The translations under genes and the position numbers were made by a program. Positions 1 through 64,000 of a stretch of DNA of 64,000 nt are shown one piece after another. The notes beneath the pieces were generated by a model. It was not told where the DNA came from and did not search any database. It saw only the letters and a program-made list of their open reading frames with translations. Position 1 is the stretch's first letter, and each line of letters begins with the position of its first letter. The DNA comes from Pseudomonas aeruginosa PAO1 (lineage in GTDB: Bacteria > Pseudomonadota > Gammaproteobacteria > Pseudomonadales > Pseudomonadaceae). Where the stretch lies: NCBI RefSeq assembly GCF_000006765.1, contig NC_002516.2, one strand, 5' to 3'.

Positions 1-1453
1 CCTGCCGACGCTGCAGTACGCCCTGGATACCGACCTGGCCGGCCTGCAGTGGGTGGTCGACGCCTATGCGCTGTGCCTGAGCGCCTTCATGCTGTCTTCC
101 GGACCGCTGAGCGACCGCTACGGTCGCAAGCTGACCTGGCTGCTCGGGGTCGGCCTGTTCAGCTTCGGTTCGCTGCTCTGCGCGCTGGCCACCTCGCTGC
201 CGCTGCTGCTGTTCGGACGCGCGGTCCAGGGCATCGCCGGGGCGCTGTTGATACCCGGCGCGCTGTCGATCCTTACCCAGGCTTTCCACGATCCCGGCCA
301 GCGCGCCCAGGTGATCGGCGGCTGGACCTCCTTCAGCGCGCTGTCGCTGATCCTCGGCCCGCTGCTCGGCGGCCTGCTGGTGGAGCACGCCGGCTGGCAG
401 AGCATCTTCCTGATCAACCTGCCGCTCGGCCTGCTGGCGCTCGCCCTGGGCCTGTGGGGCATCGAGGAAACCGCGCACCCCGAGCACGCCGCCTTCGATC
501 CCCTGGGGCAGCTGCTCAGCGTGGTCTGGCTGGGGGCGTTGACCTACGCCCTGATCGCCGCGGGAGAGGGCGGCTGGTTGTCTCCCACGGCCTGGCCGGC
601 GCTGCTCCTGGCCGGGGTCGGCCTGCTTGGCTTCCTCTTCGTCGAGCGGCGGACCGCCCGACCGCTGCTGCCCCTGGGGTTGTTCCGCCAGGCCGGGTTC
701 GCCGTCTGCAACCTGGCCTCGTTCGTCCTCGGGTTTTCCGGCTACGCCAGCCTGTTCTTCCTCTCCCTGTTCTTCCAGCAGGTGCAGGGTGCCTCGGCGC
801 AGCAGGCCGGCTTCTACCTGGCGCCGCAGTTCCTCGCCATGGGCGCACTGTCCATGCTGTTCGGCCGGTTGCAGCGGCACGTACCGCTGCGACGCCTGCT
901 GGTGCTGGGCTACCTGGTGATCGGCCTGGCCATGCTGGCGCTGGCCGCTTGCGGTACGGGAACCGCGTATCCCTGGGTCGGCCTGTTGCTGGTGGCGCTC
1001 GGCCTGGGCATGGGCCTGGCCGTTCCCGGCACCGGTCTGGCGGTCATGGCGAGCGTGGCCCGCGAGCGTTCCGGGATGGCCTCGGCGACCATGAATACCC
1101 TGCGCCAGGCCGGCATGGCCGTCGGCATCGCGTTGCTGGGAGCGCTGCTGAGCGGGCGGGCGATCGTCGTCCTGGGCGATCGGCTGGAGGGGCTGGGGAT
1201 TGCCGATGCGCAACGGCTCGCCACCCAGGCGGTCACGGCCCATCGCTTGCCTGGTTCCCTGGCGGGGCTCGACGCCGAGCTGCCGGCCGCGCTGGCCGAG
1301 GGCTTCCGTCTGGCTATGCTGGTGGCCGGAGCCAGCGCCCTGCTGGCCGCCGCGCTGCTCTGGCGCCTGCGCGTTAGCGCCGGCCCGGCGGCGGATACAG
1401 TTGGCGCATCTGGACGAACGGCAGGGGTACAGTTGCAGGCCGATAGACACTGA
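1..1453 (+). CDS. DHA2/EmrB-QacA-type MFS transporter, 5'-truncated by the window edge
   Basis: Frame is open from base 2 (LPTLQYALDTDLAGLQWVVDAY); MFS motif A (GPLSDRYGRK), WQSIFLINLP motif, many TM segments. Confidence 0.9.
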   Translation, partial: LPTLQYALDTDLAGLQWVVDAYALCLSAFMLSSGPLSDRYGRKLTWLLGVGLFSFGSLLCALATSLPLLLFGRAVQGIAGALLIPGALSILTQAFHDPGQRAQVIGGWTSFSALSLILGPLLGGLLVEHAGWQSIFLINLPLGLLALALGLWGIEETAHPEHAAFDPLGQLLSVVWLGALTYALIAAGEGGWLSPTAWPALLLAGVGLLGFLFVERRTARPLLPLGLFRQAGFAVCNLASFVLGFSGYASLFFLSLFFQQVQGASAQQAGFYLAPQFLAMGALSMLFGRLQRHVPLRRLLVLGYLVIGLAMLALAACGTGTAYPWVGLLLVALGLGMGLAVPGTGLAVMASVARERSGMASATMNTLRQAGMAVGIALLGALLSGRAIVVLGDRLEGLGIADAQRLATQAVTAHRLPGSLAGLDAELPAALAEGFRLAMLVAGASALLAAALLWRLRVSAGPAADTVGASGRTAGVQLQADRH

Positions 1454-1550
1454 CTCTCGGGTCACGATGCTGGCGTGGGGGCGATTTCCTTGCGTTATGC
1501 TGCTCGAAGCGAAGAATATTCGCGTATTCCAACTGTTGTGCTAGGGTATG

Positions 1551-1573
1551 GCCTGCGACAACCTGTCGCAGGC
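1551..1573. promoter_or_regulatory. Perfect 10-bp inverted repeat containing a RegA/PrrA/RoxR-type box (GCGAC-N5-GTCGC) upstream of cyoA
   Basis: GCCTGCGACA-ACC-TGTCGCAGGC; RoxSR is a known regulator of terminal oxidase genes. Confidence 0.55.
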
Positions 1574-2079
1574 AGGTAAAAGCCCTACTTTATCTATGTT
1601 TGAGAAAGTCTATTGCAAGATGTGTCATAGGCTCCTCAGCTGAAATGAATTGTAATAACTGACGCTCAGTTTCGGTCCAACGAGCGTCGCGCGAGTCTCT
1701 GCTCCGCATCGCGATAAATGGGTTCCTGCCTTGCCTGTTGCACAACAAATAGCCGACCGATAACTGCGACCTGATCACCCGGCGGGAAGGGCAATCCTTC
1801 TCGCCCAGGCATGCACGTGCCTTGGCCGCCCTTGGCCTCTTCCGGCACAGCTTCGAAAACGCTGTTCATCAAGGAACGACTCAGCGCGTGGAACGAGTCC
1901 GCCACCGGAATCGGGAAAGGTATCCGCTTGCCTTCTCCCGTGGCCGGGCAATGGCCGTTCCGTACCCCGGCGGCGACTGCATGTCTGGAACTGGCTGAAG
2001 CCAGCGGTCTCCGCCACAAGCCTTGCAAGGAGACATCCATGAGCGACCACTCGCTCCTTCCATCGATTAAGGCCGGAAG

Positions 2080-3075
2080 ATGACCAAAGCAAACCCGTTT
2101 GCCGCATTGAAATGGCTTTCCCTGGCGCCCGCGCTGCTGCTCGGCGGCTGCGACATGACCCTGTTCAACCCGAAAGGGCAGGTGGGCATGGACGAGCGCA
2201 CCCTGATCATTACCGCGACCCTGCTGATGCTGATCGTGGTCATCCCGGTGATCGTGATGACCCTGGCGTTCGCCTGGAAGTACCGCGCCTCGAATACCCA
2301 GGCCGAGTACAAGCCGGACTGGCACCACTCCAACCGCATCGAGGCGGTGGTCTGGCTGGTGCCCTGCGTGATCATCGCGATCCTCGGCTGGATCACCTGG
2401 GAAAGCACCCACAAGCTCGACCCGTACCGTCCGCTGGACTCCGAGGTCAAGCCGGTCACCATCCAGGCCGTTTCGCTGGACTGGAAGTGGTTGTTCATCT
2501 ACCCGGAGCAGGGTATCGCCACGGTCAACGAGATCGCCTTCCCGAAAGACACCCCGGTGAATTTCCAGATCACCTCGGATTCGGTGATGAACTCGTTCTT
2601 CATCCCGCAGCTGGGCAGCCAGATCTACTCGATGGCCGGGATGATGACCAAGCTGCACCTGATCGCCAACGAAGAAGGCGTATTCGACGGTATCTCCGCG
2701 AACTACAGCGGCGGCGGTTTCTCCGGCATGCGCTTCAAGGCCATCGCCACCTCCGAGCAGGGCTTCCAGGACTGGGTCGCCAAGGTCAAGGCGGCACCGG
2801 CCAGCCTGTCGATCGGCACCTATCCGGAACTGGTCAAGCCGAGCGAGAACGTTCCGCCGACCTACTTCTCTTCGGTCAGCCCGGAACTGTTTGGCCACAT
2901 CCTCACCAAGTACGAGCACCACGGCGACGCCAAGGGTGCCGCGCACGGCGAGCACGCCGGGGCTGAGCACGAAGCCGCCATGACCGGTCACGACATGCAG
3001 GACATGGACATGCAAGCCATGCAGGGCATGAAAGACATGAAGGACATGCACATGCAACCGAGTACCCAGGAGTAA
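2080..3075 (+). CDS. cyoA: Cytochrome bo3 ubiquinol oxidase subunit II
   Basis: Lipoprotein signal LLGGC; WKWLFIYP and SFFIPQLGSQIY motifs; first gene of the cyo operon. Confidence 0.97.
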   Translation: MTKANPFAALKWLSLAPALLLGGCDMTLFNPKGQVGMDERTLIITATLLMLIVVIPVIVMTLAFAWKYRASNTQAEYKPDWHHSNRIEAVVWLVPCVIIAILGWITWESTHKLDPYRPLDSEVKPVTIQAVSLDWKWLFIYPEQGIATVNEIAFPKDTPVNFQITSDSVMNSFFIPQLGSQIYSMAGMMTKLHLIANEEGVFDGISANYSGGGFSGMRFKAIATSEQGFQDWVAKVKAAPASLSIGTYPELVKPSENVPPTYFSSVSPELFGHILTKYEHHGDAKGAAHGEHAGAEHEAAMTGHDMQDMDMQAMQGMKDMKDMHMQPSTQE

Positions 3076-3081
3076 GCGCAG

Positions 3082-5058
3082 ATGTTCGGGAAACTGACAC
3101 TCTCGGCCGTGCCTTACCACGAGCCCATCGTCATGGTCACACTGGCCGTCGTCGCCCTGCTGGGCCTCGGCGTGGTCGGTGCGATCACCTACTACCGCAA
3201 GTGGACCTACCTGTGGACCGAGTGGCTGACCTCGGTCGACCACAAGAAGATCGGCGTGATGTACATCGTCGTCGCCCTGGTCATGCTGGTCCGCGGCTTC
3301 GCCGACGCGATCATGATGCGCGGCCAGCTGGCCCTGGCCGAAGGCGCCAACCACGGCTACCTGCCGCCGGAGCACTACGACCAGATCTTCACCGCGCATG
3401 GCGTGATCATGATCATCTTCATGGCCATGCCGTTCATGACCGGCCTGATGAACCTGGCCGTGCCGCTGCAGATCGGCGCGCGCGACGTGGCGTTCCCCTT
3501 CCTCAACTCGCTGAGCTTCTGGCTGCTCGTGGTCAGCGCCATGCTGGTCAACGTGTCGCTGGGCCTGGGCGAATTCGCCCGTACCGGCTGGGTGGCCTAT
3601 CCGCCGCTGTCGGAGCTGGCCTATAGCCCCGGGGTAGGGGTGGACTACTACATCTGGGCGCTACAGATATCCGGGATGGGCACGTTGCTCACGGGGATCA
3701 ACTTCCTGGTCACCGTGTTCAAGATGCGTACCCCGGGCATGAAGCTGATGCAGATGCCGATCTTCACCTGGACCTGCACCTTCGCCAACATCCTGATCGT
3801 CGCCTCGTTCCCGATCCTCACCGCTGCGCTGGGCCTGCTGTCGCTCGACCGCTACCTGGACATGCACTTCTTCACCAACGAGCTCGGCGGCAACGCCATG
3901 ATGTACATCAACCTCTTCTGGGCCTGGGGCCATCCCGAGGTGTACATCCTGATCCTGCCGGCCTTCGGTATCTTCTCCGAGGTCACCGCGACCTTCGCCG
4001 GCAAGCGCATGTTCGGCTACAAGTCGATGGTCTGGGCCAGCGCCGCGATCACCTTCCTCGGCTTCACCGTGTGGCTGCACCACTTCTTCACCATGGGTTC
4101 GGGCGGTGACGTCAACGGCTTCTTCGGCGTGGCCACCATGCTGATCTCGATCCCCACCGGGGTGAAGCTGTTCAACTGGCTGTTCACCATCTACAAGGGC
4201 CGCCTGCGCTTCAGCACGCCGATCCTGTGGACCCTGGGCTTCATGGTGACCTTCACCATCGGCGGCATGACCGGCGTCCTGCTGGCCATCCCGGGCGCGG
4301 ACTTCCTGCTGCACAACAGCCTGTTCCTGATCGCCCACTTCCACAACACCATCATCGGCGGCGCGGTATTCGGCTACCTGGCCGGCTTCGCCTTCTGGTT
4401 CCCGAAAGCGTTCGGCTTCACCCTCGACGAGAAGTGGGGCAAGCGTTCCTTCTGGTGCTGGCTGGTGGGCTTCTACATGGCCTTCATGCCGCTCTACATC
4501 CTCGGCTTCATGGGCATGACCCGTCGCCTGAACCACTACGACAACCCGCTGTGGAAGCCCTACCTGGTGGTCGCGTTCTTCGGCGCCGTGCTGATCTTCT
4601 GCGGCATCGCCTGCCAACTGATCCAGCTGTTCGTCTCGGTCCGCAACCGCAAGCAACTGGCCGACGTCAATGGCGACCCGTGGGAAGGCCGCACCCTGGA
4701 ATGGGCCACTTCCTCGCCGCCGCCGTTCTACAACTTCGCCGAGCTGCCGAAGGTACAGGACGTGGATGCCTTCCACGACATGAAGAAGGCCGGCACCGCC
4801 TACCGCAAGCTGCCGGCCTACCAGCCGATCCACATGCCGAAGAACACCGCCGCGGGCTTCTCCATCGCCGTGTTCGCCTTCGTCTTCGGCTTCGCCGCCA
4901 TCTGGCATATCTGGTGGCTCATGGCGGTCGGCTTCGTCGGCATGATCGGCTCCTTCATCGTGCGCAGCTACAACCAGGACGTCGACTACTACGTCCAGCC
5001 CGAAGAGATCGAGAAGATCGAAAGCGCCCGTTTCCAGCAACTCGCCAAGCAGGTCTGA
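3082..5058 (+). CDS. cyoB: Cytochrome bo3 ubiquinol oxidase subunit I
   Basis: Heme-copper motifs [19 protein letters not shown]; 658 aa. Confidence 0.98.
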
Positions 5059-5061
5059 ACC

Positions 5062-5691
5062 ATGTCGACGGCAGTATTGAACAAGCATCTGGCCGACGCC
5101 CACGAAGTGGGCCACGACCACGATCATGCACACGATAGCGGCGGCAACACCGTATTCGGTTTCTGGCTCTACCTGATGACCGACTGCGTGCTGTTCGCCA
5201 GCGTCTTCGCCACCTACGCGGTGCTGGTTCACCACACCGCCGGCGGCCCCAGCGGCAAGGACATCTTCGAGCTGCCCTACGTGCTGGTGGAAACCGCCAT
5301 CCTGCTGGTTTCCAGCTGCACCTACGGCCTGGCCATGCTCTCTGCGCACAAGGGCGCCAAGGGCCAGGCGATCGCCTGGCTCGGGGTCACCTTCCTGCTC
5401 GGCGCCGCGTTCATCGGGATGGAGATCAACGAGTTCCACCACCTGATCGCCGAAGGTTTCGGCCCGAGCCGCAGCGCCTTCCTGTCGTCCTTCTTCACCC
5501 TGGTCGGCATGCACGGCCTGCACGTCAGCGCCGGTCTGCTGTGGATGCTGGTGCTGATGGCGCAGATCTGGACCCGCGGCCTCACCGCGCAGAACAACAC
5601 CCGGATGATGTGCCTGAGCCTGTTCTGGCACTTCCTCGACATCGTCTGGATCTGCGTCTTCACCGTCGTCTACCTGATGGGGGCCCTGTAA
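5062..5691 (+). CDS. cyoC: Cytochrome bo3 ubiquinol oxidase subunit III
   Basis: [11 protein letters not shown] and WHFLDIVW motifs. Confidence 0.97.
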
Positions 5692-6026
5692 TGAGCAGCG
5701 CTGCACACGACAACCACGGCGCCGGCCACGGCAGCCTGGGTTCCTACGCGATCGGCTTCGTGCTCTCGGTGATCCTCACCGCGATCCCGTTCTACATGGT
5801 CATGGACGGCGGCTTCTCGCGCCACGCGACCATCCTCACCATGGTCGTCCTCGGCCTGGTGCAGGTGGTGGTGCACCTGATCTGCTTCCTGCACATGAAC
5901 ATGTCGTCGGAAGGGCGCTGGAACGTGATGGCGTTCATCTTCACGGTGATCGTCATCCTGCTGGTGGTCGGTCTCTCGCTGTGGATCATCTTCAGCGCCG
6001 ACATGCTGATGATGCCGATGCCCTGA
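5691..6026 (+). CDS. cyoD: Cytochrome bo3 ubiquinol oxidase subunit IV
   Basis: ATG overlaps the cyoC stop (TAATG); GFVLSVILT and HLICFLHM motifs; 111 aa. Confidence 0.95.
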
Positions 6027-6036
6027 GGGCCATGAC

Positions 6037-6927
6037 GTGAAGCTGAAACGCTATCTCCTGGTGGCCAAGCCGGGAATCATCTTCGGCAACCTGATCGCGG
6101 TGGCGGGGGGATACTTCCTCGCCGCCCGCGGCAGCGTCGAGCCGATGCTGTTGCTGGCCACGGTCATCGGCCTGTCGCTGGTGGTCGCCAGTGGGTGCGT
6201 GCTGAACAACTGCATCGACCGCGACATCGACCGGCACATGGAGCGGACCCGCGGGCGAGTCACCGTGACCGGGCAGATCTCGCTGAAGGCTGCCCTGGCC
6301 CACGGCCTGGTCCTCGGGGTCGCCGGCTTCGGCCTGCTGTGGTGGCGGACCAACCCGCTGACCACCGCGCTGGCCGGCTTCGGCTACTTCGTCTACGTCG
6401 GCCTGTACAGCCTGTGGTTCAAGCGTCGTTCGCAGTACGGCACGCTGGTCGGCAGCCTCTCCGGGGCGATGCCGCCGGTGGTCGGCTACTGCGCGGTGAG
6501 CGGCCAGTTCGACGCCGGCGCCGCCTCGCTGCTGGCGATCTTCTGCCTGTGGCAGATGCCGCACTCCTATGCCATCGCCATCTTCCGCCTGAAGGACTAC
6601 GAGGCGGCTGGCATCCCGGTGCTGCCGGTGGCGCGCGGCATCGCGGTGACCAAGATCCACATCGTGCTCTACATCCTCGCCTTCATGGCGGCGACCCTCG
6701 CCTTGTGCCTGGGCGGCTACGCCGGCTACGGCTACCTGCTGGTGGCGGTGGCGGTGAGCCTGTGGTGGCTGGCCATCGCCCTGACCGGCTACTGGACCGC
6801 CGACGACCGGGTCTGGGCGCGCAAGCTGTTCGCCTTCTCCATCGTCGCCATCACCGCGCTGAGCGTGATGATGTCCATCGACTTCCAGGTGGCGCCCGCC
6901 ACCCATCTGGTCGCCTCGCTGTTCTGA
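6037..6927 (+). CDS. cyoE: Protoheme IX farnesyltransferase (heme o synthase)
   Basis: [23 protein letters not shown] and WQMPH motifs. Confidence 0.97.
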
Positions 6928-6944
6928 GGCGACACGCTTTAGGG

Positions 6945-6979
6945 AAAGCCCCGCCGGTCGATTGGCGGGGCTTTTTTTT
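6945..6979 (+). terminator. Rho-independent terminator of the cyo operon
   Basis: AAAGCCCCGCC...GGCGGGGCTTT stem followed by a T-run. Confidence 0.9.
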
Positions 6980-7126
6980 GTCTGCGCGATGGCAGGGATG
7001 CGGACGCCGCCTGGCAGAAGGGCCGCGCGGCGAGCCCTCTGTTCCGGGACTCTGCCGTTGGTTATCAGATTTTTCCGGGAGCTTTTTCGGAGCTGTCCGG
7101 CTTGTGAAAAAAACCCTCCATCAATC

Positions 7127-7146
7127 AAATGCCAATGATTCTCAAT
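7127..7146. promoter_or_regulatory. Fur box-like site upstream of the TonB receptor
   Basis: AAATGCCAATGATTCTCAAT resembles the Fur consensus. Confidence 0.65.
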
Positions 7147-7165
7147 AACCAAGATGGAGTACTTC

Positions 7166-9364
7166 ATGGATCGTCGCAACGAGCCGTCCCCCTTGCCCAC
7201 CAAACGCCCGCTGGCGCCGCTGATGCTGTTGATGGCCGCCTGCTCCTCGCCGGCCCTGGCCGAGGACGCGGCGCGCAAGGACGATCCCCTGGAACTGGGA
7301 GCCGACACGGTCACCGGCGAGCAGGCCTCGTCCAGGGTCGAACGCTCGGCCTCGGCCAAGTACGCCGTGCCGCTGCTGGATACCCCGCAGACCGTCACGG
7401 TGGTGCCGCAAAAGGTGATCCAGGAGCAGAACGCCCTGAGCCTGCGCCAGGTGCTGTCCAACGTCTCCGGCATCACCTTCAACGCCGGCGAGGGCGGCGG
7501 CGGTTCCGGCGACAGCATCAACATCCGCGGCTTCAGCGCCAACGCCAACATGCAGGTGGACGGGCTGCGCGACAGCGCCCAGACCAGCCGCAGCGACCTG
7601 TTCAACCTGGAGGCGGTGGAAGTGATCAAGGGACCGAACTCGGTGTTCGGCGGCGCCGGCACCAGCGGCGGCAGCATCAACATGGTCAGCAAGCAGCCCA
7701 AGGCCGAAGCCTTCACCCACCTGGGCGCCGGGCTGGGCACGGACCGCTACCGGCGCCTGACCCTGGACACCAACCAGCCGCTGGAAGGGCTTGGCGAATC
7801 GACCGCCTTCCGCCTCAACCTCATGGCCCACCACAACGACGTCGCCGGGCGCGAACAGATCGACAAGCAGCGCTGGGGCATCGCGCCATCCCTGACCTTC
7901 GGCCTGGACACCCCGACCCGCCTGACCCTGAGCTACTTCCACCAGCGCGACGACAACCTTCCCGACTATGGCGTGCCGGCGCTGAACGGGCGCAAGCTGG
8001 ACGGCGTCAGCCGCCACGATTATTTCGGCTGGCGCAACCTGGACGAGGAACGGATCGACAACGACGTCGCCACCCTCAAGCTCGAACACGATTTCAGCGA
8101 CGACTTCCAGTTGCAGAACCTCATCCGCTATTCCCACCTGCATCGGGACACGGTGATCTCCGCCTCCCACGTCAACCAGAAGGGCCTGCCGCCGGGTCGC
8201 TACCTGCCGGCGGGACCGCAAGCCTACGGGCGCGATTCGAAGACGCGGATGTGGATCAACCAGACCAACCTCACCGGCCGCTTCGATACCTTCGGCCTGG
8301 CGCATACGCTGATCGGCGGCTTCGAGCTGTCCCGCGAGACCTACGACCGCACCACCTACTCCTACAACCTGGGCAAGTTCTACCCGGCCAACGGCTTCGA
8401 CCTGCACAACCCGCCGGGCTACTGGAACGGCCCCACCGACAAGCGCGACAGCGCGCGCAACCGGACCGAACTGGAGGTCAAGGCGCTGTACGCCTTCGAC
8501 ACCATCGCCCTGGACGAGCGCTGGGACCTCAGCCTGGGCCTGCGCTACGACTGGATCGACGGCACCTCGCGGAGCACGCCCTCAGGCAAGCCGACGGTGC
8601 GCGCCGACAGTTCCGACGGCAAGCTGAGCACACGGGCGGGGCTGGTATTCAAGCCGCTGGAGAACGGGCGGGTGTACTTCTCCTACGGCACCTCCTTCAA
8701 CCCCTCGGCGGAACACCTGGTCACCACCGGCTCGGGCGTGACCGAGGCGACCGGAGGCCTGGCGCCGGAGAAGAACAGCACCTACGAGCTGGGCACCAAG
8801 TGGGAGTTCCTCGGACGGCGCCTGGAGCTGGACGCGGCGCTGTTCCAGGTGAAGAAGGAGGACGCTCGCGAACGCCTGGCCGACGGCAGCTACGTGCTTG
8901 CCGGCGAACAGCGCGTGCGTGGCCTGGAGCTGAGCGCCAGCGGCAAGCTGAACGAGCACTGGGACCTCTTCGCCACCTACACCTACCTCGACAGCGAAAC
9001 CCTGAAATCCAGCAACCCGCAGCGTGAGGGACAGGCCCTGGGCAATACCCCGCCGCGCTCGTTGAGCCTCTGGAGCACCTACGAACTGCCCGAGGGCGTG
9101 ACCCTGGGCTATGGCGCACGCTACGTCAGCCAGCGCAACGTCACCTCGGTGGACAACGGCAAGCTGGATGCCTACTGGGTGCACAACATGATGCTCGGCT
9201 ACCAGGCGACGCGCGACCTGAAACTGCAACTCAACCTCGACAACCTGTTCGACAAGGCCTACGTCGAGCGGGTGCGCCAGGTGTACGGCAACCAGTCGCG
9301 CTCCTCGGCCATCGAGTATGGCGACGGTCGCACGGCGATTCTTTCGGCGATCTACGCGTTCTGA
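7166..9364 (+). CDS. pfuA: TonB-dependent siderophore-type receptor (Fiu/PfuA-like)
   Basis: Plug motifs (LLDTPQTVTVV, INIRGF, EVIKGPNSV), C-terminal Phe; start placed at ATG 7166 behind GGAG (track gives 7154); symbol from synteny. Confidence 0.88.
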   Translation: MDRRNEPSPLPTKRPLAPLMLLMAACSSPALAEDAARKDDPLELGADTVTGEQASSRVERSASAKYAVPLLDTPQTVTVVPQKVIQEQNALSLRQVLSNVSGITFNAGEGGGGSGDSINIRGFSANANMQVDGLRDSAQTSRSDLFNLEAVEVIKGPNSVFGGAGTSGGSINMVSKQPKAEAFTHLGAGLGTDRYRRLTLDTNQPLEGLGESTAFRLNLMAHHNDVAGREQIDKQRWGIAPSLTFGLDTPTRLTLSYFHQRDDNLPDYGVPALNGRKLDGVSRHDYFGWRNLDEERIDNDVATLKLEHDFSDDFQLQNLIRYSHLHRDTVISASHVNQKGLPPGRYLPAGPQAYGRDSKTRMWINQTNLTGRFDTFGLAHTLIGGFELSRETYDRTTYSYNLGKFYPANGFDLHNPPGYWNGPTDKRDSARNRTELEVKALYAFDTIALDERWDLSLGLRYDWIDGTSRSTPSGKPTVRADSSDGKLSTRAGLVFKPLENGRVYFSYGTSFNPSAEHLVTTGSGVTEATGGLAPEKNSTYELGTKWEFLGRRLELDAALFQVKKEDARERLADGSYVLAGEQRVRGLELSASGKLNEHWDLFATYTYLDSETLKSSNPQREGQALGNTPPRSLSLWSTYELPEGVTLGYGARYVSQRNVTSVDNGKLDAYWVHNMMLGYQATRDLKLQLNLDNLFDKAYVERVRQVYGNQSRSSAIEYGDGRTAILSAIYAF

Positions 9365-9430
9365 CGGCAGGCAGGCCATGGAAGCCGGCGCCCACTGCCT
9401 GGGCGCCGGTTCTTCCCGGCGATTTCCTCT

Positions 9431-9458
9431 GAACTTTTTCACTGCGGCGCCTATCAAC
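9431..9458 (+). promoter_or_regulatory. AlgU (sigma-E)-type promoter for the DUF883-lipoprotein operon
   Basis: GAACTT-N17-TCAAC matches the AlgU GAACTT...TCnnA pattern apart from the last base. Confidence 0.65.
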
Positions 9459-9492
9459 TCCTTTGCAAGTCATTTTTCAGGGAGCCTCTTCG

Positions 9493-9825
9493 ATGGCACG
9501 CAAGAACGCAGTGAAAGACAACCTCGAGCAGATTCAGCACCAGAGCTACAGCGAGCTGCAGGAACTGCTCTCCGAAGCCAACAGCATGCTCGCCGACAGC
9601 GCCGCTTTCGCCGGCGACAAGGCCGACAGCGCCCGTGCGCGGATCGGCGCGCTGCTGGAGAAGGCCAACGATGCCCTCGGCAAGGGCGGTAGCGCCGTGG
9701 CCGAACGCAGCCGCCACGCGGTGGATGCGACGGAAAGCTATATCGGCGCCAATCCCTGGCAGACCGTGGCCATCACCACCGCGGTGGGCCTGCTCGCCGG
9801 CTTCCTGCTCGGGCGTCGCTCCTGA
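9493..9825 (+). CDS. DUF883/ElaB-YqjD family tail-anchored membrane protein
   Basis: C-terminal NPWQTVAITTAVGLLAGFLLGRR signature; GGAG RBS. Confidence 0.9.
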   Translation: MARKNAVKDNLEQIQHQSYSELQELLSEANSMLADSAAFAGDKADSARARIGALLEKANDALGKGGSAVAERSRHAVDATESYIGANPWQTVAITTAVGLLAGFLLGRRS

Positions 9826-9884
9826 GCACGCGGTCGGTGCCGCACAACGGACTCGTTACCTTCGCTTGAAAAAAGGAATTGCCC

Positions 9885-10397
9885 ATGCTTTCGATCAAGA
9901 AGAACCTCGGCCTCCTGGCCATGACCGCGGCCCTGGCGGCCTGCGCCTCCAATCCCAACGACCTGCCGGATTTCCCGGAGCATGAATACGCGGCGACCCA
10001 GCAGGTGGGAGAGGGCGTGATCAACGGCGACCTGTACCTGACCAGCGCGTCGGGTGCGATCCAGAAGGGGACCAACACCAAGGTCGCCCTGGAGCCTGCG
10101 ACCAGCTACATGAAGGCCTACTACGCGAAGTTCGGCAACCTCGATGCCGCCAAGCGCGATCCCGACGTGCAACCGCCGGTGCTCGACCCGCGACGCGCCA
10201 CCTACGTGCGCGAGGCGACCACCGACCAGAACGGTCGCTTCGACTTCGACCACATCCCCAACGGCACCTACTACATTTCCAGCGAGCTGACCTGGAGCGC
10301 CCAGAGCGATGGCAAGACCATCACCGAGGGCGGCACCGTCACCAAGCTGGTCACCGTGAGCGGCTCGCAGCCGCAGAAGGTGCTGCTGACCCGCTGA
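9885..10397 (+). CDS. Lipoprotein with prealbumin/carboxypeptidase-regulatory-like fold (PA1324-like)
   Basis: Lipobox ALAAC; TTDQNGRFDFDHIPNGTYYI motif. Confidence 0.85.
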   Translation: MLSIKKNLGLLAMTAALAACASNPNDLPDFPEHEYAATQQVGEGVINGDLYLTSASGAIQKGTNTKVALEPATSYMKAYYAKFGNLDAAKRDPDVQPPVLDPRRATYVREATTDQNGRFDFDHIPNGTYYISSELTWSAQSDGKTITEGGTVTKLVTVSGSQPQKVLLTR

Positions 10398-10424
10398 CCT
10401 CCGGCGGTGTTCGGCCAAAACGGC

Positions 10425-10454
10425 AAGCCCCTGCCATCGCGGCAGGGGCTTTTT
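10425..10454 (+). terminator. Rho-independent terminator
   Basis: AAGCCCCTGCC-ATCGC-GGCAGGGGCTT then TTT. Confidence 0.85.
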
Positions 10455-10514
10455 CCTGCCGGCGCGGCCGGACCGCTTGACAGCCAACGGGCCTGCGCCG
10501 TAGTTTCGATACCC

Positions 10515-10580
10515 ATGACCTTCGCGACCCTGCTTACCCGCCGCAGCATTATTACCGCCATTCCAGCTATGGCGGGTTAG
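10515..10580 (+). CDS. Thr/Ile-rich attenuator leader peptide MTFATLLTRRSIITAIPAMAG (21 aa)
   Basis: 4 Thr and 3 Ile codons; followed by a terminator hairpin and then the ilvA2 operon. Confidence 0.75.
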   Translation: MTFATLLTRRSIITAIPAMAG

Positions 10581-10594
10581 CCAGCGTCCACTCC

Positions 10595-10625
10595 GAACCC
10601 GCCCTCGAGGCGGGTTCTTCGTTCT
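10595..10625 (+). terminator. Attenuator terminator hairpin
   Basis: GAACCCGCC-CTCGA-GGCGGGTTC plus a pyrimidine tail; 5' arm can alternatively pair with GGCGGGTT at 10571-10578. Confidence 0.75.
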
Positions 10626-10662
10626 GTCTCCTGGGCCAAAACCACCGAACCGGGAGAACAGC

Positions 10663-11070
10663 ATGCAGCACCAGACCCTCCAGAACCTCGTTGGCCGGGC
10701 CGACGCCCTGATCAATGCCGGGCAGTTCGATGCCCTGATGGATTTCTATTGCGACGACGCCACCCTGGTGGTCAAGCCGGGCCTCAACGCCTGCGGCAAG
10801 GCGCAGATCCGCCAGGCGTTCGACGCCATCGCCCGGCACTTCGAGCACAGCCTGCGAGTGCGCCAGCACGACCTGCGGGTGATCGAGGCGGGAGATACGG
10901 CGCTGGTCATGGCCGAGGCGGTGATCGAGTCGAAGGCCGGACGCCTGCAACGTCGGGCCACCTACGTGTTCCGCCAGGAGGCCGATGGCCAGTGGCGCTG
11001 CGCGGTGGACAACTCCTACGGCACCGACCTGCTGGCCTCGGTGGCGGCGAGCGCGGAGGCCAGCCGATGA
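10663..11070 (+). CDS. YybH/DUF4440 SnoaL-like (NTF2-fold) protein
   Basis: ATYVFRQEADGQWRCAVDN C-terminal motif; ATGA overlap with ilvA2. Confidence 0.85.
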   Translation: MQHQTLQNLVGRADALINAGQFDALMDFYCDDATLVVKPGLNACGKAQIRQAFDAIARHFEHSLRVRQHDLRVIEAGDTALVMAEAVIESKAGRLQRRATYVFRQEADGQWRCAVDNSYGTDLLASVAASAEASR

Positions 11071-12614
11071 GCGCCTCGACCCTCAGCGCAAGCAAACCCC
11101 TGCTGGCCGGCTACGTGGAAAGCATCCTGGCCGCGCCGGTGTACGACGTCGCCGTGGAAACCCCCTTGCAGGTCGCGCCGCAGTTGTCCCAGCGCCTGGG
11201 CAACCGGGTGCTGCTCAAGCGCGAGGACCTGCAGCCGGTGTTCTCCTTCAAGATCCGCGGCGCCTACACCCGTGTCGCGCGCCTGAGCGACGAGCAGAAG
11301 GCCCGCGGGGTGATCACCGCCTCCGCCGGCAACCATGCCCAGGGCCTGGCCCTGGCGGCGCAGCGCCTGGGCGTGCGGGCGGTGATCGTGATGCCGCGCA
11401 CCACTCCCGAACTCAAGGTCAAGGGCGTGCTGGCACGCGGCGGCGAGGCGTTGCTGCACGGCGACGCCTTCCCCGATGCGCTGGCCCATGCCCTGCAACT
11501 GGCCGAGCGCGAAGGCATGACCTTCGTCCCACCCTACGACGATCCGGACGTGATCGCCGGACAGGGCACGGTGGCGATGGAGATCCTCCGCCAGCACAGC
11601 GGCCGCCTCGACGCGATCTTCGTGCCGGTCGGCGGCGGCAGCCTGATCGCCGGGATCGCCGCCTACGTCAAGCACCTGCGTCCGGATATTCGCGTGATCG
11701 GCGTCGAGCCGGAGGATTCCAACTGCCTGCAGGCGGCGCTGGCCGCCGGCGAACGGGTGGTGCTGGGCCAGGTCGGGCTGTTCGCCGACGGGGTGGCGGT
11801 GGCGCAGATCGGCGCTTGCAACTTCGAGGTCTGCAAGGACCATGTCGACGAGGTGATCACCGTCGGCAGCGACGAAATCTGCGCGGCGATCAAGGACATC
11901 TACGACGACACCCGTTCGATCACCGAGCCGGCCGGCGCCCTGGCCGTAGCGGGGATCAAGAAGTACGTGGCCCGCGAACGCACCGAGGGGCAGACCCTGG
12001 TGGCCATCGACTCCGGTGCCAACATCAACTTCGACCGCCTGCGCCACGTTGCCGAGCGCGCCGAACTGGGCGAACAGCGCGAAGCGATCATCGCCGTCAC
12101 CGTGGCCGAGCGGCCGGGCAGCTTCAAGGCCTTCTGCGCGGCGCTGGGCCGGCGCCAGATCACCGAGTTCAACTACCGCTACCACAGCGACCGCCAGGCC
12201 CACCTGTTCGTCGGCGTGCAGACCCATCCGCTCACCGACAGCCGCGCCGACCTGCTCGCCGGCCTGCGCGAGCAGGGCTTCCCGGTACTCGACCTGACCG
12301 ACAACGAGATGGCCAAGCTGCACATCCGCCACATGGTCGGCGGCCACGGTACCGAGGTGCGCCGCGAGCGGCTGTTCCGCTTCGAGTTTCCCGAACGCCC
12401 CGGGGCCTTGCTGAACTTCCTCGACAAGCTCGGCTCGCGCTGGAACATCAGCCTGTTCCACTACCGCAACCACGGCGCCGCCGACGGTCGGGTGCTGGCC
12501 GGATTGCAGGTGCCGGACGAGGAGCGCGGCGAGCTGGAGGCGGCGTTGCAAGCCATCGGCTATCCGTACTGGGAGGAAACCCACAACCCGGCCTACCGGC
12601 TGTTCGCCGGTTGA
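11067..12614 (+). CDS. ilvA2: Threonine dehydratase, biosynthetic, with ACT-like regulatory domains
   Basis: LKREDLQPVFSFKIRGA PLP-lysine motif, SAGNHAQG, FEFPERPGAL; 515 aa from ATG 11067. Confidence 0.95.
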   Translation: MSASTLSASKPLLAGYVESILAAPVYDVAVETPLQVAPQLSQRLGNRVLLKREDLQPVFSFKIRGAYTRVARLSDEQKARGVITASAGNHAQGLALAAQRLGVRAVIVMPRTTPELKVKGVLARGGEALLHGDAFPDALAHALQLAEREGMTFVPPYDDPDVIAGQGTVAMEILRQHSGRLDAIFVPVGGGSLIAGIAAYVKHLRPDIRVIGVEPEDSNCLQAALAAGERVVLGQVGLFADGVAVAQIGACNFEVCKDHVDEVITVGSDEICAAIKDIYDDTRSITEPAGALAVAGIKKYVARERTEGQTLVAIDSGANINFDRLRHVAERAELGEQREAIIAVTVAERPGSFKAFCAALGRRQITEFNYRYHSDRQAHLFVGVQTHPLTDSRADLLAGLREQGFPVLDLTDNEMAKLHIRHMVGGHGTEVRRERLFRFEFPERPGALLNFLDKLGSRWNISLFHYRNHGAADGRVLAGLQVPDEERGELEAALQAIGYPYWEETHNPAYRLFAG

Positions 12615-12699
12615 GCTGCGCGGCGGTGCGCCAGCGGGACATGGCCCTGTCATGTCCCTCGGCTAGACTCCTGCCAGGGATATCCGCCCAGCGAGGGAC

Positions 12700-14676
12700 A
12701 TGGCCATGCGCAAGCGCAACCCCCGGCGGGCCACGCCGGAAGAACTGCGGGTCTGCTCGGTACTGAAGGAAAAGGGCACCCGCGAGGAACTCGCCCACCT
12801 CGCCGCCCGCGGTGAGTGGAGCAACGTGCCGGCGTACAACGCCAGCCGCGAGCAGATCGCCGACCACCTGGGCAAGAGCGTGTCGCCGGAATCCGACGCC
12901 TCGTTCTTCGACTCGCGGCGCTTCAGCGAGGCGATCGTCCTGCTCAAGAGCCGGCCGGTGCTGCTGGTGAAGAACGGTATCTTCGACGAAGCGCCGCTGG
13001 CCGGCCTGGAGCAGCGCCTGAAGAAGCATCGCGCCGCGCTGGCCACGCCGATCCGCTCGGTCGGTCGGCTGGAACTGATCGACCACGACAGCATGGACTG
13101 GTGCGGTACCGGCTGGCGCATCGAGGACGACCTGATCGTCACCAACCGGCATGTCGCCAGCCTGTTCGCCGAGCGCCAGGGCAGCCTGTTCCGCTTCCGT
13201 CTCAACCAGGCCGGCAAGCAGGTGCGCACCCGCGTGGACTTCCGCGAGGAATACCGCCAGCCGGAAAGCGACGAGCATGTGATCGCGCGGGTCCTGTGGA
13301 TCGCCCCGGACGTCTCCGAGGCGCCGGACATGGCGATCCTCCAGGTAGTGAAGGGCGACCTGCTGCCGCCGCCGCTGGTCCTCGCGCGCCAGGATGCCGA
13401 GCCGCGCCAGGCGGTGGCGGTGGTCGGCTATCCGGCGCGCGACAGCCGCAACGACGCCGGGGCGATGGAAGATATCTTCGGCAACATCTACGACGTCAAG
13501 CGCTTCGCTCCCGGCGAAGTCGTGGGATTGCCCCATGACGCCTGGTACCTGACCCACGACTGCTCGACCCTGGGCGGCAATTCCGGCTCGGCGGTGCTTT
13601 CGATCGACGGCGGCGAGGTGGTCGGCCTGCACTTCGGCGGCCAGTTCCGCAAGACCAACTATGCGGTGAAGGCCAGCGTGATCCGCAGCCTGCTGGCGCG
13701 TCGCGCCTGGGTGCCGGTGGCCGGGGCGGAGCTGAAGCGCGGCGTGCCGCGCTTCCAGGAAAAGCAGCGCAGCGTCGCCGACCTGGCCGAGCGCAAGGGT
13801 TTCGACGAGGCCTTCCTCGGGCCGAAGGCGGCCTTGCCCAAGCCGGGCAAGAGCCACCAGGTGCTGCCGGTGGGCAAGGGCACGCGCCTGGACTATCTGC
13901 ATTTCTCGGTGGTGATGAGCGCCAGCCGGCGCTTGCCGATCCTCACCGCGGTGAATATCGACGGCGCGCTCAAGCGTTCGCTCAAGCGCAAGGATTCCTG
14001 GGGCTTCGACCCGCGCATCGAGGCGGCCGCGCAGGTCGGACACAAGGACTTCTACGGCCCGGCTTCGTTCGACAAGGGCCACATGGTGCGTCGCGAGGAT
14101 CCCGGCTGGGGCGACAGCGATGCCGTCGCCCGGCAGGCTGAGGACGACACCTTCGTCTACACCAACGCGGTGCCCCAGGTGGCGCAGCTCAACCAGCGCA
14201 GCTGGCTGTCGCTGGAGGACTACGTGCTGCAGAACGCCAGGAGCGAGGGCTTCCGCATCTCGGTGTTCACCGGCCCGGTGTTCCGCGACGACGATCCGCT
14301 CTACCAGGGCGTGCAGGTGCCGCTGGAGTTCTGGAAGGTGGTGGCGATGATCGACGCCGACAGCGGCGAACTGGGAGTGTCCGCCTACCTGCTGGGGCAG
14401 GAAGGGATGATGCCCAGCGAAGGCTTCCGCTACGGTGCGTTCAAGACCTACCAGGTGCCGTTGGCGAAGGTCGAGGCCAGCGCCGACCTGCGTTTCTCCA
14501 GCGCCCTGCGCAAGGCCGACGTGCTCGCCGGCACGCCGCTGGAGGAGGCGCTGGAAAGCGGTCGCTTCATCGAGATCGACGGACCGGACGACCTCCTGCT
14601 GAGCCGGCCGGGGCCGGCCGGCAAAGGGCCGCTGAGGTTCAGGCCGGCTGCCGCCACTCGCGTAGCAGTTCGATGA
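12700..14676 (+). CDS. Trypsin-like serine protease fused to a DNA/RNA non-specific (NucA/EndoG-type) endonuclease
   Basis: Triad motifs TNRHV / APDMAIL / GGNSGS; nuclease motifs FDKGHMVRR and YTNAVPQVAQLNQRSW. Confidence 0.88.
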   Translation: MAMRKRNPRRATPEELRVCSVLKEKGTREELAHLAARGEWSNVPAYNASREQIADHLGKSVSPESDASFFDSRRFSEAIVLLKSRPVLLVKNGIFDEAPLAGLEQRLKKHRAALATPIRSVGRLELIDHDSMDWCGTGWRIEDDLIVTNRHVASLFAERQGSLFRFRLNQAGKQVRTRVDFREEYRQPESDEHVIARVLWIAPDVSEAPDMAILQVVKGDLLPPPLVLARQDAEPRQAVAVVGYPARDSRNDAGAMEDIFGNIYDVKRFAPGEVVGLPHDAWYLTHDCSTLGGNSGSAVLSIDGGEVVGLHFGGQFRKTNYAVKASVIRSLLARRAWVPVAGAELKRGVPRFQEKQRSVADLAERKGFDEAFLGPKAALPKPGKSHQVLPVGKGTRLDYLHFSVVMSASRRLPILTAVNIDGALKRSLKRKDSWGFDPRIEAAAQVGHKDFYGPASFDKGHMVRREDPGWGDSDAVARQAEDDTFVYTNAVPQVAQLNQRSWLSLEDYVLQNARSEGFRISVFTGPVFRDDDPLYQGVQVPLEFWKVVAMIDADSGELGVSAYLLGQEGMMPSEGFRYGAFKTYQVPLAKVEASADLRFSSALRKADVLAGTPLEEALESGRFIEIDGPDDLLLSRPGPAGKGPLRFRPAAATRVAVR

Positions 14677-15547
14677 AGGCGCGCAGCTTGGCCGGTACGT
14701 GGCGGCGGTTCAGGTAATACAGCCACATCGGCGGCAGCGGCAGGCAACTGCCAGGCAGCACTTCCACCAGGCGCCCGGCGGCGAGGTCCGCGGCGACCCG
14801 CTCGCGGATGAATGCCTGGGCGATCCCTGCGCCGGCGCGGGCCGCCTCGATGATCGCCTCGGTGTCGGTGCTGACGAAGCGTGCCGGCAGGTCCACTTCC
14901 AGTTCCCGCCCGTCTTCCCGCAAGCGCCACTTGTGCAGGCGGCCGCTGCGCGGGAAACGGAAGCGCACGGCGGCATGCCCATCGAGGTCGGCGACGCTGG
15001 CCGGCGTACCGTACTCGGCGAGGTAGGCCGGAGTGGCCACCAGCAGGCACGCCAGCGGCGCTGTCAGTTGCACCCCGACCATGCCCGGCTGCAGGGCGTC
15101 GGCCAGGCGGATGCCGGCATCCAGTCGTTCCCTGACGATATCCACCAACTGGTCCTCGTAGCGGATCTCCAGTTGTACCTTCGGGTAGCGTCGCACGAAC
15201 TCGTTGAGCATCGGTGCGATCACCAGGTTCTTCGCCAGGTGCAGGGCGCTGATGCGCAGCTGCCCGGAGGGTTCCGCGAGGCTTTCGCCGAGCGCTTCGC
15301 GGGCGCGCACCAGGTCGCGGTAGGGCTGTTCGGTCTGTTCGTGGTAGCGCTGCCCGGCCTCGCTCAGGCTGACCCCGCGGGTGGTGCGGTGGAACAGCTT
15401 GAGACGCAGCTCGGCTTCCAGTTGGTTGATCGCCTGGCTCACCGCTGCCGGCGTCACCCCGAGCAGGGCGGCGGCGCGGGTGAAGCTGCCGGTGTCGGCG
15501 ACCTGCCTGAAGACATGCAGGCCGGCGAGGGGATCGCGTCGATTCAT
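14639..15547 (-). CDS. LysR-family transcriptional regulator
   Basis: N-terminal HTH (SFTRAAALLGVTPAAVSQAINQLE), LFHRTTR; start at MNRRDPL. Confidence 0.93.
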   Translation of the reverse strand: MNRRDPLAGLHVFRQVADTGSFTRAAALLGVTPAAVSQAINQLEAELRLKLFHRTTRGVSLSEAGQRYHEQTEQPYRDLVRAREALGESLAEPSGQLRISALHLAKNLVIAPMLNEFVRRYPKVQLEIRYEDQLVDIVRERLDAGIRLADALQPGMVGVQLTAPLACLLVATPAYLAEYGTPASVADLDGHAAVRFRFPRSGRLHKWRLREDGRELEVDLPARFVSTDTEAIIEAARAGAGIAQAFIRERVAADLAAGRLVEVLPGSCLPLPPMWLYYLNRRHVPAKLRAFIELLREWRQPA

Positions 15548-15646
15548 TGTTAGAAAAACTTGAAAGTCTACGTAGGAGAAGGCCGGTTCTGTTAAAGCTT
15601 CGACCTTTCTAGACTGGCCCGCAAGCACTCGATGAGGACGCCGGCC

Positions 15647-16063
15647 ATGTCTACCCACCTGTCTCTGCAACATGCCCAACGCTGCATCGCGGCGGCCATT
15701 GCCGAAGCGCAGCGGCAGCGCCTGGCGGTCTGCGTCGCGGTGGTCGACGCCCATGCCAACCTGCTGGCGTTCGTACGGATGGACGACAGCGTTCCCGGTG
15801 CCATCGACCTGGCCCAGCGCAAGGCGCGCAGCGCCGCGCTGTTCCGCCTGCCCAGCGGCGAGCTGGGCCGACTCGCCGGGCCGGGCCAGCCGTTGTGGAG
15901 CATCGAGCAGAGCAACGGCGGGCTGGCCTGCTTCGCCGGCGGCATGCCGCTGGGCGATGCCGGCGTTTCCTGCCTGGGTGGCGTCGGCGTCTCCGGCGCC
16001 AGCGCGGCCCAGGACCAATCCATCGCCGAGGCCGCCGTGGCCATGGCAACAATCCAGAGGTAA
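15647..16063 (+). CDS. GlcG/HbpS-family heme-binding protein
   Basis: VAVVDAHANLLAFVRMD, KARSA and GVGVSG motifs. Confidence 0.88.
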   Translation: MSTHLSLQHAQRCIAAAIAEAQRQRLAVCVAVVDAHANLLAFVRMDDSVPGAIDLAQRKARSAALFRLPSGELGRLAGPGQPLWSIEQSNGGLACFAGGMPLGDAGVSCLGGVGVSGASAAQDQSIAEAAVAMATIQR

Positions 16064-16068
16064 TCGAG

Positions 16069-16848
16069 ATGAAACAGAAGCGAATCCTGGTGACCGGGGC
16101 CGGCAGCGGCTTCGGTCGGGAAGTGGCGTTGCGCCTGGCCGCCCGCGGCCATCGGACGATCGCCGGCGTGCGCGGCGCCGGGCAGGCCGCCGACCTGCGC
16201 GAAGAGGCCGGGCGGCGTGGCGTCCCGCTGCGGGTGGAAACCCTCGACATCACCGTCGCCGCCGATCGCGAACGCGCCTGGGAATGGGATATCGACGTGC
16301 TGCTGAACAACGCCGGCAGCGCCGAGGCCGGGGCCAGCGCGGAGATCCCGCTGGAACTGGTGCGCGCGCTGTTCGAGACCAACGTGTTCGCCAACCTGGA
16401 ACTGACCCAGGGTTTCGTCCGGCGCATGGTCGAGCAGAAGCGTGGCGGCAAGGTGCTCTTCGTGTCGTCCATCGCCGGCCTGATCACCGGACCCTATACC
16501 GGCCCCTACTGCGCCTCCAAGCATGCCCTGGAGGCCTTCGCCGAGGCCCTGCATGCCGAACTGAAGCCGTTCGGCATCCAGGTTGGCACCATCAATCCCG
16601 GCCCGTACCAGACCGGCTTCAACGATCGCATGATGGAAACCTGGAAACGCTGGTACGACCCGCAGCGCCACTTCACCGACCACAGCGGCGTGCGCTTTCC
16701 CTTCGAGCAGTACGATCCGGAGGAAATGATCGCGCGGATGGTCGAGCTGGCCGAGGCTGACGAAGGCCCGTTCCGCACCCTGTTGCCGCAAGCTTTCGTC
16801 GAGGTGGTGAAGGACGAGCAAGCGCAGGCCTGGCAGCGCCGCCTGTAG
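16069..16848 (+). CDS. Short-chain dehydrogenase/reductase
   Basis: TGAGSGFG, NNAG and YCASK motifs. Confidence 0.93.
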   Translation: MKQKRILVTGAGSGFGREVALRLAARGHRTIAGVRGAGQAADLREEAGRRGVPLRVETLDITVAADRERAWEWDIDVLLNNAGSAEAGASAEIPLELVRALFETNVFANLELTQGFVRRMVEQKRGGKVLFVSSIAGLITGPYTGPYCASKHALEAFAEALHAELKPFGIQVGTINPGPYQTGFNDRMMETWKRWYDPQRHFTDHSGVRFPFEQYDPEEMIARMVELAEADEGPFRTLLPQAFVEVVKDEQAQAWQRRL

Positions 16849-16903
16849 CGGTCTGCCGCTGCGCCGGGGAGGACGGCGGCCGGATCGGCGGCCGCCGCTT
16901 CGC

Positions 16904-18451
16904 TCAGCCCCTGCGCAGCAGGACCCGGGTCACCCGGCGTTCTTCCACTTCCACCACCCGCAGTTCCCAGTCCTGCCACTGCAGGCGGTCGCCGATCACC
17001 GGCAGGCGGTCGAGCAGGCTCATCACTAGCCCGGCGAGGGTCTGGTAGTCCTCCGTGGCGCGCGCGTCGAACCCCACGCGTCGACGCACCTGGCTGAGGT
17101 TCATGGCACCGCTGACCAGGTAGCCGTCGTTCTCCTCGACCACGTCCGGACCGTCGATCTCGCTGGCGTCGGGCAGCTCGCCGGCGATGGATTCGAGAAT
17201 GTCGGTCAGGGTCAGCAGGCCGATGAACTCGCCGAACTCGTTGACCACGAAGGCCACGTGGGTCGAGGCCTCGCGCATCTGCTCCAGGGCGTTGAGGATC
17301 GAGCAGTCCTGCAACAGGTTGAGCGGCTGGCGGGCCAGGCTTTCCAGGTCCGGCTGGGCGCCGGCGAGCAGCTCCTTGAGCAGTTCCTTCTTGTGCACGT
17401 AGCCCAGCGGCTCCTCGACGCGCCCGTCGCGCACCAGCGGCAGGCGCGAGTAGGACGATTCGAGCAGCGCCGCGCGGATCGCCTCGCGGCCGCTGTCGAG
17501 GTCGATGCAGTCGACCTCGGCGCGTACCGTCATCAGGCTGCGGATGGGCTTCTCGGCCAATTGCAGCACGCCGCTGATCATCACCCGCTCGCGGCGGTCG
17601 AAGACCACCTGGTCGTCGCCCTCCTCGAACAGGTCGGCGACTTCCTCGCCGACCTCGTCGGCCTCCAGGCGCTGGCCGCCGAGCAGGCGCAGCACCGCAT
17701 GGGCGGTACGCGCGCGCAGCGGGCGGTGGCCCTGCAGGCTCTTCTTGCGGCGCTTGCGGGCGACCTGGTTGAACACCTCGATGAGGATCGAGAAGCCGAT
17801 GGCCGCGTACAGGTAGCCTTTCGGGATATGGAAGCCCAGGCCCTCGGCGGTCAGGCTGAAGCCGATCATCATCAGGAAGCCCAGGCACAGCATGATCACC
17901 GTCGGGTGACGATTGACGAAGCGGGTCAGCGGCTTGCTGGCGACGATCATCAGGCCGATGGAGACGATCACCGCGATCATCATCACTTCCAGGTGCTCGA
18001 CCATGCCCACCGCGGTGATCACCGCGTCGAGCGAGAACACCGCGTCGAGCACCACGATCTGCGCGACGATCGGCCAGAACAGCGCGTAGGTCTTGTTGCC
18101 GGCGTGCTGGGCGACATGGCCTTCGAGGCGTTCGTGCAGCTCCATGGTGGCCTTGAACAGCAGGAACACACCACCGAACAGCATGATCAGGTCGCGGCCG
18201 GAGAAGCTCTTGCCGAATACCTCGAACAGCGGCTCGGTGAGGGTCACCATCCACGAGATGCTCGCCAGCAGGCCCAGGCGCATCAGCAGCGCCAGCGACA
18301 GGCCGAGGACCCGGGCGCGGTCGCGCAGGTGCGGCGGCAGCTTGTCGGCGAGGATCGCGATGAACACCAGGTTGTCGATGCCGAGGACGATCTCCAGCAC
18401 GATCAGGGTCGCCAGGCCGAGCCAGGCAGTCGGGTCAGCTATCCATTCCAT
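16904..18451 (-). CDS. TerC-family membrane protein with CBS and CorC domains (YoaE-like)
   Basis: LEIVLGIDN and [11 protein letters not shown] motifs; CBS pair; C-terminal transporter-associated domain. Confidence 0.93.
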
Positions 18452-18457
18452 GTGCGC

Positions 18458-18649
18458 TTACCTCCCGGTCCGGCTGGCCGTCGCGCTGGCGCGACGCTGC
18501 ACGGCGCGGCTGCGGCAGCCGGCGGTGACGGAGGGGGACGAGGCGAGGGATTCGGCGTCGAGGGGCGGACGCAGGTGGCGAAGGCGAAGCGGGGAGGGTT
18601 GTCCGGAAGGACGACTGGGGGGCTCCGAAAGGGTGGTCATGATGGCCAT
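18458..18649 (-). CDS. Putative leader ORF (YoaL-like) coupled to the TerC gene
   Basis: 63-aa ORF whose stop lies in the TerC RBS (GGAGGTAA, 6 nt before ATG); no good SD of its own. Confidence 0.4.
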   Translation of the reverse strand: MAIMTTLSEPPSRPSGQPSPLRLRHLRPPLDAESLASSPSVTAGCRSRAVQRRASATASRTGR

Positions 18650-18776
18650 TGAGAGTCAAAGGGAAGTCGATCCTACTGTGTCGCGGGCCCTCGCCACAGC
18701 GGGAAACTATTACAAAACCTTAGGCGAAACCCGTGCCGGCGCTAGACTGGGCGGAACCCCGCCACTGCGAGCAGAC

Positions 18777-19399
18777 ATGAGCACCGAGGATTTCGACGCG
18801 ATCACCGCCACCACCCTGGCCGACTACCAGCGCAACGCCGAAGGCTTCCGCGAGGGCACCTGCGGCCATGACGTGAGCCAGAACGTCGAGGCGCTGCTGC
18901 GCCATATCGACGGGTCGCCGCCGTACCGGATCCTCGATTTCGGCTGCGGTCCCGGGCGCGACCTGGCCACCTTCCGCCGCCTCGGCCACCAGCCGGTGGG
19001 ACTCGAAGGCACGCCGCGCTTCGTCGAGATGGCCAGGGCCGACAGCGGTTGCGAGGTATGGCAACAGAATTTCCTGGCGCTGCGACTGCCGGCCGGGCAC
19101 TTCGACGGCATCTTCGCCAACGCCAGCCTGTTCCATGTGCCCGGCAGCGCCTTGCCGCGGGTGCTCGGCGAACTCTTCGAAGCGCTGCGGCCGGGCGGCG
19201 TGCTGTTCAGCTCCAACCCGCGCGGCGACAACCGCGAGGGCTGGAATGGCCAACGCTACGGTGCCTACCACGATTACCCGGCCTGGAAACGCCTACTGGA
19301 GGAAGCCGGTTTCGTCGAGCTGGAGCACTACTACCGGCCGCCGGGCCTGCCGCGCGACAGCAGCCCTGGCTGGCGAGCGTCTGGCGGCGCCCCGTCTGA
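18777..19399 (+). pseudogene. Class I SAM-dependent methyltransferase with an apparent 1-bp deletion near the 3' end
   Basis: ILDFGCGPGRD motif; frame shifts at ~19357 from LPRD-SSPG to QQPWLASVWRRPV*; could be a sequencing error. Confidence 0.75.
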
Positions 19400-19404
19400 A
19401 GGCG

Positions 19405-19611
19405 CTAGAGGGTCTGCCGGTGCGGCGTGCCGAGCACGCTGCGGTACTGGTCGAGGCGCTTCGGCGAGAGGTCGCTGCGTTCCAGGCTGTCGAGGGCGTA
19501 GGACTTGATTTCGGCGTCGCTGTAGGGGCGCTCGACGCTGCGCGGCGGGTTGGCGCAACCGGTCAGGACGACCAGGCTGGCGGCCAGGGAGACGATCAGG
19601 GACTTGCTCAT
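19405..19611 (-). CDS. Small lipoprotein (68 aa)
   Basis: Signal peptide with lipobox LTGC. Confidence 0.75.
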   Translation of the reverse strand: MSKSLIVSLAASLVVLTGCANPPRSVERPYSDAEIKSYALDSLERSDLSPKRLDQYRSVLGTPHRQTL

Positions 19612-19805
19612 GGCGGATTCCTCGAAATGTTCCTCGATGCTATCGGTGGTCCCCCCTGTCCAGGAAATCAGGCCTATTAATAATGAATATCTGGCGAATT
19701 GAGTCTAGGTCCCGCCAGCCGTGGGTTCTAGTCGACCAAAGGCGAGGTTGTGGCGGCATGTTTCGCCAACCGGCCGCGCGCTCGCGGTCCGGTCGGCTAG
19801 GGGTT

Positions 19806-20918
19806 TCAACCGGCCGCCTGCGGTAGGCTCGGGTAGTCGGTGTAGCCGGCGGCGCCGCCACCGAAGTAGGTCGAGCGGTCACCGTCGGCCAGCGCCAGGT
19901 CGTGCTCCAGGCGGTAGGGCAGGTCGGGGTTGGCGATGAACGGCCGGCCGAAGCCGACCAGGTCGGCCCAGCCCCTGGCCAGGGCTTCCTCGGCGCGCGC
20001 CTTGGTGTACATGCCGGAGTAGATCAGGCTGCCACGGTAGACGATGCGCAACGCTTCCTTGAACGCCGCCGGCATGGCCGGGGCGTCTTCCCAGTCGGCC
20101 TCGGCGATGTGGATGTAGGCCACGCCGATCTCGTCCAGTAGCCGCGCCGCGGCCAGGTAGGTGGCTTGCGGGGTGTCGTCGACCGCGCCCTGCAGGGTGG
20201 TCAGCGGCGCCAGGCGCACGCCGATGCGCTCCCTGCCGACCACCGCGGTGACCGCCTCGGCGACTTCGCGGAGGAAGCGCAGGCGGTTCTCCAGCGAGCC
20301 GCCGTATTGGTCGTTGCGCGCATTGGCCTGGGAGTCGATGAACTGGTTGATCAGGTAGCCGTTGGCGCCGTGCAGTTCGACCCCGTCGAAGCCGGCGTCG
20401 AGGGCGTTGCGTGCGGCCTGGGCATAGTCGGCGACGATCTCCCGGATTTCCTCCACTGCCAGTGCGCGCGGCGCCGAGTGCTGGACCATCTCGCCGCCGC
20501 CGGCCTGCGCTCCGCGGCCCTGGGGATCGACGAAGACCTTCACGCCTTCGGCCACCAGCGCCGAGGAGGACACCGGGGCGGCGTTGCCCGGTTGCAGCGA
20601 GGTGTGCGAGACCCTGCCGACGTGCCAGAGCTGGGCGAAGATGCGCCCGCCGGCGGCGTGCACCGCGTCGGTGACCTGGCGCCAGCCGGCGACCTGCTCG
20701 GCGCTGTGGATGCCCGGCGTCCAGGCGTAGCCCTGGCCCTGCCGGCTGATCTGGGTGCCTTCGGAAACAATCAGGCCGGCGCCGGCGCGCTGGCTGTAGT
20801 ACTCGGCCATCAGCGCGGTGGCGACTTCGCCACTGGCGGCGCGGGAACGGGTCATCGGCGGCATGACGATGCGATTGGGGAGGGTCAGGTGGCCAAGGGT
20901 ATAGGGGCTGAACAGCAT
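19806..20918 (-). CDS. Old yellow enzyme / NemA-like alkene reductase
   Basis: NRIVMPPMTRSRA, ELHGANGYLINQF, DLVGFGRPFIANPDL motifs. Confidence 0.95.
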   Translation of the reverse strand: MLFSPYTLGHLTLPNRIVMPPMTRSRAASGEVATALMAEYYSQRAGAGLIVSEGTQISRQGQGYAWTPGIHSAEQVAGWRQVTDAVHAAGGRIFAQLWHVGRVSHTSLQPGNAAPVSSSALVAEGVKVFVDPQGRGAQAGGGEMVQHSAPRALAVEEIREIVADYAQAARNALDAGFDGVELHGANGYLINQFIDSQANARNDQYGGSLENRLRFLREVAEAVTAVVGRERIGVRLAPLTTLQGAVDDTPQATYLAAARLLDEIGVAYIHIAEADWEDAPAMPAAFKEALRIVYRGSLIYSGMYTKARAEEALARGWADLVGFGRPFIANPDLPYRLEHDLALADGDRSTYFGGGAAGYTDYPSLPQAAG

Positions 20919-21109
20919 GATGGCGATCTCGCTCGTGAGGCCGGCCGCGGCGCGGCGTACTGGAAGAAGGTGGGCGCATTATTGGCGGAACGATTCGTGC
21001 GAAAAACAGCTGCCGGGGAAAATGACACTTGAGTTCAATTCATGAATGCCCGGATAGCGCGGGCGCACCGAGGGAGGAGGAATGGCCTATGACGCGCTGC
21101 GTCAGGCGG

Positions 21110-21142
21110 GTAGGGCGGATAACGCCCCCGGCGTTATCCGCC
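21110..21142. repeat. REP-like palindrome
   Basis: GTAG followed by perfect 13-bp stem GGCGGATAACGCC/GGCGTTATCCGCC; related copy at 48130. Confidence 0.8.
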
Positions 21143-21225
21143 GAGCGGAATCGCAGGCGGGTGAGAAATGTCGGATGAAGCATCGCGCCCTGCGCCAGGC
21201 GGGCAGGGCGAAGAGGGCCCCCGGC

Positions 21226-22547
<1,322 letters not shown>

Positions 22548-22551
<4 letters not shown>

Positions 22552-24449
22552 CGGGCGGGACTCGCAGTCGGGGAATCGGGAACCAGGGACAGGCTCAGCT
22601 CGAAGGCGGTTCCGCCGCTTTCGGGGTGCTGCACGCTGAGGCTGCCGCCGGCGGCGGTGGCCAGGCTGGCCGAGAGGGTCAGGCCGAGGCCCAGGCCATG
22701 TTCGCCGGGCTTGGTGGTGAAGAAGGGTTCGAACAGGTGGACGCGCGCCGCCGGCGGGATACCGGGGCCGTTGTCGCGCACGCGCAGGACGTAGCGCTCC
22801 TCCTCGCGCCGGCCTTCCAGCCAGAGCTGGCGGTCGGCCTGCCCGCTCATGGCGTCGAGGGCGTTGGCCAGCAGGTTGACCAGGATCTGTTCCAGGCGGG
22901 TCTGGTCGATGCCCAGGCGCACGTCGTCGAAATGCCGGTGCAGGGTCGGCGGGTCCTGCTCCAGGCGCCCGTGCAGGATCAGCAGCGCCGCGTCCACCGC
23001 CTTGGCCAGGCTGGCCTGGCCGGCGTCGTCGCTGCGCCGGGCGAAGGCACGCAGGCTGGCGGTGATGCGGCCCATGCGGTCGACCAGTTCGTTGATGGTG
23101 GCGAGGTTGGTGCTGGCGGTCTCCAGCTTGCCGCGCTGGAGGAAGCGCACGGTGTTGCCGGACAGCGTACGCAGCGCCGCCAGCGGTTGGTTGAGTTCGT
23201 GGGCGATGCTGGTGGACATCTGCCCGATCACCGCCAGCTTGCCGGCCTGGACCAGTTCGTCCTGGGCCTTGCGCAGGGTGTCCTCGGCCTGCTGGCGCTC
23301 GTGGATCTCGGCGGTCAGGCGTGCGTTGCTGGCCTGCAGGTCGGCGGTACGTTCGGCGATCTTCACTTCCAGCTCGCCGTTGGCCCGTTGCAGCGCCTCG
23401 CGCGCGGCGAGGCGGGTGGCGAGTACCTTGCGCCGCTCGTTCCAGGCGATCAGCAGGAATGCCAGGAGGGCGAAACCGATGGCGGCCAGCATGCCGTTGC
23501 GTACCGCGTCGCGGCGCAGGTCTTCCAGCGGGCTGAGCAGGGTCAGGTTCCACGGTGTGTCGTTCAGCGCGCGGGTCTGCGCCAGGTAGGTGACCGCTTC
23601 GCCGCGCGGATGCTGCTCATCGGCGGGGAAGCTGAGCTTCTCCACACCGGCGGCCAGCGGCTCGCGCTGCAGCGGTTGCCACTCGTTCAGCGCCCACCAG
23701 TAGTACTGCATGCTGCGCGCCAGGCGCTCCTTGTCGTCGGCGCTCAGGGAGCGCACCGCCTTCAGGCGCAGGGCGGGGTTGCTGGAGAGGATGATGATGC
23801 CGTTCTCGTCGCTGACGAAGGCTTCCAGGCGCGCCTTCTCCCAGCGTTCCTCGAGGGCGTCCATCTTCACCTTGACCACCGCCACGCCGATGATCCGGCC
23901 GCCGTGGACCAGGCCGTGGGCCAGGTAGTAGCCCGGCTCGCCGCGGGTGCTGCCGATGCCGTAGAAGCGGCCCGGCTTGCCCTTCATCGCGTCCTGCCAG
24001 TAGGCGCGGAACGACAGGTCCTCGCCGAGGTAGCTGTCCGGGTCGCTCCAGTTGCTGGTGGCCAGGACCCGGCCGTTGGTGTCCAGCAGGTACACCGCGC
24101 GGCTGCCGGCGCGGCGGTTGAGGCCTTCGAGGTAGGCGTTGACCTGGTTGCGCCGGTATGGCGTCGGGTCGGTGAGCAGGTGACTGACGCTGCGCTCCAG
24201 CTCCAGCAGGCTGGGCAGGTAGGTGTACTTGCTGATCTCGCTCTCGACCGTCCGTGCATGCAGCTCCAGCTGGCGTTCGCCATTCTCGGCGAGGGCACGG
24301 ATGCCGGCGCTCTCGCTGATCCGGTAGCCGCCGTAGCCGAAGCCGAGCATCAGCAGGAGCAGGGGAATGGGGAGCAGCAACTGGCGGACGAGGCGGGGCT
24401 TCACGGTCAGTGACGGAGGTACGCTGCAGGGCGGGTCGGGGGATTCCAT
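22548..24449 (-). CDS. aauS: DctB-like sensor histidine kinase
   Basis: Periplasmic dCache region, H-box SIAHELNQPL, N/G boxes; 4-bp overlap with aauR. Confidence 0.92.
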
Positions 24450-24544
24450 CACAGTCGTCGCGGCTAGGCCAGCCCGCCGCCACGATGGGCGGCGGAGCGG
24501 GCGGTTTTCCGGCACGGCCGGCAGGCGGCGCCGGAAGGGTTCAC

Positions 24545-27392
<2,848 letters not shown>

Positions 27393-27469
27393 GGGCTTTC
27401 CCTATTTATTGTTATCGCAGGCGAGGGTGGAGCAGGCCCCCGCCGGGCGGGCCGGCGAGGGCGGGTACA

Positions 27470-28204
27470 TCAGTGCGGGAGGATCTTGGCGAGGAACTGC
27501 TGGGCGCGTTCGGAGCGGGCGCTGACGTCGCCGAAGAACTCCTCCTTCTCGCAGTCTTCCACGATCTGCCCGCGGTCCATGAAGATCACCCGGTTGGCGA
27601 CCTTGCGCGCGAAGCCCATCTCGTGGGTCACGCACATCATGGTCATGCCTTCGTGGGCCAGCTGGACCATCACGTCGAGCACTTCGTTGACCATTTCCGG
27701 GTCGAGCGCCGAGGTCGGCTCGTCGAACAGCATCACCACCGGGTCCATCGCCAGCGCGCGGGCGATCGCCACGCGCTGCTGCTGGCCGCCGGAGAGCTGG
27801 CCGGGGTGCTTGTGCGCGTGCTCCTTGAGACCGACACGCTCGAGCAGGGCCAGGCCCTTCTTGGTGGCTTCTTCCTTGCTGCGGCCGAGTACCTTGATCT
27901 GCGCGATGGTCAGGTTCTCGGTGATGCTCAGGTGGGGAAACAGCTCGAAATGCTGGAACACCATGCCGACCCGCGAGCGCAGCTTGGGCAGGTTGGTCTT
28001 CGGATCGGCGATGGAGGTGCCGTCGACGACGATGTCGCCCTTCTGGAAGGGTTCCAGTGCGTTGACGCACTTGATCAGGGTCGACTTGCCCGAGCCCGAC
28101 GGCCCGCAGACCACCACCACTTCGCCTTTCGCAACCTCGGTGGAGCAGTCGGTCAGGACCTGGAAGTCGCCATACCACTTGCTGACATTCTTGATGGAAA
28201 TCAT
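27470..28204 (-). CDS. aatP: Glu/Asp ABC transporter ATP-binding protein
   Basis: [24 protein letters not shown]. Confidence 0.93.
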
Positions 28205-28869
28205 ACGGTTAACCTTTTCTGCAGACGTTTGACGGCGAACGAGGCGGTGAAGCTTACGACGAAGTAGACCAGGCCGGCGAAAATCAGGAACTCGTTGGCC
28301 TGGCCGATGATGTCGCCGCGCGAACGGGCCGAATTGAGGAAGTCCATCAGGCCGACGGTATAGACCAGCGAGGTGTCCTGGAACAGGATGATGCTCTGTT
28401 GCAGCAGCAGCGGGGTCATCTTGCGGAACGCCTGCGGCAGGATCACCAGGCGCATGGTCTGCCCGTAGGTCATGCCCAGTGCCTGGGCGGCGCCCATCTG
28501 GCCTTTCGGGATGGCCTGGATGCCGGCGCGGACGATCTCGCAGTAGTAGGCCGCCTCGAACATCATGAAGGCCACCAGGCAGGAGGTGAACGCCCCCACC
28601 GGGGTGTCCTCGCCGGTGATCCAGCGCAGGATGAAGGGCACCGCGAAGTAGAACCAGGTGATCACCAGCAGCAGCGGGATCGAGCGGAAGTAGTTGACGT
28701 AGAAGCCGGCGATGTTCGACAGCAACTTGCTGTGCGACAGCCGCATCAGCGCCAGCACGGTACCCAGCGCGACGCCGCCGAGGACGCCGAGGACCATCAG
28801 CTTGAGGGTCATCAGCATGCCTTCCCAGAGGCTCGGCAGGGCGGGAACGATTCCACTGAAGTCCATCAT
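28201..28869 (-). CDS. aatM: Glu/Asp ABC transporter permease
   Basis: YFRSIPLL and [14 protein letters not shown] motifs. Confidence 0.92.
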
Positions 28870-29612
28870 TTACCTCCTACGGAGATCAGGCCCGGTACGG
28901 CGACCTTTCTCTCCACCAGGCGCATGATCAGCATCAGGCTCATGTTCAGCGTGAAGTAGATCAGCGTGGCCAGGGTGAAGGCCTCGAACAGGTTGGCGGA
29001 GAACTCGGCGGTCTGCTTGGTCTGCGCCAGCAGCTCCATCAGGCCGATCAGCGACGCCACCGAGGAGTTCTTGAAGATGTTGAGGAACTCCGAGGTCAGC
29101 GGCGGGATGATGATCCGGAAGGCCTGCGGCAGCAGCACGTGGCGGTAGATCTGCGGCAGGCGGAAGCCCATCGCGCGGGCCGCCGAGGTCTGCCCGTAGG
29201 GCAGCGCCTGGATGCCGGTGCGCACCTGCTCGCAGACCCGCGCGGCGGTGAACAGGCCGAGGCAGACGACCACGCTGAGGTAGGCCGAGGTAGTCGGGTT
29301 GAGGTCCTGCTTGAACCAGGTCTGCAGGCCCTCGGGCAGCAGGTCGGGTACCAGGAAGTACCAGATGAACAGCTGCACCAGCAGCGGCACGTTGCGGAAG
29401 ATTTCCACGTAGGCGGTGGCGATCCCCGATACCAGGCGGTTCGGCACGGTGCGCATGACGCCGAGCAGCGAGCCCAGCGCCAGGGCGATGATCCAGCCGA
29501 CCAGGGCGATGGCGATGGTCCAGCCCAGACCGGCGATGTACCAGTCGAGGTAGGTTTCGCTGCCGATCCCGGTGGACTTGAAGAACACGCCCCAGTCCCA
29601 GTTGTAATTCAT
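28866..29612 (-). CDS. aatQ: Glu/Asp ABC transporter permease
   Basis: [11 protein letters not shown] and [11 protein letters not shown] motifs. Confidence 0.92.
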
Positions 29613-29814
29613 GTTGGGGTTTCCCCTCGGTTCAATCGGTTGCAGACACTGGCGGGGAAGGCAGGCGCCGGCGCGGCCGTGCGGGCCGGCGGCGCTGCTC
29701 TTCCGGGGGAGACGGCTGGGGAGGGGCAGGCCCCTCCCGCGTCCCCGAGGCCCCGCCGCGAGGCGGGGGCGACGCGCGAAGCGCTGGCGCTCCGGGAGGA
29801 ACGCCAGGCGCTCG

Positions 29815-30723
29815 TTACATCTGCTCGGCGGCCTTGTCGGTCGGGCTGGCGATCAGCTTCTTCAGCTCTTCGCTCATGGGGAAGTTGAGGTTCAGGCCCT
29901 TCGGCGGGATCGGCTGGGTGAACCACTTGTCGTAGATCTTGTTGACCTCGCCGGAGGCGTAGGTATCGGTGATGGCCTTGTCGACCACTTTCTTGAACGC
30001 CGCGTCGCCCTTGCGCACCATGCAGCCGTAGATCTCGAAGGACTGCGGGGTGCCGCCGACGACCCAGTCGTCCGGCTTCTTGGCCTTGGCCATTTCGCCG
30101 TAGAGCAGCGCGTCGTCCATCATGAAGGCCACCGCGCGGCCGGATTCGAGCATCATGAAGGACTCGCCGTGGTCCTTGGCGGAGATGATGTTCATGCCCA
30201 TCTTCTTGTCCGCGTTCATGGCCTTGAGCAGGCGCTCGGAGGTGGTGCCGGCGGTGGTCACCACGTTCTTGCCCTTGAGGTCGTCGAAGTCCTTGATGTT
30301 GGCGGTCTTCTTCGACAGCAGGCGGGTGCCGACCTCGAAGATGCCGACGGAGAAGTCGACCTGCTTCTGGCGCTCTTCGTTGTTGGTGGTGGAGCCGCAC
30401 TCGATGTCCACGGTGCCGTTCTGCACCAGCGGGATGCGGGTCTGCGAGGTGACCAGGTTATAGCGGACCTTCAGCTCGGGGAGGTTGAGTTCCTTCTTCA
30501 CCGCCTCGACCACTTTCAGTTGCAGGTCGTGGGAGTAGCCGATCGGCTTGCCCGGCTCGGTGCCGAGGTAGGAGAAGGGAATCGAAGCGTCACGGTGACC
30601 GAGGGTGATGGTGCCGGTTTCCTTGATCTTCTTCAGCGTGCCGGTGAGCTCGTCAGCGACGACCGGAGCGGACAACAGAGCGGCCACGATGGCGGTGCTC
30701 AGCAGACTGGGAGCGATACGCAT
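29815..30723 (-). CDS. aatJ: Glu/Asp ABC transporter periplasmic binding protein (GltI-like)
   Basis: TSQTRIPLVQNGTVDIECGSTTNN; start at MRIAPS, 302 aa. Confidence 0.95.
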   Translation of the reverse strand: MRIAPSLLSTAIVAALLSAPVVADELTGTLKKIKETGTITLGHRDASIPFSYLGTEPGKPIGYSHDLQLKVVEAVKKELNLPELKVRYNLVTSQTRIPLVQNGTVDIECGSTTNNEERQKQVDFSVGIFEVGTRLLSKKTANIKDFDDLKGKNVVTTAGTTSERLLKAMNADKKMGMNIISAKDHGESFMMLESGRAVAFMMDDALLYGEMAKAKKPDDWVVGGTPQSFEIYGCMVRKGDAAFKKVVDKAITDTYASGEVNKIYDKWFTQPIPPKGLNLNFPMSEELKKLIASPTDKAAEQM

Positions 30724-30853
30724 GAATTTCTTCCTCGACTTGTTTTGATTTTTATTGAGCCGCGAGCGCCTGGCCTCTCCGGGACAGGGTGTTTCGCGGT
30801 TTTCCCCGGCGGGGGAAGCCACGAGAGTATCGTGCTTGCCGAACAGTGTAGTG

Positions 30854-30868
30854 GCAGGATGCATGCCA
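30854..30868 (-). promoter_or_regulatory. Sigma54 -24/-12 promoter for aatJ
   Basis: Minus strand TGGCATGCATCCTGC = GG-N10-GC. Confidence 0.75.
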
Positions 30869-30895
30869 GCTTATGAAATCCGGTTTTTTTTAGCC

Positions 30896-30908
30896 TAACC
30901 GTTTGAAA
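30896..30908 (-). promoter_or_regulatory. IHF-like site between enhancer and sigma54 promoter
   Basis: TTTCAAACGGTTA, one mismatch to WATCAANNNNTTR, in an AT-rich tract. Confidence 0.45.
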
Positions 30909-30955
30909 GTAAAAGAAATTAAATTTGGATGAAAATGCCCCGAAATGGCCTTTCG

Positions 30956-31001
30956 TCCGCTCTTCCGAATATTTTCGGGGCATGGCGTTCGGTTTTCCGA
31001 A
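30956..31001. promoter_or_regulatory. AauR enhancer sites
   Basis: Perfect TTCGG-TTTT-CCGAA at 30988-31001 and degenerate TCCGC-TCTT-CCGAA 32 bp away. Confidence 0.7.
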
Positions 31002-31051
31002 CGTTTCGCCGAGGTCCGTTCTTGAGCCATTCCGGGGTTTTCTGACGGTTC

Positions 31052-31101
31052 GTTCAGAAATTGTTCAGGCTTCGTTCAGGCCCGATTCAGGCCGGGTTCA
31101 G
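31052..31101 (+). promoter_or_regulatory. Five phased PhoP-type half-sites upstream of pagP
   Basis: (G/A)TTCAG at 31052, 31063, 31074, 31085 and 31096, exact 11-bp period. Confidence 0.75.
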
Positions 31102-31174
31102 CAGAATTCACGCTGCGAGGCGCAAGCCGTCACGTCTTGCCTTCCTTCCCTGGCGACGGCCGCCTGGAGTCCCC

Positions 31175-31633
31175 ATGCGCTATCTCATCCTCAGCCTGCT
31201 GGCCGTGCTCGCCGCACCTGCCTGGGCTGCCGACGACGGCGACTTCTGGTACCTGCAGACCAGCGTCTACACCCGGCATTTCAACCCGGACCCTGAACAC
31301 AACAATCACCAGGACCTGCTCGGCCTCGAATACAACCGCGCCGATGGCGTGCTGGCCGGCGGTGCGACCTTCCGCAACTCGTTCAGCCAGCGCTCCAACT
31401 ACGCCTACCTGGGCAAGCGTTTCGACAGTGACAGCTACCCGGTCTACCTGAAGCTCACCGGCGGCCTGTTGCAGGGCTATCGCGGCGAATACCGCGACAA
31501 GATCCCGCTGAACCGCTTCGGCGTCGCGCCGGCGATCATCCCCTCGGTGGGCGTTCGCTTCGGCCCGCTGGGCAGCGAGCTGGTGCTGCTCGGCAATTCG
31601 GCGGCGATGATCAACCTCGGCCTGCGTCTCTGA
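31175..31633 (+). CDS. pagP: Divergent lipid A palmitoyltransferase PagP (outer-membrane beta-barrel)
   Basis: Signal peptide, WYLQTSVYTRHF, HNNHQ, NSFSQRS; PA1343 position; PhoP boxes upstream. Confidence 0.82.
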   Translation: MRYLILSLLAVLAAPAWAADDGDFWYLQTSVYTRHFNPDPEHNNHQDLLGLEYNRADGVLAGGATFRNSFSQRSNYAYLGKRFDSDSYPVYLKLTGGLLQGYRGEYRDKIPLNRFGVAPAIIPSVGVRFGPLGSELVLLGNSAAMINLGLRL

Positions 31634-31728
31634 GGCCAGGAACGGGCACGGAACGCTGGCTGGTCTAGGCTGTCGTCTGTTCCCCGAGCCGCGTTCCTGA
31701 GCGGTTCGTCACTCGACAGGAGACTCCC

Positions 31729-32523
31729 ATGCAGATCGATCTGAGCGACAAACTGGCAATCGTCAGCGGTTCCACCGCCGGCATCGGCTTCGCCATCGCC
31801 AGCGGCCTCGCCGCCGCCGGCGCCACCGTGGTGGTCAACGGACGTAGCCAGGCGGCGGTGGACCGTGCGATCGCGGCGATCCGGAACGGCCAGCCGGATG
31901 CCAGGGTGCGCGGCGTCGCCGGCGACCTGGGCACGGCGGAAGGCTGCGCGGCTTTCGTTGCGGCCGAGCCGAAGGCGGACATCCTGGTCAACAACCTGGG
32001 CATCTTCGAGCTGAAGGACTTCTTCGACATCGAGGACGCCGAGTGGAGCCGCTTCTTCGAGGTCAACGTGATGTCCGGGGTGCGCCTGGCCCGCGCCTAC
32101 GTCCCGGGAATGGTCGAGCGCGGTTGGGGGCGAGTGGTGTTCCTGTCTTCGGAATCGGCGTTGAACATCCCGGCGGACATGATCCACTACGGCTTCAGCA
32201 AGACCGCCAACCTCTCGGTGTCGCGCGGCCTGGCCAAGCGCCTGGCCGGCACCGGGGTGACGGTGAATGCGGTGCTGCCCGGACCAACCCTCACCGAAGG
32301 CGTCGCCGAGATGCTCCGCGAGGATGCGCAGAAGGCCGGGCAGAGCATAGAAGAGGCCGGCACCGCCTTTGTCCGGCAGCACCGTTCCAGTTCGATCATC
32401 CAGCGCCTGGCGACGCCCGAGGAAGTCGCCAACCTGGTGGTCTACACCTGCTCGACCCAGGCCTCGGCGACCACCGGCGCGGCCCTGCGGGTCGACGGCG
32501 GGGTGCTCGACAGCCTGGCCTGA
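31729..32523 (-). CDS. placeholder removed
   Basis: Entry superseded by the + strand call for the same coordinates; do not use. Confidence 0.
31729..32523 (+). CDS. Short-chain dehydrogenase/reductase
   Basis: SGSTAGIG, NNLG, YGFSK motifs. Confidence 0.92.
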   Translation: MQIDLSDKLAIVSGSTAGIGFAIASGLAAAGATVVVNGRSQAAVDRAIAAIRNGQPDARVRGVAGDLGTAEGCAAFVAAEPKADILVNNLGIFELKDFFDIEDAEWSRFFEVNVMSGVRLARAYVPGMVERGWGRVVFLSSESALNIPADMIHYGFSKTANLSVSRGLAKRLAGTGVTVNAVLPGPTLTEGVAEMLREDAQKAGQSIEEAGTAFVRQHRSSSIIQRLATPEEVANLVVYTCSTQASATTGAALRVDGGVLDSLA

Positions 32524-32706
32524 CGAGCGCGCAACGCCAGCGTAAAAATGCTCCTCGGCACTCGCGGCGCGGTGCCCGGGGGCCCTGGCCGGTTGCCGCG
32601 CCGGCGTCTGGCGGCGGCGCTCGTAAAGCTTGCGTAACGAGGCGCGACAGGAGGCGCCGGCAGGTCTAGAACGGCAGGTACCGTCATTCAGAGGATACCG
32701 CCACTC

Positions 32707-34296
32707 ATGTCAGCTGCCTCGTTAGCCACCCTCGACGGGTCGCTCCGCATGACCCTCGTCGAGCAACCCCGACCGCCGGCTCTTGCCGACCTCGGCAGCC
32801 GCCTGATGATCGTCGTCGAGCGACGCGAGGACTGGGCCTCCTACCTGCCCAGCGAGGAAGTACTCACCGCCCAGGAATACCTCGAGCAATCGGCGCGCGA
32901 CCACGGCGGCCGCCGCGTGCAGGTGATCAACCTGTGCCGCGGCTACAAGTACCTCGGCCTCGGCTACTACTGTTCGCTGCTGGCCGAGGCCCGTGGCCAC
33001 CGGGTGATCCCGTCGCTGCGCTGCATCAGCGAACTGGCTCGCAAGTCGGTGTACGGGCTGGCCCTGGGTGGCCTCGACAAGGCCCTGGACAAGGCGCTGT
33101 GCCGTACGCCCTATGGCGCCACCGACGGCTTCACCCTGACCCTGTATTTCGGCCATACCGAGTTCGAGCCGCTGGCCGACCTCGCCCGCCAGTTGTTCGA
33201 AGCCTTTCCCTGTCCGATCCTGCTGGTGGAGTTCCGTCGCCAGCAGGGCTGGCATATCGAGGGCGTGCGCCCTGGCGTGCTGAACCGCCTGCGCAGCGAC
33301 CAGGAGGACGTTTTCGCCGACGCCCTCGACGGTTTCAGCCGGCGCGCCTGGCGCATGCCGCGTTCGCGGCGGGTGGCGCGCTACGACATGGCGATCCTCC
33401 ACGATCCCGACGAAGCGCTGCCGCCGTCCAACCCGCAGGCGCTGGCCAACTTCGTACGGGTCGGCGCCAGCCTCGGCATCGACGTCGAACTGATCGGACG
33501 CAAGGACTACGCGCGCCTGGCCGAGTTCGACGCCCTGCTGATCCGCGAGACCACCCGGGTCGACCACCATACCTATCGCTTCGCCGAGAAGGCCGAGCGC
33601 GAAGGCCTGGTGGTGATGGACGACCCGGCATCGATCCTGCGCTGCACCAACAAGGTCTACCTGGCCGACCTGCTTGGTTGCCGGCAACTGGGCATGCCGC
33701 TCACCGAGATCCTCTACAAGGAACGCCCGCAGGACTGGCAGCGGGTGGCCCGGCGCCTGGGCTTCCCGCTGGTGCTGAAGATTCCCGATGGCTGCTTCTC
33801 CCGTGGCGTGGTCAAGGTCAACGACGACAGCGAACTGCTGGCGGCGGCGAGCGAGCTGTTCGAGCGCTCGGTCCTGTTGCTGGCCCAGGAGTTCTTCTAC
33901 ACCGAGTACGACTGGCGCATCGGCGTGCTCGACCGCCAACCGCTGTACGCCTGCCAGTACTTCATGTCGCGCGGCCACTGGCAGATCTACAACCACAAGG
34001 CCGACGGCCAGGACGTCAACGGCGAGTGCCGCGCCGTGCCGCTGGAGCAGGTGCCGCCGGCGGTGCTGGAGCTGGCCCTGGAGGCCGCCGGGCTGATCGG
34101 CGACGGCCTCTACGGGGTGGACCTGAAGCAGGCCGGCGACAAGGTGCTGGTCATCGAGGTCAACGACAACCCGAATATCGATGCCGGCGTCGAGGACGGC
34201 CAGCTCGGCGACGAACTCTACCGGCGCATCCTCCAGGCCTTCGTCCAGCGCCTGGAACTCAAGCACCGTGGCCAGTTGAGCAAGGCGCTGCGCTGA
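32707..34296 (+). CDS. RimK-family ATP-grasp ligase with N-terminal RLAN domain
   Basis: INLCRGYKYLGLGYYCSLLAEARGH, VLKIPDGCFSRGV, IEVNDNP; alternative start at 32749. Confidence 0.87.
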   Translation: MSAASLATLDGSLRMTLVEQPRPPALADLGSRLMIVVERREDWASYLPSEEVLTAQEYLEQSARDHGGRRVQVINLCRGYKYLGLGYYCSLLAEARGHRVIPSLRCISELARKSVYGLALGGLDKALDKALCRTPYGATDGFTLTLYFGHTEFEPLADLARQLFEAFPCPILLVEFRRQQGWHIEGVRPGVLNRLRSDQEDVFADALDGFSRRAWRMPRSRRVARYDMAILHDPDEALPPSNPQALANFVRVGASLGIDVELIGRKDYARLAEFDALLIRETTRVDHHTYRFAEKAEREGLVVMDDPASILRCTNKVYLADLLGCRQLGMPLTEILYKERPQDWQRVARRLGFPLVLKIPDGCFSRGVVKVNDDSELLAAASELFERSVLLLAQEFFYTEYDWRIGVLDRQPLYACQYFMSRGHWQIYNHKADGQDVNGECRAVPLEQVPPAVLELALEAAGLIGDGLYGVDLKQAGDKVLVIEVNDNPNIDAGVEDGQLGDELYRRILQAFVQRLELKHRGQLSKALR

Positions 34297-34306
34297 ACGG
34301 CGCGCC

Positions 34307-35872
34307 TCAGTCCGGCCGGCGCGTGGCCAGGCGCAGGCCGGAGCCGCGGGCGAGGGCTGCCGGCCTGACGCAACGGACCCGGTAGCGGCCGCGCTCATCG
34401 ATCTCGATGCCCTGCAACTCGGGAGCGAAACCGGGAAAGTGCTCGCCGAAGGCCTGCAAGGCCAGCAGGTAGTCGATCAGCGCCGGTGATTCCTCGGCCA
34501 CCCGTTCGCCGGGCAACAGCAGCGGCGTGGCCGCCGGATGGACGCCGACCAGGCTGGCGACCACACGGCCGCCGAGCCTGTCGATCGCCACCGCTTCGGT
34601 TTCGTCCCTGACCAGGTGCCCATAGACCGTGGCCGGCGCCAGCGCGGCGTGGCCGGCAGCCCTGGCGGCGGCGTCGGCGAGGGCGGTCAGGTGCAGCCGC
34701 AGGCTGGCTTCGTGGATCATCGCGCAGAGTTCGCGCAGGCCGATGTAGCGGTACAGCGGCGAGCTGTCGAGCAACTCCGGCAACACCTGCTTCAGCGGCG
34801 CATCGTCGTCGTGCCGGCGTTTGAATTCGCACAGCCTGTCCACCAGCGGCTGCGCGTGTTCCGCCCTGGCGCCCTGGGGAAACAGCAGCAGGAAGCGATA
34901 GTCGCCGGTGCGCAACGGGGCGATGCCGTGCCGGCGCAGGTAGCGGCAGACCACCGCGGCGGGTACTCCGAAGCTGGCCGGGCGACCGCGCGAATCGAGG
35001 CCGGGGGCGCTCAGGGCGACGCGCAGCGGGTCCAGCCGAGGACTGCTGTCGAGTGTCTCGGCGAGCCCGTGCCAGCGCTTCGCCGGCGTCTCCCGGCCGG
35101 CCTCGATGCCAGGCCCCGGGTTGCCCCGCAGTATCTCGAAGAACCACGTATCGCCATCCTCCCTGGCGAGCCGCGCAGCGGCTTCCCAGAGCGCCCGGCG
35201 AAAGGCCTCGGCGATGTCGCCGGCGTGCGCCGCCGGGGCTCCTGCGGACGTCTTGCGGTAGGCCGTGGAGAGGTCGTTCAGCGGTGTCGCCAGGCGCTCC
35301 GCGGTGCTCCCCGAGCCGATCCGCCACTGCTTGGCCGGCGCCAAGTCGAGGCGTGCGCGGCCGTTGTAGCGGGCGCTCACCGGCGTGCGCGGGACCGGCG
35401 GGGCATAGTCGCGCAGCCGCCTGGGGCCTGCCGGGGCGCGCCATTCGCGCAGGTCGCTGTCGATGCGCTCGGCGATGAAGCGTGCGGGGCCGGCGGCCAG
35501 GTTGAAGCATCCCTGGGCCTCGTCCAGTAGCTGGCTGGACAACTGCTCGATGCGCAGTTGACGAAACAACAGGAACAGCGGGATGGACGGCGCGACCTGG
35601 CGGAGTTCATCGAGGGCCGCCAATTGTGCGGCCTCGTTCTCGCCTGTCGGCTCCGCGACGAGCAGGAGGATGCCGGCGGGGTGCGCGGCGTTGCCGAGAA
35701 AATCCAGGGCGACCTTGCGGCTTGGCGCCTGGAAGAGCCGATAGCCGCGTATTTCCAGTTGTCGACAAAGCTCGGAAAGACGATTCGCATCATTGGCCGC
35801 GTTTATGTTGGAAGTGACGAGTATTGAATGACGCGAAGGATTGTTTCGAGACATGCTGTTGTCCTTGTCCAT
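34307..35872 (-). CDS. Orn/Lys/Arg decarboxylase-like protein lacking most of the PLP-binding domain
   Basis: Wing domain and C-terminal domains recognisable (LDPLRV...PG, FPGFAPELQG); no DEAW or STHK-type motifs; ~521 aa. Confidence 0.75.
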   Translation of the reverse strand: MDKDNSMSRNNPSRHSILVTSNINAANDANRLSELCRQLEIRGYRLFQAPSRKVALDFLGNAAHPAGILLLVAEPTGENEAAQLAALDELRQVAPSIPLFLLFRQLRIEQLSSQLLDEAQGCFNLAAGPARFIAERIDSDLREWRAPAGPRRLRDYAPPVPRTPVSARYNGRARLDLAPAKQWRIGSGSTAERLATPLNDLSTAYRKTSAGAPAAHAGDIAEAFRRALWEAAARLAREDGDTWFFEILRGNPGPGIEAGRETPAKRWHGLAETLDSSPRLDPLRVALSAPGLDSRGRPASFGVPAAVVCRYLRRHGIAPLRTGDYRFLLLFPQGARAEHAQPLVDRLCEFKRRHDDDAPLKQVLPELLDSSPLYRYIGLRELCAMIHEASLRLHLTALADAAARAAGHAALAPATVYGHLVRDETEAVAIDRLGGRVVASLVGVHPAATPLLLPGERVAEESPALIDYLLALQAFGEHFPGFAPELQGIEIDERGRYRVRCVRPAALARGSGLRLATRRPD

Positions 35873-35937
35873 TCGAACCGCTCGGTTTCGCCGGCAAAAG
35901 CGTCGCCCGGCACGCCGAAGGCTCTCGCGAGGCGCGA

Positions 35938-36630
35938 CTAGTGATTGATGATGTACTTGGCGCTGGCGAAGGTCGGCGGGATATAGAAGTTCCACTTCTT
36001 TTGCCGGGCGAGTGCCTTGAAGGCGCCGATGCAACTGCAACCGACCTTCTGGAAGATGTTGCTCTTGTGAAACTTGACGGTACTCAGGGAGCGGCTGATC
36101 TGTTCGGCTATTTCTTTTTCCGAGAGACCGGAAAGCAGCAGGTAGATCACGTCCCATTCGCGCGAGGTGAACAACTCCGAGGGGGGCGTGAAGGTGAAGG
36201 TACCGATGCCGTCGGTGGCGATGAAGCCGCGCGGGGCGACCGAGGTCAGGGTCTTGGCATGGGCGATCACCCCGGTGCGGTTGCCGCGCCGGTCATACAG
36301 CGGCATGCGCTCGAAGTACAGGCAGCAGGGCGCCGGATGGTCGTCCGGCCTGAGCAGCGCCAGGGCCTCGATGCGCTTGCCGGTCTGGATGACCAGCTTG
36401 TCGTGCTCTTCGATGCTGGCACTGAAGGGGGACAGCAGGGAGTTCTTCTGGCCGAACCGCGGGGTGATCAGTTCGGTATAGCGACGATTGACATAGACGA
36501 AGTTGAGACAGTTGTCTTTCACACTCCAGGCCTCTTCGCTCTGCTCCCAGGAAATGATCAGTTCGATGGGAATGTGCACCGACATGTGGTGAGTCATGTC
36601 CAGCAGCTTTTCGATATCCAATAGCGTCAT
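35938..36630 (-). CDS. PAS-domain LuxR-type HTH regulator
   Basis: AWSVKD..FVYVN PAS start; FTSREWDVIYLLLSGLSEKEIA HTH. Confidence 0.85.
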   Translation of the reverse strand: MTLLDIEKLLDMTHHMSVHIPIELIISWEQSEEAWSVKDNCLNFVYVNRRYTELITPRFGQKNSLLSPFSASIEEHDKLVIQTGKRIEALALLRPDDHPAPCCLYFERMPLYDRRGNRTGVIAHAKTLTSVAPRGFIATDGIGTFTFTPPSELFTSREWDVIYLLLSGLSEKEIAEQISRSLSTVKFHKSNIFQKVGCSCIGAFKALARQKKWNFYIPPTFASAKYIINH

Positions 36631-37064
36631 TGGCTACTCCACTCATTTACATGTGGGCGGGTCTTTGAATGGAAGAAAGATGGCGAGGCGAGTGCGTGCC
36701 GGGATGTTCGTTGGGACCTGCGGAAGTTTCTCTGGCAAGTGCTATCTTCTTTTCGGTGGCGTTCGACTCCTGCGTCTGCGAAGTGTTACCGGAGCAACTA
36801 CGCCGGGGCGCAATTCGATTTCAGGTTATATCCGCGACCTCATGCCCAGGCTGTACTTTTGATCGAGTTTTTTTGCGCTGTTCTAATAGGGGGCGGGCGC
36901 GTTGTTCGAAAAGTCGATTGACAGCTGACGGAGGTGGCCAGGGTCCTATCGAACAATTCCAGGAATTCCCTTTTTCCAATGCGCGATGCCACCGGTCCGT
37001 ACTTCGCTCGCCGGGGCCGTTGCGCGGCTATGGTGGAAGTCCCGAGGCCTATCGAGGCTTTGTC

Positions 37065-37403
37065 ATGTCGCGTGTGCTTTTCCTGCTCCTGGCCATGGTG
37101 CTCGCCGGCCTGGGCCAACCGACCCTCGCCGCGCCCCTGCCGGACGAGCTGCCGGCAGCGTTGCCCGCCGCGCCGCCGGTCGCGCCGTTGCCCATGGGCA
37201 GCGCGCCACAGCCGCAACCGGAAGCCGCCGAGCCGGACCTGCCGGGTAGCGACGCGGCCAGCGCCGACGGGGAGGCGACGACCAAGGACGGCTTGAAGAT
37301 CGGCAACGGCAGTCTCCGCCTGCGCCAGGACGATCCCGGGCCGACCCGGGAAAGCCCGCTGCGCGATCCCCGCCTGAATCCCTACGCACCGCGCCAGCCC
37401 TGA
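37065..37403 (+). CDS. Secreted Pro/Ala-rich hypothetical protein (112 aa)
   Basis: Signal peptide MSRVLFLLLAMVLAGLGQPTLA. Confidence 0.7.
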   Translation: MSRVLFLLLAMVLAGLGQPTLAAPLPDELPAALPAAPPVAPLPMGSAPQPQPEAAEPDLPGSDAASADGEATTKDGLKIGNGSLRLRQDDPGPTRESPLRDPRLNPYAPRQP

Positions 37404-37514
37404 CCGACGGCCCGCGCCCGGTGGTCGGGCGGGTCTAGGCTTGTGCTGCGGTCGGCGGCGTTCCACGGCGAGCGCCGACCGTTCGTCCGCGCCGCGGGCT
37501 TTTTTCCCCGCCAC

Positions 37515-37541
37515 TGTCGAAAGGCGCCCTCGCCGGGCGAC
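37515..37541 (+). promoter_or_regulatory. ECF42-type promoter
   Basis: TGTCGA-N17-CGAC; same architecture at 42423-42449. Confidence 0.7.
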
Positions 37542-37585
37542 TACCGAACGAACGGATCGTCGATCCGCACCAGGAGCCCACCGCC

Positions 37586-37936
37586 ATGAAATACCTCTGC
37601 CTGATCTATTTCGACGAAGCGAAGCTGGCCGCCGTGCCGGCCGAGGAGCTTGCCGCCATCGTCGACGAGTGCATGACCTACTCCGACCAGTTGGGCAAGG
37701 CCGGCCACTACATCGCCTCGCACGCCCTGCAGTCGGTGCAGACCGCCACCACCCTGCGCCACCAGGGCGGGCGGCTGGCGATGACCGACGGGCCGTTCGC
37801 CGAGACCAAGGAGCAACTCGGCGGCTTCTACCTGATCGAGGCGCGCGACCTCAACCAGGCCCTGCAGATCGCCGCGAAGATTCCGCCGGGACGGCTCGGC
37901 TGCGTCGAGGTGCGACCGGTCAAGGAATGGGAGTGA
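37586..37936 (+). CDS. YciI/DGPF-family protein
   Basis: DGPFAETKEQLGGFY motif. Confidence 0.92.
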   Translation: MKYLCLIYFDEAKLAAVPAEELAAIVDECMTYSDQLGKAGHYIASHALQSVQTATTLRHQGGRLAMTDGPFAETKEQLGGFYLIEARDLNQALQIAAKIPPGRLGCVEVRPVKEWE

Positions 37937-37961
37937 GGGCGCCCGGCGCCGGAGGTGAAGT

Positions 37962-38114
37962 ATGTGCCCCCTGTGCATCGCATCCCTGTCCCTGGTGTGC
38001 GCCGGCGGCGCTTCGCTGGCCGGCTTCGCCCTGGCGACCGGGCGCCGGCGCCGCTGGCGGAACGACCCCGGGCAGGCTGGAAAACCGAGAATTTCCGTGG
38101 AGAATCGGCAATGA
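37962..38114 (+). CDS. Small CxxC membrane protein (50 aa, MCPLCIASLSLVCAGG...)
   Basis: GGAGGTG SD; hydrophobic segment followed by RRRR; stop overlaps the DUF899 start (ATGA). Confidence 0.7.
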   Translation: MCPLCIASLSLVCAGGASLAGFALATGRRRRWRNDPGQAGKPRISVENRQ

Positions 38115-38860
38115 ATCCTTCTTTGCAGGACCACCCGGTGAGCAGCCGGGAACAATGGCTGGACGCCCGTCGCCGCCTGCTGGCGCGGGAAAAGCAACTC
38201 ACCCGCCTGCGCGACCAGGTCGCCGCCGAACGACGCGAACTGCCCTGGGTCAGGGTGGACAAGGACTACCGCTTCCAGGGCGAGCGCGGTGAGCGTTCGC
38301 TGGCCGAGTTGTTCGGCGGCAATAGCCAGCTAATCGTCTACCACTTCATGTTCGCGCCGGGCTGGAGCGAAGGCTGCGTCGGCTGTTCGTTCCTCGCCGA
38401 CCACATCGACGGCGCCAACCGGCACCTGGCGCACCACGACGTCAGCCTGGTGGCGGTATCGCGCGCGCCCCTGGAAGAGTTCCAGGCGTTCCGCCGGCGC
38501 ATGGGCTGGCGTTTCGACTGGTACTCCTCGTACGGCAGCGATTTCAACCGTGACTTCGGGGTGTCCTTCGACAAGGCGCAACTGGCCGCCGGCAGCGTCG
38601 ACTACAACTACCAGCCGACCCCCGACGCCGGCGAGGAAATGCCGGGTGCCAGCGTGTTCCTGCGCAATCCGGCGGGCGAGGTGTTCCACACCTATTCGGC
38701 CTATGCGCGCGGCCTCGACATCCTGCTCACCACCTACACCTTCCTCGACCTGACGCCCAAGGGGCGCAACGAGGACGCGATCATGGACTGGCTGCGTCAC
38801 CACGACCGCTACGACGAGGCGCCGAAAAGCGCCTGCTGCCATGCGCAGGCCAGCCATTGA
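38111..38860 (+). CDS. DUF899 thioredoxin-like protein
   Basis: RRELPWVRVDKDY, YHFMF, GCVGCSF, HTYS.YARG motifs. Confidence 0.9.
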   Translation: MNPSLQDHPVSSREQWLDARRRLLAREKQLTRLRDQVAAERRELPWVRVDKDYRFQGERGERSLAELFGGNSQLIVYHFMFAPGWSEGCVGCSFLADHIDGANRHLAHHDVSLVAVSRAPLEEFQAFRRRMGWRFDWYSSYGSDFNRDFGVSFDKAQLAAGSVDYNYQPTPDAGEEMPGASVFLRNPAGEVFHTYSAYARGLDILLTTYTFLDLTPKGRNEDAIMDWLRHHDRYDEAPKSACCHAQASH

Positions 38861-40101
38861 GGGAGCACGGCGAGCCGTTGCGCAGCCGCATCGAGGCGCT
38901 GTACCGCGAGGAGTCGCGGCGCGTGCTGGCGACCCTTATCCGCCTGCTCGGCGATTTCGAGCTGGCCGAGGAGGCCTTGCACGACGCCTTCATCGCCGCC
39001 GTCGAGCAGTGGCCGCGCGACGGTATCCCGCGCAACCCGCGCGCCTGGCTGGTTTCCGCTGGGCGCTTCAAGGCCATCGACAACCTGCGCCGGCGAGCGC
39101 GTTTCGACGCCTCGCAGCGACTGCTCGCCGAGCAACTGGAAGAGCAGGCCGAGGCGCCGGCGGAGGAGGGCGATGCGGTGGAAGACGACCGGCTACGCCT
39201 GATCTTCACCTGCTGCCACCCGGCGCTGACCCCCGAGGCACAGGTGGCGCTGACCCTGCGCGAGGTCTGCGACCTGCGCACCGAGGAGATCGCCCGCGCC
39301 TTCCTCGCCGCGCCCAGCGCCATCGCCCAACGCATCGTGCGGGCCAAGAACAAGATCCGCGAGGCCCGGATTCCCTACCAGGTACCGACCCTGGAGGAAC
39401 TCCCCGAGCGGCTGGGCAACGTCCTGCAAGTGATCTACCTGGTGTTCAACGAGGGCTACTCGGCCTCCACCGGCGCCAGCCTGACCCGCGCCGATCTCAG
39501 CGGCGAGGCGATCCGCGTCGGCCGCCTGCTGGTCGAGCTGCTGCCCGACCCCGAGGCCCTCGGCCTGCTCGCCCTGATGTTGCTGCACGACTCGCGGCGC
39601 CAGGCGCGGATCTCGGCCAGCGGCGAACTGGTGCGGCTCGACGAGCAGGACCGCGCTCTGTGGGATCGTGGACTGATCGTCGAGGGGCTCGGCCTGGTCG
39701 AGCGGGCCCTGGCCAGCCGCCGCGTCGGGCCCTACACCCTGCAGGCGGCGATCGTTGCGGTGCATGCCCAGGCGCCGCGCGCCGAGGACACCGACTGGGC
39801 ACGGATCGTCGCCCTCTACGACGCGCTGCTGTACCTGGCGCCGTCGCCGGTGGTCGAACTCAACCGCGCCGTGGCCTTGGCCATGCGCGATGGCGTCGAG
39901 GTCGGGCTGGCCGTGGTCGATGCGTTGCTGGCGCGAGGTGAACTGGCCGATTACCACCTGGCGCACTCGGCGCGTGCCGACTTCTGCCGCCGTCTCGGTC
40001 GCCGCCGCGAGGCCCGCGAGGCCTACCGCGCGGCGCTGGCCCTGGCGCGCCAGGAGCCGGAGCGGCGCTTCATCGAGCAGCGCCTGCGCGAACTCGATTG
40101 A
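38857..40101 (+). CDS. ECF sigma factor with long C-terminal TPR-like extension (ECF42 type)
   Basis: DFELAEEAL region 2, LRLIFTCCHPAL, GPYTLQAAI; flanked by DGPF genes. Confidence 0.88.
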   Translation: MREHGEPLRSRIEALYREESRRVLATLIRLLGDFELAEEALHDAFIAAVEQWPRDGIPRNPRAWLVSAGRFKAIDNLRRRARFDASQRLLAEQLEEQAEAPAEEGDAVEDDRLRLIFTCCHPALTPEAQVALTLREVCDLRTEEIARAFLAAPSAIAQRIVRAKNKIREARIPYQVPTLEELPERLGNVLQVIYLVFNEGYSASTGASLTRADLSGEAIRVGRLLVELLPDPEALGLLALMLLHDSRRQARISASGELVRLDEQDRALWDRGLIVEGLGLVERALASRRVGPYTLQAAIVAVHAQAPRAEDTDWARIVALYDALLYLAPSPVVELNRAVALAMRDGVEVGLAVVDALLARGELADYHLAHSARADFCRRLGRRREAREAYRAALALARQEPERRFIEQRLRELD

Positions 40102-40108
40102 AGCCGGC

Positions 40109-41320
40109 TCAGGCGCCGTTGGCGCAGGCCGTACGCGCTTCGCCGCCAACGCCACGGGTGAACCACCAGAACGCCAGGGCCGCCAGGCTGATCGCCGCGC
40201 CGAGCAGGCTCACCGCGTCCCAGCCGGCCCAGGCGTACATGGCGGTGCCGGCGCTGGCGCCGAGGCCGCTGCCGGCGGCGTAGAACAGCATGTAGCAACC
40301 CACCAGGCGGCTGTGGGCGCGCGGGTCGATGGCGAAGACCAGGCTCTGGTTGAGCACATGGATCGCCTGGCCGGCGAGATCGAGCAGCAGCACGCCGAGA
40401 ATCAGCGCCGCCAGCGAATGCGCGCCGAGGGCGAGCGGCAGCCAGGACAGCAGCAACAGCAGCAGGGCGCCGCCGCTGAGCGCCTGGGCGTGGCCGCGAT
40501 CGGCCAGGCTGCCGGCCCGCGCCGCGCCCAGCGCGCCGAGCGCGCCGACCAGGCCGAAGGCGCCGATGGCGCTGTGCGACAGCGAATGCGGCGGCGCGCC
40601 GAGCAGCAATACCAGGCTGCTCCAGAACACCCCGAAGGCGGCGAACATCAACAGCCCGAGCAGGCCGCGCACCTGCAGCACGCGCTGGCTCGCCAGCAGG
40701 TCGAACATCGAGCCGAGCAGTTGCCGGTAGGTCAGCCCCAGTTCGTTGCTCGGCGCCGCCGGCAGTACCCGCCAGAGCAGCAGGCCGAGCCCGCCCATGC
40801 TCGCTGCCGAGACCAGGTAGACGCTGCGCCAGCCGCCGAGGTCGGCGAGCAGCCCGGCCAGGCTGCGCGCCAGCAGCAGGCCGATCACCACGCCGCCCTG
40901 CGCCGCGCCGACCACCCGCCCGCGCTCGCCAGGCGCCGCCAGCGCCGCGGCGTAGGCCAGCAGTCCCTGGGTCATGGCGGTGCCGAGCAGGCCCAGTCCG
41001 AGCAGCCCCAGCGCCAGGCCGAGGGTATCGCCGGCGAAGCCCACCAGCAGCAGCGACAGCACCAGCAGCAGGAGCTGGACGAACATCAGCCGGCGCCGCT
41101 CCAGCAGGTCGCCCAGCGGCACCACCAGCAGCAGCGCCAGGGCGCAACCGGCCTGGGTCGTGCCGAACAGCAGGCCGACCCCGGCCTGGCCGATGGCGAA
41201 CTCGGCACCGAGGACGTCCAGCAGCGGCTGGGCGTAATAGACGTTGGCCACGCTGAGACCGCAGGCGACGGCGAACAGCAGCACCAGCGCGGAGGGGAGG
41301 GAGGATGGCGAGGATGGCAT
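40109..41320 (-). CDS. MFS transporter (YnfM/YgaY-like)
   Basis: VANVYYAQPLL and VPLGDLLERRRL motifs. Confidence 0.9.
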   Translation of the reverse strand: MPSSPSSLPSALVLLFAVACGLSVANVYYAQPLLDVLGAEFAIGQAGVGLLFGTTQAGCALALLLVVPLGDLLERRRLMFVQLLLLVLSLLLVGFAGDTLGLALGLLGLGLLGTAMTQGLLAYAAALAAPGERGRVVGAAQGGVVIGLLLARSLAGLLADLGGWRSVYLVSAASMGGLGLLLWRVLPAAPSNELGLTYRQLLGSMFDLLASQRVLQVRGLLGLLMFAAFGVFWSSLVLLLGAPPHSLSHSAIGAFGLVGALGALGAARAGSLADRGHAQALSGGALLLLLLSWLPLALGAHSLAALILGVLLLDLAGQAIHVLNQSLVFAIDPRAHSRLVGCYMLFYAAGSGLGASAGTAMYAWAGWDAVSLLGAAISLAALAFWWFTRGVGGEARTACANGA

Positions 41321-41487
41321 GCGAAGCGCTCCGTAAGGTTTCAATATGAAACTAAAGCGGAGGCTAGGAATTTTGGTTTTAAAATGCAACCTAAATTATC
41401 GCAGCAGTGCGTCTATCGATCGCGACTCGCGCACAGTGGAACGCGGGCCCGCCGCCGATTCACCTGGCGGCGGGCCCGCGTACGACG

Positions 41488-41901
41488 CTACCGGTCCTGC
41501 TCGCAGTTGACCATCCAGGCCACGCCGAAGCGGTCGGTGAACATGCCGAAGCTCGCCGCCCAGAAGGTCGGGCCCAGCGGCATCTGGACCGAGCCGCCCT
41601 CGGCGAGGGCGTTGAACAGGCGCTCGGCCTCGGCCTTGCTGTCGACGTTGAGGCTGATGGAACAGCCCTTGATGCCTTCGTAGGGATAGGCCGGGTGATT
41701 GTCCGAGGCCATCAGGGCGAAGCTGCCGACCACCAGCCGTGCGTGCATGATCTTGTCTTTCCAGTCGGCCGGGATGTCGCCGCACTCGGGGCTGTCGCCG
41801 AACGGCAGCATGGCCTCCAGGGTGCCGCCCAGGTGCTGGTGGTAGCAGCTGAAGGCCTCCCGGCAATTACCGTTGAAGATCAGGTAGGGGACGATTTGCA
41901 T
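41488..41901 (-). CDS. VOC/PhnB (glyoxalase-like) protein
   Basis: PYLIFNGNCREA, IMHARL, DRFGVAWMVN. Confidence 0.92.
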   Translation of the reverse strand: MQIVPYLIFNGNCREAFSCYHQHLGGTLEAMLPFGDSPECGDIPADWKDKIMHARLVVGSFALMASDNHPAYPYEGIKGCSISLNVDSKAEAERLFNALAEGGSVQMPLGPTFWAASFGMFTDRFGVAWMVNCEQDR

Positions 41902-41937
41902 GGCGCTTTCCTCGTTCTTGGCGGAGTGCGGGGCGGT

Positions 41938-42363
41938 TCAGTTGCGTTTTTCCAGCTCGGCGCGCAGGCGCTCCTCGCGCTCGCGCAGTTCCGGGGTGAA
42001 CTCCTCGCCGAAGTCCTCGGCCTCGAAGACCTGGCGGATCTCGATCTCGGATTCGCCGTCGAATGGGTTCGGGCATCGCTTGACCCACTCGATGGCCTCT
42101 TCCAGGGAGGCCACCTGGAACATCCAGAAACCGGCGATCAGCTCGCGGGTCTCGGCGAAGGGGCCGTCGATCACCGTCCGCGCGTTGCCGGAGAAACGCA
42201 CCCGGGCGCCCTTGGCGCTGGGCTGTAGCCCTTCGCCGGCGAGCATCACCCCGGCCTTGACCAGTTCCTCGTTGTAGCGGCCCATCGCCGCGAGCAGTTC
42301 CTCGCTGGGCATCTCGCCGGCTTCGGAAGCCTGGGTGGCCTTGACGATCACCATGAATCTCAT
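41938..42363 (-). CDS. YciI/DGPF-family protein
   Basis: DGPFAETRELIAGFW; start at MRFMVIVKA. Confidence 0.92.
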   Translation of the reverse strand: MRFMVIVKATQASEAGEMPSEELLAAMGRYNEELVKAGVMLAGEGLQPSAKGARVRFSGNARTVIDGPFAETRELIAGFWMFQVASLEEAIEWVKRCPNPFDGESEIEIRQVFEAEDFGEEFTPELREREERLRAELEKRN

Positions 42364-42422
42364 CTGCGTTCTCCTTGTTGTTCTGCGCAATGACGGCCCG
42401 TTCTGGCCCGCCTCCCGAACTG

Positions 42423-42449
42423 GTCGAACGGCGGGCCGGCGGATCGACA
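42423..42449 (-). promoter_or_regulatory. ECF42-type promoter
   Basis: Minus strand TGTCGA-N17-CGAC. Confidence 0.7.
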
Positions 42450-42620
42450 GGCGACGGCGGTTTTTTCGCTGGCCGGGGCAGTATAGGAGGCCCGCGCCGA
42501 GCGGCCGGGATGGCCGACGAGCGTCGCTGCGGAGTGTGCCGACCGCTGGGCGGGCCGCGCCAGCCGTGGCCTGCAGGGCTTCTACACTGTTCCAGCAGAG
42601 CCATTTTCGCGAGCCTCTGC

Positions 42621-42890
42621 ATGCCCCGTATCGTCTTCGCCCCGGCCATCCAGCGGCACGTCGCCATGCCCGCGCTGGATGTCGGCGCCGCCACCGTCGC
42701 CGCCGCCTTGCAGGCGGCCTTCGCCCGCGAGCCGCGCCTGCGCGGCTACCTGCTCGACGACCAGGGCAGCCTGCGCCGGCATGTGGCGCTGTTCGTCGAT
42801 GGCGTGCAGGTCCGCGATCGCCGGGGATTGGGCGATCCGCTCCAAGACGATAGCGAGATCTACGTGGTGCAGGCGCTGAGCGGCGGTTGA
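42621..42890 (+). CDS. MoaD/ThiS ubiquitin-like protein
   Basis: LRRHVALFVDG; C-terminal ALSGG di-glycine; 89 aa. Confidence 0.88.
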   Translation: MPRIVFAPAIQRHVAMPALDVGAATVAAALQAAFAREPRLRGYLLDDQGSLRRHVALFVDGVQVRDRRGLGDPLQDDSEIYVVQALSGG

Positions 42891-42912
42891 CCATGACAGA
42901 GGAGGACATCCG

Positions 42913-44019
42913 GTGAGCGAGCGACTCTATGTCGGCACCCGCAAGGGCCTGTTCGAGCTGCGGCGCAACGCGGCGGGCCAGTGGCTGCCGATGGCCAGCC
43001 ACTTCCTCGGCGAGCCGTTGAGCATGCTCCTCGCCGACCCGCGCGACGGCGCGCTCTACGCGGCGCTGAACCTCGGCCATTTCGGCGTCAAGCTGTGGCG
43101 TCGCGACGCCGGCGCGACGGACTGGATGGAATGCGCGGTGCCGGTCTATCCGCCGCAGCCGCCAGCGGCCGAACCGCTGGAAGGCCAGGCGGCGGAGCCA
43201 CCCTGGTCGCTACAGCAGTTGTGGATCCTCGAGCCAGGCGGCGCCGACCGGCCCGGCACGCTGTGGGCCGGGACCATCCCCGGCGGCCTGTTCCGCTCCG
43301 ACGACCGTGGCGCCAGCTGGCGCCTCAACCGCGAACTCTGGGAACGACCCGAGCGCGCCCAGTGGTTCGGCGGCGGCTACGACCATCCCGGCATCCATTC
43401 CATCTGCGTCGACCCACGCGACAGTCGCCACCTCACCGTCGCGGTGTCCTGCGGCGGCGTCTGGCAGAGCCACGACGACGGCCGCAGCTGGACCTGCACC
43501 ACCAAAGGCATGCGCGCCGACTACATGCCGCCGGAGCAGAGCGAGGAGGCGGCGATCCAGGACCCGCACCGCCTGGTGCAGTGCCAGGCGCGCCCGGAGT
43601 TCCTCTGGGTGCAGCACCACAACGGCATCTTCCGTTCCCGCGACGGCGGCCTGCATTGGCAGGGCGTGGTCGCCGAGCCGTCCAGCTTCGGTTTCGCCGT
43701 CGCCGTGCATCCGCGGCAGCCGGACACGGCCTGGTTCGTCCCGGCGACCAAGGACGAATGCCGCATTCCCAGGGACGCCCGTTTCGTGGTCACCCGCACC
43801 CGCGACGGCGGCCGCAGCTTCGAGACCCTCGAGCGCGGCCTGCCCGACGGCCCGGCCTACGACCTGGTCTACCGCCACGGCCTGGACATCGACCCCAGCG
43901 GCGAGCGCCTGGCCATGGGCTCGACCACCGGCGGCCTGTGGCTCAGCGAGAACGGCGGGGAGGACTGGCAGCAGCTCTCCGCCAACCTGCCGCCGATCTA
44001 CTGCGTGCGCTTCGCCTGA
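42913..44019 (+). CDS. BNR/Asp-box beta-propeller (sialidase-like) protein
   Basis: Repeated Asp-boxes SDDRGASW, SHDDGRSW, SRDGGLHW, TRDGGRSF, SENGGEDW. Confidence 0.88.
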   Translation: MSERLYVGTRKGLFELRRNAAGQWLPMASHFLGEPLSMLLADPRDGALYAALNLGHFGVKLWRRDAGATDWMECAVPVYPPQPPAAEPLEGQAAEPPWSLQQLWILEPGGADRPGTLWAGTIPGGLFRSDDRGASWRLNRELWERPERAQWFGGGYDHPGIHSICVDPRDSRHLTVAVSCGGVWQSHDDGRSWTCTTKGMRADYMPPEQSEEAAIQDPHRLVQCQARPEFLWVQHHNGIFRSRDGGLHWQGVVAEPSSFGFAVAVHPRQPDTAWFVPATKDECRIPRDARFVVTRTRDGGRSFETLERGLPDGPAYDLVYRHGLDIDPSGERLAMGSTTGGLWLSENGGEDWQQLSANLPPIYCVRFA

Positions 44020-44087
44020 GCGCGCGGCGCTGGACAGCCTCGGCGCGCTTGCATAAGTTCGTGGGTTTTCGCCAAGGAGCCCACCCC

Positions 44088-44564
44088 ATGAGCCTCGAAT
44101 CCGTCCGGCGGTTCTTCGCCGAGAAAGCCCCGGACCTGCGCATCATCGAGCTGGAAACCAGCACCGCCACCGTCGCCCTGGCCGCCGAGGCCCATGGCGT
44201 GGAGCCGGGGCGGATCGCCAAGACCCTGTCGCTGCGGGTCGGCGAGCGCACCGTACTGGTAGTGGCGCGCGGCGACGCGCGGCTGGATAACCGCAAGATC
44301 AAGGCCGCCTTCGGCGGCAAGGCGAAGATGCTCGGCGCCGAGGACGTGGTCGAGCTGACCGGGCACCCGGTCGGCGGAGTCTGCCCGTTCGGCCTGGCGA
44401 CGCCGCTGGCGGTGTACTGCGACGTCTCGCTGCAAGCCTTCGACGAAGTGCTTCCGGCCGCCGGGGCGGTGCACAGCGCGGTCCGCATCGCCCCGCAACG
44501 GATGGCCGAGCTGGTGGATGCGCAGTGGGTCGATGTGTGCCAGGAAGTCCTCCAGGAAGCCTGA
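44088..44564 (+). CDS. YbaK/EbsC aminoacyl-tRNA deacylase-family protein
   Basis: IAKTL and GHPVGGVCPFG motifs. Confidence 0.92.
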   Translation: MSLESVRRFFAEKAPDLRIIELETSTATVALAAEAHGVEPGRIAKTLSLRVGERTVLVVARGDARLDNRKIKAAFGGKAKMLGAEDVVELTGHPVGGVCPFGLATPLAVYCDVSLQAFDEVLPAAGAVHSAVRIAPQRMAELVDAQWVDVCQEVLQEA

Positions 44565-44579
44565 CGGCAACTGCCGGGC

Positions 44580-44978
44580 TCAGGCCAGATTGAGCTGCCA
44601 GGACACCCCGAAGCGGTCGGCCAGCCAGGCGAAACGCTGGCTGAAGCCGTAGTCGCCGAGCGGCATCAGGGCCTTGCCGCCGTCGCTCAGGGCCTCGGCC
44701 AGGCGCTCGATCTGCGCGTTGCTCTCGCAGTCGACGAAGAAGGAGAACGCCGGGGTGAAATCGAAGGCGTGCCGCACATGGCTGTCGATGCAATGCACGC
44801 TCTGGTCGCCGAGGCGGAACAGCGCCTTCAGCACCGAGCCCTCCGGGCCCGGCCCCTCGGCGCCGTAGCGTTGGATCTGGAGGATCTCGGCGTCGTCGAA
44901 CAGTGACAGGTAGAAGTTCATGGCCGCCTCGGCCTGGACCCCCTGGAACATCAGGAAGGGTCGTACGCGTGCGCTCAT
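44580..44978 (-). CDS. VOC-family (3-demethylubiquinone-9 3-methyltransferase-like) protein
   Basis: PFLMFQG, FTPAFSFFV, DRFGVSWQL. Confidence 0.9.
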   Translation of the reverse strand: MSARVRPFLMFQGVQAEAAMNFYLSLFDDAEILQIQRYGAEGPGPEGSVLKALFRLGDQSVHCIDSHVRHAFDFTPAFSFFVDCESNAQIERLAEALSDGGKALMPLGDYGFSQRFAWLADRFGVSWQLNLA

Positions 44979-45015
44979 CGCGGTCTCCTCTGGAAGGCTG
45001 GCTCGAGGCTAGAGC

Positions 45016-45591
45016 CTAGCTCACCACGTTGCGGGTGAAACGCACCACCTCGTCGCCGTCGCCGTCGTTGACGTAGGCGTACGGCTGGTCGCTGGCGAAG
45101 GCATGGAAGTCGCCGGCCTCGATGCGCCGTTCGCCGTCGGCCAGTTCCAGGCGCAGGCGACCTTCGATGACCAGAACTATCTCCCGCCAGCCGGCGGCGT
45201 CGGGTTCCGATACGTAGCGCTCGCCCGGTCCCAGCGACCAGGCCCAGAGTTCCACCTCGCGCCGCGCCGGTGCGCTGGCGAGGAGGGTGGCGCGGCTCTC
45301 GGGGTGGTGGCCGACCCAGGCCACCGCATTGATCCGCGAGCGGTCGGTGGCCGGTGCCTGGACCAGGTCGGGGAACAGCACGCCGAGGGCGGCGGCGATA
45401 CGGTCGAGGGTCGACAGGCTGACATTGACGTCGCCGCTCTCGATGCCCACCAGCATCCGCCGGCTGACACTGGCCGCGCGGGCCAGCGCTTCCTGGCTGA
45501 GGCCGGCTTGCAGGCGCAGGCGGCGGACGTTGCCGGAGACATGTTCGAGGACGCTGGGGCGTTCGGTAGGGTTGGGCAATATATTGCTCAC
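45016..45591 (-). CDS. XRE-family HTH regulator with cupin domain
   Basis: LSQEALARAASVSRRMLVGIESG HTH plus cupin; start uncertain (GTG 45591, ATG 45609 or ATG 45621). Confidence 0.88.
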   Translation of the reverse strand: MSNILPNPTERPSVLEHVSGNVRRLRLQAGLSQEALARAASVSRRMLVGIESGDVNVSLSTLDRIAAALGVLFPDLVQAPATDRSRINAVAWVGHHPESRATLLASAPARREVELWAWSLGPGERYVSEPDAAGWREIVLVIEGRLRLELADGERRIEAGDFHAFASDQPYAYVNDGDGDEVVRFTRNVVS

Positions 45592-45620
45592 TGTCGCGGT
45601 TTTGCGCATTATAGTGCACA
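45573..45620. promoter_or_regulatory. Two TGnGCA-N6-TGCnCA palindromes, probable XRE operators
   Basis: TGGGCA-ATATAT-TGCTCA (45573-45590) and TGCGCA-TTATAG-TGCACA (45603-45620). Confidence 0.65.
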
Positions 45621-45670
45621 TCCCGTTTCCCGCAGTCCATCGGGCTGCTTCCCACTGCCGGACCTCTTCC

Positions 45671-46564
45671 ATGACCTCCACCTCCCGCGGCCTCGCCGGA
45701 ACGCTGTTGCCGGTCGGCCTGCTATTGATCGCCATGGCCTCGATCCAGAGCGGCGCCTCCCTGGCGAAAAGCATGTTCCCCCTGGTCGGCGCCCAGGGCA
45801 CCACGGCCCTAAGGCTGTTCTTCGCCGCGCTGATCCTGCTGCTGCTCCTGCGTCCCTGGCGCAAGCGCCTGAGCCTGCAATCGCTGCGCTCGGTGGTGGT
45901 CTACGGCATCGCCCTGGGCGGCATGAACCTGCTGTTCTATCTCTCGGTGCGCACCGTGCCGCTGGGCATCGCGGTGGCCCTGGAGTTCACCGGGCCGCTG
46001 CTGGTGGCGATCCTCTCCTCGCGGCGCCTGCTGGACTTCCTCTGGATCGGCCTGGCGGTGTTCGGCATCTGGCTGTTGCTGCCGCTGGGCAACAGCGCCG
46101 AGCCGCTCGACCTGGTCGGCGCCGCCTATGCCCTCGGTGCCGGCGTGTGCTGGGCGCTGTACATCCTCTTCGGCCAGCGCGCCGGCGCCGACCATGGCGC
46201 CCAGGGCGCCGCGCTGGGGGTGCTGGTGGCGGCGATCCTGGTTGTGCCGATCGGCGTCGCCCACGCCGGCGCCGACCTCCTCGACCCGGCGCTGATCCCG
46301 TTGGCGCTGGGCGTCGCGGTGCTCTCCACGGCCTTGCCCTACACCCTGGAAATGGTCGCGCTGACCCGCCTGCCGGCGCGCACCTTCGGCACCCTGATGA
46401 GCATCGAGCCGGCCTTCGGCGCGCTCTCCGGGCTGCTGTTCCTCGGCGAGCGGCTGAGCCCGACCCAATGGCTGGCCATCGGCGCGATCATCCTCGCCTC
46501 GGTCGGCACTACCCTCAGCGTCAAGTCGCGTGGCGCCGCCCCGGCGCTACCGGCCAAGGACTGA
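45671..46564 (+). CDS. EamA/DMT transporter, RhtA (threonine/homoserine exporter)-like
   Basis: SIQSGASLAK, PLGIAVALEFTGPL, LMSIEPA motifs. Confidence 0.9.
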   Translation: MTSTSRGLAGTLLPVGLLLIAMASIQSGASLAKSMFPLVGAQGTTALRLFFAALILLLLLRPWRKRLSLQSLRSVVVYGIALGGMNLLFYLSVRTVPLGIAVALEFTGPLLVAILSSRRLLDFLWIGLAVFGIWLLLPLGNSAEPLDLVGAAYALGAGVCWALYILFGQRAGADHGAQGAALGVLVAAILVVPIGVAHAGADLLDPALIPLALGVAVLSTALPYTLEMVALTRLPARTFGTLMSIEPAFGALSGLLFLGERLSPTQWLAIGAIILASVGTTLSVKSRGAAPALPAKD

Positions 46565-47980
46565 GGCGGCCTCCGCGTCCTCCCGCTGCAGGCGCTCGTG
46601 CTGGCGGATGAAGCGCCGCGCGCTGCGCGCCAGGCGGATGCAGAGCATGATCGCCGCGCCGGTCAGGCCCACCACCAGGCCTTGCCACAGACCGCGCGGT
46701 CCGGTGGGTTCCTGGAACCAGTCGGTGAGGCCGAGGCTGTAGCCCACCGGCAGGCCGATGCCCCAGTAGGCGAACAGGGTCATGATCATCGTCACCCGGG
46801 TGTCCTGGTAGCCGCGCAGGGCCCCGGCGGCGGTGACCTGCAGGGCGTCGGAGAACTGGAACAGCGCGGAGAACACGATCAGCGAGGCGGCGATGGCGAT
46901 CACCGCCGGGTCCGGCGAATACATCGCGGCGATCTGCTCGCGCAGCAACAACATCAGGCTCGCCGAGACGCAGGCGTAGCCCAGCGCCGCGGCCATCCCC
47001 ACGCCGGCGGCGAAGCGCGCGTCGCGCGGCAGGCCGGCGCCGAGGTTGTGGCCGACCCGCACGGTCACCGCCATCCCCAGCGAATAGGGAATCATGAACA
47101 CCAGCGCGCTGAAGTTCAGGGCGATCTGGTGGCCGGCCACCACGTTCTCGTCGAGCCCGCCGATCAGCAGGGCGATCACCGAGAAGATGCTCGACTCGGC
47201 GAACACCGCGATGCCGATCGGCAGGCCGACCGCCACCAGCGGGCCGATGGTCGCGCGATCCGGCCACTCCCAGCGCGAGAACAACTGGCTGGCGCGGTAG
47301 ATCGAGGCCTTGTTCACCCAGAACAGCATGCCGAGGAACATGAACCACATCACCGAGCCGGTGGCCCAGCCGCAGCCGGGGCCACCCATCTTCGGCATGC
47401 CGAAGTGGCCGTAGATCAGCGCGTAGTTGATCGGGATGTTCAGCAGCAGCCCGCCGATCCCCAGCACCATGCTCGGCCGGGTCCGTCCCAGGCCGTTGGT
47501 GTAGCAGCGCAGTACGTGGTACAGCGCCGCCGCCGGGAAGCCCAGGGCGATGCCCTTGAGGTACAGCAGGCTCGGCCCGATCAGTTCCGGGCGCACTTTC
47601 ATCAAGCCGAGGATCGGCTCCGACAACCACCACAGCACCGCCCCCGACAGCGGTCCGATCAGCAGCGCCAGCCACAGCGCCTGGCGCACCAGCGGCCCGG
47701 TGCCGGGCTGGTCGCCGGCGCCATGGCGCTGGGCGACCTTGGCCGTGGTGGCGAGCAGGGTGCCGGTCATCAGCAGGAACATCGGGATCCAGATGGAGTT
47801 GCCCAGCGCCACCGCTGCCAGGTCGTGCGGACTGGCGCGCCCGGCCATCACCGCATCGACGAAGCCCATGGCGGTGGTCGCCAGTTGCGCGATCATGATC
47901 GGCGCGGCGAGGGTCAGCAGTTCCTTGAGTTCGGCGCGGATGCGCAAGCCACGGGAAAGGGGCAGGGCGGGGCTGTTCAC
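46547..47980 (-). CDS. pmpM: MATE multidrug efflux pump (NorM family)
   Basis: DAVMAGR, NYALIYGHFGMP, GALRGYQDT; PA1361 position. Confidence 0.9.
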   Translation of the reverse strand: MNSPALPLSRGLRIRAELKELLTLAAPIMIAQLATTAMGFVDAVMAGRASPHDLAAVALGNSIWIPMFLLMTGTLLATTAKVAQRHGAGDQPGTGPLVRQALWLALLIGPLSGAVLWWLSEPILGLMKVRPELIGPSLLYLKGIALGFPAAALYHVLRCYTNGLGRTRPSMVLGIGGLLLNIPINYALIYGHFGMPKMGGPGCGWATGSVMWFMFLGMLFWVNKASIYRASQLFSRWEWPDRATIGPLVAVGLPIGIAVFAESSIFSVIALLIGGLDENVVAGHQIALNFSALVFMIPYSLGMAVTVRVGHNLGAGLPRDARFAAGVGMAAALGYACVSASLMLLLREQIAAMYSPDPAVIAIAASLIVFSALFQFSDALQVTAAGALRGYQDTRVTMIMTLFAYWGIGLPVGYSLGLTDWFQEPTGPRGLWQGLVVGLTGAAIMLCIRLARSARRFIRQHERLQREDAEAASVLGR

Positions 47981-48129
47981 GGCAGTCCTTGTCTGGGCAG
48001 GGGAACCGCGTAGTTTACGGGTTGACGGGGTGGTCAGGAAGGGTCAGCAGGGTCGTGCCGGTTGCCCAGCCCCCCACCGCGCTACGCGCAGACAAACGAC
48101 CCCGCGCTGCCCGCTTGAGGCCCGACCCC

Positions 48130-48162
48130 GTAGGGCGAATAACCGCCTGGCGGTTATCCGCC
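48130..48162. repeat. REP-like palindrome
   Basis: GTAGGGCGAATAACCGCC-T-GGCGGTTATCCGCC, homologous to the 21110 copy. Confidence 0.78.
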
Positions 48163-48311
48163 GGATACCCGTGACAGCGGCGGATGACATGCCCTGGAAA
48201 CGCCGGACATCTCCCCCAGACTTTTCCGCAGCCTCTCTCAGACGCCCAGGAATTGGATAAAAAACCAGTAGGAGGAAGATGGAGGGGTCGCCAAGTCTGT
48301 TTTCTTGGGGG

Positions 48312-48397
48312 CAGAAAAGACGCGAGCCGCAGGTGCAGGAACACCTACGACCCGCTAACCAGAGACCAGCTTAACGATAGGAGCTGACCCATGGCTA
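48312..48397 (-). ncRNA. Predicted ~85-nt cis-antisense RNA covering the RBS and start of the 107-aa ORF
   Basis: Minus-strand TATCAT -10 (48404-48409); 14-bp hairpin 48322-48355 fully paired only on the minus strand; then GUCUUUU; -35 weak. Confidence 0.5.
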
Positions 48398-48714
48398 AGG
48401 CCGATGATACGTCGAATCCCGCAATAACCGCACAGTCCCCTTCCACCTTCATCCCCCTGCGACGCACCTCGCAATGCAACCAGCACCCCGGTTGCGCCAC
48501 CCTCTACCTGGACAGCAGCGCAGCCAGCGAAGACCTGTTCGACACCGCCCGCCGCCGGCTGGAGTCGGCGATCGGAACGCTGAGCGTCCTCGACCTGCTC
48601 GACGAAACCGAAGAGCCCGGTGAAAGCATCTGCCGCATCACCGGTTCCCTGCTGTCGTTGCTCAGCGACGCCCTGTCACTGTTCGAGGCGGAATACGCAC
48701 GCAGACACCGATAA
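48391..48714 (+). CDS. Hypothetical protein (107 aa), possible antisense-controlled toxin
   Basis: AGGAG RBS; helical C-terminal half; no recognised domain. Confidence 0.75.
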   Translation: MAKADDTSNPAITAQSPSTFIPLRRTSQCNQHPGCATLYLDSSAASEDLFDTARRRLESAIGTLSVLDLLDETEEPGESICRITGSLLSLLSDALSLFEAEYARRHR

Positions 48715-48876
48715 CCGACGGAGGCGGTGCCCCCCGGCAAGGCCGGGGGGTTGAGTAGCGGGGCGAAAAGGGGATCCCTCTCCGCCCTGGCTCGGCAGTT
48801 GCGCGGTCGGGCGAAAGCCACCTGCCCGCTACGCACGCCAACCCAGGCAATCCCTGACGATGACCGGTCTTTCATC

Positions 48877-48895
48877 TGCGACTGTTTCTCATTTA
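48877..48895. promoter_or_regulatory. Fur box-like site upstream of the ECF sigma gene
   Basis: TGCGACTGTTTCTCATTTA (reverse TAAATGAGAAACAGTCGCA). Confidence 0.65.
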
Positions 48896-48942
48896 CACTC
48901 GACCCCCATTCTTCGGAGCCAGGCTCCTTTCCTGGGTGCATC

Positions 48943-49467
48943 GTGCCGTTCGATCCCGCCAAGCCGACGCTGTTGTCCACACTGGTTCGTCACTACGAGG
49001 AACTGGTCGACCATGTTCGCCGGCGCTTCGGCGACCGGGGCATGGCGCGCGAAGTGGTGCACGACGTGTGCGTGCAGTTGCTCGAACGCGACGAGAAGGA
49101 GGACGTGCACACGCCCCTGGCCCTGCTGCGGAAAATCTCCCACGACGCCGCCGTGAGCCGCTATCGTAGCGACCGTCGTCGAACCGCCTGGGTGGAAGCC
49201 GTCGCCGAGCTTCCGGAAGTCGCCTGCATGGCGGCGACGCCCATGGGTCGCCATGAGGCCGAGCGCGAGTTCCAGGCACTGGTCGACGCCATCGCCACGC
49301 TTCCTCCTCGCTGCCAGGCCGTTTTCGTCATGCACAAGATCCACGAAGTTCCCCAGGCGCAAGTCGCCGACCGCCTCGGCATCTCCGTCAAGACCGTGGA
49401 AAAGCACCTGCGCCTCGGACTGGCGGCCTGCCGGGAACGGCTCGGCCGCGGCGAGGCACGGCCATGA
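48943..49467 (+). CDS. FecI-like iron-starvation ECF sigma factor
   Basis: AREVVHDVCV, LPPRCQAVFVMHKIHE..Q.QVA..LGISVKTVEKHL; GTG start inferred (track ORF starts 48727). Confidence 0.88.
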   Translation: MPFDPAKPTLLSTLVRHYEELVDHVRRRFGDRGMAREVVHDVCVQLLERDEKEDVHTPLALLRKISHDAAVSRYRSDRRRTAWVEAVAELPEVACMAATPMGRHEAEREFQALVDAIATLPPRCQAVFVMHKIHEVPQAQVADRLGISVKTVEKHLRLGLAACRERLGRGEARP

Positions 49468-50306
49468 CCCAGCCCTCGAAACGGAATGGGCAGGTTCCGC
49501 TGGACGACGCCCTGGAGCGCCATCGCGACGCGCTGAAGGACCTGTTCCCGCTGCCGCCCTCCCGGCCGAAATCGCGCAAGGCAAGCAAGGCGGCCGGCGT
49601 CGCGCTATTGCTGGCGCTGGCCATCGGCGCCCTGGCCTGGCTGGACCCGGCCTACAAGCGCGAGCGCTTCGCCACCGCCATCGGTGAGCGGCGCGACGTG
49701 ACCCTGGCCGACGGCAGCCAGCTCCTGCTCGACAGCGGCAGCCAGATCGAGGTCAGTTGGCACCCGCTCAGCCGCCGGGTCGCGTTGCGCGCGGGGCAGG
49801 TGCTTTTCGAGGTATCCCCGGCGCGCTATCGGCGCTTCGTGGTGTCCGTGGGTTCGACCGACATCCGCGTGCTCGGCACCCGGTTCAACGTGCGCCGCCT
49901 GGACGACGATGTCCGCGTGACCCTGGAGCGTGGCCGGGTGGAGGTCGGCACCTCGGCTACGGCGCAAGCGCCAGTCGTGCTCCTGCCGGGCCAGCAGGTC
50001 GATGCCATTGGCGGGCAACTGATGCCGCTGGCCAAGGTCGATGCCGCCACGGCGATGGCCTGGAAAGACGACCGCCTGGTCTTCGAGCGCACGCCCCTGG
50101 GCGAAGCCGTCGCGCTGCTGCGCCATTACCGCAAGGCGCCCATTCTCCTGGACGACCCCAGCCTGGCCTCCCTCCGGTTGACCGGCGTCTTCGCCGCGCA
50201 CAACGTCGACCGGCTGCTCGACCTGCTGCCGAGTATCCTTCCCGTGGCCGTGTCGCGGCAGGAGGACGGCAGCGTCGAGATCCAACGCAAATCGACGCGA
50301 AAATAA
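49464..50306 (+). CDS. FecR-like anti-sigma / transmembrane sensor
   Basis: TAIGERRDVTLADGSQLLLDS, VLGTRFNV, AWKDDRLVF. Confidence 0.92.
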   Translation: MTQPSKRNGQVPLDDALERHRDALKDLFPLPPSRPKSRKASKAAGVALLLALAIGALAWLDPAYKRERFATAIGERRDVTLADGSQLLLDSGSQIEVSWHPLSRRVALRAGQVLFEVSPARYRRFVVSVGSTDIRVLGTRFNVRRLDDDVRVTLERGRVEVGTSATAQAPVVLLPGQQVDAIGGQLMPLAKVDAATAMAWKDDRLVFERTPLGEAVALLRHYRKAPILLDDPSLASLRLTGVFAAHNVDRLLDLLPSILPVAVSRQEDGSVEIQRKSTRK

Positions 50307-50383
50307 TTCTCTGACGCAGGTAGGGTTTCCCGCGCGCCGTGGCGGCTATCCAGGAAAAGCCAACCTGCATAGGAAATCGAGAC

Positions 50384-52825
50384 GTGCATTTTTCCCTCCG
50401 CAGTCGCCACCTGCGTCCTTCATTGCTCGCCAGCAGCCTGCTCCTGGCGGTGTCGGCCCAGGGCCAGGAAAAGCTCGACGTGGATCTGCCCGCCGCGCCG
50501 CTCGGCCAGGCGATCAACGCCCTCGCGCAACAATCCTCGGTACAGATCCTTTTCGCCGGCGATCTCGGCGCCGGCCGCCAGGCGCCCGCGCTGAAGGGGC
50601 GTTTCACCCCCGAAGAGGCATTGCGCCAGTTGCTCAGGGATAGCGGCCTGAAGGCGCAGGCCAGGGACGAACATACCTTCATCGTCGTTCCGGCCAGCGA
50701 AGCCGCCGTGCCCGCTACGCAAGCCCGCAGCGAACCGCTGGACATGGAGCAGATGGAAATCACCGCCTCGCGCACCAGCAGCGACCTGGTCTCCGCCACG
50801 CGCCAGTCCACCGTCATCGAGCATGCCCAACTGGAGGAGCTGCGCCAGGGCTCCGACAGCCTGGCCACCGTGCTGGCCAAGGCGGTGCCGGGGATGTCCG
50901 ATTCCAGCCGCACCATCACCGAATACGGCCAGACCCTGCGCGGGCGCAGCATGCTGGTGATGGTCGACGGCGTGCCGCTGAACACCAACCGCGACTCCTC
51001 GCGCAACCTGGCCAACATCGACCCGGCGCTGATCGAGCGGATCGAGGTCATCCGTGGCAGCAGCGCCATCTACGGCAGCGGCGCCACCGGCGGGATCATC
51101 TCCATCACCACCCGTCCGGCCGGCGGCGAGAACCGCGCGGAAACCCGCCTCAGCGCCACCTCGCCGCTGACCCGGCTGGGCAGCGATGGCCTCGGCGGCC
51201 AGTTCCAGCAATACTTCGCCGGCTCCCTGGGGGCGCTCGACTATTCGTTCGACTTCGGCACCCGCCACGTCGGCGCTTCCTACGACGCCCATGGCGACCG
51301 CATCGCCCCGGAACCCAGCCAGGGCGACCTGTTCGACTCGAACGTCTACAACATCGGCGGCAAGCTCGGCCTGCGCATCGACGAGAACCAGCGCGTGCAG
51401 CTCGCCCTCAGCCACTACGACGCCCGCCAGGACACCGACTACGCCACCGACCCGAGGGTCGCCAGGCTGCCGCCGGGCTCGGTCCCGGCCAACGCGATCA
51501 AAGGCCTGGAGCTGGACGAGCAGAACCGCATCCGCAACACCCTGGCGAACCTCGAGTACGAGAACCTCGACATCCTCGGCAGCCGGCTCTCCGCGCAGCT
51601 CTACTACCGCGACTATTTCACCCGCTTCACTCCGTTCGACGCCCGCGCCGTCTCCACCCGCGGCGGCAATGTCGACCAGATCATGCAGAACAGCGAAGTG
51701 TTCGGCAGCCGCCTGACCCTGCGCACGCCGCTGGGCGAAAGCGGCAATACCGAACTGGTCTGGGGCGGCGACTACAACCAGGAACGCAGCGACATGCCGC
51801 TCGACGTGTTCGACCCGGCGGCCTACGACGCCAGCGGCGGGCTGGTCTTCGACAAGATCGGCAAGCTCACCTACATGCCGCCGCTACGCACCCGCAGCGC
51901 CGGCGCGTTCGCCCAGTTGCAGCATCGCTTCGACGAACACTGGTCGATCGACGGCGGCCTGCGCTACGAATACTCCACCGCCGAATTCGACGACTTCATC
52001 CCGCTCTCCGAGTCCAAGGCCGCCTCGCCGGTGACCGTCAAGGGCGGCGACCTCGACTACGACGCGGTGCTGTCGAACCTCGGCATCGTCTATTCGCCGG
52101 TGGCTGGCCAGGAAATCTATGCCTCCTTCAGCCAGGGCTTCCAGTTGCCCGATGTCGGCATCCAGCTGCGCAACGCCCGCCGTGGCTTCGATATCGGCTC
52201 CTCGAACCTCGAACCGGTGAAGACCAACAACTACGAACTCGGCTGGCGTGGCGCCATCGGCGGCAACACCCTGGGCAGCCTGGCGCTGTTCTACACCACC
52301 TCCAAGCTGGGCGACGTGCAGAGCTTCAACAACGGCCTGATCCTCACCCGCACCAAGGAGCGCATCTACGGCGTCGAGGCCAGCGCCGACTGGCTCAGCG
52401 ACGACGAAGTCTGGGGCGCGGGCGGCAGCGCCACCTGGATGCGCGGACGCGAGAAGCCGGACGGCAAGGACTGGCAGGACATGACCGGCTACCGCGTGCC
52501 GCCGCTGAAGCTGACCGCCTACCTGCAATACAAGCCGGATGCCGACTGGAACAACCGTCTGCAGGCCACCTTCTTCGACTCCAAGGACTACCGTCTCGAC
52601 GGCGTGGAAAGCTTCGGCCGGCGCCAGGTCAGCACCTACACCACGGTCGACCTGGTCAGCCAGTACCGCATCACCCCCGACGACCAGTTGAGCCTGGGCA
52701 TCCAGAACCTGTTCAACCGCGACTACTACCCGCTCTACAGCCAGTTGCTGCGCAACAACAACAACACCAGCCACCTGCCGGCGCCGGGCACGGTGCTGAC
52801 GGCGAGCTATACGCACAACTGGTGA
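50384..52825 (+). CDS. TonB-dependent siderophore transducer with N-terminal STN domain (IutA/RhtA-like)
   Basis: STN (LPAAPLGQAINALAQQ), LRGRSMLVMVDGVP, IEVIRGSSAIYG; GTG start 50384. Confidence 0.92.
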   Translation: MHFSLRSRHLRPSLLASSLLLAVSAQGQEKLDVDLPAAPLGQAINALAQQSSVQILFAGDLGAGRQAPALKGRFTPEEALRQLLRDSGLKAQARDEHTFIVVPASEAAVPATQARSEPLDMEQMEITASRTSSDLVSATRQSTVIEHAQLEELRQGSDSLATVLAKAVPGMSDSSRTITEYGQTLRGRSMLVMVDGVPLNTNRDSSRNLANIDPALIERIEVIRGSSAIYGSGATGGIISITTRPAGGENRAETRLSATSPLTRLGSDGLGGQFQQYFAGSLGALDYSFDFGTRHVGASYDAHGDRIAPEPSQGDLFDSNVYNIGGKLGLRIDENQRVQLALSHYDARQDTDYATDPRVARLPPGSVPANAIKGLELDEQNRIRNTLANLEYENLDILGSRLSAQLYYRDYFTRFTPFDARAVSTRGGNVDQIMQNSEVFGSRLTLRTPLGESGNTELVWGGDYNQERSDMPLDVFDPAAYDASGGLVFDKIGKLTYMPPLRTRSAGAFAQLQHRFDEHWSIDGGLRYEYSTAEFDDFIPLSESKAASPVTVKGGDLDYDAVLSNLGIVYSPVAGQEIYASFSQGFQLPDVGIQLRNARRGFDIGSSNLEPVKTNNYELGWRGAIGGNTLGSLALFYTTSKLGDVQSFNNGLILTRTKERIYGVEASADWLSDDEVWGAGGSATWMRGREKPDGKDWQDMTGYRVPPLKLTAYLQYKPDADWNNRLQATFFDSKDYRLDGVESFGRRQVSTYTTVDLVSQYRITPDDQLSLGIQNLFNRDYYPLYSQLLRNNNNTSHLPAPGTVLTASYTHNW

Positions 52826-52933
52826 GGGGAGGGAGGAGCCACCGGGCCTGGGCCCGGTGGGTGTCTGGGCCGCGGCGTCGAGGGCTGCACGCCTTCGGAG
52901 AGAGGACGGTTGGGGGCGGGTTCTTGCGGGGGC

Positions 52934-52957
52934 GGCAGCTACCGGCCAATTGCGCTC
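52934..52957 (-). repeat. Cassette-junction motif copy (left bracket of the Fic module)
   Basis: GGCAGCTACCGGCCAATTGCGCTC; 17/24 to the reverse complement of the hand-built consensus. Confidence 0.5.
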
Positions 52958-53020
52958 AGTGTGCTGGGCACTCCGGGCCTGGATTGCGCGAAATCCCATA
53001 CATCCTCCGGCCTGGAGAGG

Positions 53021-53791
53021 TTAGGGTTCGGAGTCGGGTGTGCCATCTTTGGCTGGGTAGGGATGCTCGGCGTGATACGCCGCATAGACTTTCTGAACCT
53101 CGGGATCATCGAGGTTTTCGTAGGTAATGTTCTCACCATCCATACCATCGAGTCCGTTGATTTGCCCGATGATCTCAGGCCACTGATCACGGCTGTGGAT
53201 AGGCACAACGAATGGGACAAGGTAGCGGTCCAGGTGACCCTTGCCAGGATTGTGAATCTCATCGTCCAGGGCCTGGAGATAGTCGTCCTTGCGTGTGCTG
53301 GCCCAGTCGATGGCAAAGCCGGCTCGATAACTGAGCTCCATGTAGAACAGCAGAATCGAGCGTCCGTTGCCGTCTAGAAAGGGATGCGCAAAGCAAAGAA
53401 GTCCCATGACCTCACCGGGCTTCTGCATGAATCCCTGCTTCTTGCTCGCCAGGCTCAGGGCATAGTCCACCGCGCGTTCGATCATCGCGGGACTTTCGAA
53501 GAAGGTACGTCTGGGAGCGCCCTTGGGACCTTTCCAGACAGAAAGATGAGGGACCAGCTCGAGACGGTCACGCCCGGCCCAGGGGTAGAATTTCTCGAAC
53601 AACAACCTGTGTACCTGCAAAAGGGCCTGGTAGTTCAGGTTCTTTGTGCGTTCGAGATAGGAAAGGGCTTCATCGAGCCCCATTTCGAAGGAGAAGTGTT
53701 CGTTTTCCTTCACTTCCGCCGGATCTTTCAGACCCAAGCTGTTGCGCAGGTAGCCAGTCGTTTCGAAGTCACCAAAGGGATCGAAACTCAT
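53021..53791 (-). CDS. Fic-domain protein (class I FicT-like)
   Basis: HPFLDGNGRSIL motif at 53351-53386; final Arg of the canonical motif is Leu. Confidence 0.9.
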   Translation of the reverse strand: MSFDPFGDFETTGYLRNSLGLKDPAEVKENEHFSFEMGLDEALSYLERTKNLNYQALLQVHRLLFEKFYPWAGRDRLELVPHLSVWKGPKGAPRRTFFESPAMIERAVDYALSLASKKQGFMQKPGEVMGLLCFAHPFLDGNGRSILLFYMELSYRAGFAIDWASTRKDDYLQALDDEIHNPGKGHLDRYLVPFVVPIHSRDQWPEIIGQINGLDGMDGENITYENLDDPEVQKVYAAYHAEHPYPAKDGTPDSEP

Positions 53792-54048
53792 CCACCAGGT
53801 ATCTCTTTCGCCTTGCGCTTCTCGATGACGTAGCGGCGCTGGAGATCGAACGCCTGGGACTTGCTTAGTGCGCCTTTGCGCTTGAGGTTGATCAGCATCT
53901 GCTCAACGCTATCGAGAGATACCGAGTCGCCGGCCAGGCACGTGATGGTGAGCGCCATCCGGCTCAGACCATCGCGCTCCGCGCTAACGCCATTGGCCTG
54001 GGCAAGTCTCTGAATTTCGGTTGCGACTAAGCCTTTGCTCTTTTTCAT
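53788..54048 (-). CDS. Putative FicA/VbhA-like antitoxin (86 aa)
   Basis: ATGA overlap with fic; AAGGGG SD; SAERDG resembles the (S/T)xxxE(G/N) motif. Confidence 0.6.
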   Translation of the reverse strand: MKKSKGLVATEIQRLAQANGVSAERDGLSRMALTITCLAGDSVSLDSVEQMLINLKRKGALSKSQAFDLQRRYVIEKRKAKEIPGG

Positions 54049-54177
54049 CGGTAAACCCCTTTCCATTCCGCAACTTTAGCATCAAAGCCATACATACGCG
54101 GGACCGCTCGACAGCACGAACTCGGCTGCCCCAGCACGTCAGTGTCGCGGCACGCATCCTCCAGCCCTGCATCGAGT

Positions 54178-54200
54178 GTCCGCTCACGACCGGTTTTGCC
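54178..54200 (+). repeat. Cassette-junction motif copy (right bracket of the Fic module)
   Basis: GTCCGCTCACGACCGGTTTTGCC. Confidence 0.5.
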
Positions 54201-54214
54201 TGCGACGAATGGGC

Positions 54215-55051
54215 TCAGAACACGACCTGCCCTGACATGCCCGGCTGCACCTCGCCGCCGATCCAGATATCGCCGCCGATCTGCTCGACGCTTATCCGCC
54301 CCCGGCGACCCAAGGCCGTGCCCTGGCTCGCCGTGTAGCGCCCGGGCATGACTCCCGTGCCGATCAGCCATTGCGCCAGGCTCGCGTTGAGGCTGCCGGT
54401 AACGGGGTCTTCATTGAGTTCCTCGCCCATGAAGGCGCGCACTTCCACATCCGCCTCCGCCTGGGGACCTTGCCAAGGCGCGACCACGCCCACGTTGAGC
54501 CCGTCGAGCTTCGCGTAGTCCGGGCGGATGGCCAGGACCTCGTCACGCGTGGCCAGCCGAACGGCGACCCAGCCGGGTCCGTTGTCCACCCATTGGCTGC
54601 CGAGTACCTGCCCCGGGGACAGGCCAAGCCCGCTCTCGATCCGTCGCAACACCTCGTCTTCGACCGCTCCGCCACGAAGCAGGGGAGGCGCCGCGAACGA
54701 CAGCAAGGCGCCCTTGCGGCGGATGCGGATCAGGCCCGCCAGACACTCCTGGACGATCTCGTCAGCAGCATTGCCGCCCCCCTGGTTCAGCCAGACCTGG
54801 CAGCTCCCCAGCGTCGGATGCCCGGCAAAGGGCAACTCCCGCAGCGGGGTGAAGATCCTCACGCGATAGTCGGCTTCGGCAACGGTCGGCCGCAGCAGGA
54901 AGGTCGTCTCGCTCAACTGGGTCCAGGCAGCGAACTCCAGCATCTGCTGGCTGCTCAGGCGGTCGGCACCAATCACCACGGCAACGGCGTTGCCTTTGAA
55001 GGGCTGTTCGGAGAAGACATCGACTTGCTCGAAGGGTAACGAAACCGGCAT
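54215..55051 (-). CDS. PhzF-family isomerase/epimerase
   Basis: VDVFSEQPFKGN, SETTFL, ELPFAGHPTLG, EDPVTGS; start at MPVSLP. Confidence 0.93.
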   Translation of the reverse strand: MPVSLPFEQVDVFSEQPFKGNAVAVVIGADRLSSQQMLEFAAWTQLSETTFLLRPTVAEADYRVRIFTPLRELPFAGHPTLGSCQVWLNQGGGNAADEIVQECLAGLIRIRRKGALLSFAAPPLLRGGAVEDEVLRRIESGLGLSPGQVLGSQWVDNGPGWVAVRLATRDEVLAIRPDYAKLDGLNVGVVAPWQGPQAEADVEVRAFMGEELNEDPVTGSLNASLAQWLIGTGVMPGRYTASQGTALGRRGRISVEQIGGDIWIGGEVQPGMSGQVVF

Positions 55052-55163
55052 GGGGCCTCCTGGGGTTGTGGCGGGGGAGGATAAGGCAGGGGGCGGACGT
55101 CTGAAACCGGGGTGCGGATTTTCGGGGGGCTTGGGGGCTCTCGTCAGGGGCCGCAATCGGCCC

Positions 55164-56825
55164 AGGCCGTGTAAAAAACACAGCGAGCGCTGGGTAGCCG
55201 GATATGGAATGGTTTTAATGATATCCGGCGGCCTCCTGGACGCGTGGTGTGTCCATCCGGGGCATTCAGCTGATTCGGCAAGTGCTGCTTCCACGATTCT
55301 GTGCGAGGCGTTCGGAGGGCTGCCAATGAGGTTTCAGGCCTTCATTGCCGCTATCAGCGCACTATTGCCCAGCAGGTTCAGCACCCGTTTGAAGTTGTAG
55401 GCGAGCACATGCAGGCTCATTTCCGTGCTCACGCGGTTGAGCGTCTTGGTAAGGAAATGGGTGGCGCCCATCCATGCCTTCAGTGTGCCGAAAGGATGCT
55501 CCACTGTCTGGCGGCGGATACGCATCATCTCCGGTGCCTGATCCAGGCGGGACTGCACCGCGTTGAGCACCGACTCGTGCTCCCAGCGACTCACTCGCCG
55601 CTGCGCGCTCGGTGTGCACTGATCTTTCAACGCACAGCCTTGGCAATTCGAATTCCAGTAACGGTGCAGCTTCAGGCCTTTCTCAACCGTCGCAAAACGC
55701 CAGATCAGGCGTTCTCCCGCTGGGCAGCGGTACTCGTTCTGGGCTGTGTCGTAAATAAAATCATCTCGACCAAAGCGACCCGCTGCGGCAGCGCCTGAAG
55801 TCTTGGCTTTGGGGACGAAGGTGGTGATGCCAGCCTCGTGGCAGGAGAGGATTTCTTCGCCTTTGAAGTATCCACGATCGGCAACCACCGACAGCGATTG
55901 CGTTCCCATTGCCACCCACGCCTGCTTGGCCATCGCACTCAGTTGATCGCGGTCGATGCCATTGTTGGTGACCTCGTGCGTCACGATCAGATGATGCTTC
56001 GCCTCAACCGCAGCCTGGACGTTGTAACCGACCATGCTAGTGCCGCGCGTCATCATAGAATGTGCGTCGGGATCAGTAAGCGAAATCTGTTTGTCCGGGG
56101 TGGCCTCCAACTGAACTTCGATATCCCTGAGTTCCTGCATCTTCAGGGCGGCAATCTTGCTGTGCAAACGCTCGGATTTGGCCCGTGCCACAGCAGGCTC
56201 TTGCCGGTCGGCAGTGTCCAGCGCAGTGAGGTAGCGGCTGATGCAGGATTCGATCTCCTCCATTCGCCGTTGCAGCTTGGCACTGGTGAAGTTGCGGTCG
56301 CGAATGTTGACCGCCTTGAACTTGCTGCCGTCGATTGCCACCAGCGCTTCGGAGAACAAACTGAGTTGCTGGCACAGCACCACGAACTGCCGGCAGACAC
56401 CACGAATGGCTTTGCCGTTGTCCTTGCGGAAGTTGGCGATGGTCTTGAAGTCCGGCATCAGGCGTCCGGTCAGCCACATCAACTCGACGTTGCGTTGTGC
56501 TTCACGTTCGAGGCGGCGACTCGACTGGATGCGGTTGAGGTAACCGTAGATACAGATCTTCAGCAGGACGGCCGGGTGATACGCAGGGCGGCCAGTTTCG
56601 GCGGGAACCACGCCGCCGAAACCCAACCGCCCGAGATCGAGTTCATCGACGAACACATCGACTACTCGCACCGGATTGGTGTCCGCGACGTAATCATCCA
56701 GTCTCTCGGGCAGCAGTGTGCATTGGCCTCGATGCTCGCCTTGGATGAAACGCTTCATGGACTGTCCCCGCTATGACTGCCGACGGCAGGATAACAAGAG
56801 CACTAGCCACGTTTTTACACAGCCT
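55164..56825 (-). mobile_element. IS1182-family insertion sequence (~1.66 kb)
   Basis: Terminal IRs AGGCCGTGTAAAAAAC / GTTTTTACACAGCCT around a single transposase; no target duplication visible. Confidence 0.85.
55334..56758 (-). CDS. IS1182-family DDE transposase
   Basis: GRPAYHP, SSRRLE, PDFKTIANFR, AIDGSKFKA, ADRGY, VEHPFGTLK. Confidence 0.93.
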   Translation of the reverse strand: MKRFIQGEHRGQCTLLPERLDDYVADTNPVRVVDVFVDELDLGRLGFGGVVPAETGRPAYHPAVLLKICIYGYLNRIQSSRRLEREAQRNVELMWLTGRLMPDFKTIANFRKDNGKAIRGVCRQFVVLCQQLSLFSEALVAIDGSKFKAVNIRDRNFTSAKLQRRMEEIESCISRYLTALDTADRQEPAVARAKSERLHSKIAALKMQELRDIEVQLEATPDKQISLTDPDAHSMMTRGTSMVGYNVQAAVEAKHHLIVTHEVTNNGIDRDQLSAMAKQAWVAMGTQSLSVVADRGYFKGEEILSCHEAGITTFVPKAKTSGAAAAGRFGRDDFIYDTAQNEYRCPAGERLIWRFATVEKGLKLHRYWNSNCQGCALKDQCTPSAQRRVSRWEHESVLNAVQSRLDQAPEMMRIRRQTVEHPFGTLKAWMGATHFLTKTLNRVSTEMSLHVLAYNFKRVLNLLGNSALIAAMKA

Positions 56826-57122
56826 GGTCCGGTTGCTGCCCTTGGTCAGAGACCGCTAGCGACTCTGGATTCAACCGATCGCCGGAGCCTTACGGCCGGA
56901 AGTAGGCACTCCAGAACTCTTCAGGTTGGTCTCTCCGTTGTCAGCTTGACCTTCTGCATCGGGAACTCAGTCTTCAGGTTTGTACGCCCTTGCTACGAGC
57001 CTAGTGTTTGCCTGGAGCTGTCGGTACATGAGTCTCCTCTCCTGCGGTTCAACGGCACAATTCGGTCGGAAATCTGCTATATAGGCCATTTCCCCATGAA
57101 TGTATGGTCAAGGAAGGACGAT

Positions 57123-57875
57123 ATGAACCAGGAGCAGTTGGCGTCAGTAAACCTAAAGATAGGCAACTGTGACTTTAAGGGCGCAGCCGACGAAATGTTG
57201 GCGATTGCCAAATCTTTATCCGAGTCCGGCAGTGAGTCTTTGTCTGATTTTTTAGCCAGCTATGCGCACGGCTTGGCGGGAAGGAAATCTGACACCAGCA
57301 AGTTTTCACAGAGCCTCAAGGATAAAATTGAGAGGGGTGAAAAAGACCTGTCGGACAAGGGAGATCAGGTAAATACTCTCATGCATGAGGTATATGGCTA
57401 TTTTCTGGAATTTGAGAAGATATCCATCCTCCAGAATGCGCTGCTATTGCGCCCCATGTTTTTCAGGCTTGAGAATCGGGAAAATTTCCCGTTCATTGAA
57501 AAGTTTGTTAATGGTAGCGACACTTATATAACGGGTGAGAATTTTTACGAAGTATTCAAGAAGCAAATTAATTTCTACTTAAATCTGAGTGCGTATGGGG
57601 AGAAGTCAGTTTTACATATAGGGCAAAGGAAGACCAATATTGCTAAAGGGAAATACTGGAAGTTCGTCGAGCTTAGTGGCCAGTATAAACAAAAAATATC
57701 CTGCCTTGATCGGGTTCAGGTTTTGCTAGATGAGCAAGAGTCCTTGGAAAAGGAGTTGACGGGACTTAGAAGCAAGCTCAGAAGTAATAATGCCGCTGCT
57801 CATTTGTCTCAATCAGAGTTTAATAGGGATTTAGAGTCATTTATGACTGGTTTGGCCACTGAAGAGACTAAATAA
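57123..57875 (+). CDS. Hypothetical protein (250 aa), helical with C-terminal coiled coil
   Basis: AAGGAAGGA RBS before ATG 57123; low GC; 22 bp upstream of the next gene. Confidence 0.8.
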   Translation: MNQEQLASVNLKIGNCDFKGAADEMLAIAKSLSESGSESLSDFLASYAHGLAGRKSDTSKFSQSLKDKIERGEKDLSDKGDQVNTLMHEVYGYFLEFEKISILQNALLLRPMFFRLENRENFPFIEKFVNGSDTYITGENFYEVFKKQINFYLNLSAYGEKSVLHIGQRKTNIAKGKYWKFVELSGQYKQKISCLDRVQVLLDEQESLEKELTGLRSKLRSNNAAAHLSQSEFNRDLESFMTGLATEETK

Positions 57876-57897
57876 CCTGGATGAGTGAGGTGGGTTT

Positions 57898-59763
57898 GTG
57901 TCGAGCAAGGATGAAAATAAGAAGAATTCGCTGATGGATCTGGCGACTCTGGACGATTTTGCACGTATCAATCCAGCCTCAATTATGGCGATGAGTAACT
58001 CGTTGCACTTTCATACCCTGGAGCATACGTTTAGAGAGGCGGCCCAGACCGCAAAAAACGCTGGCGATGTCGCTGCTTTTAGGGCATTCAACGTCTTGGC
58101 GGTTGTCTGTAGCTACCACTTCAATCCCAGTAGACCAGATACCTTCTCTCCCCAGATCATTTTTAAGGGCAAGCGGACGCTTATTCCGAGTGATTACCTA
58201 GGCGAACAACAGGGAATTCTTGTCCAGATAGCCGAGCAGATTGACCATCCATTGCTTCGGGCTCGGATCGCTGATAGCTGTTGGCACGTCAACCGAAGAC
58301 TCCATGCTGTCGCCGCACTTGCCGCGAGTTCGTATTTGAATGCGGTAGAGCTCTTTTTCAAAAGAGAGCTGCTCGATCAATACGAGTCAGATTTTGCGGT
58401 TCCATTCAAGGTAGTTGATCTCATTGATCGGGCGTTTGCTATTTACGCCTTAGCTGGCAAGCAGAAAGAGATCCCGGAGAGTGCCAAGGATGTGCTGAAA
58501 CTGGCCTATGAAACAGCCAAGGACAATGAGTGCCTTGTCGCCTTCGTGAAGTTGTCATCCATTGCCCAGACCTGTGGGTTACTTGAGTGGCAAGACATTG
58601 CTGGCGCAGCAGAAGCGATAGCGAACGCCACGAAAGATAAGCTGTATGCCGATGCCGTTAAGAGGGTGTGGCTCCAAGCGGCTCGTGCTTATCTCAAGAT
58701 GGACGACAAGGAATCTGCTGTTAGATGCAGGGTGAATGCGGTCGAGCAGACGCTGCGAATGCGGGACGCAGTCAGCTCCGCCATGGCAAAAGCCTCATGG
58801 ACACGCAGCGCTATTGGTGAACTCCGTGCAATTGGCGGTATGGCGGTAAGAGTCGAGAGCCTCAAGATAGAACTCCAGCAGTACGAAGAGGATTCGCTTT
58901 CCGAGTTTGGCTCGTTCAGTGTGCCGGTGGACTTAACGGATGAGCGCCAGGCGACGATAGAGGAATTCGAGTCACTTGATGTTCACGAAATGCTGCTTAG
59001 GTTGGCATTCACATGTCGTGCCCCAGAAAAAATTGCCCTTCATAAAAACTGCCTGGAGAAGAGAGAAAAATACTTCTTTTCGTCGATGTCGGGTAAGTCC
59101 TATGCTGACGAACGAGGAAAGGTGATCGCGACAGCGCCGCCTGTGCCTCTAGGTAGTCAACCGCCAGAGGAATGGTTTGCTCACGAAAGCCTTAGTGAAG
59201 CGGGGCTTCACTACCATATTGCGACAGAGGCCTTTATTCGGCCAGCGTGCATAACGATGAGCCGTTGTCAGCTCATTGATGAGCGGCATTTTGAGCCCAT
59301 TGTCTGTAGCAGTGGATTCGTGCCGCCAGGGTTCGAGGCAATTTTCTCACAGGGCTTTTCTAAGCTAGTACAGGGGGACATGGTCTCGGCAGCTCACATG
59401 TTGATCCCGCAACTTGAGAACGCCCTTCGACATGTGCTGAACAATCGTAGATCGAATACCGCCAAGCTAAATGTAGATCTCACGCAGGAAGATCAGTCGC
59501 TCAAGCAGTTGCTCTCGAACTACTGGAGGGAAATAGAGCAGGTGTTCGGGGTAGATAACACGTATTTATTCCACATCCTGTTCAACCTAAAGGGTGGCCC
59601 TATGCTAAGGCACGAAGTGGCGCACGGGAAGCTCTCAACGGCGCAATGCTATGAGCCTTCATGCATATATGCGTGTTGGTTTATTTTCCACCTTACGTGT
59701 GTTCCTCTAGCCCCGCAGTGGAACTCAGTAATGGCAGGAGCGATTCAAGAAAATGCGAGCTAA
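57898..59763 (+). CDS. Large helical protein with C-terminal HEPN-type RNase motif (DUF4209-like)
   Basis: QLENALR (ExxxR) and RHEVAH (R-x4-H, 59608-59625) followed by GK. Confidence 0.78.
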   Translation: MSSKDENKKNSLMDLATLDDFARINPASIMAMSNSLHFHTLEHTFREAAQTAKNAGDVAAFRAFNVLAVVCSYHFNPSRPDTFSPQIIFKGKRTLIPSDYLGEQQGILVQIAEQIDHPLLRARIADSCWHVNRRLHAVAALAASSYLNAVELFFKRELLDQYESDFAVPFKVVDLIDRAFAIYALAGKQKEIPESAKDVLKLAYETAKDNECLVAFVKLSSIAQTCGLLEWQDIAGAAEAIANATKDKLYADAVKRVWLQAARAYLKMDDKESAVRCRVNAVEQTLRMRDAVSSAMAKASWTRSAIGELRAIGGMAVRVESLKIELQQYEEDSLSEFGSFSVPVDLTDERQATIEEFESLDVHEMLLRLAFTCRAPEKIALHKNCLEKREKYFFSSMSGKSYADERGKVIATAPPVPLGSQPPEEWFAHESLSEAGLHYHIATEAFIRPACITMSRCQLIDERHFEPIVCSSGFVPPGFEAIFSQGFSKLVQGDMVSAAHMLIPQLENALRHVLNNRRSNTAKLNVDLTQEDQSLKQLLSNYWREIEQVFGVDNTYLFHILFNLKGGPMLRHEVAHGKLSTAQCYEPSCIYACWFIFHLTCVPLAPQWNSVMAGAIQENAS

Positions 59764-59818
59764 GAGGTGGTGCTTAGGAGCTGTCTAAATCTCGAGGTTG
59801 CAATGCTCCACATGGGGC

Positions 59819-59845
59819 TGAATCGCCCCTAATTTCGTAGGCACC
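59819..59845 (+). mobile_element. Possible orphan IS3-family terminal inverted repeat
   Basis: TGAATCGCCCCTAATTTCGTAGGCACC resembles remembered IS3-family ends (TGAATCGCCCC...GTAGACACC); no transposase follows. Confidence 0.4.
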
Positions 59846-60055
59846 ACAGCAAAGACGTTTGAAGACCAGTTTAAGCCTCCCATCTGCGAAGTAGGTTAGG
59901 GGGCTAAGCGAGGGAGGGCGACTCCTCTCTCGCTTAATGGATGGAGGGTAAGTGTCGCTAAAGGTGCTGGTTGTAAGTACAGAGCCTTCCACGCATATCC
60001 TTCAGCAACGGTGACGCATTGAACGGCTGCTCTGAGGTGTGAAGGCAGCTCAGGC

Positions 60056-60144
60056 GACTGCCCCTGGCCGTGCTGCCTCTGGCGAGAGGTTGATACCGAC
60101 CCATTGCTGCCGTTCATGGTGGTGATGACCGGTCAGATGCGGAC
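60056..60144. repeat. Cluster of three cassette-junction motif copies between the HEPN module and DUF2290
   Basis: GACTGCCCCTGGCCGTGCTGCC (60056-77), CGACCCATTGCTGCC (60097-111), inverted GGTGATGACCGGTCAGATGCGGAC (60121-44). Confidence 0.6.
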
Positions 60145-60265
60145 AGTGATCCCGAGAAAATCTGTCCGCTTTTTCTCATGTACATATTATCCAATCTTCT
60201 CGCCACAAAGCGAAACTCTCGGATTCTGATTCTACCGCTTCTATTTGGATTTTCTTTTCGTATTC

Positions 60266-60967
60266 TTACGCGAAATAGAATGATCTTTCCTCAATCTCTT
60301 CAAAATTGATATAATCAACGAGCCGGCACAATGCTTTTTCACTGATCAGCTCTTCTTCATGGCTGTTGCCTTCTTCCATTTCCCCATTATCTCCAGATGC
60401 TCTCCAAAAACTACCGTAATAGTTTTTGAATACCAATAGTGAAAAAGCGTAGGGAGTCAATATGCGTCTGACTGGCCATCTGTTTTCCGAGTGAAAGCCA
60501 ATATGAAAGTGCGAGCACGGATGTGCAAACTTCTTTCTTTGGTCTGGAGCATTTTCATACCTGAGCATAGGTATACCACTCATTGCAGACCTTTCTGAAA
60601 GAATTGTTAGATATTCCTCGTGCTGCAATAGCCCGGACTCTACTAGCTCCTGCAAGCGTCTAAACGACTCTAGCTCATTATCCTTTCCGGAAATAAATGG
60701 ATTAGGGTAGTACGCATAGCGTACGTAATTTTCACGATCCCAGCTAAACTGAAAGTACGAGTAGTCTGTTAGCAGTATGTTATAGTGCGACAAACTGAGG
60801 CCTGCCACATAAACACTTGAGTAAGTAGTTTTGGAGGAAAGTATTAGATCTCTAAATTCTTCGTTTAAAGGCAGTAAGCCAGCGTTTGCAAAGGACTCGT
60901 TCAAATTTAACTTTGAGGCGATCTCCCAGGTCTTATTAATCCCCCTGGTTACGTCTGTTCTATTCAT
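60266..60967 (-). CDS. DUF2290-family protein, partner in the Helicase+DUF2290 anti-phage system
   Basis: YNILLTDYSYFQF, MLRYE, HPCSHFHIG motifs; 8-bp overlap with the helicase. Confidence 0.75.
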   Translation of the reverse strand: MNRTDVTRGINKTWEIASKLNLNESFANAGLLPLNEEFRDLILSSKTTYSSVYVAGLSLSHYNILLTDYSYFQFSWDRENYVRYAYYPNPFISGKDNELESFRRLQELVESGLLQHEEYLTILSERSAMSGIPMLRYENAPDQRKKFAHPCSHFHIGFHSENRWPVRRILTPYAFSLLVFKNYYGSFWRASGDNGEMEEGNSHEEELISEKALCRLVDYINFEEIEERSFYFA

Positions 60968-63095
60968 CTTTCTCCTCCAGAGAAAGAATGTCTGCGATTT
61001 CGTCCTCGGTGAAGCCTTCGTCCTTCAATTTTTGTATATATTCATTCCTGATTTTCTTGGCCTTAATACTTCTCTTGCTTAGATCCCTTTGTATAAGGTC
61101 AATTTCAGAAATGTCTGGCATTTTGAATTTAAGGTGTGGGAAGTTCCTAAGGGCAGTGTCTATTTCGACTGCTACTCTTCTTGCTGAATCACCAAGTCCT
61201 GAGACCCTGAGCCATGCCTTTGTTCTTGTAAAAGCGGCGAAAATCTTGTTTCTATCAGCGCGAAGGCGTAAAGACAAAGCATCAACACCTAGCGCAAAAA
61301 CCACAGCCGCCTCGTTTCCTTTTGCACGATACACCGTAGATAGCGTGATCTTCCCGCTTATACTGAATGGCGGTTCTGAATAGGGGTCTGCATGTATGTT
61401 ATTCACTGATATTTCATGCGATGCGAGACTTTCTGACAAATAACGGAAATAATTTCTCATGTGACGGTCATCTAACGCCACCACAATAATATCTTCCGGA
61501 AGAAGTCCCATATCAAGAAAGTTTATTATCTCTTTAGTTATCCAGCTTATTTCTTTTTCAAAACTGCTTGCTATGAAGTTACCTATTAAAGGGGGGAGGC
61601 CATCCGTATCAAGGGCTACAGGGCTATTCTCTACTGGTCTAAGAATTTCAATGTCATTTCCGACTTGAAAATCTGGTGTTAGCACATCATACCCAACGTC
61701 ACGCCAATGATCAGGGCTTTCAAGTAGCTGAACAATATTTGAATATATCCCAAACCCTAGGGCATGTGCTGCTACGAGAACTTCTCTTTGGTTTCTATAG
61801 CATTTACTAAGTACTGTATCGTTAGTTGCTCCAGGCGGTAGATTCTTTTCGGCCCTAGCTAGAGAGATACGGGGCTCTCCATCATCGTCCTGTCCGAATA
61901 GCTCTGCTGGAGAGCGCATTTTTACATTTAGAATATTTTGCAGCTCATCATATGCCCATACTATATTTTTTTTGTCTCTATCGCCCTTTGCCAGTTCAAA
62001 GCAAAGTTTATAAAACCCGTCTGGAAAGTCCTGCCCTTCGTCGATGAGTATATGGTCGTAGTATTCAAGGCTTTGAGCGCTATTGATCAATTCCTCACAT
62101 GCGAAGCTAAATGGCTCGACTCCCCTGGGCGCAGCATCCCTTGCTGAACTATATGAGCGGGGCATTCTACCTGATCTTCTGCAAGCATCTGCGTAGGTTC
62201 CGCTGCTATTGCTACCTCCCCAGCCATGCCTTATGTGGATGTTGTTCCAGTCGGGATCAATCTCTTTGTAATGCCTATAGAACTTTGTTACTAAGTCTTT
62301 AATCGGTGATCTAAGGCTTTTTGTGAAAAAAGTTACCAGTATTTTATCGTTGGGCCTTGTCATATGAAGGTGTGCTGCCTTCATAGCCAAGATAACCGTT
62401 TTTCCCGACCCGGCCAGGCCTCGTATTCGTTGAGGGCCATCTATTGTTACAAGTGCTGCCCGTCTCTGCTTCTGATCAAAGTTGGCAATTTCTGACTCAA
62501 GTTTGGCTAGGGCGGCAGCTGCTGGTGTAACTTCCGGATCTTCAACAATCCTTTTGGAGGCTCTGGTTAGCGCTTTTGCACCTTCCAGAACAGATCGAAT
62601 CTCTGAAAGAGTCTCTGCGTTAGACTCTCTGTCTTTAAGTTTTTCAATTAAGGCTTCAAATGCGCCATACGACGACACGAGCTCACAATCAAGATCTTCG
62701 GGTAATACATCTGTTTTTTGATCGCAATATATAACGGGTGTGACTTCAAAGGAAAGCTTTGATCTCCCTTCTCTTAGTGGCTTGCTTTTTAGCAGGCGGC
62801 CAATCAGTATGCTGCAGAATTGATTAAGTGACTCATCGGCTTGTGAGAGTGCACCTTGATTTAGTCTCGCCAGGTTTATTAGTCGTATTGCTAAAATCCC
62901 GTGGGCGGGACTAAGTATAAGCACATCTGGCTTGTGAGTTACCGTGTCGTAGTCGGAGTATGCCGGAAAATCGTAATAAAGAGCACTTCCCGCCAGGTTT
63001 AATCGGTCACTATTACTTTCTATATAGCTAATGAATTCTCGACCTAGCGGATCTTTGTTTAGTCTGTCGGTAGTTACCAGAATATCTATTGACAT
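60960..63095 (-). CDS. SF1 (UvrD-like) helicase with N-terminal NERD-like domain
   Basis: GLAGSGKT, LIDEGQD, CYRN, TVYRAKGNE, AFTRTK; N-terminal KPDVLILSPAHGILAI. Confidence 0.9.
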   Translation of the reverse strand: MSIDILVTTDRLNKDPLGREFISYIESNSDRLNLAGSALYYDFPAYSDYDTVTHKPDVLILSPAHGILAIRLINLARLNQGALSQADESLNQFCSILIGRLLKSKPLREGRSKLSFEVTPVIYCDQKTDVLPEDLDCELVSSYGAFEALIEKLKDRESNAETLSEIRSVLEGAKALTRASKRIVEDPEVTPAAAALAKLESEIANFDQKQRRAALVTIDGPQRIRGLAGSGKTVILAMKAAHLHMTRPNDKILVTFFTKSLRSPIKDLVTKFYRHYKEIDPDWNNIHIRHGWGGSNSSGTYADACRRSGRMPRSYSSARDAAPRGVEPFSFACEELINSAQSLEYYDHILIDEGQDFPDGFYKLCFELAKGDRDKKNIVWAYDELQNILNVKMRSPAELFGQDDDGEPRISLARAEKNLPPGATNDTVLSKCYRNQREVLVAAHALGFGIYSNIVQLLESPDHWRDVGYDVLTPDFQVGNDIEILRPVENSPVALDTDGLPPLIGNFIASSFEKEISWITKEIINFLDMGLLPEDIIVVALDDRHMRNYFRYLSESLASHEISVNNIHADPYSEPPFSISGKITLSTVYRAKGNEAAVVFALGVDALSLRLRADRNKIFAAFTRTKAWLRVSGLGDSARRVAVEIDTALRNFPHLKFKMPDISEIDLIQRDLSKRSIKAKKIRNEYIQKLKDEGFTEDEIADILSLEEKDE

Positions 63096-63613
63096 TTCAC
63101 GCCCTTAAATCAGTTGGCTCTAAAGTTGTGCGCCTAAGTGTTCGAAGGCACTTATTAATAAGCTATTTTTTCAATAAAAGCGCGCAAGCTTGCAATGAAG
63201 TGGTGTGCGCGTTCATAATAATCAATTTTTCTTTCACTGTTTGCTCGGAGTCCTTTTCTTTCGGGAAGACTAGCGCCTAGCTGATTATTCAGCAATCGCC
63301 ATCCCGAGAGATTGACCCAAGTTTCGGTAGGATTTTCCGTAGGCTAGGCTAGTTTGGCCTGCTTCCGGCATAACCTATCCGGTGCAGATCCTCCATTAGT
63401 TGTACGCCGCATGACGGTTCACCGGGGGCTGGATCATTCTGCCGGCGAGCATCAACTCCATCACGCAGAGCTCCCCCTCGTGGGCGATAAGCAAAAGCGT
63501 GCGCGCGCGCCCTCAAGGGCAAGACACTGGAAAAGTGAATGCAGGGCGATAATTGAATTTCCCGTCTAGCTTAGCTGGACCAAGACCAGAGTGGAGGACC
63601 AAACCAATTCGGC

Positions 63614-63637
63614 GTCCGCTTCTGGCCGAAATCGGCC
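63614..63637 (+). repeat. Cassette-junction motif copy (right end of the island)
   Basis: GTCCGCTTCTGGCCGAAATCGGCC; 63614-63628 is a 13/15 inverted match to 60130-60144. Confidence 0.65.
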
Positions 63638-63814
63638 ATCGAACGCCCACTCCACAAGCAATTTCCCGCTCCCACGAATCCAGATCGTGCCTACACACCG
63701 TCACGACGCAGTTACAGCATTAGGAAAACCCACACGCGCTGGTGGGGCATGCGACATGAGTGGCTTCCCCTCCGCCAGCGCGCTCAGGAACGACTGGCAG
63801 AGGGGTCGCCCACC

Positions 63815-64000
63815 CTACACCCAGCGCCGGAACAACAGGCTGGCATTCACCCCGCCGAAGCCGAAGCCATTGGACAGCGCGTGTTCCATCGGCCAGCGCC
63901 GGGCTTCGCCGCGAACCAGGTCGAGGCCCTCGGCGTCGGTGTCGGGCGTTTCCAGGTTGAGCGTGGCGGGGGCGAGCTGGTCGCGCAGTGCCAGGACCGT
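63815..64000 (-). CDS. fabF2: 3-oxoacyl-ACP synthase II, C-terminal fragment (window edge)
   Basis: Translates TVLALRDQLAPATLNLETPD...ALSNGFGFGGVNASLLFRRWV*. Confidence 0.9.
   Translation of the reverse strand, partial: TVLALRDQLAPATLNLETPDTDAEGLDLVRGEARRWPMEHALSNGFGFGGVNASLLFRRWV

Follow-up and report, generated by a model that had tools for sequence, protein, structure and literature searches.

The second of two adjacent genes in a low-GC segment of the Pseudomonas aeruginosa PAO1 chromosome is, as judged from its sequence, a member of the listed single-gene anti-phage candidate family PDC-S39 and a predicted HEPN RNase, and the gene ahead of it is a lineage-specific companion found in one Pseudomonadaceae subclade only. 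The two genes, referred to here as gene A and gene B, lie in a stretch of 64,000 nucleotides of contig NC_002516.2, which is called the window in the following. An earlier note on this DNA had described them as an uncharacterized two-gene system composed of a sensor or regulator and an RNase effector. Since gene B is already listed as PDC-S39 and gene A occurs in one subclade only, we regard the locus as a variant form of a known candidate rather than a new two-gene system. The explanation that we prefer as a whole, a self-contained PDC-S39-type HEPN effector (B) accompanied by a lineage-specific accessory protein (A), is a tentative one to which we give slightly less than an even chance.

Layout and composition of the locus

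Genes A and B were found to have the positions, the lengths and the short intergenic gap that had been given for them in the earlier note (Table 1). The reading frame of gene A is open from position 56718, yet the ATG at 57123 has a AAGGAAGGA Shine-Dalgarno sequence in front of it, and GAGGTGGG lies within the spacer ahead of the GTG start of gene B. The low GC content of both genes was likewise confirmed, with 42.5% for gene A and 51.0% for gene B against 67.7% for positions 40000-55000 of the window and a P. aeruginosa background of 68%. Median dN/dS values of 0.20 for gene A and 0.12 for gene B (41 pairs of related cassettes) indicate that both are real coding genes; gene A evolves 2.4-fold faster than gene B, and both are under purifying selection.

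On the right side, gene B is convergent with the known defense pair Helicase-DUF2290, whose presence next to the two genes had been pointed out before and is supported by PADLOC models for both of its members. Deletion of this pair in MPAO1 was reported to have phage-specific effects (10.64898/2026.09.16.752016). The junction motifs that had been thought to bracket the locus were not recovered, as no direct or inverted repeat above chance level flanks either the gene pair or the longer cassette in which it is contained. What lies at the left edge of this cassette is an IS element. An Rfam scan of the 52-64 kb region gave zero matches.

DNA homology with nine other cassettes begins at about 56882-56893, and the 240-bp region upstream of gene A has a mean column identity of 81% in the alignment. 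This leader contains an invariant CTGCTAT inside an extended -10-like TGC-TATATA element, and a CCATGAATGTATGG palindrome is located immediately before the ribosome-binding site of gene A. We consider the leader to be a putative promoter region, and the two genes are probably co-transcribed from this one common upstream region. A consensus scan of 56700-60300 scored no sigma-70 consensus site and found terminator-like sites at chance level only, with neither a promoter nor a terminator scored in the spacer between the two genes. A structured RNA in the 240-bp leader is not supported by covariation (term of -0.53 kcal/mol).

Table 1. Features of the A-B cassette and of its neighbors (positions in the window).
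Feature	Position	Strand	Description
IS element	55129-56860	-	Abuts left end of A-B cassette; 49-nt imperfect terminal inverted repeats
IS transposase	55334-56758		474-aa DDE transposase; Pfam DUF772, DDE_Tnp_1, DDE_Tnp_1_6
Upstream leader/putative promoter region of A-B cassette	56882-57122	+	DNA homology with other cassettes
Gene A	57123-57875	+	ATG start; 250 aa; all-helical; very small uncharacterized family
A-B spacer	57876-57897	+	22 bp; holds ribosome-binding site of gene B
Gene B	57898-59763	+	GTG start; 621 aa; PDC-S39 family
DUF7380 domain of gene B	57937-58479	+	aa 14-194; Pfam E 2.3e-47
TPR-like helical-repeat middle region of gene B	58480-58887	+	about aa 195-330; Foldseek
DUF4209/C6orf70-type HEPN domain of gene B	59413-59691	+	aa 506-598; Pfam PF13910
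E507-N-A-L-R511	59416-59430	+	Acidic Ex3[KR] motif of HEPN domains; conserved in relatives
R571-H-E-V-A-H576	59608-59625	+	Rx4H, predicted RNase catalytic site; conserved in relatives
Conserved 3' tail of A-B cassette	59764-59848	+	Homology ends at 59805-59848 in DNA comparison with other cassettes
Helicase-DUF2290 pair	60266-63095	-	Convergent with gene B
DUF2290 gene	60266-60967	-	PADLOC DUF2290 model, E 1.4e-14; Pfam
UvrD-like helicase gene	60960-63095	-	PADLOC Helicase model, E 2.2e-134; Pfam

Family, domains and HEPN motifs of gene B

Gene B matches both PADLOC models of PDC-S39 from end to end (PDLC05011, E 1.7e-91, aa 17-605 on model positions 9-583 of 595; PDLC05012, E 4.4e-83) and also matches phrog_5183 (E 1.5e-115). 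The view of the locus as an unrecognized one is not supported, given the full-length match of gene B to a PADLOC candidate. By definition, PDC-S39 comprises one gene (Payne et al. 2024, bioRxiv 10.1101/2024.01.29.577857), and a PADLOC call of one PDC-S39 has been reported for PAO1 before. The PDCs are 145 untested candidates that were defined by their location inside BREX, DISARM and type I RM systems (10.1101/2024.01.29.577857); no PDC-S39 or DUF4209 entry was found in the searched part of the supplementary tables of that paper. No experiment on PDC-S39 and no demonstrated activity of a bacterial or eukaryotic DUF4209 member was found in the literature searched. The family consists of a single gene in nearly all genomes, whereas gene A stands ahead of gene B in the window and in some 8 related cassettes; gene A is not covered by any PADLOC model.

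Three regions were recognized in the protein. The N-terminal DUF7380 domain has seven invariant residues in 61 relatives (R93, D99, R121, R123, D126, Y146 and R178), and we propose that it may serve as a sensing or regulatory module. Foldseek searches of the whole AF2 model (pLDDT 84.9) against PDB and BFVD returned TPR, Sel1 and SNAP repeat proteins only, such as LGN and kinesin light chain (probability up to 1.00, E of about 1e-2, low TM), and the Pfam TPR_8 model was found in two of the 61 relatives. For the C-terminal domain, PF13910 reaches 21.3 bits with the full protein, just below the gathering threshold of 22.3, and a search of the C-terminal 185 aa alone raises this to 24.1 bits; among the relatives, DUF4209 matches were observed in 57 of 61 at E<=0.01, the best of them with 6.9e-20. 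The human member of this C6orf70/DUF4209 family is ERMARD.

DUF4209 corresponds to the C6orf70-type HEPN family, for which TPR fusions and an occurrence in R-M related operons have been described (Anantharaman et al. 2013, PMC3710099). According to the same study, HEPN domains are marked by Rx4-6H, a polar residue (N, D or H) after the arginine and an upstream Ex3[KR] (PMC3710099), and all three marks are present in gene B. The ExxxR and RHEVAH motifs of the earlier note are located exactly where it had placed them (Table 1), and both are nearly perfectly conserved in the species-level relatives, as E507 and H576 are kept in 58 of 58, R571 in 57 of 58 and R511 in 57 of 58 with lysine in the remaining one. 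R571 and H576 are both invariant in the 61 database relatives. Residue 572 is variable within the permitted set, being histidine in 49, asparagine in 8 and aspartate in one of the 58 relatives.

The prediction of a HEPN-type RNase is supported at the level of the motifs and of the DUF4209 family, while the fold itself was not recovered. The whole-model Foldseek searches in PDB and BFVD returned no HEPN structure, the repeat region having dominated them, and they are unusable for or against a HEPN fold. Sequence and profile searches of the PDB with the full-length and C-terminal profiles gave nothing below E 0.3. HEPN domains are four-helix up-down bundles made of two alpha-hairpins, with an insert between helices 2 and 3; in the AF2 model of gene B, residues 480-620 are all-alpha with a beta-hairpin insert at 522-532.

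Gene B shares with the C6orf70 family the DUF4209 match, the Rx4H motif with H, N or D after the arginine, the upstream Ex3[KR], the fusion to TPR-like repeats and the association with R-M and defense loci. The eukaryotic members are predicted to be anchored in the ER membrane, whereas gene B has no such anchor and carries an added DUF7380 domain. A predicted catalytic logic is also held in common with the single-protein or RM-linked HEPN abortive-infection effectors PrrC, RloC, ApeA, AbiD/F and RNase LS, namely that of a metal-independent RNase with an Rx4-6H site which stays inactive until infection. An assignment of gene B to any of these was rejected, as PADLOC and Pfam give only PDC-S39, DUF7380 and DUF4209 for it; PrrC and RloC moreover have an ABC-ATPase, in place of which gene B has the DUF7380 and TPR-like modules.

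Gene A and the distribution of the gene pair

The AF2 model of gene A (pLDDT 80.1) consists of helices only and ends in one long C-terminal helix (188-249). Its description as an all-helical protein is borne out by this model, and the C-terminal coiled coil that had been proposed with it stays putative (Spectrin match, E 0.088). No family match was found for gene A in Pfam, PADLOC, NCBIfam or PHROG, and Foldseek gave no confident fold match. The best hits were the four-helix-bundle sensor domains of PilJ, TorS and McpS (E 0.02-1, TM about 0.4), and homology to these was rejected as the resemblance was judged to be a generic helical-bundle similarity. The A family is very small; it forms 21 clusters at 90% identity, and 1.84 billion proteins contain 16 representatives of it, with five invariant residues (D42, E98, Q148, Y152 and G176); none was found in viral contigs. 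The broad alignment of this family diverged too strongly to be of use in scans of the loci.

A total of 194 relatives of gene B were found in GTDB species genomes, and 76 of the loci were examined. An A-family ORF lies within 6 kb of B in only two of these (L001 and L003), two further loci retain just the 3' end of such an ORF, and 72-74 of the 76 have no A-family ORF within this distance, even by HMM. Clustering of the flanking ORFs over the 76 loci revealed no non-homologous conserved partner of B either, no family being present in more than six loci. Co-occurrence of A and B is confined to B copies with at least 88% identity to that of the window, and even there two copies (L033 and L002, 88-91% identical) are full-length without A. 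In three other loci (L080-82), gene A is intact and gene B is cut to its first 60 codons.

Within one Pseudomonas subclade, the two genes are a tightly spaced and conserved pair. They make up a cassette of about 3 kb (56882-59848 in the window) of which about 8 sequence types were found in at least six different flanks, with a gap of 27 bp between A and B in the other cassettes. The IS family seen at its left end recurs next to the cassette or within it in L086-88, L093, L094 and L002. No near-identical cassette DNA was found in plasmids and phages. All of the close homologues of gene A (62-100% identity) adjoin B or a B remnant, and the more distant relatives of gene A are never accompanied by B. 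The expectation that the genes co-occur elsewhere as a two-gene system was consequently not borne out, with B solo in nearly all relatives and A-family genes standing without B.

The A-family genes without a B-like ORF occur in diverse surroundings. Some lie beside an ECF sigma/FecR/receptor cluster (L077-79 and L103), some on a 10-kb Azotobacter plasmid (L107 and L109), and others in islands with PDC-S46/Abi_alpha, a P-loop protein or a PD-T7-3-like protein. One distant relative (L098) is located directly 3' of a 451-aa protein that carries an RNKSAH motif and has weak matches to DUF4145 and PD-T7-3. An hhalign comparison of the C-terminal profile of gene B with this single DUF4145-like sequence was uninformative (probability 0.2).

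The B family itself has a patchy distribution over islands, plasmids (29 records) and prophages, and the neighbors of its loci include Helicase-DUF2290, Mokosh or type I RM. Full-length relatives of B with 29-34% identity are the sole annotated gene between gpA and gpQ of P2 in 55 of 5426 E. coli genomes, and they occupy the same position in two P2-like phage records, P2-EC46 (ORF612) and vB_EcoM-569R9. This locus is a validated defense hotspot (Rousset et al. 2022, PMC9122126) with old, tin and others as its cargo; no mention of the B family among the tested systems was found in the main text of that paper, and nothing relevant was found in the literature on ORF612 of P2-EC46. The copy in the window is instead chromosomal, adjoining the IS element and the Helicase-DUF2290 pair, and does not lie in a prophage.

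Proposed mechanism, alternatives and implications

Gene B is probably self-sufficient as a HEPN effector. One polypeptide combines the N-terminal DUF7380 domain, the TPR-like helical repeats and the C-terminal DUF4209/C6orf70-type HEPN domain, and would most likely act as a self-contained effector of the abortive-infection type. Its N-terminal region would keep the HEPN domain silent, and once a phage-derived cue has been bound, the HEPN site (R571 and H576, helped by E507 and R511) would cut RNA without a metal and bring about growth arrest of the cell under infection. Gene B has gained the upstream gene A in one subclade of the Pseudomonadaceae, both now traveling as the cassette of about 3 kb. 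By way of its long helices, gene A would modulate B, either braking it or serving as an adaptor, any contact between the two proteins being conjectural, and it is neither a universal nor an obligatory subunit.

The GC content of gene A, which differs from that of gene B (42.5% as against 51.0%), and the A-family genes that stand without a B-like ORF in several contexts suggest that gene A may have a function of its own. It is possible, at clearly less than an even chance, that A is unrelated cargo, an independent small gene of mobile elements or defense islands which became fixed upstream of B in one cassette lineage, and that B works just like the solo PDC-S39 genes, a reading that also fits the intact B copies without A (L033 and L002) and the intact A copies next to a truncated B (L080-82). 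It is opposed by the gap of 22-27 bp, which has no promoter scored inside and is kept in every cassette and across at least six flanks, by the attachment of all close A homologues to B or its remnant, and by the single conserved upstream region that A and B have in common. We think it rather unlikely that the A family is a portable modulator or sensor for different HEPN effectors, which would make the cassette a true two-component variant of PDC-S39. Gene A is upstream of a DUF4209-type HEPN protein here, and its relative in L098 is downstream of the RNKSAH protein.

The module proposed in the earlier note, read as an obligate two-component system with A for sensor or regulator and B for RNase effector, is improbable. 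Synteny and spacing are conserved in the subclade, the L098 relative directly follows the RNKSAH protein, and the faster evolution of A (2.4-fold) would suit such a division of labor, as specificity subunits often evolve faster. These points are outweighed in our reading by the 72-74 of 76 species-level loci without an A-family ORF within 6 kb, by the B copies 88-91% identical to that of the window which remain full-length in L033 and L002 without it, by the P2-like prophages in which B is the only gene annotated at the hotspot, and by the non-catalytic N-terminal region of about 470 aa that B has of its own. The large DUF7380/TPR-like part of B could itself be the sensor.

The small upstream gene, the short gap, the faster-evolving first gene and the mobile cassette are also features of a toxin-antitoxin pair with B as the HEPN toxin and A as its cognate antitoxin, and HEPN-MNT systems provide known cases of a HEPN toxin with an upstream partner. 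A relation to the type II/VII HEPN-MNT pairs would be limited to the two-gene arrangement with a HEPN protein, as genes A and B are far larger and B is present in genomes without A; an HEPN-MNT pair proper was rejected, no nucleotidyltransferase fold or motif having been found in gene A by Pfam, NCBIfam, PADLOC or Foldseek of the all-helical model. Gene A has no DNA-binding or other known domain either, its 250 aa are large for an antitoxin, B persists intact without A among close relatives and in the whole family, and A persists without an intact B (L080-82). We hold a toxin-antitoxin pair to be very doubtful. It is more improbable still that B is no defense gene but acts in RNA processing or the stress response, the kind of role put forward for the DUF4209 relatives of eukaryotes. 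Members of the eukaryotic C6orf70 branch are predicted to be membrane-anchored ER proteins acting in ER-associated RNA degradation (PMC3710099), and a functional test of PDC-S39 was not found in the literature searched, but the patchy spread of B on islands, plasmids and prophages, the presence of its relatives in the P2 gpA-gpQ hotspot, the low GC content with flanking IS elements, and the Helicase-DUF2290, Mokosh or type I RM neighbors all speak against a role of this kind.

For annotation, this locus is best labeled PDC-S39 plus an accessory gene, and not as a new system. The A-B cassette provides a natural comparison of one effector with and without a companion for the study of HEPN control. 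PDC-S39 is now among the better-supported of the 145 candidates because of its near-perfect motif conservation, its mostly solo occurrence, its place as the only annotated gene at the P2 hotspot of 55 E. coli genomes and its defense neighbors. The conserved eukaryotic C6orf70 has an RNase role that is predicted only, according to the literature searched, and as it belongs to the same Pfam family, the bacterial branch could inform it.

Locus layout and composition

The GC content drops from 62-72%, the window background, to 41-53% at about 56.9-63.3 kb, the stretch in which genes A and B lie (Table). In database searches the nearest proteins carry the name Pseudomonas aeruginosa and show 100% identity. 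Both genes are low in GC as the earlier note had described, with 42.5% for A and 51.0% for B compared with 67.7% for 40000-55000. The frame of A is open from 56718, but the ATG at 57123 is the codon that follows a ribosome-binding site, AAGGAAGGA. Judged from median dN/dS values of 0.20 (A) and 0.12 (B) in 41 pairs of related cassettes, both are real genes; non-synonymous evolution is 2.4 times faster in A than in B.

The transposase of the IS element to the left of the cassette matches DUF772, DDE_Tnp_1 and DDE_Tnp_1_6 (Pfam). L086-88, L093, L094 and L002 have related IS copies next to or within the cassette, and the association thus appears to be recurrent. To the right, the DUF2290 and UvrD-like helicase genes match PADLOC models, in agreement with the known defence pair previously placed there. 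The 'junction motifs' said to bracket A and B are unconfirmed, as no bracketing repeats were found around the two genes in a repeat search. Between the end of the cassette and the DUF2290 gene are about 420 bp of non-coding DNA (59849-60265; about 52% GC), absent from other cassettes and without an Rfam hit. About 3 kb from A-B, where the GC content is 56%, a Fic gene and the 92-aa ORF that precedes and overlaps it form a further candidate pair, of the defence or toxin-antitoxin-like kind.

Table. Features of the A-B locus in the window and of related loci (L handles)
Feature	Sequence	Position	Strand	Details
Fic-domain protein	window	53021-54066	-	256 aa; Pfam Fic 6.7e-09; PADLOC PDC-S04 1.2e-24
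IS element	window	55129-56860		directly left of cassette; 474-aa DDE transposase; 49-nt imperfect terminal inverted repeats
Gene A	window	57123-57875	+	ORF, 250 aa, ATG start
A-B spacer	window		+	22 bp (27 bp in other cassettes); contains GAGGTGGG
Gene B	window	57898-59763	+	ORF, 621 aa, GTG start
DUF7380 domain of B	window	aa 14-194		Pfam 2.3e-47
DUF4209 domain of B	window	aa 506-598		Pfam
E507-N-A-L-R511 of B	window	59416-59430	+	
R571-H-E-V-A-H576 of B	window	59608-59625	+	
DUF2290 gene	window	60266-60967	-	PADLOC DUF2290 model; convergent with B
UvrD-like helicase	window	60960-63095	-	PADLOC Helicase model, 2.2e-134; convergent with B
Intact A-B pairs	L001, L003, L083/L101, L084/85/102, L086-88, L089-92, L099, L100			
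A-B locus	L094			IS inside A
A without B	L093			A cut by IS, B gone
A without B	L080-82, Metapseudomonas otitidis	1-6960		A intact; first 60 codons of B only
Distant A	L077-79, L103			beside ECF sigma/FecR/receptor cluster
Distant A	L107/L109			10-kb Azotobacter plasmid
Distant A	L096			island with PDC-S46 and Abi_alpha
Distant A	L097			after P-loop protein
451-aa protein	L098	3544-4899		
Distant A	L098	5001-5765		254 aa; 101 bp downstream of 451-aa protein
B-family genes in P2-like (pro)phages	L106; L108; L105	3881-5812; 4100-5932; 220-2058		29-34% identical to B

Gene B and its family

B matches both PADLOC models of PDC-S39, a single-gene phage defence candidate family, end to end (1.7e-91 and 4.4e-83), and also phrog_5183 (1.5e-115). 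DUF4209 scores 21.3 bits in whole B (threshold 22.3) and 24.1 bits in a scan restricted to the C-terminal 185 aa; it was matched in 57 of 61 relatives (best 6.9e-20). Anantharaman et al. 2013 (PMC3710099) place this domain in the HEPN superfamily as the C6orf70 family, with the entries "fused to TPR", "Bacteria > Eukaryotes" and "occurs in R-M related operons". The HEPN signature comprises Rx4-6H with a polar N, D or H after the R, and an upstream Ex3[KR] (PMC3710099). Among 58 relatives at species level, the most divergent about 29% identical, E507 and H576 are fully conserved, R511 is kept in 57 with K in the remaining one, R571 is kept in 57, and residue 572 is H (49), N (8) or D (1). The R571-H-E-V-A-H576 motif had been proposed at 59608-59625 and lies exactly there.

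The AF2 model of B is helical throughout (pLDDT 84.9). Foldseek with the whole model found only TPR, Sel1 and SNAP-type repeat proteins, which are uninformative on the C-terminal fold and agree with the "fused to TPR" description. As this search recovered no HEPN structure and PDB profile searches with B were empty, the HEPN claim of the earlier note is supported at the level of family and motifs: B is a putative HEPN member by family assignment and motif conservation, not by a demonstrated fold.

With each GTDB species represented by a single genome, scanning gave 194 B relatives, and 76 loci were kept (one of them, L011, cut by a contig end). Full-length B-family ORFs occur in 72 of the 76. 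An A-type ORF was found by tblastn and the A-family HMM in only two (L001 and L003), so that the expected co-occurrence does not hold across the family. In L002 the last 16 codons of A remain, and in L033 B is 88% identical, A is missing and homology begins 12 nt before B. Clustering of all flanking ORFs revealed no family in more than six of the 76 loci. B relatives are present on 29 plasmid records. In P2-like (pro)phages, P2-EC46 (ORF612) and vB_EcoM-569R9 among them, a B-family gene is the sole one annotated between gpA and gpQ, the P2 defence hotspot (Rousset et al. 2022; PMC9122126). The same allele is carried by 55 of 5426 complete E. coli genomes, where nothing else is annotated between the genes for the P2-type replication endonuclease and the portal. 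In this survey B-family genes normally stand alone, at locations consistent with a role in defence.

Gene A and the A-B cassette

No Pfam, PADLOC, NCBIfam or PHROG match was found for A. Its family is very small and comprises 21 clusters at 90% identity, with 16 representatives among 1.84 billion proteins in a profile search. D42, A45, E98, Q148, Y152, G176 and L184 are invariant in the family alignment. The AF2 model (pLDDT 80.1) consists only of helices, one spanning 188-249, and bears out the helical nature noted earlier. In fold searches A comes closest to four-helix-bundle sensor domains (E 0.02-1, TM about 0.4), a predicted resemblance that we regard as generic.

All close A homologues (62-100% identity) with readable context lie just upstream of B or a B remnant, in a sample of about 8 distinct sequence types of the cassette. 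Besides both genes, the shared DNA (56882-59848; 83-89% identity) takes in 240 bp ahead of A and about 85 bp that follow B. Its flanks are of at least six different kinds, including IS with Helicase-DUF2290, type I RM with NYN, an AlpA/DUF3077 island with RelA_SpoT, and IS66 with integrase; in M. otitidis it lies just downstream of Mokosh-like genes (1662-aa kinase/helicase protein; MkoB 3.1e-107). No promoter or terminator was scored in the spacer. Conservation is high upstream of A, where CTGCTAT, part of a TGC-TATATA extended -10-like element, is invariant. About 20 nt downstream of CTGCTAT is a near-invariant palindrome, CCATGAATGTATGG, which directly precedes the A ribosome-binding site; CTGCTAT and the palindrome (57083-57122) may be promoter and operator elements of the cassette. 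The GC gap of 8.5 points between A and B, together with the higher synonymous divergence of A in many cassette pairs, hints at different origins or recombination histories.

A B-like ORF was never found near distant A relatives (36% identity and below). In L098 the 451-aa protein that precedes A contains RNKSAH as a motif and matches Pfam DUF4145 weakly (0.0043); its N-terminal part alone matches PADLOC PD-T7-3 (2.1e-12). This is possibly a second pairing of A with a HEPN-like protein, seen once. At L095 634-1332 and L096 3765-4820, two distant A-family genes (P0107 and P0108) share a homologous, divergently transcribed neighbour without family assignment (47.6% identity, 231 aligned positions, E 2e-73).

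Roles of A and B

The best-supported reading, held tentatively, has B as a PDC-S39 effector that needs no partner and A as a lineage-specific, probably co-transcribed accessory. From knowledge of the HEPN family (PMC3710099), the DUF7380/TPR-like region of B would be a sensing or autoinhibitory part and the C-terminal HEPN domain a metal-independent RNase whose activation would abort infection. We infer the co-transcription, the RNase activity and the defence role. The main rival, that A is unrelated cargo with its own function, is less likely. An obligate sensor-effector pair, the two-gene model of the earlier note, is improbable and a toxin-antitoxin pair slightly more so; both are disfavoured because B is intact without A, in close relatives and throughout the family, and A is intact without B. 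Least probable is a non-defence role of B, which fits poorly with its spread on mobile elements and in hotspots.

The locus had been described as not recognised. The PDC families in PADLOC are 145 candidates whose source genes lie within BREX, DISARM and type I RM loci (10.1101/2024.01.29.577857). In the literature searched, PDC-S39 appears only as an entry in PADLOC inventories; one PDC-S39 was reported in PAO1 together with one Helicase-DUF2290 (PMC11878078). By its model match B is therefore a known candidate defence gene. New here are the description of A and B as a variant cassette, the almost complete conservation of the putative HEPN motifs, and the links of the B family to the P2 hotspot and of B to the HEPN family C6orf70. 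Specialists will hardly be surprised by a HEPN defence candidate on a Pseudomonas island; descriptive follow-up is still reasonable, given that PDC-S39 is only a candidate so far, that it has eukaryotic relatives and that loci with and without A offer a natural comparison.
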